A stretch of DNA of 64,000 bases from Takakia lepidozioides (taxonomy: Eukaryota > Plantae > Bryophyta). The translations under genes were made by a program, and so were the position numbers. Positions 1 through 64,000 of the stretch are shown in pieces; the first letter of the stretch is position 1; the number at the start of each line of letters is the position of its first letter. The stretch spans positions 94,116,001-94,180,000 of the forward strand of contig CM060731.1 of NCBI GenBank assembly GCA_030704615.1, given 5' to 3'. The notes under the pieces were generated by a model, which had not been told where the DNA came from, searched no databases, and saw only the letters and a program-made list of their open reading frames with translations.

Positions 1-721
1 AACAGACTGGGTGGAACACTTAGACGCGGCAGAGTTCTGTTATAATAACACAGAACACTCCGCAACGGGAGTTTCCCCTTTCGTATTGGTCTATGGAAAA
101 GCACCTCTGGTGCCGACAAGTTGGGCCGCCCAGGACGTTGAGGAACCGGCAGTAGCGGCAGTACTGGAAGAACGCGAGCGTTTGTTGAAGCTCGCAAAGT
201 ACAACATTGCCAAAGCTAGGAAACGGTATGAAAGGCAGGCGAATCGGAAGCGGAGGGAAGTAATTTTTGAGGTAGGCACAGAGGTCTGGTTGAACATCAA
301 GAATTTCCGACTACCTCCGGAAGTGAGTCCGAAGTTCGTACCTCCGTATGCGGGATCCTTTTGCATTCGGAAGGTTATGAATGAGGATGTGTATGAATTG
401 GAGCTGCCGGAAAATAGCAAGGTGCACCCAGTATTCCATGTCTCCCTTTTGAAACCTTATTTCAAAGATGAAGCGCGTCCGAATCGGCATCAAGTGTTGC
501 GTCCGCCACCTATGCTGTTGGATCATCAAAATGAACCTGAGTACGAGGTGGAGGCAATACTTAAGTCGAGGAGGTTCAGGAACCGAGAAACGGAGTATCT
601 TGTCAAATGGAAGGGCTATCATCATGTGGAGGCATCTTGGGTGCGTGCCTCAGAAATGGGAAACGCATCCGAGGCAGTTGCAGCTTTCGAAGGGCGACCT
701 CAAAAGCGGAAGAAGCGTTGA
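1..721 (+). CDS. Chromovirus (Tcn1-like Ty3/Gypsy) pol 3' end: integrase C-terminus, GPY/F region and chromodomain (5' part lies outside the window)
   Basis: ORF 11-721 has AEFCYNNTEHSATGVSPF, KVHPVFHVSLLKPY and a chromodomain EYEVEAILKSR..EYLVKWKGY..EASW with an intact aromatic cage. It ends in a basic tail, PQKRKKR. Confidence 0.93.
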   Translation, partial: TDWVEHLDAAEFCYNNTEHSATGVSPFVLVYGKAPLVPTSWAAQDVEEPAVAAVLEERERLLKLAKYNIAKARKRYERQANRKRREVIFEVGTEVWLNIKNFRLPPEVSPKFVPPYAGSFCIRKVMNEDVYELELPENSKVHPVFHVSLLKPYFKDEARPNRHQVLRPPPMLLDHQNEPEYEVEAILKSRRFRNRETEYLVKWKGYHHVEASWVRASEMGNASEAVAAFEGRPQKRKKR

Positions 722-1598
722 TGGGGACATCAACCTTGGAGCGTGGGGGAGGAAATGCATGCTTAGCCCGGCTTAGCTAGCTTAGGAATCCGATTGCAAA
801 AAACTTGTATTGTACAAAACGTGCTATAAATGAAATGGATTCCAAATGTTGTGCGTCCTATTTTGTTTGGAATGGTGATGCATGCCTACTTCAAGGCCAA
901 GGAACGATCCTCCCCGAGGATCGAATCGCCTTACTGCAACAACATTGCTTGCGACCGCTCATGATGCCGCTTTTGGCATCACCTTGAGCAAGGGTTCCCT
1001 GGAACCCTCTTTGACTAGGAAGATAACCTTGAACCAACCGTGCGCCCCAATCACTACAATTAGGTCCGCCTTGGAATGCTGGCCTGAGGTACGGGAACAC
1101 GCCGAAGCCGCACTATGACTTCGTCCCGAGGCTACACGATTATAGTATGTGAACGGAAGCACGTAGCTTCCGCGTTAGCCCGCACTACAAGGCAACCCCC
1201 TCGGTAGCGCAGTTATAGTACGCGCACGCGCCAGGTGCGCACTAGCACGTGAACTCCCAAAGGAGGCGCAAATTTCCTTGCCCCTTGGATAGGGGTCACC
1301 CGATTTCGGCACTACGCAAACACACGATTAACCCAATTTACCTCTCCCACTTTTATAAGCTAGCATGCATTCTACACACTGGGAGGAGCTTGAGAGGCTC
1401 CACCCTTGGCCGGGACTTGGAGGAAGTCGGCCGAACTAGCTAGTGGAGAGTAGAGTCAAGTGTGGGGTTTGGTTCTTTGCCATGGGACGCCATGGTATGG
1501 AAACAAACTCCTTGATGTGGGATGCCACAACTTGGATGTTCGTTTCTACAAAATGGACAAGTCGATGAGGACATCGACTCCATGTTGGTAGGGGTGTG

Positions 1599-2328
1599 TG
1601 TCGCGGCCCTTTGCCTTGAGGGCAGGGGGGGGGTCGGGACACAAGAGGGGCTGCCCCTGTGGTGGGGGCAGTAGCAGCGATAGGTACGGGGGCTGAAGCA
1701 CCCTTGAGTGCCCAAGGCACTCAAGGAGGCGGAGGCGCTCACTAGGTGGAGCCCCGCACACCGGGTTGCGGTGGGGGTGGCTCCACAAGGGGTGGTGGTA
1801 GCTTAGCGGGACTTAGTGGGGGTGGCATAGGACTCACCATGGGGTGGAGACCTCGAGGTGGGAGTCGTGGGGAGTCTTGGGACTCATCACGGTCCATTGG
1901 GGCCGCGGTGAGTGGGCCAAGACTCACCGCGACTCACCACCGGGAATCGAGGGTCTTCGTGGTGGTTCGCCATAAAATGGCATGGCTGGTTGTGAAACCC
2001 CCGCGGACAGCTACAGAAGTATATATAGGGAGTAGTAACCCCGAGAACGGTGCAAGCCCGTTGGTGACCAAAAACTAGTGAGTAAGCGAGCGAGCCGGAA
2101 AGCGACCAAAGAGTGGGGAGCTGTTCCGGACTGCCAACTACCAAAGGGAATTCCCGCTGGTTCCAAATCGGTGGAGGGTTCTTTGGGAGAACAAAGGGGG
2201 GACCGTTATGCCCCGGTGAGCAGCCGAAGCTCCAAGTTGGCCCGGCGGCCAGGTTGGGAGTCAGGCGCGCGCATCAAAGCGAGTAACTATGACTTGAAGG
2301 GGAGCTTACCGAAGTGAGGTGCGCGACA
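1599..2328 (+). repeat. Chromovirus 3' LTR (tgtcgcg...cgcgaca)
   Basis: 7-bp terminal inverted repeat, preceded by purine-rich ggtaggggtgtg and containing a TATA-like gtatatatag. A near-identical copy at 53466-54188 diverges from this one exactly after cgcgaca. Confidence 0.75.
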
Positions 2329-2520
2329 GGCTTACTGGCGCTCGCAGTCTGTTGACTGTGACTCTGTTGGGAGACTGTGCGTGAGTCCGTTGGGAGACTA
2401 TGCTTGGGAGACTATGCTTGGGAGACTGTGTGGGAGTCAGTTGGGAGACTAGAGGAGTCCGTTGAGAGACTGTGCATTAGTCCATTGCGGACTTGTATTT
2501 CAGGGACAATGCTACCAGAA

Positions 2521-2780
2521 GAATTGCAGACTTATATTGTCTTCTTCGTGACACCTACACGACATGAAACCTTGTCTCTTTTCGAGGAATTGCAGACTTA
2601 TATTGTCTTCTTCATGACACCTACACGACATGAAACCTTGTCTCTTTTCGAGGAATTGCAGACTTATATTGTCTTCTCCGTGACACCTACACGACGTGAA
2701 ACCTTGTCTCTTTTCGAGTCATTGCAGACTTATATTGTCTTCTTTGTGACATCTACACGACCTGAAACCTTGCGAATTTT
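2521..2780. repeat. 66-bp tandem repeat, about 4 copies, at the 3' end of the MULE transposase
   Basis: The unit gaattgcagacttatattgtcttc...ttgtctcttttcgag recurs at 2521, 2587, 2653 and 2719. Confidence 0.9.
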
Positions 2781-5700
2781 CGAGTATATATGTGCTGCAG
2801 GTGCAGGTGCAGACACCCTCTTGCTGGTTCTCCGCAAAACCCTAGGCCGGGTTTTCCAGGCCTCCACGAAATCTCGTCTCCTTTTCAGAGACATGTTGTT
2901 GTTGTCGTTCAGAGGACGGAAAGCCTTCGCTGCCGCAGGGTGCAACATTCCAGCCGCACTTTTCTCCAAGATATCAACGAGCTGCCCTCTGCACATATGA
3001 AGAGCAGATCGGGCATGTGCCTCCAGGTATTTGTCATCACCTACAATGCGAAGCATGTCCGCGAATTCTTGTTCCAATGAGGCTGAGACCTCCAGAGGTG
3101 CCTCGTCGTAGGGGAAGTCGTCCGGAGGATGTCTTTCCATGAACTGATTGGATTCGTCGTTGCCGCCGGCACCATTGCCCAAGAGCAAGTTAGGTAATCC
3201 TCCATGAATGGTTCCCAGCGCCATGCCACAAGCGCGCACAAGGAGGCCATCCTGCAGGTCAGGGTGAAGCATCTTCAAGACACGAACCTGATGTTTGCAT
3301 AAGTTTCCCTTCATTGCCCATGGGCACGTGCAACAACCCCAATCGCAATCAGGATTGTAAACAATGTATGTTGAGCCGGGGTGGTTGCTGCTGAGAACGT
3401 AGGCTGGTTCACCAGGACCCAAGGGAAGAGTAACACTCTTAGCAGGAATGTCTCGTGCTGCAAGTATAGAACTGGATATGTACTTTTCGTGTTTGTCATT
3501 TCTTATGAACCCGTGGGTCTTCAAATGGATTGCGTACCAGTAGTGTGTTAGCACACGGCCAGTGAGTTCCCATATAAGCCAGTCCACTCTACGACCATTC
3601 ATCTTGCTTTTTCCCATGACAAGTTTTGCCTTCAGATTTCCATGGTATGCCTCAATGCTTGCGTTTGTGTCTTGGCTTGCATGAGGGACATGGCGGGCTA
3701 CTGTACACCACATTGCTATTTTGGGCTTCCAGTACTGTTTGATATAGTCAAGAAATTCATGTCCTTTCGGGTATTTTGACCTCATACGACGGATTCTCCT
3801 TGCAACCCACCGAAGCGCTCTTTTCTCGTTGCGTGGTCCCCCTCTACAGTACATGAGGTCTCCCATATCCTTCAACGAGTTTACAGCGGTCACCGGATCC
3901 TTCGTTTTCTTGCATGATTGCTTCACCCATGCCTTGCGGACATGCCAAAGACAGAGGAAAATGAGTACTCCTTCAAAAACAATTCTGCACAACACACATG
4001 GTACACATTAGAGTCTTGGGATCGGACTGCAATGGTGGACTGCCGGAGTGGACTGTAACAGCGACATGTATCAGCGGGCAGAGCCACTGGACTCGCCCAA
4101 TGGACAATACAATGCCATGACGTTGATGTGCTGGAATAACCCCATTGGACTACCCAGTGGACTTCCCCATTGGACTTCCCCTAGCTAGGACTGGGGCAGC
4201 GGACTGCATCAGCGGACTGCCCCATTGGACTGCCACAGCGGACTGCCGAGCGGACTTGCCAGGGACTGCCGAGTGGACTTGGCAGCGGACGGCCGACCCA
4301 GGGGACTGCTGAGTGGACTTGGCAGCGGACTTGGCAGCGGACTGCCGAGCGGACTTGCTGGGGACTGATGACCGGACTTGACAGCGGACTACCAGTGGAT
4401 TTGCCCAGCGAACTGCCATCGGGTTTCGCCACAGGAGTCTGCCAGTGGACTATAGCAATGGACTGTTGTAGTGGACCTCGACAATGGACCGGTGCTGTGG
4501 ACCAACAGACTTACCGAATAGCGTTGATTTCTGCTTCGGCATCGTCCACAATGAAGGCATTGGGTCGTCAGCTCGGCAAATCTACGAGGAGTGAATCGCG
4601 CAAGGCTCTCATCCACGGAACTAGGTCTCTTGTCCGATTCCTCGCGGATAGGATATAGACAACTGGTATACCGTTCAACCACTCGTCGAAGACCATCAAC
4701 GTGTACAATGAGAACTGTTGGAATGCACAATGTAAGATGGTCAGAGCATGCAAATTCCGCTCAGTTCTGCATGAGAAGACTTCATAAGAGTGATGAGGTC
4801 TGTAGCGGTTCACAATGGGTCTGCCTCTCGGTCTTCCGCAACGTACACAACCCTAAACATACAGAAAGGGTCAGCACACCAAATATTATGTGAATGTTGC
4901 ATGGTACTATGCTATCATGCTCGTACAAGTCCATGGAATCGTTCGAATAGTACCTTGTCATGATTTGTCCCAAAGGTTGCATCACATGCAACGATACGGT
5001 CATGTCCTAGTTCCAGCATTCGTCGTTTCTGCCACCGAGTCTGTATGCCAATAGTGAATGTCAAATCTCCATCAAAATGCTCGAATGTTGGCTCTAATTT
5101 CTCCTCTTGATAGAAAAAAATGGACGCAGGATTCTGGTCTCTCCACATGCGCACACTCTCTGCATCATCGGCGTGCTTTTTGAAGGTTTGTCACGCACGT
5201 TTCTCGGCAAGGTTGCGAACATCTTGCTCCAACAAGAAATCATCGCGGGTCCAAGCATCGCCCAAGCTGGTGTTGTTCATCACGTGCTCTTTATGCTCCA
5301 TCATGATTTGGACGACCGACAGGCCTCGGCACAAACACTTGACGACCCAAGGCTTTCAATTCCTCGCTAATGTGTGGTGCATAGGCGTGGCGGGTGTTCC
5401 TGAACTCTGCGGACTTCCCATGCAAGGGTTTCCCTTGCGCATCTGTATGCTCCATGTTGTTGTAGTACGTGAGGACACAGATGTCAAGGGCGAGATAGCA
5501 TTGCTGGACCTTGAAACAGCATTGGCAACCACGTTTGTAAGACTCTCCATACTCCGACTTCTTTCTCCTTGGGCCTTTATGAGGGCAAGATGTTCCAGCA
5601 CCCACAAGAGGTCCTCCACGCTTCTGTTTTGGATCCTCCACTATTGCCTTGTTGGTGCGCTTGTCATCAGGACCGTAGCAGCATTGATACCTGGACAGAA

Positions 5701-6137
5701 AATTCTAAAATCGATATCCAACGACTTGAGGAAGCATAAAATCAGAGAACTCGTGAAACAAAAAATGGCAACAGACATGCAATGAAACATCAAAAGGACT
5801 GAGGATGGTGCACACATAATACTGGACAAAAATGTGTTGGCTCTGGGTGCTTTTCGCGAGCCGGGTTCCACTTTAGAATGGACATTCACCCAAACTGAGT
5901 GGGGTAGTCCTCCAAACTCTCCTCTCCCAGGACGAAGTCACCAACTCTATCCCAAGGTATGCAGGCCTTTTCAACATTCACTCGCACACCCATAAACCCA
6001 TATTGCGTCTCACTCTTCCAATGGAGATCCTTCCTGTTGAAGGGTCCTGGTTTTGCTGTTTGCAAACATTGTCGAAGAGGCCGTATAAGCGGGCTTTCCG
6101 TGATCAGTATATCATCGGGTTTTGCTTCCACGTCCAT
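2730..6137 (-). mobile_element. Mutator/MULE transposase gene with SWIM zinc finger, intron-containing and probably frameshifted
   Basis: Minus-strand segments include KRGCQCCF..HTDAQGKPLHG, VACDATFGTN, LYTLMVFDEWLNGIPVVYILS, CLWHVRKAW, DTNASIEAYH and SWIM CCTCPWAMKGNLCKH. A ggactg-rich intron lies at about 4000-4510. Confidence 0.88.
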
Positions 6138-6800
6138 GCCCTATACAGTACAAATGACACGCTTCTGAACATGCAAGAAATGCGCCGCAGTACAAGACAC
6201 AATCGACAACGTGCCAGGAGAACAGTGCGCACGTTCGCGGCTGCTGGCAAGTGGCAGGCGGCAGGGATGTAGGTTTGAATTGCAGCCCTAAAAATGGAGG
6301 GCTCGGATGGGTTATGGGAATGGACGGTGGCGATCCTGCGCCGTCAGCGGACTGGATGGCAGGGGACTGGCCAGCGGACTGGCGGGCAGACTGGCGGACT
6401 GGCAGACTGCTAGGCAGCGGACTGGCCAGCACCGGACTGGCGAGCAGACTGGCGGACTGGCAGTCTGTTGGGCAGCCAACTGGCCAGCAGCGGACTGGCA
6501 GACTGGAGGGCAGCGGACTCATGGGCGGGGGACTGGCCGCGCGGCGGACGGGGGTGCGGGCGCGGTTGCTGCAGCCGCGCCCGCGGCTGGGCGACCGCGC
6601 GCAGCGGCGGGCGGGGTGCAGGGGAGCCGGCCGTCCGTGTGCGGGGCCCACCGGCCACATCGCACGTGCCCATTGAAGACCCTATTATCTTAAAATGAGA
6701 GGCCTGAGCAGCAGCCCTCTCTCTCCCTCTCTCCAATTATCCTTCTGGAGTCATTGTTTTCGTCAATTTCTATGGTCTGCACAAATGATTCTATGATTAA

Positions 6801-7805
6801 CCCCTAAAGGACTAACCCCAATTTTTGGGTCCACCCCCAAAACCTTGACCCTTCCCCACTAAATAATTTATATCTTGAGATTTCCTCAGGCCTTGTAAAA
6901 CTGACCGTTGTAATATGTTCCTACCTACCCCAGCTATGAAAAGTCTGGTCCAAATCGACCCGGCGGATTGCAAGATTATGATGTTGAAAGTTGGGCCAAA
7001 AACAAATTTCCTATTTACAATGGGGTAAAAGACAGCTTTTCTTATCGAATTTCCCATCTGTGAATTTTTTTTTGACATGACACAAACCGGAATCTTGTAC
7101 CCTGCTAGGTAAGACACCTGCCCTGAAAATTTCAGCTTTTTCTGACATGTTCTCATGTGGGCTGCTTTGTATGGCCAATTTGGGGGGTCAAATTTCCCAA
7201 TTTCAATGGGGCAAGCACAAAACCGTATTAGAAAATTCGGAGAAACGATCTGAACCGTTGAATTGTCAATCGCTCTGGTTGGACTGTAGTGGGCAGGTTT
7301 GTGTAAGCAAAAAACAAATTTTGCGCCAATCAGAGCTTCCCTTCATATGATTTTTTCCCCTGCCCATGACTTCTCCATGTGCACCTCTGTTTGCCTATAC
7401 GTTTTGGCCAGTAGCCCTAAGGTATGTGGGTTTTGGGGGGATGCCTTTGCCTACCCGCCCCTTCTCATGTTCTCATGTGGAGCAATAAAGGGTGTTGGGA
7501 GACGCGCCACCCTGCGCAAGTTGGGGCTGCGTGGAATTTCTCCCTAACCTGACCCTAGTTGACATGTAGGATGGAGGGCATGTTAGCTGCCCAAAATGGG
7601 GCTGAAAACCACAAGTGTGGCAGATTTAAGGTGTTCCACGTGCTGGGGCCAGGCCCAATGACGAATTGGGAAATTCCACCTCATAGCTGACTTGATTAGC
7701 TATCCAATGAGCCTAAACATGCCCAAATCAGGCTTAACCCCAATGATAACCAGACACTTTTCTAAACCTAACCAACCCAATTCCGGTCGCTTTGTCCTTT
7801 AGGGG
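6801..7805. mobile_element. Non-autonomous piggyBac-like element (about 1005 bp)
   Basis: ttaa|cccctaaaggac ... gtcctttagggg|ttaa: 12-bp perfect TIRs starting with CCC, TTAA on both sides, no ORF. Confidence 0.7.
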
Positions 7806-7892
7806 TTAAAACATCATGGCATCCAATGATTTCATCTATATTGGATGAATTTCTTACTATCACTCAGAACATTATTACTCTCTTTTACAAGC

Positions 7893-8060
7893 TCTTTCAA
7901 GTGATTATCATCCATCATTCTCCAGCTCTCTTTCAAGTGATTATCATCCATCACTCTCCAGCTCTCTCTCAAGTGAATATCATCCATCATTCTCGAGCTT
8001 TTTTTCAAGTGATTATTATCCATCATTCTCCAGTTCTCTTTCAAGTGATTACCATCCATC
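7893..8060. repeat. 36-bp tandem repeat, about 4.5 copies
   Basis: Unit ctctttcaagtgattatcatccatcattctccagct. Confidence 0.85.
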
Positions 8061-9199
8061 CCGCACTCACCAAATGGCCAAAGATAAAAGGCGCCACGTA
8101 CCTCCGCCAAATAAAATCAAACCCTCCCGCACTCATACACCTCTAACATGCAACCATCATCTCATTCATCCGTGGATGCGTTCATCCACGTCCCTGCCCA
8201 GAGCCATCCATCCATGCTACTCGACTACTCACCTTATATTCCCACACTAAAAACCACAACCCCCACCAACTGTCATCTCATTCATCCACAGATGCGTTCA
8301 TCCACGTTCCTGCCCAAAGCCATCCGCCCACGCTACTCGCCTACTCAACTTAAGGCCCCTGCCGCACCAGCCTGCTATCGCCTGCTGCACTCCTACTAAC
8401 TACTGCTACATAGAAAATTGCGGCCGCACTAACATGTTTAAAATGTTTTAGCCATAACTATAGTTATCTATCCTAAAAACTTCCTTCCTACTTTAGAGCG
8501 AATCTAGCACTACCCCCCCTAGTGCTAAATCTAAACAGGCACGCTGCTTTTGGGCAGATGCCCGCGCCATTCTCTGCCATCGCCATTCCCATTCGCCATT
8601 GAAAGCCTAGAGTAATGTGCAGCATTGTGCTCCTAGCTCGTGATCTTGTCTCGTCGTTGCTCCTTTGGCTATGGCGAAAAGGAAGGAGGCGCGAGAATAT
8701 GGCGAGAGGAAGTCGGGCAGGGGCAGGCGAACGCATGTTTAAAACTAACAATATGCACTTAAAACATGTTAAGCTAAAATGTTGGTGCGGCAGGGATATT
8801 GTTAGTTGGAGCAGCTGTTATGAAAACGGGCCTGCTAACCGTTAGCAGGTGTGGGCTAGCCCCAGCACTAAAAACCATAACTCCCACCTACCAACAACCT
8901 ATAATACACCTATACCAAGCTCTCTACCAATCCCAAAATAAGGGCTTTCATAAATACTTCCCAACACAGCATCCCCCTTGACACTCATCAACGACCAGTT
9001 CTACCTATCACCTACATTGCCACCCCCCAATATTTATATGTGGGATTTTTGGGCACAAAGGTCTACTGGAGCATGGAGCATGCATGGAGCAAAGCTGGAA
9101 TGAGAATTTTAAAGATCGTTCACACGGTGGGACACCACAATCGCAAGGTGAGAAGTTTGTCCATCCTGCAAAATGTGGGCTCTTCCTTTAATTAGTAGC

Positions 9200-10460
9200 A
9201 CGCAGTGGTCCATGGTGACACTGTCAAAGCTGGAATGTACTAGATTCATTATGGACACTGCTTGGTGGACATGTATGTCAGATGAGAGCTTGGCAGCCCT
9301 GGAAAATCATGTAGAGGTCCATGGTGACAAATTATATAAGCTCGAATTGTACCACATGTCATTGTAATCACACTGGTGGACATTCCGGTGTGACCATGGA
9401 CCTCTACATGCTTTGTCAGGGCTGCCAAGCTCTCATTACCAGATGTCATTCTAAACACTTCCTTGGTAGACATGTATGCCAAATAACAACTCTACCTCAT
9501 AATCTTAGTTTCTACAGTCACCTTGGCGAACCATTTTGTTGGTCAGTATGTGCTCTTCCCCCTCCACCTAGGCTAATCCTTTGCCATGGTGCTTTAGCAA
9601 GCCAAGCAAATGATTAACTTACTGCAACAGTTCTAAACTAGCATATTTAGAAATTAATAACTATCAGTAGACATGTGCTGATCCTGCAATCTATGTTGCC
9701 GTATGCTCAGTTATCATATGCCTTTGAACCTATCCAAATTTCAGGAAGAAAGCATACAACGATAATAAACTACAGCTGGTCAAAAGTGACAAAAACGTTT
9801 CAGCAATAGCAGTAACCATGTTTGCTTGGATCCTCTGAGAATAGTGGGAAGTAGGACTGACCAGATGCGGCGCTTCGGCGGATTCTGTGAGCCTTGGCAT
9901 TTGGGGTGACAACAGGCTAGTTTTGTCTTGTTGGTGTTTATTTCTCCTTGAGAATTTTGGCGGAGTAGTTATGGTAAGGGATGGGAGCTTCAGCTTTGGC
10001 TTTTGGTGCTGCTGCTCATTACAATGGTGTTTATGAACCTCCGCTGGTGCATCTGATAACAGGCTACCATTGTGGTGAATGCCGACATTCTGTTTGATTT
10101 CTAGGAAGGGGTATTTCTAGAGGAACCAATAATGGTTTTTCCCTCTTTTTTCACAGGACTTATTGTACGAGCAAAAGAGCAAGTGGCAGTCCTGGATAAG
10201 CATGTAGAGGTCCATGGTGACATCAAGTCAAGCTCGAATTGTTCCCGTAGTCAATATTCTCAAATCTGCCCTGTTGGTCATGTATGCCAAATGTAAGCTT
10301 GGCAGCCCTAGAAAAGACTGTAGAGGTCTGTGTTGACATCGTTAAAGCTGGAATTGTACCCAATGTCATTCTGAACACTGCCTTGGTGGACATATATTCC
10401 AAATGAGAGCTTGGCAGCCCTCGAAAAGCACGTAGAGGTCCATGGTGACATCAAGTCAAA
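9200..10460 (+). pseudogene. Decayed PLS-class PPR motif fragments
   Basis: Repeated frameshifted pieces read V(I)LNTALVD(M/I)Y.K and ALE..EVHG. There is no continuous ORF. Confidence 0.55.
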
Positions 10461-13400
10461 GCTGATTTGTGAAATCAGTGAGACTGGATCTCTTGTAGTG
10501 ATCCCTTTGTGGCAGACACACTTCCAGAGGAGCTGGGAAGACTGTTCATTGTGCACGTGCCCTACATATTCCATGGTGCATGGAAGCCGGTGATTCCCTT
10601 CATTGACAAGGCCACCAAGGCCAAGGTATTTCAGCTTGACCTGTCCTCATGATAGGTTGAAGTTTGTCTTCATTAGTAGCCAGACACCTTCACTTGCCCA
10701 ACATTTTGTCACATCTGTTTCCAGCTCCATAGGTGTAGTAGCAGAGCGGGAAACAAACTCCTTTCTGGTATAAGTCCATACCAGCGCTCACAATTCTCAA
10801 TTCCTTGTAGCAAGATTGCCTTGGTTGTGTGTGAGGCCTAGTTCAGGTTTTCTCATGTATCTGATGTCAACTCAATCCAGGCTGGTTAGTTATTCCTTAA
10901 GGGTATATTCTCATAGCCAACATCTGCAGGAAATGGGCAATGGCTACGTCTTCTGATATAACATAGTTTTGCTGTCCAAAGCTTAATTCCAGCTTATAGC
11001 CAGATTGTCGTGGCAGTGCACTGAGTGTCTTGTTCAGGTTGTCTCATATATCCTAATCTCAATCCAGTTGTATAGCGTGGGGACAATGCCTTAAGGGTAT
11101 ATTGTTATATAGCCTACATCTGCAGGAAGTGCTAGGTAATTTTGCTGCATGTTGTCAAACCCTAAACATCTGCAGGAAAGGGCAATGGCTACATCTGCTA
11201 ATCTGACAGAGTCGTGCTGTTCAAAGTTACTATTGCTATGTAATTTTGCTGTCCCAAGTTCCCAGTGCTGTGCTGAATTAGTGGTCACCAAGCTTCAGTA
11301 GGATGTCTCCAAAAGGCCATTTCATCCCCAGCCAAGAAATTAACACACATTGTGGCAGGCTACTCTGACTTGACTGGGGGGCAAGCTACCATCTGCAAGT
11401 CAGTATAATTCTGGAACGCCGATGTCCTTTGCTCATTGCTTTCGCTGCTTAGTCATTGTAGAATTCATTAATTGCTTGTAACAGAGATTGAGTCTTGGAG
11501 CTGGTTGGCAGGCTCTGGCTTCCCTGTCAGTGGTCTGTGCTTTTCCTAGATAGGACTAGGGTGAAGACATTTCCCAGAACTGGTTTTCATTCTAGCTGGC
11601 CATTGCCAAGTTATTTGCTATGCTTTGTTCAGCATCTTTCAATTTCTTCATGGACTAAGAAATGGCTTTTGTCAGAAATTATTTGTGCCATGTAGATGTG
11701 AAGCTTTCTCCTCATGAATGTGAGCATGGCTTGGGTATTCTCAGTGTCTTTCCGTTTTACTCTCATCTTCCTCATGTCACGAGATTGCTAAGTCAAGCAA
11801 TGTTTCTGAGTGCAATGCTTCTGGGTTCTTGTGGATGACAGACGACACACACTGCAGTTTCCAGATGGTGTACTCAACAGACACTACAAGAAGTTGGTGC
11901 AGTGTCACACAGACTGTGGAAAGCAAAATGATGTATTCATTGCCTATCTGGTAATACTTTTTGGAGACAGAACATTCATCAAGCACTCAGCGGTTCTTGA
12001 CATGCGAAGGATGCCTCAAATGCCTTTCTTGGTTTTCTCATGGGTGCCAGTAGGTCCTTATGGAGTAGCTTAGCAATTGCCAGGAAATATCTGAGGTCAT
12101 AGGCGTATTTGTACAGGGCATTGCAACCTCAGTTCAGCTTACATGCTAATTTCATACTTATTTTGTGGTGATTGTGTGTATTTGACAACGATGAAGCCAA
12201 TGGAGGTGACTTGCCCTTTTCCTTTGGAGGGGCATCAAAGAGAAATAACTAAAACATGGCACTTGTCTGCAGGTAGTAATATTTAAAGTGGCAAAGCCTG
12301 CACGGATTGGAAAATCTGATGGGTTGGTGAAAGCTAAAGCAACAGCACCAATCAAATCTGTCCTGAGGAACCAAAAGTGGTAGAGGTGGAGTCTGATGAT
12401 GACAACTCTGAAGATGAGGTGAGACTTTCTTTTATCCTGGACCTGGACACTAAATTGTGCAGTTCAATCTGTAACTGCCCATACCTTGGCAATTTTGGCC
12501 AGGATGCATGACCTGACAAACTGTACTTTGAATTGATACCCTTTATTCACTATACAGGTAGGTCACCCATCTTGTTCTGGATGGTTTTGGATGCTCTCCT
12601 TTAGTTGTCCAGGGGATCTTTACCACCAGCTGTTGCTCTTGTGTAAGACATCTTGTCTGACACTTTGGCTGGTAGCTTTGCTTCATCGTATTGTTCTGGT
12701 TCGGGTATTCATCGCCAGCAGACCTGTTGAACAGCCGGAACTTTTCAGATATTGTAGTGTGTCGGACCCTGAGTCTGACTAGTGTTTTGTTTCCCATGTT
12801 GACAGTACATGCTGCCTTCGAGCACATGGCTGATGTCAGGACTGTGCCCTCTGTAAAAGTAACAGTGGTTTTTGACTCCAGCAGTTCAACAGTAGGTGTC
12901 GTACTTTGAGATTGAGGCAAGCATGCCGAGATTAAGGAGTGAATGTTGGTTGGCATGCATTTTCAAGCCTGATAAGGAGGTTATGGCCCGCGCTCTGCTG
13001 GATGATATTGCCTCCGGCGACGATGATGAAAACGATGAGGTGTTTGCTTACTAGGCTTAATATGTAGCCTTCACTCACTTGTCAGAGGCCCTAGAATATC
13101 TTCGAGGTTGCTGTGGATGAAGCCTGAGCCTCCTTGAATCTTGCAAGCAGGGACTTTTCCACCTACAGTTCATTGCTTTAAATTGGGTGGGTGACTTAAT
13201 TTCCAGCCATTCCACCCTGGTACTCTTTCCCGCTCCATGCTCAAAACATTTTGGTCCTTATCTTGGCCCTTGTGGCCTTGGTCTTGTACATTTGGGAGCA
13301 GACCTGTTCATGTTCAAGCTTGTTGCGGCACACAGCTAGTTGCTGGTCTACCTTGTGTGTTGGTTTAGGTAGAGAGTGTTGCATTGTCTTCCTTGGCACT

Positions 13401-16199
13401 TTCTAGCCTGGTCAGGCATTTAGGCAGCGTCCCTTTTCTATATGCCTATTAGGCCCACCCCCGAAAGGGGGCAGTAGCCGTAAGACGAAGTGGCTCTTAG
13501 TTACGCCGGCTTTGGCCGGAGTCTTTTCTCTCTCTCTCTCTCTCATTTTGAGGTCAATTTTCCTCGTTTTAATTTGATTAAATGGGCCTCCGAACCATTT
13601 TTATATTAAATAAATAGATTACACGTAGCAATCATAGCTTACATAGGTGTATAGAATTCCACAGTCCATTACTCCACGTGGCCTTTACACATGAAACCAC
13701 TTGTAAAGATTGGTGTAGAATACTCTTCATTGTTGTTATACATGTGTCAATTATTCTATATTATTTTTAACCTATGTGACATACTTGTTGACTGATATGT
13801 GTCTGCCACGTTGTCCACCAGGTGTGAGGTAGGTGTAAATTATTAAATACTTGTGTATTATAAATTACATGTAGGTGGCCTGACATCATCCAGTTGTCAA
13901 CATATTAAAACTCAAAATTAGTTTCATTTATTTTTATGAACCTATGTGGTAAAATCGATGACTACCATGTGTCTGCGATGTCGTGCGCATACATATCGCT
14001 ACACAACTACATCGTTGTCCAAAACCACACAACACATGTGCGGGGATTGCTAAACCGTGAGCAGAAAATTCCGTGAGCAGAATTCTGCTCACGCTTCTGG
14101 ATGTTCTCACCTATAACCGCGGACACCTATTCGGCTTAGATGACCTATTACTGCGGGTAGTGTCCAGTATAACATGCATACCAATTCATCATTATGGATG
14201 AATGATGGATGAATGGGCGATGAATGTATGTTGGATGAATGGCACATGGATGAATATAGTTTGTGGTTGAATGCAAAATTAAAAAGCATTTTTGAGTAGT
14301 GGTTGCCAAATCCCCCGAGCTCCAGAGTGAACCTCTGCCAACTGCAGAAGGTTGTGGTTGTCCTTTCACCAGGTATCCTAAGTCGAGAGAGATATTGACA
14401 CCCAATTGCAAAGAAGGTGGAGAGGCCGTGTGGTGCTTTAATAGAAATCGTTTGATAACAGCTGATTCATTCCGACGAAGAATATCCACTGCTACTGGAG
14501 TCGGAGTCCAAAACGAAGGCTATGAAGACACTAGCCTTGCTCTGCATAAAATCCTCTCTGTCGTAAAGCACACGAGGGGGAGAAAAGATGAAACTAAATT
14601 TGCAAGCTGCAGCCTCCGCATAACATGGCATCTACAAATTGTTCGGACCACATAACTTATGATTTGTTGTCATGTCATTCTTTCATGTGACCAGAAATCC
14701 ATGCTGGGTAAACGCCGGGTCTTTTGCTTGCCAAGCAGGGGTTGGGTTCATTTGCAAGTTTTCCAATTTTTATTTTTATTTTATTTTTATTTTTATTTTT
14801 CCCCGAATGTGCCAGATTAAGGTGTCGTCAACGACACCTTAATCTACCTTAATATGGCTAGTCTTCTGGTGTGTTATTTGGGGTGAATGACAACTACAAA
14901 TTGCTCGGACCACATAACTTATGATTCGTTGTCATGTCCTTCTTCCATGTGACCAGAAATCCATGTTGGGTAAATGCCAGATCTTTGGCTTGCAAAGCAA
15001 GGGTTGGGTTCATTTGCAAGTTTTTCAAAAAATAAAAAATAAAAATTATTATTATTATTCCCCGAATATGCCAGATTAAGGTCTTTTGGTGTGCTATTTG
15101 GGATGAATGGCATCTACAAATTACTCGGCTTATGATTCGTTGTCATGTCCTTCTTCCAAGTGACCAGAAATCCATGCTGGGTAAACGCCAGGTCTTTTGT
15201 TGCAAATGCAAGGGCCGGGTTCATTTGCAAGTTTTTCAAAAACAAATAATACAATAATAATATTGTTATTTTATTGTTATTGTTATTTTTATTTTATTTT
15301 CCCCGAATGTGCCAAATTAAGGTGTCGTAATCTGGCTGGTTTTCTGGTGTGCTATTTGGGGTGAATGGCATCTACAAATTGCTCGGCTTATGATTCGCTG
15401 TCCAAAGTGCTAAAGACCTTAGCATGCCCAATGACATCAAAGATCCTCTCCGGTGTGGGCATGACATACTTATCGGACTTGGTCTGACGATTTGCAGGCT
15501 GGTAATCACCGCACATACGTCTCTCCGTCCAATTGCCATAGACATCCTTCTTGGCTGGCATCACTGTGCCTGAAGCATACTCTCCACCAGAGAGCTCCAC
15601 CAAACCAGCATCCCAGAGATCTTGAGTCATCATCTGAATCAAAGACCTCTACATGTCACTGTATCTACAGGGTCTCCGAAAGATTGGCGTGTCAGTGGCC
15701 AACTCAATACGAATCCCTTGACCCTTCAGTGCTCACAAGTCCTTCAAACTAAAGGCAAAACAATTTTTGTAAGCCCTCAGGAACCGCCGTATACGTCGTC
15801 TCTCTCCTCCGGTGACAATGGGTCCAATGTCAGGCTCCCAATTGTCCTCCGTAACTGCAACCTTAAGTCCAGTGGGCTTAGAGGTAGAGGACGCGTCTAG
15901 TGGTTGCTATGTTGCAACCTCTTGAGCAGTACTCCCTACCTGCTCAGTCAATGACAATGCCTCATCCTGCCCCATCATCTCATCCTCAAGGACTTCCTCA
16001 ACCCGAGAAAAATCCCTAACCTCATCGATCACCGCCACCTTGGCTGCCAACTCCCTCTGAACCTCGAGCACCTCCCACATGTGCCATGGATGTCTGCACC
16101 CCATGGTCCTCTCATGCTCGCCTCCACTCACTGTCTGTACTGTCTCGGTAGGCAGAGAGACCATCGAGGGAAGTGTACTTTGCACTCTGCGTTGCTCAG

Positions 16200-17995
16200 C
16201 CATAGCCAAGCTGATAGTCCAGGTCAAGTAATTGAAATCCATTGCTTGCCCCAACACCTGACAACATGATGCCTCAGAAAGAGACGGCACCGCCGTGGTA
16301 CCAGTGGTAAAACCCATTGCCCGCTCATGCTCGTCAGCATTAGGCTCCACTAACTGCTACAACTGAGCATCCCACAAGAGGCCAGGTCCACTATCCCGGA
16401 AAGCATGCGATCCTGGGAAGCCGAGCAGTGTAGGTAATGCTGCTCGTGGTTGATCCACCTTGTTGACCACTGCCAAAGGCGAACGGTCATCGTGTCTCAC
16501 ACGCTGAGACTGCCTCGTTGTGTCCAAAATGCTATCCACTGTGAGGTGTGTTGGCCGATGCACCCCATCAAATGCACGCTTGAGCAGTGCGGATGACATC
16601 AAGTTAGTCCACCATAGCCGTGGACGATGAGCCCGTGACCTCACTGTAGCTGCATCTAGCAACACTGCTGACCCAAGCCACGACCGGACTTGATGCACAC
16701 TGGCCATCACCTTGGCCCGAGAATCGCCTATCAGTGACACATTCTCCAAGATGTATGTTGGAGATACAGCTTGATGAAGCTGCAAGTGACGCAAAACCCG
16801 CATCATCTCCCAAAACAGACCCGACCTCGAGTCTCGCAATCCATTGCCATGCCCGACTGATGAATACCCTTGGCATGGCCAACCTGCCACTACCAGATCA
16901 ATGGAGCCAACCCACTCCTAATCATGCGCCCCCAGCAACGAAATGTCTGCTGGCAAGGCCTGCTGATATCCACGAACTGTAGACACCGGCAACAACCACT
17001 ATAACAGATCACGGTAGTTATGACTACCAAACCGTGGTAGTCATGGTTTTCTTGACTTTGACCATGACTGTACCATGTTTTTATATGAAATTGACATCCC
17101 GCAGTCATTCATACGACTGTAGTCATATGAATGACTATCTAAGTAGTCGTCCGTATGACTATATGGCTCCGGAATGGGCGGAAGGCTGGTCAACGGCAAT
17201 TGACCAGATTTAGCTCACTATTCATAGTCATTTCCATGACTACAGTGTACATGGATGAGGTTACATAGTCATGATGATTACTGGGGATTTTGTAATTTGG
17301 TGTGTATAATACAATTAAAATACCATATAGTCACATGAATGACTAATGGGTGTATTGGTTAGCAGGTAGTGAACTATAACTCTTATAGTAAAGAGGTGCA
17401 GGTTCAAACTCCTCTAAGTATAAGATGATCTTAGGGTTAGTAGGCAAGCTAGGGATAGCACGTGGTACCTTAGATGGGCTGCCACGTGGTTTTTTCATTA
17501 TTATAATGCATTATGTCACGTGGCACAATGCAGTGCGACGCGACGTCTGACATATGTTTTAAATTTTTAAATTTTAATTTAATTTAATTTAATTTTTTTA
17601 ATCAATTGCGCCTCGTCACGTGACGCGGCAGCGGCGACTGCAGTATGGTATATATGACTGCAGTGAGAGATATCACTTGGTTCATCTAACTGTAGTCATC
17701 CGGACCGTACCATCCTGTACTCATTGTATTCACTTGGTTTGCACGACTTATAGTAATAGAAGTCATATGTACCGTTTATGACTGCAAAATAGTCATATAT
17801 ACAGTCATAAATACCGCGATCTGTTGTAGTGAACTCAGGGTACTGATGCACCAACTGAGCAACATGGCGAAGTGAAACGCGTCGTGCAGTCTTATCCCTC
17901 TCGACATACAGGTAACGCTGAACTCGTACACGTGCCTGTAACACAGCAGCCAATCCGGTGTTGATCCCGTCAAACAAGTCCAGAAGACAAATGCC
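16200..17995 (-). pseudogene. DNMT3-like C5-cytosine methyltransferase domain of Gypsy copy 1, disrupted by a CACTA insertion and stop codons
   Basis: Motif I CLLDLFDGINTGL, IV AGWPCQGYS, VI YILENV, VIII RAHRPRLWWTNL, IX EHERAMGF, X CQVLGQAM. Confidence 0.9.
16997..17831. mobile_element. Non-autonomous CACTA element (835 bp)
   Basis: TIRs cactataacagatcacggta / taccgcgatctgttgtagtg with a 3-bp TSD aac. The empty site is visible in copy 2 at about 47755. Confidence 0.92.
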
Positions 17996-20900
17996 TTCAT
18001 CCGGATACTGCCACACAATAGGTGTGGTATCCAATGGTGACAACTGAGGTGGTTCTGGTGCAATCCCCGCACTCTCCTCCTCTCCTGATGGTACAAAAAC
18101 CTCTACCCAGACATGTTGTACCCGTCGATCAGTAACCCGCTGCAAATCCTTGCTCGTGCCCCACAAGGTGTGTTATCCTCTGAATGAGCGTTGTCCTCTA
18201 GCAACTCTCCAGGCCAAGTCACTGCAGCTGTGAATGCTGCTAGTGTCGGCATCTTGCCCCGCTGGGCAACCGCAACTCCTCCTATGAACGTCACAGAGAG
18301 CTGCATACGCCGACCCTTCCCTGACTGCCATCCAGGCCTATAGGAAGTTGACTCCTCCCAAAAATCCAGGGTGAAGCCCATGGGGTACAACACTGCCCCA
18401 CCAACCAGGACATTGTACGAGACCGCGTCTGTCACAATGGCCTTGACTCGCATCACTGAGCCATCTGTAGGGTGATCCGGCCGTAGTTTGATAGCCAACT
18501 CACGTCATGTCATGCCCCAAGCCTACTCCAATCCTCCCCGGGACGTCTGTATCTGAAAAGGACAAGACTCCATATCCGCCTCCGTGAGGCCCAAGCCTGC
18601 AATAGCAGCTCTGCCCGGCATCAATGGCTGAGCTCCCGAGTCCAACAAGACCCGCAGTGGCCGGTACCTCTTGCCTGCAGGTCCACTCAAATAGAAAATG
18701 TCATCCTGGTTGTCTAACATGACAACTCCAGGTGTCACCATGACGCGCTCAATGGCTGGCCTAGCTGGCAGCTCCATGAACCTGGCAGCTGCAGCTTGCC
18801 ATGGTGCCGCCGTGGCAGTCTTGACCCTCAAATCCGAGGATCCCTCCGGCACTACACCTCCCACTATCTCCGCAGAAGATGAAGTAACCTCCCTACTCTC
18901 ACAGAGTGTAGCTGCCAGCGTGAACGCCTCAGCTGGTCTTACCCCCGGCGTCGCAATCATGGTAGCCGAGAACAATGGAGCCTGGCACACAGATGTGGCC
19001 GCTCCCAGCAGCACACTAGCTGCCATAGCCTTGGAAACACTAGGTAGTGGTGTTGCCCGTGTAGCTCTCCCCAATGACATAGTAACCTCCGCCTCGGTAA
19101 CAGTCGGGCGCGAGACTAGGTGCCATGGATGGCGTCGACACTGTCTCCGCCAATGTGAATGACTCAGGAAGCCTAGCCTGACGGCTTGCCTCCCCACGCT
19201 GTGGATCCAACTCCACCTCTGCACCTCGTGGCTCAGGAACTCGTGCTGCTCCTCAAATCACGGCTGCAGCAGACTCCACCTACACTAGTGGTAGTGCTGC
19301 TCCGCACATGAATCCCATGCCTCCCATATCTCCTCCCTTAGGAGCAGGAGGTGGACCATCCGGCCTTGGAGCCGGTACCACCTGAGATGTAGCCATGCAG
19401 CGAGCCTCTGCTCTAGCTGCTGAAGCCGGTTGGCCATGCTTTGGGCAACACCCTGACCTCCGCGTCCTTGGCCATGTTGAGCTTGCCCTTGGCCTGCACC
19501 TCGTGCCTGGCCACCTCGTCCTCTCTGGGCTGCTCCACCTCGCCCCCGGCCACCATTGTTCCCTTGGAACTGGCCTGGGCGCAACTCAGGATGCAAACCA
19601 TAACACTGGGCCTCTCCATGCCCGTGCTTGCCACAATGCCCACACTGCAATTGTGCAGGCTGTGCATATGCCGGCCCTTTGCCTCCCTCTGGGCAATCCT
19701 TCTTGACATGGGGTCCTCCACATGTCCAACACACCACCTCCGCCCGTTGTTGGCCTACAAATGAAGGGAGAGACCCCTGCATCTGAGGTCCTCTCTGTCC
19801 TTCCCTGGGCTTCACCTGGACCCCCTTGTTGCCTTGAGCACGTTGAGGTAGTGGTTGGCTAAGAGCACCACTACCCCGTGGTGTCTCCTTGGCAAATCCC
19901 ACCATGACCACTCGTTCCTCTACCATGTTGAGCTCTATCCGCTCTACCAGCAAAAACACATTTGCTAAAGTGGGTTGGGCCGCTTGAAGGAGAGTTGCAC
20001 CCTTCTCCTCAGCTCCTTGTCCAATATCCCATACCAGAATTGGACTGCCTGAGCTTCGGTAACCCCTTGGGTTATTTTTATCAAGCGCCTCATGCGAGTG
20101 AAAGCCTCCCTCAAGCTCTCAGTAGGCTTCTGTTGGAACTCTTGCAAGTTCCGCAACTTCTCTGTCCTCACCCCTTGGTAGTTCCCTCTCAACTCTTCAA
20201 AGAACTCCAAAACAGGGTTGAAGGCAGGCACGGGTACTGGTGCTGGTGCGGTAGTGGCTTGGGTGGACGTCGTAGCTACTGTACCACCATCCCCACTGCT
20301 GCTTGCTGAAGCTGCCGGTGCAGCGGCAGATATAGCCAATGCCCTCGTGGCTCTAGTGCCCCTAGTGATGGAGACATAGTCGGGTGACCAGTACATCCTC
20401 CACTCCTCGATCTCAACCTCATGCCCCCACCTGAACTCATGGTAATCATCCATAGGCGGCCCCTCAAGGTGTTGAAACAGCCCCTTCCATGCCATGAAAT
20501 GCGTAAATAGTTGTGGAATGCGCATTTGCTGCAAATCACACCAATTATCAAACTCTTGGATAAAATCATCCAACTCGATGGTGCCCACCGCCCCAGACTA
20601 CCTTCGTGGCCCCTTGGTAGCTCCATACATCTCCTCATTGTGTCCCCAACAATGGCAAGGAAACAACTTGCACTGCCGTGTGAGTCCTCCTCATTCACAA
20701 TCCGAATCAGAACCTTCGTAGAAGACACAGGAGGTGAAGGTAGCCTAAACCGCACACCTCGTCTCATGTACCCACTAGTATTGCTAGTGCTCGAACCAGC
20801 ACTGTCCCCATCAACTAGTGGCACCTCTGTGTTGACAAACTGTCATTCAACCGGTCATGAACATGTCCCTAATCCCCTCTCCACAAGGTAACCGGGTAGA

Positions 20901-21539
20901 GAACTTGTTGCGGCTTATGGTTTAAAATACTAGGTTCCTACAGAGCTACACCTGCACCTGCATCCCCCCGCAAGCACTCCTATGGTTGGCTGGTCATCAC
21001 CACTCCAACCTCACCACCAGGAGAAACAATGATGGTCTGACTGTTCCTCATCGCCAGCCACCCCTCACCATTGACAGCATGCTCTAGGACTGGCCGGTGA
21101 TCAAATCCCGGACCAATCAACCTATAAACAAGCGCCCACACAAAACTAACATGGCGCACAGTCAAGCATGCAGGTATGAGGGGATCCAAACACAAGAAAT
21201 CAGGAACGACAACTCCCCACACACCAAAAACAACTCCACGGGTGTTTGCCTGCAATGGATACCCCAGCCCAAACCCGGACTGACTCTCTTTGCCTCCACC
21301 TACGGAAAGGTCTTTGGCCTAATGAGAGGGTGGAAAACTACGAGGAAAAGAAGCTAAAACAATGCCTAACCCCAGCATGCCCTCATCCCAACACTCTTCT
21401 TCTCTTCTCTTCCCTCATTTGCATGACTATGGGAATATCATGAAGATACTCCTCAAACCGCCCTCCACGAGCGTCAAATTCGGCCTTCAAGACCACATGC
21501 CAGTCCTTAGGCAGTCCACCAGTGCCTCCACGAGTCAGC

Positions 21540-22200
21540 ACAGGCCGTCCACAGGTCAACACGGGCCAGCACAGACCAGCACAGGCCCACACAGATCACT
21601 GGTCATAGCCGTCACAGCCCCACAGCCCATCACAGCCCCAAATGCCACAGGTCACAGCCTGTCACAGCCCTACACAAGTCATAGGATCACAGCCCCAAAG
21701 GCCACATGTCACAGCCTGTCAAAGCCCCAAAGGCCACAGGGCACAGCCTGTCACAGCCCTACAGAGGTCATAGGGTCACAGCCCCACAGGCCACAACCTG
21801 TCACAACCCAAAAGGCCACATGGCACAGCCTATCACAGCCCCAAAGCACAGCCCCTCACAGCCCATCACAACCTGTCACAGCCCGTCACAGCCCTATACA
21901 GGTCACAGGGTCACAGCCCCACAGGCCACAGCCTGTCACAGCCCATCACAACCCCCAAGGCCACGTGGCACAGCCCATCACAGCCTATCACAGTCCGTCA
22001 CAGCCCCACAGGCCACAGGCACAGCCTGTCACAACCCCTCACAGCCCATCACAACCTGTCACAGTCCGTCATAGCCCCACAGGCTGTGGTCACAGCTTGT
22101 CACAGCCCTACACAGGTCATAAGGGTCACAGCCCCACAGGCCACAGGGCACAGCCCGTCACAGCCTGTCAAAGCCCTCAACAGCCCATCACAGCCCCATC
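21540..22200. repeat. cacagcc-rich minisatellite in the Gypsy 5' leader (copy 1)
   Basis: Degenerate gtcacagccc/cacagcc arrays, homologous to 51200-52439. Confidence 0.9.
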
Positions 22201-24333
22201 CATGGCCACTCATGGCAGTTTAGCCATTTCTCCAAGGGGTTTAGTCACGCCAAGCTAGGGTTTGTGTCTCTTGGACTCTAGGCTTCTTTGCACCGAGCTA
22301 TGGCGGCTGTGAGGAAATCAACAAGGTATTCTTGCTCTTTATGGCCCCCACACACCACCAATAGTAGCTCTAATTCTAGAGGAAGATGTTTGCAACCGAA
22401 ACTAAGTGCACAAGCTTCCTTTTTAACTCACAAAACAGTGCCATTGATCCCTATGGCGACTAACCAAACATGGCTGACTTCCAACCCTTGTAGGCACTCA
22501 TTCACGTGCTTTTCTTGACCATAGCATGCCCTTCGTATCTAATCCAGCCCCTGCACCTGCTGCTTGAAGAGTTGTGTTCCCTTCAAGCTTGAAGTTGAAA
22601 CCCCAACTCACATAGGCCCTACAAGTGCTTTTATTTCACCCCAAGTGGAAACCAGCCCTAGCCCTTCCGTTCTAGCTCTCTAAAGCTTGAAAACAAGAGC
22701 CTCAATGGGCTGAAGGCATGCTCCACACATGCCCCACTCTCACCATAAGAGAATCAGCTCTTTTGCTTCATTTCTTGCACCCACAAACCTGAAAATACAA
22801 GCTTCAGCGGGCTAAAAGCATGCTCCACACATGCCCTATAGGGAAACCAGCCCTTTCCTTCCTTTCTTGCACTCCCAAACCTGAAAGTACAAGCCTTCAA
22901 CAGGCTGAAAGCATGCTCCACACATGCATTGCCTTCACATAAGGGAAGTCAGCCCTTCCCTCTTCCTTGCTTGCCCTCCAAGCTTGAAGATGGAAGCTTC
23001 AATGAGCTGAATACATGCTCCACACATGCAACCTCTTCACACAAGAGGTATCAGCCCCCTATCTTGCTCTTTGGCTCCTTGATGCTCTCTAAGACAAGAC
23101 TAAGCACTCCACAGCCTTTGCCAAGCTCCTGAAACCCTAAGGCTTACATTTCCAGCCACAAGACACTCCTCTTGTGGTGCAAGAGCTCTTCTTCCAAGCT
23201 CTGAAACCCTAGGTGCACATTCCATGGCCTTGCCGCATCTCTTAGCTCCTGTTCCAGCCCTGCTCTTGCCATGACAAGAGCCCTCTCAATGCTGAAGCTC
23301 GAGATTGAAACCGCAATCCACATATTCCACAAAGTGCACTGATTTGCCCCAATCCAAATCAGCCAATCTGAAACCATCAAGGTGCTCTGGAATTACTTGC
23401 AGCATGGTGCTTTCATCTCTGAAGTTGAAAATCGAATGCCAAGGTCTACTACCTCGTAACCCACATCGCCTCCGCTTCTAACAACCAATAGCTCCACGGT
23501 GCTCCTTGCATAACAACCTGGTTTCTCTCATTCTCAAGCAAAAACCACAAATGTTACAACTAACTTGTATCTGGCACTTACGGATACGAGCTGATCTTTC
23601 TTGAGTGATAAAGATGAAGAATACAAGCACAAGCTCATGCGAGCTCACAAAGCTGAAGCATAAACTCATGCATATATAAACTCGTCACTCAAATACAAGT
23701 CAAGCCAAGTGCACCCCACGCCATGGGGAATCCACACTACGGCGCCATAGCTAGGCGCGGTGAAGCTCAACTCGAGAAAGATGAGCCTCCCACGCTTGCC
23801 GTGAAGATAACCACTCTAGGGCCTAAATTTGCCTTGACCCCTGGATTGACACTTGGGCCAATCCCAAATATCAATATGTAAAAGCTAGCTATTTCCTAGC
23901 TAGTTTCACACTAGTGGTAAAATAACTTGACACATGGTTCTAACTTATCTGGGCAATTTTTCATCCGACACTCATCCAACGTTCATCCAATGTTCATCCA
24001 TTCCTTTTTACGTTCATCACAGATACATTCATCCGTCAATTTTTCATCGCACATTCGTGCCACATTGTCGTCATAGAGCCTGTCTGTCTTTGGTCCGATG
24101 GAGAGAAGATTGCGTCGTTGCAGTGGAGTTTGTGTCCACGGCAATAGGCCCACTTGTTTCCTCACTTTTACGGTCCGTATCAATAATCTGCTCACGCTTA
24201 CAATCTGTTCACGCTTGGGGGAATCTGCTCACGGCTTTGCTGCCCTCCACATGTGCACACCAAATACTAGTCTATCACTAGTTTGCCACTAGTGCACCAC
24301 CAGGCTGCCACTAGTCACCACTAGTGTACCACT

Positions 24334-25056
24334 CACTACAGGAAAAGGGGGGGGTTTTCGACGCCGCGGCGTCGTAAAACAGCCCTTTTCGGGTGGGGAA
24401 AAAAAATCAAATTTGCGACGCCCTGGCGTCGCAAGCCCGTCACCAAAAAAACCAATGGGGATCGCAAATATGCGAAACTGCGATTTGCGACGCCCGGGAG
24501 TTAAAAAAAAAACAGAATCAGCACCGTCCAGGGGTCGCAAAGTGCGACGCCCGGACGTCACAATTTAAGGGGGTACATTTGAATTTAGGCTGGAAAATTT
24601 GAATTTCAAAAATTTGTTGACCATTGACTCTGGTTCTGTCTAATGGCGATATGTTCATTGTTCTACATATATCATGTAATGCATACATGAACCTAAGACC
24701 TCCACGTTATAACATTTCTAAGACATTACAAACTAACCAACACACCTACGCTACATCTATGTATTACAAAAGCAATATATATATATACATATAAAGATTT
24801 CCTTCAAGTTCCTTCAAGTTCCTTCTAAAAGGGTCTCTCTTGTGACGCCGGGGAGTTGCAACCTCCACAACCTTAGTGCCCAGCCCCAGCATCGTCGCTG
24901 TTGTTGTACCCCCCACCGCCAGGCGCCCTAAGCGATGTCCTTGTGTAGACCTAAGCTGACCACAACACCATTGCGACCCCCTAACGTCGCAACGTTGGGC
25001 GTCCAACGCGGGGCGCCCCCAGCGAACGCTTTTGTGAAGTTGAGGGCCGCAAAGCC

Positions 25057-25093
<37 letters not shown>

Positions 25094-25645
25094 ACTGTGG
25101 TGATGCTGTTGCGACGCCCTGGCATCGCAGAAGCGCTGGGGTGCCCTTAGTGACGCTTTTGCGACGTCGAGGCGTCGCAACGTCCTATAATATATATATA
25201 TATATTTATTTATTTTATTTTATTTTTTGGATTTCCGACGTCGGGAAAAAAAAAAAACTCTCACTGTGGTGATGCTGTTGCGACGCCCTGGCATCGCAGA
25301 AGCGCTGGGGTGCCCTTAGTGACGCTTTTGCGACGTCGAGGCGTCGCAACGTCCAAAATTATATATAATATATATATATATATTTTTTATTTTTTATTTT
25401 ATTTTTTGGATTTCCGACGTCGGGGGCGTCGCAAGGAAAAAAATCGTCGCAGTAAGGGGCCCTCTTTCCCCCTTCATGCCACAATGGTTGGGCGTCGTAA
25501 TGTGTCGCAGCAGGGATTGCGACGTTGGGGCGTCGCAAAAAAAGCGCGGCAGGCTCGGCGTCGCGGGCACAGCGCTGCGCGGGGCGTGGGAGCGCGCTCG
25601 GCTGATGTCGCAAAACCCCCCAACCCCCCCCCATTTATTGTAGTG
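24334..25645. mobile_element. Non-autonomous CACTA element (about 1.3 kb)
   Basis: TIRs cactacaggaaaaggggggg / cccccccatttattgtagtg with a 3-bp TSD act. Many subterminal gcgacgcc repeats and an internal duplication of about 165 bp. Confidence 0.92.
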
Positions 25646-26959
25646 ACTAGCCACCACTAGTGCAGCCACTAGTCTATTACTAGGTCGCCACTAGCCACCA
25701 CTAGTCCTGCCACGCTAGGCTGCCACTAGTGCAACCACTAGTCCACCACTAGGCTGCCACTAGTTCATCACAATGATAAATAAGAAGGATACAAGCTCAC
25801 ACGAGCTCACAAAACTAATGCATATATAAAATCATCACTCAAATACAAGTCGAGCCAAGTGCACCCTACGCCATGGGGAATCCACACTACGGCGCCATAG
25901 CTAGACGCGGTGAGGCTCAACTCGAGAAAGATGAGCCCACCACGATCTGCCGTGAAGATAACCACGCCAGGTGCCCAAACATATTTTGGCCCCTGGATTG
26001 ACACTTGGGTCAATCCCAATGTCAATATATCAAAACTAACTATTTCCTAGCTAGTTTCAATATATCAAAACTAACTATTTCCTAGCTAGTTTCACACTAG
26101 TGGTAAAATAACTTGACTGCTTTCGTGCGCATACATATCGCTACACAACTACATCGCTGTCCAAAACCACACAACACATGTGCACACCATACACTAGTCA
26201 TTCACTAATTTGCCACTAGTGCACCACTAGGCTGCCACTAGTCCATCACAATCGCCCCCCTAGCTGGTGCTTAGGTCCCTCTAAGTCCAGGTAGCCACAA
26301 GATGTGATAGTGGCCGTAATCTCATTAAGTCCTCCACCACTATCCCTACCACACTCAAACTCGATAGAACAAGAGGCCGGGTGCAAGAGTTGCCCCATCG
26401 TTAGTCGCCGTCTTGCAACCTGTGAACTTGAGCTTGGGATCTCGTTTATTGACTCCGATGAGCTTGGCCCCCCATGTCTTCTTAGCTACTACTAGTCATA
26501 TCCACTGCCACTATCCCAAGCAGTGTGGACATAACCAATCTCCATCAGGAACCCTCTCAAGAGGTGGGGTCAAGCATCCCATGTACCAACTTCTTGAGCA
26601 TCTTTGTAGTTGTATTTTTTTGGGTTGAAACATGTATGTCCACAACAAAGCAAACCGAGAGACACCACAAATTAGTCGACAAGCAGCTGCTGCTAGAAAT
26701 AATCAATAAAACATAACGAGGTCGAAGCCTCATATATTGTACATGCACTATGTAATATGCATCTTCTATAGTACTAGGTATTCTCATGGACTCCGAGGTC
26801 CTTGAGGGTCAAGATATCATCCTACGAACTATGATCATCACCCTGATCACTCTGGCCCTCAACCTCACCCTCGCCCTTACCCTCGACATCGGTCACCCTA
26901 TGGTCATTAGTGCTAGTACTACTTCCACGATGTTGTAGTTTTTTCGTACTCTTTGGTCG

Positions 26960-27370
26960 CCATGTGCCGCCCCCATACCTGTCTGTCGCTGGGTAACACA
27001 GACCCCCTGGGGTCGTAGCGTGGCGATACCCCCGCCCTAGTTCCTGCCCGTCGCTAGGTAACACCAACCCCCTGAGGGTTATATTGTGGCGATACCCCCG
27101 CCCCCAATCCACGTGCAGGTCACTGTGTGACACCGACTCCCTGGGGGTCGCAGCGTAGCGATACCCCCGCCCCCTCCAAACCCGTCACTAGGTGAAACCG
27201 ACCCCCTGGGGTTTGCGCACACACTTCCCACATCCTTGCTCGTCGACCAATAGCTCAACGTTCCCTTGCACCGACCCCGGGGGCTCGATAGGTGTTGTTT
27301 CAGTTTTAACTGGAAAGTAAAAAAAACAAAGCATTTAACCCGAGCAACCCCCTGGGGGTCGTTGTAGATT
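26960..27370. repeat. Degenerate ~60-bp GC-rich tandem repeat (probable DNA-transposon subterminal remnant)
   Basis: Recurring ccccctgggggtcg...gcgatacccccgccc units. Confidence 0.55.
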
Positions 27371-27399
27371 ATATGTTCAGCGTCAGACAGGGGGTCATT

Positions 27400-29309
27400 G
27401 TGCGGGGGCTGGTCGCATGGTTGCATCATTTACCCATTATGGGTTTGGGCTATTGTTGGAGTCTTGACTTCGCAGGCCCATTGTCACTAATGATTCGCCA
27501 TAACAAGCATGTGATGGTGATGGTGGAACACTTCTCCAAATGGATTGAATTGGTAGCGTTGCCTGAGAAGGCAAGTGAGGGGGTTGCGTATACATTCTTA
27601 GATTAAGTTCTTAGCCGATTTGGTTCTCCAGCCAAGGTACCCACGGACCAGGGGAGAGAGTTCTTGGGGAGTTTCAGGATTTGTGTGAGCAAGCCTTGAT
27701 AGATCGAGATTATCCCGAGGGTGATGGCTTGGCGGAGAGAGTTGTTCAGACAGTTAAGAGGTATTTGCGCAAATACACCTGGGAGATTGGCACCTTCAGC
27801 TGCTTTGGTTGGCTATAGGCTATAGGTTCAGCAAACAAGCGTCACTTGCCTCCTTATCACCTTACTTTCTTTTCTTTGGCCGAGAGCCAGATTTGCCTGC
27901 ATTTATTCGCAAAGAGGCTGCAGTAGTCCTCAACCTTGATGATCCGGCTGTGTGACACAAGCATGTGACCAGCGGCAGAGTTGTTCAAGAAAGTCATGCC
28001 TATGGCTTTTGAGAACCTTGCTATTGCCCAACACCGAGACACATTGAGGTATGTTACTATACGTGGAGGAGGGATATCGACCGGGTGTTCGGAGATTCAG
28101 CCCCAGAGACTATGTGTATCTGTAGCAGACAACACCAACGACCTTGGATGTCACAGCAGTGCGAGTGATTCTACGAGTACGAGAGGTGTTGCTTTCAGGA
28201 GTGTTGATTTTGTAGGGTCAAGATGGCATGGTATGGAAGGACCATGTGCACAATTGTGCGCCATGTCACCTTCTACATGTGGATGAGATGATAGATCCCA
28301 ACCTTGCAGTGGTACCTACAGGGTTGCGTTGCATGCTAGTGGTGCCGCAACCATGTTGGTGTATGACAAATGCTCAAGGGGATGGCACATGGAATGCTTA
28401 ACACCGCCACTTGAGGAGGTTCCTAGCGGAGAATGGTTGTGTCCACGATGCCTTGGATAGAGGTAGTGGGCATGACAATGGTGAGTTTGACAAGTGATCC
28501 AAGGTCTAGCTGGTGGTAGTTCAACGCCATGGGTGCTCAATTGAAGATCATGGATTGCAGGCATGCGACTAACAATGGGGCTCTCTTTGCACCCGACCTC
28601 TTGATCCATAGACTTTAGAAAGTTGGGACATGTGCGGTTGAAGACCAAGCGATGATCCAATTAGGATCAGTACTTATCAGCTATCCGGTGTTAACCTATC
28701 ACCAACTAAGGGGGCGATTGTGGCATAGCTTTATAGGATTGTGTGCTAGGAAGTGTGGTCGGACACCTATGTTGTGGCATGATGCTTAGGTGCACGACAG
28801 CTGTCATGGTTTTAGTCATGGTTAGTTAGAAATAATTATTTCTTGCTAATTAGGGCTTCATATATTTATATTAGTAATTTGTTGGTATTGGGACTTCATT
28901 TAGTTCCATGTGCCAAGTGAGGTGGCGAACCTCACTTGGGGTGGGGAGAGGCTTATCTCCACGTGAGCCTCAGGAAGGCTGATCTTCTTGTAGTTGAGCC
29001 TCCATGAGCTTCTTTCACCTCTATAGCTCTAGGTATTGAGAGGGAGGCGTGTTGAGGGCTTTGTAGGGTGGATTCCTTTAACAAAGGTGTCTTTGGCTTG
29101 ACTTAGTTTATGTGATAGAGTGGATTTCACTTGGAAGGACTAGGGTTTGCTCTTAGTGTGATTGCTTTCATGCTTGGAGTGTTTTCATTGTCTTCCATTT
29201 CTTCCATTTATCATCTCTTATCATTGTGGCATAGCTTTTTAGGATTGTGTGCTAGGAAGTGTGGTCAGACAGTGATGTATGTTGTGGCACGATGCTTATG
29301 TGCACGACA
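27400..29309 (+). mobile_element. Diverged PHD-Gypsy 3' half: degenerate integrase-PHD, then PPT-A-gc-B-t-A
   Basis: WSLDFAGPL..VMVEHFSKWIELV and MAFENLAIAQHRDTLRY, plus a PHD remnant. PPT to 28718; A 28719-28799; gc; B 28802-29223; t; A 29225-29309. Confidence 0.88.
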
Positions 29310-29699
29310 TTCTCTTATGGAAGAGTGCTTGTGAGATTTCAACCACATTCATGCAAGTCACTTTGGGCGCCATTGGATTCTACACAATGTAGAATATATT
29401 AATTACAGCAGCAACATAATGTATTGCACGTGCACAAATAAGATGTTGATACAGTCCAGAAAGCACAAATGATGAGGAACATATATTTATGAGCACTTCT
29501 AGAGCACCTCATGCAATCGCTCGGCACGTCCAAGAAGGTCCACCATGCAGCCAAAATGCTTTACTGTCGGAGTGACACAATGATCCTAAGGGAATCAAAG
29601 TAGCGTCTTCATTTATCCACTAGGCCAACGTGGCTGCATGCAAAGAGAACTCATATAAAAGTGTTATTGTCAAGCTTGAAGCCTTCCATTTGCTCTCTT

Positions 29700-30790
29700 G
29701 CATGACGTCCCTATTACGACCATGCTAGGCATATCTTGTAATCATCCCATTCCAAGACACCACATCTCATTTGACATATTGTCAAGAACACTCCCTTTGC
29801 ATCTTCAATGCCCCACATGATTTGATATGCATGTCCACCAAGGCAGTGTTCAGAATGACATCTATACATTTCAGTTACATGCCCCCTGCCCTCCCTTGCT
29901 ACCTCTCTCCTTACTCTGCAATTAACAGAGCTTCTACAGACTTTAAAGCAAAGAGACATTTCAGCAGATTCAGATACTTATATTTGTTTCGTACATAAGT
30001 ACTGCGTCAACATGATTGGCTTGGCAGCCCTGGGAAACGGCCAAGAGGTCCATGCCACATGGTGACATCAACACATTTAAGCTGGAGTTATTCCAAAAGT
30101 CATACTAAACGGTACTCTACTTTTCCCCCTCCCTGCCCTGCATGCTGGCAAAGTTTGAAAAGAAACAAAAATCATTTGGATGGGATTCATTCATTCGCCC
30201 TTTTAATGAAGTTCGATTGATCCCATACTTGTCCTGGACCTGTTTGAGGGTATGCAGAACGTGCTGGCAAACATTGAAAAGAAACAAAAATCTGATAGAG
30301 GCTCTACAGACTTCAACGAACTAGGCATTTCAGCATATTCATATAACTGCCCCTGTCTCAAGCATAAGAGCATAAAGATGAAAGGTCTGCAAACTAAAAA
30401 TCAGGTGCAATATGCTCACATTATCTTAAGTGGATTCAAGACAAATGTTTCTCTACACAAACACCTTGTCAACATGTATATTAAGTGTGGTAGCTCGAGG
30501 ATGCCCACCTGGCAGCCCTGGAAAATGGCAAACAGTTCCATGGTCACATCATCCAAGCTGGAATTGTGCCAGATGTCATTTTGAACAATAGAACCCTAAT
30601 GGACCTTCATGGACAACATCCTCATAGTACCCTCCCCACCCTTGCCTCTGCTCACATTATCCAAAGTGGATTCAAGCCAAACGTTTTTTCTACACAACAC
30701 CTTTGTGAACATGTATGTTAAATGCGGTAGCATCATGGATGCTCAGCTTGTGTGGGAATGGTTCATGGTGACATCATCATAGCTGGAATT
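29700..30790. pseudogene. Decayed PLS-class PPR fragments on both strands
   Basis: Plus strand: AHIILSGFKTNVSLHKHLVNMYIKCGS and HNTFVNMYVKCGSIMDAQLV. Minus strand: DVILNTALVDM..DVVSWNGMITRYA. Confidence 0.7.
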
Positions 30791-30799
30791 ATTGTTCGA

Positions 30800-31570
30800 G
30801 ATGTGGCATAGGACTGAGGCCTGTGGTGGGAGTCATGGGGAGCCTTGGGGCTCACCACGGTCCATTGGGGCCGTGGTGGGTAGGCCAAGACTCATCGCGA
30901 CTCATCACAGGGAGTCGAGGTTCACGGTGGTGGCTCACCAAAAATGACTTGGGGGCTGTTTGTGAAACCCCCGCTGACACCTACAGAAGTATATATAGGG
31001 GAATAGTAACCCTGAGAACGGTGCAAGCCGGTGAAGCGACCAAAAAGCTAGTAAAGCAAATAAATGAGCCGGAAAATGACCAGTGTGGGAAGCTAGTCCG
31101 GACTGCCTTCAACCAATAGGGATTTCGACCTTGCCCAAGTGGTTGGGAATCATGTGAGGGGAGACCATTATGCCCCGGTGAGCAGCCGAAGCTCCAAGTT
31201 GGCTCGGCGGCCAGTTTGGGAGCTAGGTGCGCGCACCAAAACGAGTAACTACGACTTGAAAGATAATTTACCAAAATGAGGTGTGCGACATATATATAGG
31301 GAGTAGTAACCCGAGAACGGTGCACCCGTTAAGCAATCAAAGCTAGTGAAACGAACGAGCAAGCCGGAAGGCGACCAAGCGTGGGGAGCTAATCCGGACT
31401 GCCTTAACCATACGAAATTTACAAAAGGGCTCGGGGCGCAAGGGTCACTAAAAAGGGGACCATTACACCTCGGTGAGTAGGTGCAACTCGAAGTTGGCCG
31501 AGAGGCCAATTTGGGAGTTAGGCACACGTATCAAAATGTGTAACTATGACTTCAAGGGGAGTTACCAAAC
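30800..31570 (+). repeat. Diverged chromovirus LTR fragment with a tandemly duplicated 3' portion
   Basis: Homologous to about 1825-2328 and ending gtgtgcgaca at 31290. A second partial unit starts tatatatagggagtagtaacc. Confidence 0.75.
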
Positions 31571-33608
31571 ACATCAGATCTTCTTCGGCCACCAGACTTC
31601 ATTTTCATAGATAGATTGCTTGTGGCACTCTCATAGAGCCTGATCAACTTTCTCGTTTCGCTATGTGTAATCTTGCTAGGTCGTCATCTCTCCCCGGCCT
31701 AGTGTAATTGTTTCAACAACCCTGCGCTATGTGTGATCTTGCTAGGTCCTCATCTCTCCCCGGCCTAGTGTAACTGTTTCAACAACCCTGCTACAGTATA
31801 GTGTAGCTTTCTGATCTTTAGGGCATTCATGACCCTAGGTCAATGGTCTCGTCATCTTTTCTTCTTATTGTTCGTGAGGTATCCAGCGCGGTCCACCGTG
31901 AGAACATGCCTCATGGCAGCCTTCGAGCACCCCAGGGTTTCAATTTTTTTTCCTCAAATAATTCGAATAAAGTTTCAAGAGCTTCCTCCCTTTTTTCGAA
32001 GTTTTTTTTAATAAAAAAACAATTCTTTTTTTTTCATACTTTTAGATACTGCATTGCCTCTTTTCAGCCCTTGGCGAAGAAAAACATTCTCCCCAATCCC
32101 TCCTTAACCATATCCTGGCCTACAACCCCCTGACGTCTTGGCATCTATCTCATGTTGAACCTCGCCCGCTTTCTACCCAAATCCTACTCTAGCACATTGG
32201 TTGTTTAGGAGTCATGGGACATTCTCATTGCCGAGGAGCTAATGCCCAAAAGAAGGTTCAATTTGCTAGGGGTCGTGAAGCGGCCACGTTACGCATAGAG
32301 AAAGGGCTAGACACTTGCACCCACAAGTTTGGTCCGTAAGGTGCGCGGACAAGAAAACTTCCCATAATTTGTTTCTAGTCTTTGACACGGTGGAGGACAT
32401 CATGGATGACCTCAAGGGTTTACCCACTCTCGAATAAACTAAAATTTAAACTCGAGGCGGGAAGCCTACCTTTGAACAGCAAAAATATGCAAAGAGGAAA
32501 AGGGAATTGCAATGCCCATTGTGTGGGCAACCTCAAGACAATATTCATAACTGATTCATTGTCCCGGGGTACTCTCACTGGAGACGCGCCCTTTTCAAAT
32601 CCATCAAATCCATCAAATCCATCAAGGGATTTATGTCTGTATCTCTACTTACCAATTTTGAACCAAAAGCCTAAGCCCTTTTGGGGCCTAGTTATTGGGC
32701 AAATCACACACAGATTATAAATGCTTGTGTAAAGGGATTTCTAGAGGATATGTAGAAAACTTGGATCAATTGTCTCTTGTAGGATAAGTCATACTACCGA
32801 CGTTAGCCCTGAGTTTATATCCATTTCCATTCAAACTAGGTGCGGGGTCAATGGCCACAAGGCTACGGCAAACAATGTCTTATGAGCACATAATCAAGAG
32901 CTCGGGCTATGGAGGCTCAACCCAAAGAAGATGAGCTCTTTGCCAAGTCAGATGCAGGATATATAACCATCCACACCTCTCAACAAAAATAGAAATAAAA
33001 AAGCTTCATGTAGAAGATAGCCTTCCACGTCTCAAAATAGAAATAAAAAATGGCCTACATGGAAAACAACCCTTCCACATCTAAGAGTACCATCAAGACT
33101 TGCATGCCCTACTGAAGAAAGGAGAATCAGGCCTTTAGTGCAAGACTTGGGCTTCCAAATGAAAACCCAAACCTTGTTGCCATCCTCTTAGAAACTAGTC
33201 AGCAGAATACAAGAACGAACACTTGGGTATAACCGGCTCGCACGTCACTGAGTGCTGGGTTCACAATTTCAACTGATAACCCATAAGGCCGGAGGCTCTC
33301 CTGTCTGATGTTACAAGCACGTTTTTCTTGATTTGGACTCGAGTGCATATCGCACACTTTACAATTGAGAACTGTAATGTGAAACGGTGATTATACTCTA
33401 CAAGCTCCTGCCTTAGGCCATGGGGTGGGAACAACTTGGGTCTCATCCACTACCACAAATTAGTGTATTTGATGTTGAGTCAAACATGTTACATCTTGGG
33501 GGCCCTTGGTGGACGATAATATTTTTTAAATGAGGGGTGTGCATTGATGAGACAGTAGAAAAAGTTTTTTAAAAAAATAATTAGAAAAAAACACTTGTAT
33601 GTCAAAAA

Positions 33609-36600
33609 TCAGCGTTCTGGAGAAGAGAAAAATATGACCAGAAAGTAAACAACAAAGCCTGCTATCAAGATTCCCCCGTAAAGAAATGCCTGTGATGAAT
33701 GGACAGGTGTTACATACTCAACTCTGCATCATTGCATCTGGTCCCTCTCAACACCCAGCATGTGATCCACATACCTGCATCAAGAAACAAGGATATAGTA
33801 GTTCATACATTATCGATGCTTAATCCCTTCAATGTCCTTGAAAAATGTCTAAGAAAAAAAATCAACCCAAAGCCTGGGAAAGGGAAAAGGAGGACAAAAC
33901 ATTCATATTTGAATCTCTTATAACTTGTCCTTTTCTGTTACCAAATGCAATCATAATCCCTCCTTACAAGACAGCATAAAATCTCTAAAACCTCTCTACC
34001 ATAATCCTTTGCCCTTGTAAGCCACAAACCACTAGACTGTGGGCAGATTTTTCAAATCAACAAACAAGGAAGCTCCCCCAACTTAAGTGAAATCATCTTT
34101 TTAAAACTTTTGGTATGGTGAAACTTACTCTTGCGTGAACCCAGCAGACTGCATGAGAGTGGTTTAGTTCAAAAGGGCATCTTGGAGCCGATGATCATAC
34201 AGCAGTGCAGACAGCTGTACCATTTGCTCCTCGAGGTGGTCCAAGTAGGTCTCCAGGCGTTCCACTTTTTCGTGAGGCAAGGGGTGAGGCAGTGTTGTTG
34301 TTTTCTTGTAGAACTTATCGAGCCACAGCTCAGCACTTGATTTCTCGGGCTGCCCTTTCACCGGATCCCCCAGAGGAGTCCTTAGGTAATAACTGGCAAA
34401 TGCTTGGACGGCTTCCGTGGATTCCCTGATAGACTTTAGGGCCATATCAACCCGTGCATAAATTGCATTGCGCTGCAATTTAGACACCCGTATGATTTCA
34501 TTATTCAAAACCGGATTGGTACATACCAGTCTAGTAACCGATTGATGAGAAGACACTGATGGACAAAACTTGTGACTGGAGGAAGAACAAGTCATTAAAG
34601 ACATGAATAGAAGATCATGCAATCAAGTAGTAAGTACCATTTATCCAGAACTGAGCACTCTTTCACAAAAGCACCCCCAACTGTAGCTCCACTACGTTTA
34701 AGTTCCATCAACCCTGAGAATCACAAGCTGAGGCAAACATGGGATAAATGGGCGAGAAGTCTGTGACACAGAGCTCCCCAATGGCTCTTCACTCGTCTAT
34801 GGTAACCCAATCCCAGCCTTCAAAGAAAAGTTTGAAGAACACACTCCTTGTGTTGCGCTCCCCAACACACTCAGAACCCCTAAAAGAAGCAGCTTTCTTC
34901 CCTGCATAATGTTCTACTGCCTTACTCCTGTGACTCTGCTAAGTACAAGAAGGGGATTTTTCCACAGGCGCAAAGAGAGATGCGAAGGGAATTGAGGAGG
35001 AATGATGAAAGCTCACCAGCGCAGTGTCAAGTAGCAGTTGGCTGACACTTGACGTATTGGAGAAAGGACCAAAGGGGTGGTGGCCAGAGGCCCAGAGCCA
35101 GTCAAGAACAGGACGCTCATGGACGACTGAGGCCTTCTCATATGGTGCCACCAAGCCACCTACAACAGCAGCCAGCCCTGCCAGTATATGCCGCTGAGGG
35201 GAGTTGGGCATAGCCTCCCTCCTTTTAGTCTCTGACACAGAGCTGCCACAAACGTCCTATTTCAGAACTATCCTAAGTCAAAGAGTGACCCCATTCCAAC
35301 AGAAGGGGCATTGATGCAAAATGTTTCCAGATGTCCAACTTCCATTTTTGAGAACAGACAAACTGAAGCATGACGTGATTTCAGATGCAGAAGCCTGCTA
35401 AAAATCATAGCCTGTAGTCGTTCCTCCCTTCATCCTTTTCGTGTGATAGTCTGTTGTATGTCTTGGCTTTGTCTCAATGCCAGTGTCAACATCCTGTCAC
35501 CCTATGTCTCATCACTCTTCCAGTTCCTTAATGGCATTTAAAACCGCACGTAGTACTATGTAGGGTAGGTCTCAGAACAATCACCCGGGTCCTACAGAGT
35601 ATATTCAAATCCAAGGCTTCTCCTATTCAAGTGCAGAGATGTAGCAGAGGCTGACCTCAAAGGGATAGGGTCACCAGCATGTTGGAGCACAAACACAGCA
35701 TCATGACTCACCCACACAAGATTCTCTCCTTCCATCAGCAATTGTGAATCACAACCCGCCAAAGATAATACAAACCTGTAACACCTCGGACGAATCATTG
35801 TTTGACACAAGTTAGTTAATCTGCCAGTATCTTGAGCAATATTCCCACAGCACTAATCAAGCCTCCAGCTTGATTCTGCCATTGTTTCTTGACAGATTTA
35901 GAATGAGGATGAATCCCTGTGCATTACACGTTTACAATCAGTTTATCAAACATGGCAGATTTATCGATTGATGACAGTGTCCTTTGTACCGTGATCTTTG
36001 CATGGAAGCTCCTCTTATAGCGATACAGATATGATCACTGCATGAGGACTTCAGCAACTCGTTGCCCTTCATTTAAATTTTTGTGTGTGAGCAGGCCAGG
36101 TTTGGATTCGGATTCCATTCTGACAGTGCTGCCAAAAAGCTCCAACAACCTAGGCAATGCCGTAGGAGCCAAGTTTCGAAAGTACTCACACAGGAACTAC
36201 GCGGGTGCCATGAGATTTTGCCACCTGCGCAGGCTGTGGCGGTTTGCGGTTGCTGACCCCTTTTCGATTCTCCTTCCGCTCCTGAGAACCTCGCTTGGCA
36301 TACGGGTATCTAGGTCTGCGTGACTTGATTGCTGTGCTCTCTGGTGAGTTGTATGGCTGTTGCCAGGCTTGCTGTAAGGAAGATTATTTGCACATTGTTA
36401 TGTTACACCATCCAAATGTACATATCCTTTTTTCTCTCTCATGGACCCTCAGGGTGCCCTGTGGGATACTATAGAGTTTGCTACCGAAATATCTGTAGAC
36501 CTTTCCTATTCAATCTTCCCTTGTACAAGCAGTTTCCTGTGCATTTCTGTAGAACAGAGCTAGTAGGATAATTTGTCTATATGCACAAATATGGCACTCG

Positions 36601-39600
36601 GCGATAACATATGACAACAATGAAGGATAAAAGGGATTCTATTCACTACACCGACTTCCTAGAGTGGGTGCATGGACTAATATCAGGAAGTCGCCACAAC
36701 ACTTGTGCAAGTTTAGCTAAAAGCTCTTCCAAAATACGAGCAGGAAAGTCTAGTGGAAAAATTGCCCTCACATAGATTGAGCCCTTCAAACACCACAAGC
36801 AGTGGCTCAGTTTGTAAGGAGCACTTGTAATACCCTCCAGTCCAGTACATTATAATAGGCCATTCGTTTAGCTCATCAATCTAATAGGAAACAGGTCTTT
36901 GTAGGATCAGTGAGAGTACCAGTGGTCTGAAAAATTGCCTTGAAAGGTCTGGATCTGCAACTTCAAGAATACCAGCTGCCAGCACATCAGTTGAGTGCCT
37001 CATCTCCTGTAGTGACAGTGCAAAAAATGTAATGGTATAACTTTCATTTTTTCTGGTCTGATATATATACACAGTGATAGTTCTGGACCCCTTTATTTCT
37101 CTTTGATCTGGTCTCTAGAATCTACAATCAAGTCCAAATAAGCGTGAACCTTAGGCATGAAACAGTGCCTTTTCTTCTTGCACGTTTGTGAAGGCCGAGT
37201 CTGCCAAAGCCAGGTCCTTGCTGCGTACCTCTCTAAGCACAGCCCCATCAAGATAGGTCATAGTTTTGGCATGAAAGCGGCCATCTTTCCAAGTCTCATG
37301 GATGGATTGACCTCGCGTCGCTTTGGCGACAGCCATAGCCAGGCGTTCGTGTTCATGGAGGCTATGGGTGCCCCCCACTACCACCACTTCCTGTCCTGGC
37401 TGCAGCATCTTCTTCACCTGCCAATACAAGGACAAAAGAGACTACATCAAACACATAACCAGGTGCAACCTTACATATACCTGCTTCCTTTGGACCCCGA
37501 CTCATGAGAAACAAAGCGATATCTCAATACACTAATGTGGGATGTGGGTTTGCAATGGATGTTAGTCACACATAACCAATGGAGTAATACACACCAAAGT
37601 TAGTGCTACTTCACAACAGACAAGTGCAAAAGGAGCTATACATGCTATGGTTGTCTTCCAGGAGAAATTTGACTACCAAAACTATCCTGATAAGACTCCA
37701 TATTCAACCACGGGAGGAACTAATTACTATCTTAGAGCATTAAAGTACCACATTACCTGAGCTCTAATGTCATCCACATTGATGCTGAAGTTAGTCCCAG
37801 GCTGGAGGGGATCGTACTGCAGATGATTGCGCAATACTATTATCGGTACGAGCAACCGATGAGTTGGATCCACTGTCTCAAACCTGTTATGAACGACAAA
37901 ACACAAAAATATCTGACAAAATGAAAAGCCTACCAATTATATCATGACGGAGTTGCTGTCTCTATCTGCACACCTCTCTCCCTCTCCTCATATTCAATTG
38001 CCAACAGATTGTGCCATGACCAGGAGTAGGATTACTCATAGCATGATCCCATTGGTCGTACACTAGATCCAAGGAGCTCTGGTCATATGCTTGATATTTG
38101 CTTTCGATCCCCACTCCCACTTGTGTTCCATCATGAAGCTCTCAAGCAGCTACAACAGTTCTGTCCTGAGATTGCGACCCAACTGGAGGAGTGCTATCTC
38201 AAAGGGTCTATCTCCAGCAGAAGGCTACATTAAGTGTGTTACACTAATGGTTCATTCTATCTAAGAATTTATTTCATTTGTCTCTCTCCACAGTGAATTC
38301 TTTGATGAGGGGTCTGGGATGATGTTCCTCTACATGAGAACCCTGCATTACAGGAGACAAACCAGTGTGGGCGGTTAACCTGACATCCGGGGCAATGACA
38401 TGCTCCAGGGCAGAAAAAATAACAGCAGAGATCAAGCCACAAAAGACGTCTTTGCTGTCACTAGGTTTCACCGGGGTGCGGCGGCGTGGGAGTAAGAGGT
38501 GCTGCAGCCTTGGCACTGTCCTGTGACCCACACTCCCTTCCTCAGTCTCCAGCCTTCCATAAGTGCATGGTCCTGCTGATATGTCAATCACCGCATACCT
38601 GTAGATAACAACCAAGTGAGGTCAAGTCAGCTGAAAGAATGCACAAAATGCTTTCATTAATTGGATATTCCAGAAGTTCTAGGGTGTAAGATTCGGGCCT
38701 CATCTTTCAATATTGACTAACATCTTACCAAGAAAATGCACCAGGGCATTTCTCAGTGCAAGCAAAACCTAAAACCGCTATTGCCCCTATATCTTACTTC
38801 AGCCAACGACATGCAGCCCATCATGGTTATCAACACCAAATAACTAGCAACCAAGCGAATGAGATCCTCAGCTTTTGCCTACTACATGGCAAGAGCAGCA
38901 GGCAGTAGAACACAAGTGCAGCTATCATTACCATGCCTGCCTACATAGTTCGAAGTTGCAAACCTTCCATGGCTGAGCCAGACTTGTGAGGAGGCTCCCC
39001 CATTGTACCGATACCGGTAAACATATCCTGATTCCTGTTTCAGAATTTCCTCTGGCGTCAAATCCTCAATCTTGGCACCATATGCCGCCCCCATATCTCC
39101 CGTCTCATTGGTCCTTGGATCCATTCTCACCTGCAATGGTTTGGCTTGAGCTTTCCGACTACATACGAACTCTCGGAACAGACATGACTAACAAGAAAGC
39201 AAACAACTTTTGCCATACGACATTACTCCCAAGTGCCAACACAAGCTCAACATGACGCCCCACTGGCAGCCCAAATTGACATTTTTGCTGTCAGCCAAGC
39301 GAAGTGATTCATCTTCACTCTACAGTTGCAAATACCATTTTCATTGCTCAACAAGAAATCTATTTTACAAGCGAAGGAGTGGTGATTCCTTACAGTAGCA
39401 ATAGAAATATCAATGTGAGAGCCTAGAGATCTCTAACTCACATTTGAGAGATAACCCAACAAAAAATAAATGAGCTATCTCATACCCAAGGTAAACAAGA
39501 GTTTTCCCAGCTGGAAACATAGGCACCTGGATGCTTGGAGTACAAACTCAATTCATGTTCTTTTCTGCTTGATTTTGAGTGGTTGATTGAGAAATTCCAT

Positions 39601-41460
39601 TGATTCAACCACTCAACTAGGTGGCTAAGAATATTCTCCTCAATGCACTGAAGGACCACACCTCCAGGAAAGACACATGGAAAGAAACGGAAAAAAGGGA
39701 GGAGGGAAACCAGAAAGATTGCTGTCTCATCACTTACAAGAGACAATCCAAGAAAACAAGACAAATACACTTGACCGGCTTTTATAACTCCTCTGACTTC
39801 ACCAATTCCCAACAGACGTTAGTTTCTTTTGAGGTGAGGACTCTCTCTAGCTTACACTAGCTAGAGATGTTTAAGTCGTGAGACTTTGGAGCTATATTCT
39901 ACAGACCGTACTTGAGAGTATTGACTTGACCACATCACAATGGTTCAAACTGAGGTACAGAGACACAAACCTTGTCAAGGTTCAGAATGAAAATGGCATT
40001 CGGGAGGGGACGGTCCATTTCAATGTTGGATTGTGCATCTGCTGGAAGCCCAAATAAATAGCTGTATAGTTGATCAAAAGTAGGCTCCACACTTGTAGCC
40101 TCAATTTCATACAGCGGAACTTCCTTCCCATACTCGCTCTGTTGCAAGTGTCCGAGAAAGCATAACAGTTCAGAAAGCAGCAAGAGCATCTACAGCCAAC
40201 TATAGGTGATTTTGCCTACAATATGCAGACAACTTTAATTATAAGTTGCGGGAGGCTGCAAGAGAATGTACTCATAAGACGTTGTTTGAGAAATACAAAG
40301 ACAGAAAAGAGTTATTATTTGGCCATCAAGAAAGAAAAGAATCAGGGGAGAAGAAGCTATAAATAAGTCAATTCAGATTTACCTCCCTGGTCAAGCCTGA
40401 CTTCACCATTGCCCTCCTTAGTGTCCATTCAAATGCAATAAGTTCTGTTTGTCCCACCTGCCCAAATTGAAAAAATCAACCACTCAGGAAACCAATACAC
40501 AATCCCATTTTGAAGTATACAAGCTAAACCTTTCAATAAACTTGACAGAGCCCTACAACAATTTCTGAGGAAAAACCTGACAGATGTATGTTCCCATTTA
40601 TGAATCCCTACACGCCCCCTTTCCCCTGCTCTCTACCCTGAAGCAGGAACATTTGCAAAGACAGAGGTACTGCAAACTATTCAAATATGATTATTGATCC
40701 TTCCTAAACAACCCTGAACCTCTGAAATGCTTAAGTTTTCCAATTTCAGCATAGTTGGAAAATGTGCACATCTCCGCAATTACCTGGAAGACATTGTAGC
40801 TCATCTCATGCTCAATAGCCAGCAATTCACCTGTCTCCATGCAAGATAGTCGATGTGAGTGGAAGCTTTTCGTCATGTGATCTTGCAATCTCTCAGGATC
40901 CAGATGGAAACGGTACCCACCATCACCCATAAACCCTACCAGCACCACATTTACTTCAAGCGGGACTGTAAATGGAACCTGCGATGAACCATGGAACGCA
41001 AATCCCATATGATGAGCTGGAGGAGGTCACCTTAGCATCCAATCCACAAATTTTCCATTTGACGAAGGGTGCACCTGACTGCTGGATAGATACTGGCCTA
41101 GCGTGCCAACAGGATTGATAATTTCAAGGTTTCATATCAGGCTCTGGAGAAGTTGACTCCAAGGTCTCTCCCTTAGGGCAAACACAGTCTACCGAGTATA
41201 AAACCCTCCCGGAAGTCTTCTTTCTTTCATTCTCTGCACTCTTCTCGCTGTCTCATAACATACAGAAGCTTGGATAAATTGGATACCTGGGCGCGAGAAT
41301 GAAGGAAGCTGTGAGCCCCCTTCCTCACAGTTTGGTCCTGGAAAGTGCCATGATGCCACTGAGGATGGCCGGGATCCCGCCGAAATGGCTCTGGGTAGGC
41401 CCGCACCTCCAGCAATGTCACCACCAAGATCGCCCACTGCAGCAAGAAAGCGACCCCCAT
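33609..41460 (-). CDS. Multi-exon conserved plant membrane protein, At4g16180-like (KNS3/KNSTH family), with two premature stops near the C-terminus
   Basis: About 14 GT-AG exons: signal peptide + PFRRDPGHPQWHH (41287-41460); VPFTVPLEVNVVLVGF (40783-40979); YAVIDISAGPCTYG; DGRFHAKTMTYLDG; GHHPFGPFSNTS; RNAIYARVD..LWLDKFYKK (34129-34472); last exon with TM segment YGGILIAGFVVYFLVIFFSS (33609-33775). Family assignment is from remembered Arabidopsis sequence. Confidence 0.85.
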
Positions 41461-42595
41461 GATGCTCCACCCGTTGTGCAAATCCACCGAATGGCTCCTC
41501 AGTCTGACAAAAGCAAGTTCATCGCTCCGCGTCTAGCACAATGGAGGATTCGACTCTACAGTCCTTGCACTTTTCTTACCAAGCCCGCCTGTCCAGCAAT
41601 GTACCTCGTTCTACTTCTAATACAAACAAGCGCGTGGTCGGATGCATGCAAGCCCTGCCCTAGTGTTTTGGACTATCATTCTAGCGACGACTAAAGGTCG
41701 GAGACGTTTAGCGTCACAGAGCATGAATAGGGTGCCATAGTGCCACGTCATCGTCGCCACGTTTCGTCGTCATTTTTTTTTGGAGTATGTCCGAAATGCC
41801 AGAAAGAAAGTAACTAGGAGAGGGGTCTGGTAGCGTGGGGAAGGGATGATGATGTCCCCGCGTCCTTGAGAGCTGAGGGGTTTCACACACCGATCGCAGA
41901 TAGAGACATTTGCAGATTATGAGTACACCGCAGGAGCTCTCACAGCTGGAATTTTCACAATGGTGGGACAACCGCAATCGCAAAGTGTGGCTTGTTCTTG
42001 ATGTACGATGTGAAGAAGTTTGTCCATCCTGCAAATGTGGGCTCTAATTGGCTCCTGTTAGTACCATGATTTGGTATTCTTCCTGATGTTTACAAGGTTC
42101 TTGGGAGAGTCAGCTTGGTCTTAGCAGGTAGTGTTTCAATCTCGGCTTGCTCAGCTGCACCGCGGTGGTTCTCACAGACCAATCCGACATTACCTGACTA
42201 CAGACACTGAAGATAACTTCTTGTCTCCAACTTTTAGTTAGAATCAATTGATGATCACAAAAGGATTTAGAAATTTGAAATGACATTTTTAATTTGACAT
42301 TGAAATACATATTATGTACCACATGACAAACTTACTTTAGATGTAGAGGCCTTATTCTAAGATCTACTTATCTTCCTTTTCCTTGGGTGAGAACGGAACC
42401 GTAATGTCATAGAACTTGCAATAGAGCCTCCGAAAGTGGTACTGGGTCTCTTCCTCTCCTCTGCCATTTTTTCTACAATTCTTACTTGGGGTAGGCTTCG
42501 CTCGGTCATGTACTAGGAATAATAATTTTATGTTTCTTGCTTACTGGTTTAGGTGGGCTGCCTTATGCTTGTGGCCAACCCCTGAACTATACATG

Positions 42596-43313
42596 TGTCG
42601 TGCGCATACATATCGCTACACAACTACATCGCTGTCCAAAACCACACAACACATGTGCACACCACACACTAGTATACCACTAGTCCCCACTAGTCCCACT
42701 AGTCCAACCACTAGGCTACAACTAGTCAGTCACTAGGCTGCCACTATGCTGCCCACTATGGCAGTCACTAGTCCACACAATGATAAAGAAGAAGAATACA
42801 AGCACAAGCTCATGCGAGCTCACAAAGCTGAAGCATAAACTCATGCATATATAACCTCATCACTCAAATACAAGTCAAGCCAAGTGCACCCCCACGCCAT
42901 GGGAATCCACACTACGGCGCCATAGCTAGGCGCGGTGAGGCTCAACTCGAGAAAGATGAGCCTCCCGCGCTTGCCGTGAAGATAACCACTCCAGGGCCTA
43001 AATCTGCCTTGACCCCTGGATTGACACTTGGGCCAATCCCAAATGTCAATATGTAAAAGCTAGCTATTTCCTAGCTAGTTTCACACTAGTGGTAAAATAA
43101 CTTGACAGCTGTCGTGCGCATACATATCGCTACACAACTACATCGCTGTCCAAAACCACACAACACATGTGCACACCACACACTAGTATACCACTAGTCC
43201 ACCACTAGTCCAACCACTAGTCCAACCACTAGGCTACAACTAGTCAGTCACTAGGCTGCCACTATGCTGCCCACTATGGCAGTCACTAGTCCACACAATC
43301 GCCCCCCTAGCTG
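42596..43313 (-). repeat. 3' terminal repeat block: A (42596-42779), B (42781-43107), gc, A (43110-43297), PPT (43298-43313)
   Basis: The two A copies are near-identical. B matches 57786-58112 (both 327 bp). PPT in element sense is ccagctaggggggcgat. Confidence 0.92.
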
Positions 43314-43555
43314 GTGCTTAGGTCCCTAAGTCCAGGTAGCCACAAGATGTGATAGTGACCATAGCCTCACTAAGTCCTCCACCACTATCCCTACTACACT
43401 CAAACTCGATAGATCAAGAGGCCGGGTGCAAGAGTTGCCCCATCGTTAGTCGCCGTCTTGCAACCTGTGAACTTGAGCTTGGGATCTCATGTATTGACTC
43501 CTATGAGCTTGGCCTCCCATGTCTTGTTAGCTGCCTCCAGTCATGTCCACTGCCA

Positions 43556-45005
43556 CTATCCCAAGCAGTGTGGACACAACCAATCTCCGTCAGGAACCTT
43601 CTCAAGAGGTGGTGTCAAGCATCCCATATGCCAACCCCTTGAGCATCGATCACACACCAGCATGGTGGCTGCCCCTTTGGCAGACCCACAGAGCATGCAC
43701 CTCAAACCTGCAGGTACCACTGCCAAGTTTGGGTCAACTCTGCCATCGACATTGGGAAGGTGACATGGCGCACAATTACGCACATGGTCCTTCCAAGTCA
43801 TGCCATCCCGACCCTCCAAGATCAGGACCCCTGAGGGCAACACCTCTCGAACCCTCAGAATAACACGCCCTGCAGTAACATCCAGAGTCGTAGGAGCAGT
43901 CTGCTGCAAATAAACATAGTCACCAGGGCTAAACCTCCGAACCCCAGGACGATATCCTCCACCACGTATAGTGGCATACCTCAACGTATCACGGTGCTGT
44001 GCAATGGCAAGGTTCTCAAAAGCCATGGGCATGACTTTCTTGAACAACTCTGCACGCTGATCACATGCACGTACCCACACGTCCGGATCGTCAAGGTTAA
44101 GGACTTGAGCAGTGTCCCTACGAATGGCTGCAGGCAAATCCGGCTCTCGGCCAAAGAGAAGGAAATATGGTGAGAAGGAGGCAAGTGATGCTTGTTTGCT
44201 GAACCTGTAGCCCATGGCTAACCAAGGAACCTGAAGATCCCAATCTCCTAGGTGTCCCTTCTGCAAGCCATACTTGCGCAAACCCTCTTCACCGTCTGAA
44301 CAACTCTCTCTGCTAAGCCATCGGCCTCAGGATGATCCCGAGAAGTGGTGCGGTGGTCTATCAAGGCTTTATCACACAAAGCCTGAAACTCCCCCAAGAA
44401 CTCTCTCCCTTGGTCCGTGAGTACCTCAGCTGGAGCACCAAATCGGCTAAGCACACGATCCAAGAATGCATACGCAGCCCCCTCACTAGCCTTGTCAGGC
44501 AATGGAACCAACTCAATCCACTTGGAGAAGTGCTCCACCATCACCAACACATATCTGTGGTGGCGCATAGTCAGTGGCAACGGTCCTGCGAAGTCAAGAC
44601 TCCACCTGTAGCCCAATCCCATGATTGGTAAAGGATGCAACTGTGGTGTAGGGGGAATGAAGCACGCACCCTGTCACACACCATGCACCTAGCCACAAAC
44701 TGTTGCACCTCTGTATGCATACCACGCCACCAATACTGCCCCTGCAGTAAACTGTGAGTGCGTCGCACTCCAAAATGCCCCAACTCCTCATGGGCATGCC
44801 GCACTAACCGTGCACGCTGTGTGGGGTGAGGCACAATCCTCACCCGACCATCCTCCCACACTCGAAGTAGGTGTATCCCCTCCCACTTGAACCTCTTGGC
44901 TCGTTGCAGGATCCGATCCCTCTCCCTGGCAGTCACAATGGCTGCCGTGTCTCCCGTGCGGAGGTAGTCCAACAGCCGAATCCTCATGTATATCTCTGGC
45001 ACCAC
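43556..45005 (-). CDS. Gypsy integrase (HHCC, DDE core) with C-terminal PHD finger; frameshifted in this assembly
   Basis: HEELGHFG..CMVC; WSLDFAGPL; VLTDQGREF; DGLAERVVQT; PHD CMLC..MLVCDRCSRGWHMGCLTPPL..GDWLCPHC. Confidence 0.93.
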
Positions 45006-45195
45006 CTAGCTCTCATCACTAGCCTCAGGTCCTCAGACACTCCGTCTACAGTCATCCCTGTTGTAGGTCCAATGACCTCCCGATGCCAAGATACACAAAA
45101 ATGCAGATGCGTGCCATCCCGCACCATCTCCTCGTCCGTCTCACCATGCCACCGAGCTCCAGTGTCATCCTGCTGGCTCATGCATGGATTGCGAC

Positions 45196-46520
45196 TCAAT
45201 CCATCCGCATCCCGATTGACCAAACCCGGTCGATGCACAACCTGAAAGTCATACTCCTGGAGTATAGTGCCCACCGTGCAAGCTTCCCCGTAAGCTTGTC
45301 TGACTCCATCAACCACTTGAGTGGCTGGTGATCCGTGACAAGGGTGAAAAGATTGCCGTATAGATAGCACCTGAAGTGTGCCACGGCCCACACTGCAGCT
45401 AAGCACTCTCCCTCATATGAGCTGTACTTAGCCTCTGCAGCGTTGTTCGAGCGGCTAGCGTAAGCCACTACGAACTCTCTTCCCTCATCATCCACCTGTG
45501 TGAGCACCGCTCCAAGCCCCAGCATGCTCCAATCCGTATGCAGCTGAAAGGGACGCCCCCTGATAGGTCGTCTCAAGATAGGCGCCGAGGTCAACCTCGC
45601 CTTGAGCTCTTGAAAAGCTCGTTCCTGCTCATCTTCCCCTGCCACTCCTGGTCCACCTTGGTCAGCTTGGTTAGAGCCTTTGCAATGGTACTAAATCCCT
45701 TGACAAACCGTCTATAATAGTTTGCCAACCCCATGAAAGCTCGAACTCGGCTCACATCCGTGGGGCGTGGAATTTGTGCAATGGCCTCTACCTTAGTCTG
45801 CTGTACCCCCAATCCTCCAGGATATATCATGTGACCCAGATACTCAATCTGGTTGTGGAAAAACTTGCACTTCCCCGGATGCAACTTCAATCCGTGCGCT
45901 CTCAAGCGCTCCAATACCACCTGAAGGTGTCTCTCATGCTCCTCCATCGTAACACTAAAGATGATGATGTCATCTATGTAGCACCGAGCAAAGTCCACCC
46001 CTGCTAGAATCCTATCCATGACTCTCTGAAACTCTGCAGGAGCATTCTTAAGCCCAAATGGTAAGAACCGCCACTGATATAGGCAATCCTTGCCGTGCTC
46101 ATTGATCCCCCAGAATGCCGTCTTCTGCTTGTCCGCCTCCTTGATTGGCAACTGGTGATATCCGGATCGTAAATCCAAAGTGCTAAAGGCCTTAGCATGC
46201 CCGATGGCATCAAAGATCTCCTCTGTTGGCATGGCATACTTATCGGACTTGGTCTGACGATTTACAGGCCGGTAATCACCGCACATACGTCTCTCTCGTC
46301 CAATTGCCATAGACATCCTTCTTGGCTGGCATCACTGTGGCTGAAGCATCTCTCCACCAGAGAGCTCCACCAAACCTGCCTCCCAGAGATCTTGAGTCCT
46401 CATCTGAATCAAAGACCTCTCCATGTCACTGTATCTATAGGGTCTCCGAAAGATTGGCGTGTCAGTGGCCAACTCAATACGGATCTCTTGACCCTTCAGT
46501 GCTCCCAAGTCCTTCAAACT
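45196..46520 (-). CDS. Gypsy reverse transcriptase and RNase H; frameshifted
   Basis: [32 protein letters not shown] and YIDDI. RNase H: LHTDWSMLGLGAVL, YASR, TDHQPL. Confidence 0.95.
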
Positions 46521-46979
46521 GAAGGCAAAAATTCCTGTAAGCCCTCAGGAACCGCCGTATACGTCGTCTCTCTCCTCCGGTGACAATGGGTCCAATGTCA
46601 GGCTCCCAATTGTCCTCCGTAACTGCAACCTTAAGTCCAGTGGGCTTAGAGGTAGGACGCGTCCAGTGGTTGCTATGTTGCAACCTCTTGAGCAGTACTC
46701 CCTACCTGCTCAGTCAATGACAAGGCCTCATCCTGCCCCATCATCTCATCCTTGAGGACCTCCTCAACCCGAGAAGAATCCCCAACCTCATCCATCACAG
46801 CCGCCTTGGCTGCCAACTCCCTCTGAACTCGAGCACCTCCCACGTGTGCCATGGATGCATGCACCCCGTGGTCCTCACATGCTCGCCCCACTCACTGCCT
46901 GTACCGTCTCGGTAGGCAGAGAGACCATTGAGGGAAGTGTACTCCGCACTCTGCGTTGCTCAGCCAGAGCCAAGCTGAT

Positions 46980-47937
46980 AATCCAGGTCAAGCAATTGAG
47001 ATCCATTGCTTGCCCCAACACTTGACGACGTGATGCCTCAGAAAGAGACGACACCGCCGTGGTACCAGTGGTAAAACCCATTGCCCGCTCACGCTCGTCA
47101 GCATTAGGCTCCACTAACTGCTGCAACTGAGCATCCCACAGGAGGCCAGGTCCACTATCCCGGAAAGCATGCGATCCTGGGAAGCTGAGCAGTGTAGGTA
47201 ATGCTGCTCGTGGTTGACCCACCTTGTTGACCACTGCCAAAGGCGAACGGTCATCGTGTCTCACACGCTGAGACTGCCTCCCTGTGTCCAGAATGTTATC
47301 CACTGTGAGATGTGCTGGCCGCTGCACCCCATCAAATGCACGCTTGAGCAGTGCGGGTGGCATCAAGTTAGTCCACCATAGCCGTGGACGATGAGCCCGT
47401 GACCCCACTGTAGCTGCATCTAGCAACACTGCTGACCCAAGCCACGACCGGACTTGATGCACACTGGCCATCACCCTGCCCGAGAATCGCCCATCAGTGG
47501 CACATTCTCCAAGATGTATGCTGGAGATACAGCTTGATGAAGCTGCAAGTGGCGCAAAACCCGCACCATCTCCCAAAACAGACCCGACCTCGAGTCTCGC
47601 AATCCATTGCCATGCCCGGCTGATGAATGCCCTTGGCAGGGCCAACCTGCCACTACCAGATCAATGGAGCCAACCCGCTCCAAATCCTGCGCCCCCAGCA
47701 ACGAAATGTCTGCTGGCAAGGCCTGCTGATATCCACGAATTGCAGACACCGACAACAACTCAGGGTACCGCTGCACCAACTGAGCAACATGGCGAAGTGA
47801 AACGCGTCGTGCAGTCTCATCCCCTCCACATACAGGTAACGCCGAACTCGTACACCTGCCTGTAACACAGCAGCCAATCCGGTGCTGATCCCGCCAAACA
47901 AGTCCAGAAGACAAATGCCTTCATCCGGAACTGCCAC
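46980..47937 (-). CDS. DNMT3-like C5-cytosine DNA methyltransferase domain inside the Gypsy polyprotein
   Basis: Motifs in canonical order across three frameshifted ORFs: I LLDLFGGISTG, II YLYVE, III DI, IV DLVVAGWPCQGHS, VI YILENV, VIII AHRPRLWWTNL, IX ERERAMGF, X RRQVLGQAM. Confidence 0.93.
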
Positions 47938-48277
47938 ACAATAGGTGTGGTGTCCAATGGAGACAATTGAGGTGGTCCTGGTGCAATCCCCACACTCTCC
48001 TCCTCTCCTGACGGTACAAAAGCCTCCACCCAGGCTTGTTGCACCCGTCGATCAGCATCCCGCTGCAAATCCTTGCTCGTGCCCCACAATGGAGTCTGAG
48101 CAACCATGGTAGGCAACTCCGCCATACCATACATGTCATCCTGCTCTCCCGGAGGTGGTACATCCTCTGAATGAGCATTGCCCTCAAGCAACTCTCTAGG
48201 CCAACTCACTGCCGCTGTGAATGCTGCTAGTGTCGGCATCTTGCCTCGCTGGGCAACCGCAACTCCTCCTATGAACG

Positions 48278-50740
48278 TCACAGGGAGCTGCACACGCCGG
48301 CCCTCCCCTGACTGCCATGCAGGCCTATAGGAAGCTGACTCCTCCCAAAAATCCAGGGTGAAGCCCATGGGGTACAACACTGCCCCACCAACCAGACATC
48401 GTATGAGACTGCGTCTGTCACAATGGCCTTGGCTCGCATCACTGAGCCATCTGTAGGGTGATCCGGCCGTAGTCTGATAGCCAACTCATGCCGTGTCATG
48501 CCCCGAGCCTGCTCCGATCCTCCCAGAGACGTCTGTATCTGGAAAGGACAAGGCTCCATATCCGCCTCCGTGAGGCCCAAGCCTGCAATAGCAGCTCTGC
48601 CCAGCATCAGTGGCTGAGCTCCCGAGTCCAACAAGACCCGCAGTGGCCGGTACCTCTTGCCTGCCGGTCCACTCAAACAGAAAATGCCATCCTGGTTGTC
48701 TAACATGACAACTCCAGGTGTCACCATGGCGCGCTCAATGGCTGGCCTAGCTGGCAGCTCCATCAACCTGGCAGCTGCAGCTTGCCATGGCGCCGCCGTG
48801 GCAGTCTTGACCCTCAAATCCGAGGATCCCTCCGGCACTACACCTCCCACTATCTCCGCAGAAGATGAAGTAACCTCCCCACTCTCACAGAGTGTAGCTG
48901 CCAGCCTGAACACCTCAGCTGGTCTTACCCCCGGCGTCGCAATCATGGTAGCCGAGAACAATGGAGCCTGGCACACAGATGTGGCCGCTCCTAGCAGCAC
49001 ACTAGCTGCCGTAGCCTTGGCAACACTAGGTAGTGGTGCTACCCGTGTAGCTCTCCCCAATGGCATAGTAACCTCCGCCTCGGTAACAGTCGGGCGAGAA
49101 CTAGGTGCCATGGATGGCGTCGACACTGTCTCCGCCAATGTGAATGACTGAGGAAGCCTAGCCTGACGGCTTGCCTCCCCACGCTGTGGATCCAACTCCA
49201 CCTCTGCACCTCGTGGCTCAGGAACTCGTGCTGCTCCTCGAGTCACGGCTGCAGCAGACTCCACCTGCACTAGTGGTAGTGCTGCTCCACACATGAATCC
49301 CATGCCTCCCATATCTCCTCCCTCAGGAGCAGGAGGTGGACCATCCGGCCTTAGAGCCGGTACCACCTGAGCTGTAGCCATGGCAGCGAGCCTCTGCTCT
49401 AGCTGCTGAAGCCGGTTGGCCATGCCTTGGTCAACACCCTGACCTCCGCGTCCTTGGCCATGTTGAGCTTGCCCTTGGCCTGCACCTCGTGGCTGGCCAC
49501 CTCGTCCTCTCTGGGCTGCTCCACCTCGCCCCCGGCCACCATTGTTCCCTTGGAACTGGCCTGGGCGCAACTCAGGATGCAAACCATAACACTGGGCCTC
49601 TCCATGCCCGTGTTTGCCACAATGCCCACTGCAACTGTGCAGGCTGTGCATGTGCCGGCCCTTTGCCTCCCTCTGGGCAATCCTTCTTGACATGGGGTCC
49701 TCCACATGTCCAGCACACCACATCCGCCCGTTGTTGGCCAGCAAATGAAGGGAGAGACCCCTGCATCTGAGGTCCTCTCTGCCCTTCCCTGAGCTTCACC
49801 TGAGCCCCCTTGTTGCCTTGAGCACGTTGAGGTAGTGGTTGGCTAGGAGCACCACTACCCCGTGGTGTCTCCTTAGCAAATCCCACCATGACCACTCGTT
49901 CCACACCATGTTGAGCTCTATCCGCTCTGCCAGCAAAAACACATTTGCTAAGGTGGGTTGGGCCGCTTGTAGGAGAGTTGCATCCCGCACCCTTCTCCTC
50001 AGCTCCTTGTCCAATATCCCATACCAGAATTGGACTGCCTGAGCTTCCGTAACCCCTTGGGTTACATTTATCAAGCGCCTCATGCGAGTGAAAGCCTCCC
50101 TCAAGCTCTCGGTCGGCTTCCGTTGGAACTCTTGCAAGCTCCGCAACTTCTCTGTCCTCACCCCTTGGTAGTTCCCTCTCAACTCTTCGAAGAACTCCAC
50201 AACAGGGTTGAAGGCAGGCACGGGTGCTAGTGCTGGTGCGGTAGTGGCTTGGGTGGACGTCGTAGCTACTGTACCACCAGTCCCACTGCTATTTGCTGAA
50301 GCTGCCGGTGCAGCGGCAGGTGTAGCCACTGCCCTCGTGGCTCTAGTGCCCCTAGTGATGGAGACATAGTCGGGTGACCAGTACATCCTCCACTCCTCGA
50401 TCTCAACCTCATGCCCCCGCCTGAACTCATGGTAATCATCCATAGGCGGCCCCTCAAGGTGCTGAAACAGCCCCTTCCATGCATGAAAGGCGTAAATAGT
50501 TGTGGATTGCGCATTTGCTGCAAATCACACCAACTATCAAACTCTTGGATAAAATCATCCAACTCGATGTGCCCACCGCCCCCAGAGTACCTTCGTGGCC
50601 CCTTGGTAGCTCCATACATCTCCTCCATTGTGTCCCACAACAATGGCAAAGAAACAACTTGCACCGCCGGTATGAGTCCTCCTGATTCACAATCCGAATC
50701 AGAACCTTCCGTAGAAGACACAGGAGGTGAAGGTGGCCTA
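48278..50740 (-). CDS. Gypsy Gag (retrotransposon gag domain, Zn knuckles, RG-rich tract) and aspartic protease; frameshifted
   Basis: FQRKPTESLREAFTRMRRL, CWTCGGPHVKKDC, HCGKHGHGEAQC and VLLDSGAQPLML. About 340 bp at the gag 5' end is missing relative to copy 1. Confidence 0.85.
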
Positions 50741-51199
50741 AACCGCACACTCTCAAATCCGGACCAATCACCTAGCGCCCACACAAAACTACATGGCGCA
50801 CAGTCAAGCATGCAGGTATGGAGGGGATCCAAACACAAGAAATCAGAACGACAACTCCCCCACACCAAAAACAACTCCACGTGTTGCTCCTGCAAGGACA
50901 CCCCAGCCCAAACCCGGACTGACTCTTGCCTCCACCTACGGAAAGGTCTTGGCCTAATGAGAGGGTGGAAACTACGAGGAAGAGAAGCTAAAGCAATGCC
51001 TAACCCCAGCATGCCCTCATCCCAACACTCTTCCTCTCCTCTCTTCCCTCACTTGCATGACCATGGGAATATCATGAAGATACTCCTCAAACCGCCCTCC
51101 ACGAGCTTCAAATTCGGCCTTCAAGACCACATGCCAGTCCTTAGGCAGTCCACCAGTGCCTCCACGAGTCAGCACAGGCCGTCCACAGGTCAACACGGG

Positions 51200-52439
51200 C
51201 CCACACAGCTCACTGCTCACAGCCGTCACAGTCCCACAGGCCACTGGGCACAGCCTGTCGCCCCTCATAGCCCGTCACAGCTCGCCACAGTCATCACAGC
51301 CTCACAGCCCACAGCCCGCACAGCCCACAGCCTGTCACAGCCCGTGGCCACTGGGCAGTCACAGCCCCGCACAGCCCGTCACAGTCCCACAGGCCACTGG
51401 CACAGCCTGTCACAGCCTCACAGCCGGGCACAGCCTGTCACAGCCCCTCACAGCCCTCACAGCACAGCCCCTCATCAGGCACGGCCGCCCCTCACACCTC
51501 GGGCACGGCCTGGCCCCTCACAGCCCGTCACAGCCCCAAAGGCCTCAGGCACGGCCTGTCACAGCCCCTCACAGCCCCTCACAGCCCCACAGGCCATTGG
51601 GCACAGCCTGTCACAGCCCCGCACAGCCCGTCACAGCCCCACAGGCCACTGGGCACAGCCTGTCACAGCCCCGCCTGCCCGTCACATCACAGCCAGTCAC
51701 AGCCCCTCACAGCCCGTCACATCGCCACAGCCCCTCACAGCCCCTCACAGCCCCACAGGCCTCGGCACGGCCTGACACAGCCCCTCACAGCCCGTCACAG
51801 CCCCAAAGGCCTCAGGCACGGCCTGCCCACAGCCCCTCACAGCCCACAGGCCACTGGCACAGCCTGTCACAGCCCCCATAGCCCATCATAGCCCCACAGG
51901 CCACTGGGCACAGCCTGTCACAGCCCCAAAAGGTAACCGGCACAGCCCCCACATCCCAGCCCCCAAGGCCACTGGCGTAGCCCGTCACAGGCCCTCACAG
52001 TCACGACCCCGAGGGCCACCGGCAGGCCCTCACAGGCCCTCACGAAGGCCACCGGCGCAGCCCGGCACAGTCTTTAAGGCCACCGGCACAGCCCCTCATA
52101 GCCCCAAAGGCCTCAAGCACGGCCTGACACAACCCCTCACAGCCCCTCACAGCCCCAAAGGCCTCAGGCACAGCCTCACAGCCCCTCACAGTCAAGCAAC
52201 GTCACAGCCCCTCACAGGCCTCACACGGCCCCTGCCTGGGCACAGCCTGTCACAGTCACAGCCCCACAGCCCCACACAGCCGCCCCGCACAGCCCGTCAC
52301 AGCCCATAGGCCACTGGGCACAGCCTGTCATAGCCCCACACAGCCCGTCACAGCCCCACATGCCACTGGGCACAGCCTGTCACACAGCCCGCACAGCCCG
52401 TCACAGCTCCCCACAGCCCCTCACAGCCCCAAAGGCCTC
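51200..52439. repeat. cacagcc-rich minisatellite in the Gypsy 5' leader (copy 2)
   Basis: Long degenerate cacagccc/gtcacagcc array that resumes briefly at 56233. Confidence 0.9.
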
Positions 52440-54188
52440 TCAAATGGAAGGGCTATCATCATGTGGAGGCATCTTGGGTCCGTGCCTCAGAAATGGGAAA
52501 CGCATCCGAGGCGGTTGCAGCTTTCGAAGGGCGACCTCAAAAGCGGAAGAAGCGTTGATGGGGACATCAACCTTGGAGCGTGGGGGAGGAAATGCATGCT
52601 TAGCCCGGCTTAGCTAGCTTAGGGATCCGATTACAAAAACTTGTATTGTACAAAAATTTGTTATAAAGGAAATGGGTTCCAAATGTTATGCGTCCTATTT
52701 TGTTTGGAATGGTGATGCATGATATGGTTGGCTAGTGTGTAGAATGCATGCTAGCTTATAAAAGTGGGAGAGGTAAATTGGGTTAATCGTGTGTTTGTGT
52801 AGTGCCGAAATCAGGTGACCCCCATCCGAGGGGCAAGGAAACTTGCGCCTTCCTTGGGAGTTCACGTGCTAGTACGCACCTGGCGCGTGCGCGTACTATA
52901 ACTGCGCTACCGAGGGGGTTGCCTTGTAGTGCGGGCTAACGCGGAAGTTACGTGCTTCTGTTCACGTACTATAATCGTGTAGCCTCGGGACGAAGTCGTA
53001 GTGCGGCTTCGGCGTGTTTCCGTACCTCAGGCCAGCATTCCAAGGCGGACCCAATTGTAGTGATTGGGGCGCACGGTTTGGTTCAAGGTTATCTTCCTAG
53101 TCAAAGAGGGTTCCAGGGAACCCTTGCTCAAGGTGATGCCAAGAGTGGCATCATGAACGATCGCAAGCAATGTTGTTGCAGTAAGGCGATTCGATCCTCA
53201 AGGAGGATCGTTCCTTGGCCTTGAAGTAGGCCAAGAAGAGTGCACTGGGAAGAGCTGGAGAGGCTCCACCCTTGGCCGGGACTTGGAGGAAGTCGGCCGA
53301 ACTAGCTAGTGGAGAGTAGAGTCAAGTGTGGGGTTTGGTTCTTTGCCATGGGACGCCATGGTGCGGAAAACAAACTCCTTGATGTGGGACGCCACAACTT
53401 GGATGTTCGTTTCTACAAAATGGACAAGTCGATGAGGACATCGACTCCCTGTTGGTAGGGGTGTGTGTCGCGGCCCTTTGCCTTGAGGGCAGGGGGTCGG
53501 GACACATGAGGGGCTGCCCCTATGGTGGGGGCAGCGGCAGCGATAGGTATGGGGGGCTGAAGCACCCTTGAGTGCCCAAGGCACTCAAGGAGGCGGAGGC
53601 GCTCACTAAGTGGAGCCCCGCACACCGGGTTGCGGTGGGGGTGGCTCCACAAGGGGTGGTGGTAGCTTAGCGGGACTTAGTGGGGGTGGCATAGGACTCA
53701 CCATGGGGGCGGAGACCTCGTGGTGGGAGTCGTGGGGAGTCTTGGGACTCATCACGGTCCATAGGGGCCGTGGTGAGTGGGCCAAGACTCACCGCGACTC
53801 ATCACCGGGAGTCGAGGGTTTTCGTGGTGGTTCGCCATAAATGGCATGGCTGGTTATGAAACCCCCGCGGACAGCTACAGAAGTATATATAGGGAGTAGT
53901 AACCCCGAGAACGGTGCAAGCCCGTTGGTGACCAAAAACTAGTGAGTAAGCGAGCGAGCCGGAAAGCGACCAAAGAGTGGGAGCTGTTCCGGACTGCCAT
54001 CTACCAAAGGGAATTCCACTAGTCCCAAATAGGTGGAGGGTTTAGTGGGAAGCAAAGGGGGACTGTTATGTCCCGGTGAGCAGCCGAAGCTCCAAGTTGG
54101 CCCGGCGGCCAGGTTGGGAGTCAGGCGCGCGCATCAAAACGAGTAACTATGACGTGAAGGGGAGATTACCGAAGGGAGGTGCGCGACA
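52440..54188 (+). mobile_element. Chromovirus 3' fragment (chromodomain tail, 3' UTR, LTR 53466-54188)
   Basis: Matches 603-2328 except for an inverted segment of about 0.5 kb. Confidence 0.9.
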
Positions 54189-55068
54189 CACATCAGTCAA
54201 TTTGAGCATATGTGTATTGTGAACAATGAGAATGGCAATGATGCCAAAATGAGACTGTTTCCTTGTTCACTTATAAAGAAAGCAAGTGAATGGTATGCAA
54301 GATTCCCTAATAATCATTTCCTAACCTGGAATGGCCTCAGTACGGCATTCCGAAACAGGTTCAGGACAAGCAAAATCGAGGATGAAGTGTATGTGAGTTT
54401 ACAACAGTTAAAGCAAAAGAAGCATGAAACTGTTGAGGAGTACATGGAAAAGATGGAGTTGATGATGAAAAAGTTGGCTGCTGTATCAGCACCAGGGTTA
54501 CAGGAAGACCTGGTTTGTGAGTGGATTAAGACCGGAATTACAAAAGAAAGTGGATATGCTACCCCATAATATAGTGGAGGAGACATTTGAAACGGCCAAC
54601 AGAATTGAACAATTAGGAATGCTCAGGAGAGAGAAAATGGAGGATGAGGACTCTGAGGATGAGTCAGATGGGGAAGAAGAGCAAGAGCTCAAAAGGAAGA
54701 GTAAGAAAAAGGAAAAGTTGAAGAGGGAAAACTATGAGAAAAGACTGGAGGAGATCTTGAAGAAGTATGCCACAGAGGCTGCAACACATTGGAGGAAGGG
54801 TGTATGGTGTGCAAAATGCCAGAATGAAGGCCATACCACAGCTGAGTGCCACATGAAGGAGAAACATTGTACTCTCTGTAAAATGGATAACCATTCTACT
54901 GAGAATTGTTATTACAACAGAAGGACAGCTGCAAGAGAACCTAGCCAAGTAAGGGTGCATCAAGTGCAGCCCCAGCCAAGAAGGAACAGTGATCAAGACC
55001 ACTATGGTAGGCCTGGTAGATATAATAACGGTATGGCAGGGAGAGGTAATCCAAGAGGGAATTACTAA
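54189..55068 (+). pseudogene. Gag fragment of an unrelated LTR retrotransposon
   Basis: MRLFPCSL..ASEWY..TWNGL..F..RF and LKQKKHETVEEY, with two Zn knuckles CAKCQNEGHTTAEC and CTLCKMDNHSTENC. AG-rich and frameshifted. Confidence 0.8.
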
Positions 55069-55094
55069 GGAAATCCCAGAGGCAACTATCAGAA

Positions 55095-56230
55095 ATATGA
55101 CTTTCAGGTGGTACATCGACCCGGTCTAGTCAATCGGGATGCGGATGGGTTGAGTCGCAATCCATGCACGAGCCAGCAGGATGACACTGGAGCTCGGTGC
55201 CATGGTGAGACGGACGAGGAGATGGTGCCCGGATGACATGCATCTGCAAACCTTGCCATTGCACAACATCGTGATACGTTGAGGTATGCTACCATACGTG
55301 GTGGGGGCTATCGTCCTGGGGTTCGGAGATTTCACCTTGGTGACTATGTTTATCTGCAGCAGACTGCTCCAACGACCCTGGATGTGACTGCAGGACGTGT
55401 TATTTTGAGGGTTCGAGAGCTATTGCCCTCAGGCGTCCTGATCTTGGAGGGTCGGGATGGCATGACTTGGAAGGACCATGTGCGTAATTGCGCGCCATGT
55501 CACCTTCTGAATATCGATGGCAGGATTGACCCAAACGTGGCAGTGGTACCTGCAAGTTTGAGCTGCATGTTGTGTGGGTCTGCTAGAGGGGCAACCACCA
55601 TGCTGGTGTGTGATCGATGCTCTAGAGGTTGGCATATGGGATGCTTGACTCCACCTCTTGAGATGGTTCCTGATGGGGATTGGTTATGTTCGCATTGCAT
55701 TGGATAGTGGGAGTGGATACAACCATGGAAGGCTAACAAGAAATGCAAGGTCAAGCTACTATGAGACCAACACACGAGATCCTGGCTCAAGTTCACAGAT
55801 TGTAAGACGACGACTAACGATGGGGCTACTCTTGTACCCGGCCTCTTGGTCTATAGAATTTGAGTACAATAGGGATAGTGATAGAGGACTTATTACGGTT
55901 GTGGCTATTACATCTTGTAGCTATCTGGAGTTAGAGTGACCTAACCACCAGCTAGGGGGGCGATTGTGGCAGACTACTTTATTGTGCATATATGTGTGGT
56001 GTGGTTTGGACAGCGATGTAGTTGTGTAGTGATACGTATGCGCACGACAGCTGTCAAGTTAAATAAACACAGTGTGAAACTAACTAGAATAAATCTAGTT
56101 ATTTGTATTTAACAATTGGAATTAGTTCAAGTGTTAAGTCAGGTGTCAAGTTTAGCTTGACACCTTAACCATCTTATCTTCACGAGCTCGTCGGTCGTGA
56201 GAGATGAGCCTGCACTACCGAGCTCCCTCG
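55095..56230 (+). mobile_element. Internally deleted PHD-Gypsy subfamily 3' fragment: RH tail fused to INT C-terminus/PHD, then PPT, A (55965-56049), gc, truncated B
   Basis: YDFQVVHRPGLVNRDADGLSR, then a PHD ORF at 55279-55707. Terminal sequence gctaggggggcgat|tg...gcacgaca gc tgtcaag. Confidence 0.85.
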
Positions 56231-57785
56231 TGCCTGTCACAGCCCCTCACAGCCCGTCACAGCCCCATCCATGGCTGCTCTGGCAGTTTAGCCATTTCTC
56301 CAAGGGGTTTAGCCACGCCAAGCTAGGGTTTGTGTCTCTTGGACTCTAGGCTTCTTTCCACCGAGCTATGGCGGCTGTGAGGAAATCAGCAAGGTATTCT
56401 TGCTCTTTCGGCTCCCACACACCACCATAGTAGCCCTAAGCCATGAGGTGGTTGCCACAAACCAAGCCTTCTTTCTCACATAGCCTCCCCAAACACGCCA
56501 CTAAACTCAATGGCAAACAACCAAGCCCTGCTGGTTCCCAGCCCTTGTGAGCACTCATTCAAGCACTCTCCTTGGCCATAGCATCTGTCTTAGAGCCTAT
56601 TCCAGCCCTCTACACCTGTTGCTTCAAGAGTTGCGCTCCCTTCAAGCTTGAAGTTGAAACCCCAACTCACATAGGCCCTACAAGTGCTTTTCTTTCACTC
56701 CAAGTGGAAACCAGCCCTAGACCTTCCGTTCTAGCTCTCTAAGGCTTGAAAACAAGAGCCTCAATGGGCTGAAGGCATGCTCCACACATGCCCCACTCTC
56801 ACCATAAAAGAATCAGCTCCTTTGCTTCATTTCTTGCACCCACAAACCTAAAAAAACAAGCTTCAGCAGGCTGAAAGCATGCTCCGCCTGCCCTACAGGG
56901 AAACCAGCCCCTTCCTTCCTTTCTTGCACTCCCACACCTGAAAGTGCAAGCCTTCACCAGGCTGATAGCATGCTCCACACATGCATTGCCCTCACATAAG
57001 GGAAGTCAGCCCTTCCCTCTTCCTTGCTTGCCCTCCAAGCTTGAAGATGGAAGCTTCAATGAGCTGAATACATGCTCCACACATGCAACCTCTTCACACA
57101 AGAGATATCAGCCCCCTATCTTGGCTCCTTGATGCTCTCTAAGACAAGACTAAGCACTCCACAGCCCTTGCCAAGCTCCTGAAACCGTAAGGCTTATATT
57201 TCCAGCCACAAGACACTCCTCTTTGGTGCAAGAACTTTTCTTCCAAGCTCTGAAACCCTAGGTGCACATTCCATGGCCTTGCCGCACCTCTTAGCTCCTG
57301 TTCCAGCCCCGCTCTTGCCATGGCAAGAGCCCTCATATCGCTGGAGTTTCAGATTGAAACCCCCAACTCAACATAGCCACAAATGCATCTTGCATACAAG
57401 AGAAATCAGCCATCTCTTTTCACTCATACCTCCTTATGAGCTTGAAGTTGGAGCTCCCGATAACTGTGACTTACATTTAACACCCTCGCAGCTCCACATT
57501 GCTGCAGCTCCTTAACTTGGCCTGCAGCTGAAGAAGACGACCACCAGGAGTAGCCCAAACTTGGTTGCCATAGCGTTGAGCTATGCAACGCCGCTCTTCA
57601 ACATAGGCTACCCGCCTCTCTATCCATTGCAAACCTGCAACCTGTTCGCCTTTGCACTCTATCCACTTTGGATAGGCTCATGCACGGATCGCTGCACTCT
57701 AGGCTGAACCGCTTCTCATGAAAACACAAGTGCTACAAAGCAACTCGAACCTGGCACTCACAAACTCGAGCTGATCTTTCTCGAG

Positions 57786-58112
57786 TGATAAAGAAGAAGA
57801 ATACAAGCACAAGCTCATGCGAGCTCACAAAGCTGAAGCATAAACTCAGGCATATATAACCTCATCACTCAAATACAAGTCAAGCCAAGTGCACCCCACA
57901 CCATGGGGAATCCACACTACGGCGCCATAGCTAGGCGCGGTGAGGCTCAACTCGAGAAAGATGAGCCTCCCGCGCTTGCCGTGAAGATAACCACTCCAGG
58001 GCCTAAATCTGCCTTGACCCCTGGATTGACACTTGGGCCAATCCCAAATGTCAATATGTAAAAGCTAGCTATTTCCTAGCTAGTTTCACACTAGTGGTAA
58101 AATAACTTGACA
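57786..58112 (-). repeat. 5' terminal B repeat of DNMT-Gypsy copy 2
   Basis: Near-identical to 42781-43107, with no A repeat outside it. Confidence 0.92.
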
Positions 58113-59833
58113 CATGGTTAAGTCGTTGCCCTCTCAGAGTTTCTCGTTTTGTCAATTCCTAGTTACACTAGTGTGTTCCCTTCTGCTTCGGATAAATTCT
58201 CGGGTATGACTCCATCCTGCCTTGCCCCAACCCTAAGCCCAAGACCAGATAGAATATTTGGGATGACGTGGGTATTAAACAGTATTTCTATGTTCTTACC
58301 AGGTGCTGCTAACCTGAGACATCATGGGGTTTCATTGTGGCACCATTTCATCAATGCACATGCTGGCAGCACTGCCAGCTTCTTTTATGTCATGCCATGT
58401 TCCCGCTGCAAGGTGGGTGCCATGCGATTGGCCTTATCACACTATTACAAGCCAGAGCTGATGTTTAGCCGATATTTCTAATGCTCACCTTTGCAGCTCA
58501 ATAGCTATGAGGTAGATGGTTATGAGTGTTGAAACCTGCAAATGTTGACCTCCAGATGACTAGAATAAGAGAGAATAATTGTACAAAACGCTTGCCAGCT
58601 ATTTTATCACTTCATATTCTTTGGTTGGAAATCCATTTTCGAAATGTACGCCGTTATATGTTCTCAGATATTATGTGGTTTTTGACCTATTCACCTGGGA
58701 AAGACCCTGACTAGACATAAAAAGGCAGAAGGGTTGAAAGCCAGTGGGCACGCACGGCGAGGTTCAGAACTCAGTTTGACAGTATAAGCTTGGTCCTCTG
58801 TATTCTGCAGTAAGTACCAAGTTCTACATGGAGTAAATAACATTGTGGCTACACATGCCCAACAATCAAGGCAACTCAAAAGTACACAGCAACTGTTGTT
58901 ACATCAGATTCATTTGGGTTATTGCAATTGACAAACAAAGTCTTATAAGTACATTCTCAGCAGGTAGCAGAATAGTTGGTCTCAACTGTTAGATGTTGCT
59001 TCCCTTCATCTCTCTCTGCCCACTGCTTCTTGACTGGACAGGGAAAAATACTTCAACCCTACAATTGTTTATGACCACCTAGGCGAGATATTTTCAACTC
59101 TTATTATTGGGAGTTTTATCACAGATATGCCATATTTTTCATGAAAGTGAGAGGCGTGGAGTACTTACGAGCTCGTCCGAGACCAGTTCGGAAATTGGAC
59201 AGAATAGACAATGTGCAAAAGATGGAACTTCTTTAGCTGGACATTTTTACTTGCGATAAGATGATTGTTGAGGGAAATATTTGTGTCAAAATCTGGGAGG
59301 CCTACAATTGAGGCTGTAAAATGTCAGGCTTGTTCAGGACCGATGCACATCATAAATCCTACTTAATACCCTAGCATACCAGCAGACCTCTATCATGGAT
59401 GGGAGTGCAGCACAGTGATGACTTCCACCCACTTCTCTCCATTTGTAATTTCTACTGAAAGGTTCTTTCATGTAAGGAATTTTCCAAGAATCGCCTGCAG
59501 GAGCCTAATATTTAACCTAACCCTTCCCCGTGGTGGATGCAATTGACTTTGCTTAACTATGTTATAAAATATTGGAGCTCCTCTTCGGGTTTACTGGTTC
59601 TTCCACTGCTGCATGGTGTGACTATTTGCATTGGGGCCTGTAGCAGAGGAGAGATACCGTAAACGAAACAGACAATGGTCTGCAAGATTTGCAAGATGTA
59701 CCAGTAAGTTATCTTGTCATAAACCCACTTTCTGTATCTGTAAAATCGCTTTCTAGATGTTATTATCTCGGGATTGTGCAATGTTATGTCATGTGCCTTG
59801 ATGTCTTTGCTCATGTGTTTGTACTGAAGTCCT

Positions 59834-60050
59834 TGTCGTGCGCATACGTATCGCTACACAACTACATCGCTGTCCAAACCACACCACACATATATGCACA
59901 ATAAAGTAGTCTGCCACAATGATATGAAAACTAAACTCACACTGTTTGAAAACACAGAAACACGAAATACAACACAATCACTCGTTAAAATAAGAGTCGA
60001 GCCAGGGGCACCCCAAGCTATGGGGACTCCACCCCACAACATCCTACTTT
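59834..60050 (-). repeat. Terminal A (59834-59918) and start of B of the same subfamily as 55965-56049
   Basis: tgtcgtgcgcatacgtatc...ctgccaca a tgatatg. A is the reverse complement of 55965-56049. Confidence 0.85.
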
Positions 60051-61009
60051 CCCTCAAGTATTGCCTTCACCTCGTACTCAGGTTCATTTTCATGATCCAA
60101 CAGCATAGGTGGCGAACGCAACACTTGATGTCGATTCGGACGCGCTTCATCTTTGAAGTAAGGCTTCAAAAGGGAGACATGGAATACTGGGTGCACCTTG
60201 CTGTTTGCCGGCAGCTCCAATTCATACACATCCTCATTCATAACCTTCCGAATGCGAAAGGGTCCCGCATACGGAGGTACGAACTTCGGACTCACTTCCG
60301 GAGGTAGTCGGAAATTCTTGATGTTCAACCAGACCTCTGTGCCTGCCTCAAACTTCACTTCCCTCCGCTTCCGATTCGCCTACATTTCATACCGTTTCCT
60401 AGCTTTGGCAATATTGTACTTTGCGAGCTTCAACAAACGCTCGCGTTCTTCCAGTACCGCCGCTACTGCCGGTTCCTCAACGTCCTGGGCGGCCCAACTT
60501 GTCGGCACCAGAGGTGCTTTTCCATAGACCAATACGAAAGGAGAAACTCCCGTTGCGGAGTGTTCTGTGTTATTATAACATAACTCTGCCGCGTCTAGGT
60601 GTTCCATCCAGTCTGATTGGTCTGCCGACACGTAATTCCGCAAGAATTGCTTCACTACGGAATTCACTCTTTCCGTTTGGCCGTCCGTCGTAGGTCGGAA
60701 GGCGGTGCTCATCTTCAACCTCCTCCCCATCTTCTTCCAAAGTGTCCTCCAAAATTTACACGTAAACTTTGGATCGCGATCCGAGACAATATCCTTCGGG
60801 ACTCCATGATGCTTTAAGACGTGGGCGAAGTAAAGTCGCCCTGTCTCCTGCGCCGTTGCCGTCTCCTTGGTGGGGATGAAATGGCCCATTTTATTGAACC
60901 TATCCACCACCACCATGATTACATCGAATCCTTTTGACAGCGGCATAGCAGTCATGAAATCCATCGAGACGCTTTCCCAAGTCCCCTCTGGAATCGATGA
61001 CTCGAGCAA
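60050..61009 (-). pseudogene. Chromovirus integrase fragment
   Basis: WESVSMDFM, VVVDRF, IVSDRDPKF and TDGQTERVN; near-identical to 1-560, with an internal stop. Confidence 0.9.
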
Positions 61010-61099
61010 CCATGGAGCTGTCGAAAGATACCATCAGTCGCTTGGTGGAAGCGGTGGTCGCCAGGACTTGCAAGGTAGGCAACTATTCTTGTGAGTTGT

Positions 61100-62901
61100 A
61101 TCAGGAAACTGGCGCCCTGCGTAAATTCAGTTATTGTTCGTGGATGGGATAATATCCGGAACTAATGTGTCGTTGTTGGTGGACACAGGAGCGTTGCACT
61201 CCTTCATGACACCGGCGGCGGCGCGAAAGTTGGGACTCCCGACAAGTGACGTGGGGGCCTCTATTGAGGTGCGTTCTGCCAAAGGAGACCCACAGTTGGC
61301 GACAAGGTTGGCGTTTGATGTTCCTCTTCAACTGGGGAGTTAGGAGGGACGTGAGAACTTCACCATCTGCGAGATCGATGGAGTGGATCTCATTTTGGGG
61401 ATGACATTTTTGAGCAAATCCGGAGCGGTCATAGATGGCCGCAAGAGAGTGATCACGCTGCCATGTGGGAATGATGGCGAGGTTTTACGAGTGTCGGAAA
61501 CACCCAAATCCGTGGGAGGGCGAATAAACCTTCTGTCAGCAAGGGAGTGGGCCGTGGAGGAGGCACACGAGCCCCAGTTTTTGCTTTACATTAGAGAAGT
61601 GAAGGGAGAAGGCGATGGGGAGCCGAGCCCAGATTGGATCAAGGGGATCTTGGAGAAATACCGGGATGTGATGCCGGAGGTTGAGCCACAGGGAGTTGGT
61701 CGAGCTGAAGACTCAGCTCAAGGATCTAATCTCAAAAGGGTACATCCGGCCGAGTAAGTCACCTTACGGAGCCCCGGTGCTATTCACAGACAAGAAGGAT
61801 GGGACGCTGCAGATGTGTGTCGATTACAGGGCTTTGAATAAGGTGACTATTAAAAACCGGTACCCTTTGCCAAGGATCGACGACCTTTTCGACCGGTTGG
61901 CATGAGCGAAGTATTTCAGCCGGATCGACTTGCGCTCCGGCTATCATCAAATTCGGGTGGCGAAAGGAGATGAGGAGAAGACCGCGTGCAGGACAAGGTA
62001 TGGTTCATATGAGTTCTTGGTGATGCCTTTTGGGCTCACTAATGCACCGGCGACCTTTAGCACGCTGATGAACAGCCTTTTTCAGGAGTGGTTGGATGAC
62101 TTTGTGATCGTGTACATCGACGACATCTTGGTGTACTCGAAAACAAAGGAGGGAACACCCTGGAGCACCTCAAAAGGGTGTTCCAAAAGTTGCGGGAAAG
62201 GAAGCTGTACGCCAAAGCTTCAAAATGCGAATTCGGGGTCACAAAAGTGGAGTTCTTGGGGCATGTGATTACACAGGATGGGATCAAAATGGATGACAGA
62301 AAGGTGAGGGCGATCTTGGATTGGGAGCCTCCGACTTCGGTCCCGGAGTGCGATCCTTCCTAGGACTCGCCTCCTATTACCGGAAGTATGTGAGAAATTT
62401 CGCCAAGATCGCGGGGCCGTTGTCGGACCTTCTGTGTAAATCCAAAGTCTGGGTATGGAACACATTTTGTGGCCAAGCTTTTGCTGAATTGAAGCAGCGG
62501 ATGGCGGAAGCTCCAGTCTTGAAAATCCCGGAGTTTCGATCGTCCATTTGAGATTCATACAGATGCGTCGGACTTCGCGATTGGGGGTGTACTTATGTAA
62601 GATGAACGTCCAGTGGCTTACGAAAGTAAGAAACTAAATGAAGTGGAGGCCGACGCACAAAAAAGAGATGAAGGCGGTGGTGCACTGTCTTGAGCTTTGG
62701 CGCCACTATGTTGGTTCCAACCCAGTGAAGGTGTTCACGGACAATGTCACGGTGAAGTATTTGCCACGCAGCCCAAGTTGTCCCCAAAACAACTTAGGTG
62801 GCAAGATACTTTGGCGGTATTCGACGTGGATATCCAGTACAAACCGGGACGAGACAACGTGGTGGCCGATGCTTTAAGTAGAAAGCAGCAGCTCTTGTTG
62901 G
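61100..62901 (+). pseudogene. Chromovirus PR-RT-RNase H, degenerate, running into an assembly gap
   Basis: [50 protein letters not shown] and NVVADALSRK, with stops and frameshifts. Confidence 0.92.
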
Positions 62902-63401
62902 NNNNNNNNNNNNNNNNNNNNNNNNNNNNNNNNNNNNNNNNNNNNNNNNNNNNNNNNNNNNNNNNNNNNNNNNNNNNNNNNNNNNNNNNNNNNNNNNNNN
63001 NNNNNNNNNNNNNNNNNNNNNNNNNNNNNNNNNNNNNNNNNNNNNNNNNNNNNNNNNNNNNNNNNNNNNNNNNNNNNNNNNNNNNNNNNNNNNNNNNNNN
63101 NNNNNNNNNNNNNNNNNNNNNNNNNNNNNNNNNNNNNNNNNNNNNNNNNNNNNNNNNNNNNNNNNNNNNNNNNNNNNNNNNNNNNNNNNNNNNNNNNNNN
63201 NNNNNNNNNNNNNNNNNNNNNNNNNNNNNNNNNNNNNNNNNNNNNNNNNNNNNNNNNNNNNNNNNNNNNNNNNNNNNNNNNNNNNNNNNNNNNNNNNNNN
63301 NNNNNNNNNNNNNNNNNNNNNNNNNNNNNNNNNNNNNNNNNNNNNNNNNNNNNNNNNNNNNNNNNNNNNNNNNNNNNNNNNNNNNNNNNNNNNNNNNNNN
63401 N
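62902..63401. other. Assembly gap (500 N)
   Basis: Run of N. Confidence 1.
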
Positions 63402-64000
63402 CGGGCGTCCCCTGTTCGATATTCGGTGCCGAATTCCTTCCTTCCGGGGTTGAATGTGACGGCCAACTGCATGCCACTCCCCCCTCCCCGACTGCATCCG
63501 AACCGCCCCGGATGGAAATTCGGCGCTTTCGTTTTTTTTTCCATCTGGGGATGTTTTTATGCGTCCAGTTTTCGGCCTGACCCCCCCGACACGACTCCCT
63601 TTGGGGCCCGGATGGAAATTCGGCGCCGAATCTCCCATCCAGGATATTCTCTGTCGCACACACTCCGGCCTCTGCGCCCGAGGCGACTTCATCCGGGCTT
63701 CCTCTGTTGGATATTGGGTGCCGAATTTCCATTCGGGGTAGTATGTGAGGGCACGGTGCCGGCTTTCCCCCTTCAGCCGTCATCATCCGGACGGCCCCCC
63801 CACTTTCTGACTGCATACCGTTGGCAGTTATTGCGCAAAGACCAGGGGCCGCATTCCGGAGACAAGGTTCATTAACACTCTCTGACTGGGATTTTTGAGA
63901 TAGTTGGCTCCCTGGATTTGGATCAGGCTTCGTCGCTCGGACAAATCGGCATCGCATTCATTCCCATCGCTGCACCCCCTTCTACCAGGGAGCTTCCCCC

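Follow-up and report, generated by a model that had tools for sequence, protein, structure and literature searches.

Evidence for a Decayed Ty3/Gypsy Retrotransposon with a DNMT3-Type Cytosine Methyltransferase and Split Terminal Repeats in Takakia lepidozioides

The window analyzed here, the whole 64,000-nucleotide stretch of Takakia lepidozioides DNA, almost certainly contains a decayed copy of a Ty3/Gypsy retrotransposon carrying a DNMT3-type C5 cytosine methyltransferase (DNMT) domain, located at 47925-46953 on the minus strand (copy 1). Translation and motif mapping placed motifs I, IV, VI, VIII, IX, and X in canonical order between 47907 and 47001 (minus strand), with the following sequences in copy 1:

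47907-47887, minus strand, LDLFGGI
47650-47633, minus strand, AGWPCQ
47515-47501, minus strand, ILENV
47399-47364, minus strand, RAHRPRLWWTNL
47090-47073, minus strand, ERAMGF
47024-47001, minus strand, QVLGQAMD

As stated in the original prediction, the C5 methyltransferase motifs are in order and the PC, ENV, and RxR residues are kept; all of the motifs it named were mapped, spread over three reading frames; the frame is broken near 47823 and 47485 within the domain and again near 47928, just upstream. The predicted position between protease and reverse transcriptase (RT) was also recovered, with the protease motif LLDSGAQ (48634-48614) upstream and the RT motif YIDD (45980-45969) downstream. 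In a Pfam scan of 22 window ORFs, the proposed check with PF00145 returned matches in both window copies (E 5.2e-13 for the middle DNMT piece of copy 1 and 9.1e-12 for copy 2), and the order downstream of the DNMT was RVT_1, RT_RNaseH, Integrase_H2C2, rve, and PHD. The second copy carries the domain in the same position, as had been claimed, at 17983-16189, where it contains two in-frame stops and a motif I reading LFDGI and is split by an 835-bp insertion (16997-17831). This insertion has terminal inverted repeats of the form CACTA...TAGTG, together with a duplication of 3 bp (AAC), and is likely a non-autonomous CACTA element. Self-comparison of the two copies gave 93-95% identity over the coding parts, and their DNMT sequences differ by dN 0.048 and dS 0.028, which corresponds to neutral divergence. 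Both window copies are dead, as their frameshifts, stops, and insertion indicate. The features of copy 1, from its 5' end, and the extent of copy 2 are as follows:

58113-58116, minus strand, left copy of the 4-bp target-site duplication (CATG)
57786-58112, minus strand, repeat A1, 327 bp, starting TGTCAAG and finishing TATCA, 98.8% identical to A2
57770-57785, minus strand, PBS-like stretch directly after A1, 15/16 complementary to 57966-57951 within A, a likely self-primer site by its presumed role
56232-57769, minus strand, 5' untranslated region (UTR); 56232-57387 and 57721 onward are common to copy 2 (22163-23338, 23542-23939)
52440-56150, no strand assigned, later insertions foreign to the element, comprising a Gypsy-like piece (gag 54153-54566) and an inverted 3' fragment of the same family (55090-56150)
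51200-52430, minus strand, tandem-repeat array of the 5' UTR; copy 2 equivalent at about 21100-22200
48100-50628, minus strand, gag (Retrotrans_gag E 7e-4), zinc-knuckle region, and aspartic protease, with frameshifts and one stop
46953-47925, minus strand, DNMT3-type domain, motifs I-X, two internal frameshifts
46667-46675, minus strand, conserved stop TAG CAA CCA terminating the Gag-PR-DNMT ORF (copy 2: 15909-15901), a likely site of putative read-through
45200-46331, minus strand, RT (RVT_1 E 1e-32) and RNase H (E 3.7e-34), frameshifted
44251-45005, minus strand, DDE integrase, matched by H2C2 (finger) at E 4.3e-17 and by rve (core) at E 1e-14; D, D, and E motifs at 44604, 44421, and 44334
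43559-43700, minus strand, C-terminal PHD finger of the integrase (PF00628 E 3.6e-11)
43299-43312, minus strand, polypurine-tract-like (PPT-like) AGCTAGGGGGGCGA, kept in relatives
43110-43298, minus strand, repeat B1, finishing CACGACA
43104-43113, minus strand, B1|A2 joint, palindrome GACA-GC-TGTC, whose central GC is missing from both element ends
42781-43107, minus strand, repeat A2
42596-42780, minus strand, repeat B2, 97.9% identical to B1, finishing CACGACA at the element end
42592-42595, minus strand, right copy of the target-site duplication (CATG)
15401-23932, minus strand, copy 2, with A1 (23932-23606), UTR, gag-PR, DNMT (17983-16189), and TAG CAA CCA, stopping early in RT

Other contents of the window were recorded alongside these copies. 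Additional 3' fragments and B ends of the DNMT3-carrying family or its sub-families lie at 25667-26602 (minus), 27420-28806 (plus), 55090-56150 (plus), 13979-14041, and 59834-59920, and the pieces in the window number at least five. The sequence AACCATG directly precedes A1 in both copies (58113-58119 and 23933-23939) and the remaining flanks differ; this may reflect chance or a target preference, the latter not being seen in the moss-like loci described below. Pieces of one other Gypsy-like family occur at 52440-54566 (with its gag at 54153-54566, inside the copy 1 5' UTR), 603-2328, and 30816-31569, and retroelement remnants at 60383-62265 include an integrase (rve, minus strand) and an RT (plus strand). 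A 425-aa ORF at 2733-4007 (minus strand) with a weak SWIM finger (E 0.0027) is perhaps a MULE transposase remnant. A 500-N assembly gap (62902-63401) separates low-complexity ORFs.

Sequence and modeled structure of relatives indicate that the window domain is an unpermuted, element-encoded enzyme of the DNMT3 type. In DRM enzymes the motif order is permuted, with VI-X preceding I-V; the window domain runs from I to X, and a DRM identity was rejected. Against the PDB, the open Marchantia relative P0006 matched DNMT3A best (E 1.7e-8), followed by DNMT3B/C, while HaeIII reached 0.001 and DRM2 0.31. A second relative, P0007, with 71-86% identity to three window DNMT pieces, was modeled with AlphaFold (pLDDT 85.9, pTM 0.87, 22-row alignment), and a Foldseek search with this model had DNMT3A/B/C chains alone among the matches listed (top E 2.4e-19). 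The early description of the domain as DNMT3-like and not permuted as in DRM therefore held, given the motif order and the best matches of its relatives by sequence and fold.

Searches for relatives revealed a broad distribution. The C-terminal DNMT piece retrieved 89 longer proteins, with Calypogeia fissa (76%) first, then Marchantia polymorpha (73%), and with Sphagnum also represented; a DNMT profile search added Riccia and Haematococcus, and a profile search of 1.84 billion representatives yielded 584 clusters at E <=1e-30. By architecture, 327 proteins were divided into a first type with the DNMT after gag/protease or before RT (51 proteins), a second type or sister group with the DNMT after RT/RNase H or before integrase (124), those with the DNMT alone (151), and one without it. 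Named members of the first type, with names checked for 30 proteins, come from liverworts, Sphagnum, Klebsormidium nitens (GAQ93235.1), and Closterium. The sister group, with the order RT-RH-DNMT-IN-PHD (P0214, P0174, P0049, P0184, and others), has named members from Scenedesmus and Haematococcus, and no description of its architecture was found in the available sections of the related literature examined. GAQ93235.1 (P0285), with the protease before the DNMT and 42% identity over 163 aa (E 1e-34), is presumably the protein of KnitGypsy-Dnmt3, the element known from K. nitens.

A DNMT tree of 47 first-type proteins and 45 sampled from the 115 second-type proteins, drawn without host DNMT3, DRM, CMT, and MET1, was split by architecture, and the 47 rows with the protease before the DNMT (PR-type), P0285 included, grouped with a support of 0.99 (FastTree, midpoint root). 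The window copies were placed beside one protein, adjoining the Marchantia and moss-like groups, and an RT tree was compatible with this topology (40 of 70 second-type rows). On these phylogenies, the window family appears to be the land-plant branch of the streptophyte lineage to which the Klebsormidium element belongs, and not to stem from a capture of its own.

Metagenomes provided further copies. Among the best 80 of 160 confirmed loci, the order gag-PR-DNMT-RT-RH-IN-PHD recurs in complete or partial form; the main locus group is called moss-like here after its Sphagnum proteins, a presumed affiliation. Four public runs span the DNMT region with many variant contigs, one of them lacking one bin. 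In run X3, contig depth summed to 0.75-1.2 million over the DNMT region and was 71 on one flank contig; this figure is not a copy number, but it hints that the element is present in very high numbers. A search of viral contigs gave no match to the element. Since the window is full of nested elements, we also weighed whether a host DNMT3 fragment had been captured by chance or inserted into an unrelated element, or whether the assembly was at fault. This explanation has a negligible probability and was ruled out by the recurrence of the domain order, in many metagenome loci and in parts in liverwort, Sphagnum, Closterium, and Klebsormidium proteins; the purifying selection described below and the variant contigs of the four runs also stand against it.

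In Marchantia polymorpha, five proteins of 1278-1281 aa are 95.5-96.7% alike (Mp_4g09160, Mp_5g06330, Mp_5g06860, Mp_Vg00370, and Mp_Vg00540), and these Gag-PR-DNMT copies are young and open. Two of them, P0363 and P0364 (Mp_Vg00370 and Mp_Vg00540), are open 1281-aa Gag-PR-DNMT proteins with Mp_Vg / MARPO_Y names, which we take to denote the V (male) sex chromosome of Marchantia.

The DNMT appears to be under purifying selection at the family level. Compared with the moss-like relative L008, the window DNMT showed a pN of 0.172 and a pS of 0.731, and the RT 0.136 and 0.751; across the moss-like group, the ranges were 0.17-0.20 and 0.73-0.74 for the DNMT, with pS near saturation, and 0.14-0.16 and 0.73-0.75 for the RT. 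Of the selection test suggested in the original prediction, the comparison between families (pN 0.17, pS 0.73) thus spoke for purifying selection, whereas that between the two window copies was neutral. Within 58 non-redundant moss-like copies, singleton DNMT variants were likewise neutral (pN/pS 0.97), while variants found in at least four copies gave ratios of 0.59 for the DNMT, 0.41 for the RT, 0.39 for the integrase (IN), and 0.32 for RNase H (RH). The higher DNMT ratio suggests that its constraint is weaker, or that methylation-driven decay is stronger. A stop-free, single-frame DNMT domain was found in 2 of 80 loci.

Alignment columns of 37 PR-type proteins showed the catalytic Cys in 36, the ENV Glu in 37, and the two motif VIII Args in 35 and 37. 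In the sister group (RNase H-DNMT-IN), the Cys is kept in 115 of 115 proteins, and Cys, Glu, and Arg are almost invariant. The Pro of motif IV is replaced by Glu in 68 of these 115 proteins, with the Cys kept, and in 7 of the 37 PR-type proteins. This replacement would suit a domain retained for a non-catalytic task, such as DNA or RNA binding or a decoy of host silencing factors, or for an RNA substrate. The K. nitens domain, which did not methylate DNA in yeast, points the same way, a result called inconclusive by its authors, with DNMT3B likewise inactive (PMC5890265, section 10, as available). The near invariance of the catalytic residues in both groups argues against such a role, which we regard as improbable.

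Between the Gag-PR-DNMT and RT-RH-IN-PHD parts, an in-frame stop is present in 47 of 50 linkers, drawn from 48 loci and the two window copies that have a DNMT end and an RT start, some rows representing one insertion from several samples. At the aligned junction, 34 linkers have TAG, 13 have TAA, and GAG, GAA, and a gap occur in 1 each; this codon is followed by CAA in 48; it is never CAG or TGG in the 50 linkers, which argues that the stop is ancestral rather than a product of decay. DNMT and RT share a frame in 32 of the 50 copies. The expectation that the domain would be in frame with pol was borne out in these copies; the domain nevertheless belongs to the Gag-protease ORF, and a conserved stop precedes the RT. 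The five Marchantia proteins all terminate 92 residues past motif X.

A leaky-stop motif that promotes read-through is UAG-CAR-YYA (CARYYA), and the TAG CAA CCA of the window agrees with it. A literature search for the CARYYA motif found nothing, and a putative stem-loop past the stop gained hardly any support from covariation (2 of 19 pairs, term +0.17; 11 rows, of which L001 is non-homologous). Read-through of the conserved stop is the probable source of RT-RH-IN-PHD, and the DNMT would then likely reach the levels of Gag. RT-RH-IN-PHD could instead come from a message that is spliced or re-initiated: the moss-like stop context is TAG CAA CCC ATG, with the ATG two codons past the stop in most copies, and the gene models P0014 and P0056 join DNMT to RT. 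These joins are at different places by eye, however, and the window copies have CTG/CTA at the ATG position yet keep TAG CAA CC. In addition, 32 of 50 decayed copies keep the frame across the stop, and five more distant proteins, one of them from Closterium, have no stop and form a single open frame into RT (P0237, P0329, P0334, P0335, and P0377). A separate message is accordingly considered rather unlikely, and read-through remains the preferred reading.

The ends of the window element form split direct repeats, A...B-GC-A-B, as seen by self-comparison and in the sequence itself. The arrangement A...B-A-B was also found in L019, L060, L062, and L064, and B-A-B 3' ends in L017, L029, and L059 (5' end outside the sequence). 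The distant pair L065/L067 has two repeats at its 3' end, and nine locus records have a single B there. In 18 of 18 locus records, and in copies 1 and 2 of the window, no B was observed upstream of the 5' A, and neither two full direct LTRs (B-A...B-A) nor the form A-B-A...B was seen among them. A canonical Ty3/Gypsy LTR element was rejected on this solitary 5' A, although the TG...CA termini and the 4-bp target duplication do agree with one. DIRS elements integrate via a tyrosine recombinase. An element of the tyrosine-recombinase kind (DIRS/Ngaro/VIPER) was rejected as well, since the window element has rve and no tyrosine recombinase family was detected in the 60 ORFs scanned out of 81 window ORFs of at least 120 aa.

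Target duplications of 4 bp flank the A start and the last B end in 6 of 7 distinct complete insertions: CATG in the window, TCTC in L060, CATA in L062/L064 (one site), TACA in L016, TGTT in L078, and TGTG in L042, the exception being L019 with its damaged A start. This position suggests that integrase joined the element at the B|A boundary, which internally is the palindrome GACA-GC-TGTC; at A2|B2, the end of A is joined flush to the start that follows the PPT. The single-B record L042 (13368-13482) and the B-A-B record L059 (7604-8171) have a common 3' flank (94-96%) and about 1 kb extra between PHD and B. The single B of L042 is thus likely a later deletion or an assembly collapse, an explanation preferred to the 1-LTR circle products also considered for single-B ends.

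The stretch following A1 is likely a self-primer, judging from its complementarity, which is kept with different sequences: 15/16 in the window and, among 11 loci, 7 in register, 1 shifted, and 3 without it. TATAAA lies about 26-30 nt upstream of this stretch in 8 of 11 moss-like loci, and no TATA box was found upstream of the window self-primer site.

A working scheme can be proposed from these elements, in which the LTR corresponds to B-GC-A. Reverse transcription would be self-primed and the DNA closed into a circle, the LTR-LTR joint of which would be the A2|B2 joint. A staggered integrase cut in the GACA-GC-TGTC palindrome would then free two CA-3' ends, and the element would insert in permuted form. 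The integrase of foamy virus reportedly cuts 2-LTR circles at a palindrome in their joint (PMC1180852, available sections). Cutting of a circle at the palindrome is given an even chance here. A 2-LTR circle would contain two identical palindromes, and random cutting predicts A-B-A...B forms, of which none was seen; this bias is not explained by a simple circle model. The second palindrome is never used, which favors a route of the DIRS/Ngaro type, in which an A1-to-B2 RNA is copied and the B1-A2 joint templates preformed ends, giving a linear or nicked molecule and no 2-LTR circle cut. Such a route accounts for the constant A at the 5' end (18 of 18 records), and VIPER, Ngaro, and PAT-like elements have A1...B1-A2-B2 as their standard order (PMC6681497, as available). 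It is at odds with the PPT-like tract directly before B1, the PBS-like stretch directly after A1, and the flush A2|B2 joint, which fit ordinary LTR-type reverse transcription followed by end joining. We therefore treat the DIRS/Ngaro-type route as possible but doubtful and retain the circle as the working model.

Packaging of the DNMT and self-methylation by it can be proposed. In live copies, the enzyme would likely be packed into the particle at capsid levels and would likely methylate the freshly made element DNA. The idea that the element methylates its own cDNA is evenly balanced in our assessment. The methyl marks might make the circle and the new insertion resemble host DNA, or leave them pre-silenced. 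The PHD finger has CHD4, KDM5B, PHF12, KDM5A, and ATXR5 as its best solved relatives, with PHF21A also similar. The PHD fingers of CHD4, KDM5A/B, PHF12, ATXR5, and PHF21A are readers of unmethylated H3 tails; the element finger may tether integration to such tails and so take the place of the ADD domain of animal DNMT3.

Alternatively, the methyltransferase could act on host chromatin instead of cDNA, with the integration complex or after insertion, and methylate the target site or competing elements. The CHD4/KDM5-type PHD on the integrase in both architectures and the DNMT directly before the integrase in the sister group (124 of 327 proteins) would favor such a role. The DNMT of the window family lies in the Gag ORF and a stop separates it from the integrase, so a particle-filling role fits better, and action on host chromatin is judged fairly unlikely. 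The joint reading, in which a Gag-PR-fused DNMT3 is packaged and methylates new element DNA, the RT is made by read-through, and the circle is cut at the palindrome, is slightly favored. More speculative, and doubtful in this full form, is the reading of an old green-plant Gypsy lineage that is still live in liverworts and mosses. Its DDE integrase would open a circular DNA at one internal palindrome and so produce permuted LTRs, the circle having been methylated beforehand by a Gag-fused DNMT3 at capsid levels.

The family bears on why some retrotransposons carry an enzyme that silences them. One plant-lineage domain has been tested and was inactive in yeast, according to the available part of PMC5890265, and K. 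nitens is not a routine genetic model. With the open Marchantia polymorpha copies, activity, sequence context, and self-methylation become directly testable, and extra DNMT3 activity in this species could affect the interpretation of host methylation mutants. LTR-finding tools that require two full LTRs would likely miss or mis-cut such elements, which may be the reason for the absence of bryophyte descriptions. The combination of split repeats, DDE integrase, and target duplication implies an unusual integration intermediate; if the circle reading is true, a natural integrase element would routinely take a circle route long doubted for retroviruses. If the proposed methylation is true, the family would be a mobile element through which land-plant genomes acquire de novo cytosine methylation.

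Comparison with known systems places the window family closest to its algal counterparts. The original prediction had mentioned DNMT-carrying retrotransposons from Klebsormidium and dinoflagellates, and these were identified as KnitGypsy-Dnmt3 and SymbioDIRS-Dnmt3 (PMC5890265, available sections). It had also named no characterized land-plant family; in agreement, our literature search, with supplementary trees and subscription journals outside its scope, found no published embryophyte description of Gypsy-DNMT3. The word "Marchantia" is absent from the available text and supplement of PMC5890265. For this kind of element, bioRxiv 10.64898/2026.05.21.726589 and PMC12344493, the latter citing the 2018 paper, speak of "streptophytes" in their available text. 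A literature search aimed at split repeats with an integrase also found no published description.

Several elements resemble the window family in part. SymbioDIRS-Dnmt3 of Symbiodinium also has a Dnmt3 domain on a retrotransposon and is the sole kind with de novo CG methylation in yeast in the available part of PMC5890265; it differs in its DIRS order, its dinoflagellate host, and, according to the same paper, its independent capture. For DIRS elements, methylation of self-DNA in the particle was proposed by de Mendoza et al. (PMC5890265, section 11, as available). VIPER, Ngaro, and PAT-like elements share the split direct repeats A1...B1, A2, B2 (PMC6681497, available sections), and the window element differs from them in its DDE integrase, TG...CA ends, and 4-bp target duplication. 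Tf1/Sushi and plant Tcn1 likewise have a PBS-like stretch complementary to their own LTR and not to a tRNA, self-priming being described for Tf1/Sushi and predicted for Tcn1 (PMC6317226, as available); unlike them, the window element has a PHD finger rather than a chromodomain, permuted ends, and a DNMT. The EpiLTRs of Cymbomonas and Euglena also combine an LTR element with a DNMT and a chromatin reader, but their DNMT is sister to DNMT4 and is accompanied by DAM and a chromodomain, and they are set apart from the streptophyte Gypsy-DNMT3 (bioRxiv 10.64898/2026.05.21.726589, available text). Phygy and Selgy (REXdb) are short, with the internal part filled by the coding region, in contrast to the long 5' UTR and tandem array here; Phygy prefers NCGN targets, whereas the duplications of the window family are CATG, TCTC, CATA, TACA, TGTT, and TGTG.

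Host PpDNMT3a/b and MpDNMT3b share the unpermuted DNMT3-type catalytic domain in non-flowering plants, but they are stand-alone proteins with a C-terminal DUF3444, while the window domain lies inside a Gag-protease ORF (PMC6453930 and bioRxiv 2021.02.12.428880, available sections). A host DNMT3 identity was rejected, as only a short tail lies between the window domain and the stop that precedes RT, with no stand-alone DUF3444 layout.

The closest system is KnitGypsy-Dnmt3 itself. Its legend (Fig. 4c of PMC5890265) describes DIRS-like repeats with Gypsy domains. According to the available text, it is a Gypsy element whose Dnmt3-type domain is unpermuted, lacks introns, and is under purifying selection; the window family shares these features and the DIRS-like repeats. 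RT, RNase H, H2C2, and rve (DDE integrase) are likewise present in the window element. The PHD finger, self-primer, palindromic joint, and target duplication receive no mention for KnitGypsy-Dnmt3 in the available text of PMC5890265. The window family differs in its land-plant host, its apparently very high abundance, and its conserved in-frame stop, as DNMT, RT, and RNase H of KnitGypsy-Dnmt3 are in one ORF (PMC5890265, available sections). This stop, in 47 of 50 linkers despite the same frame, marks a variant lineage and not KnitGypsy-Dnmt3 itself. The window family is thus a land-plant variant of the streptophyte Gypsy-DNMT3 elements, which we found in print from algae only.
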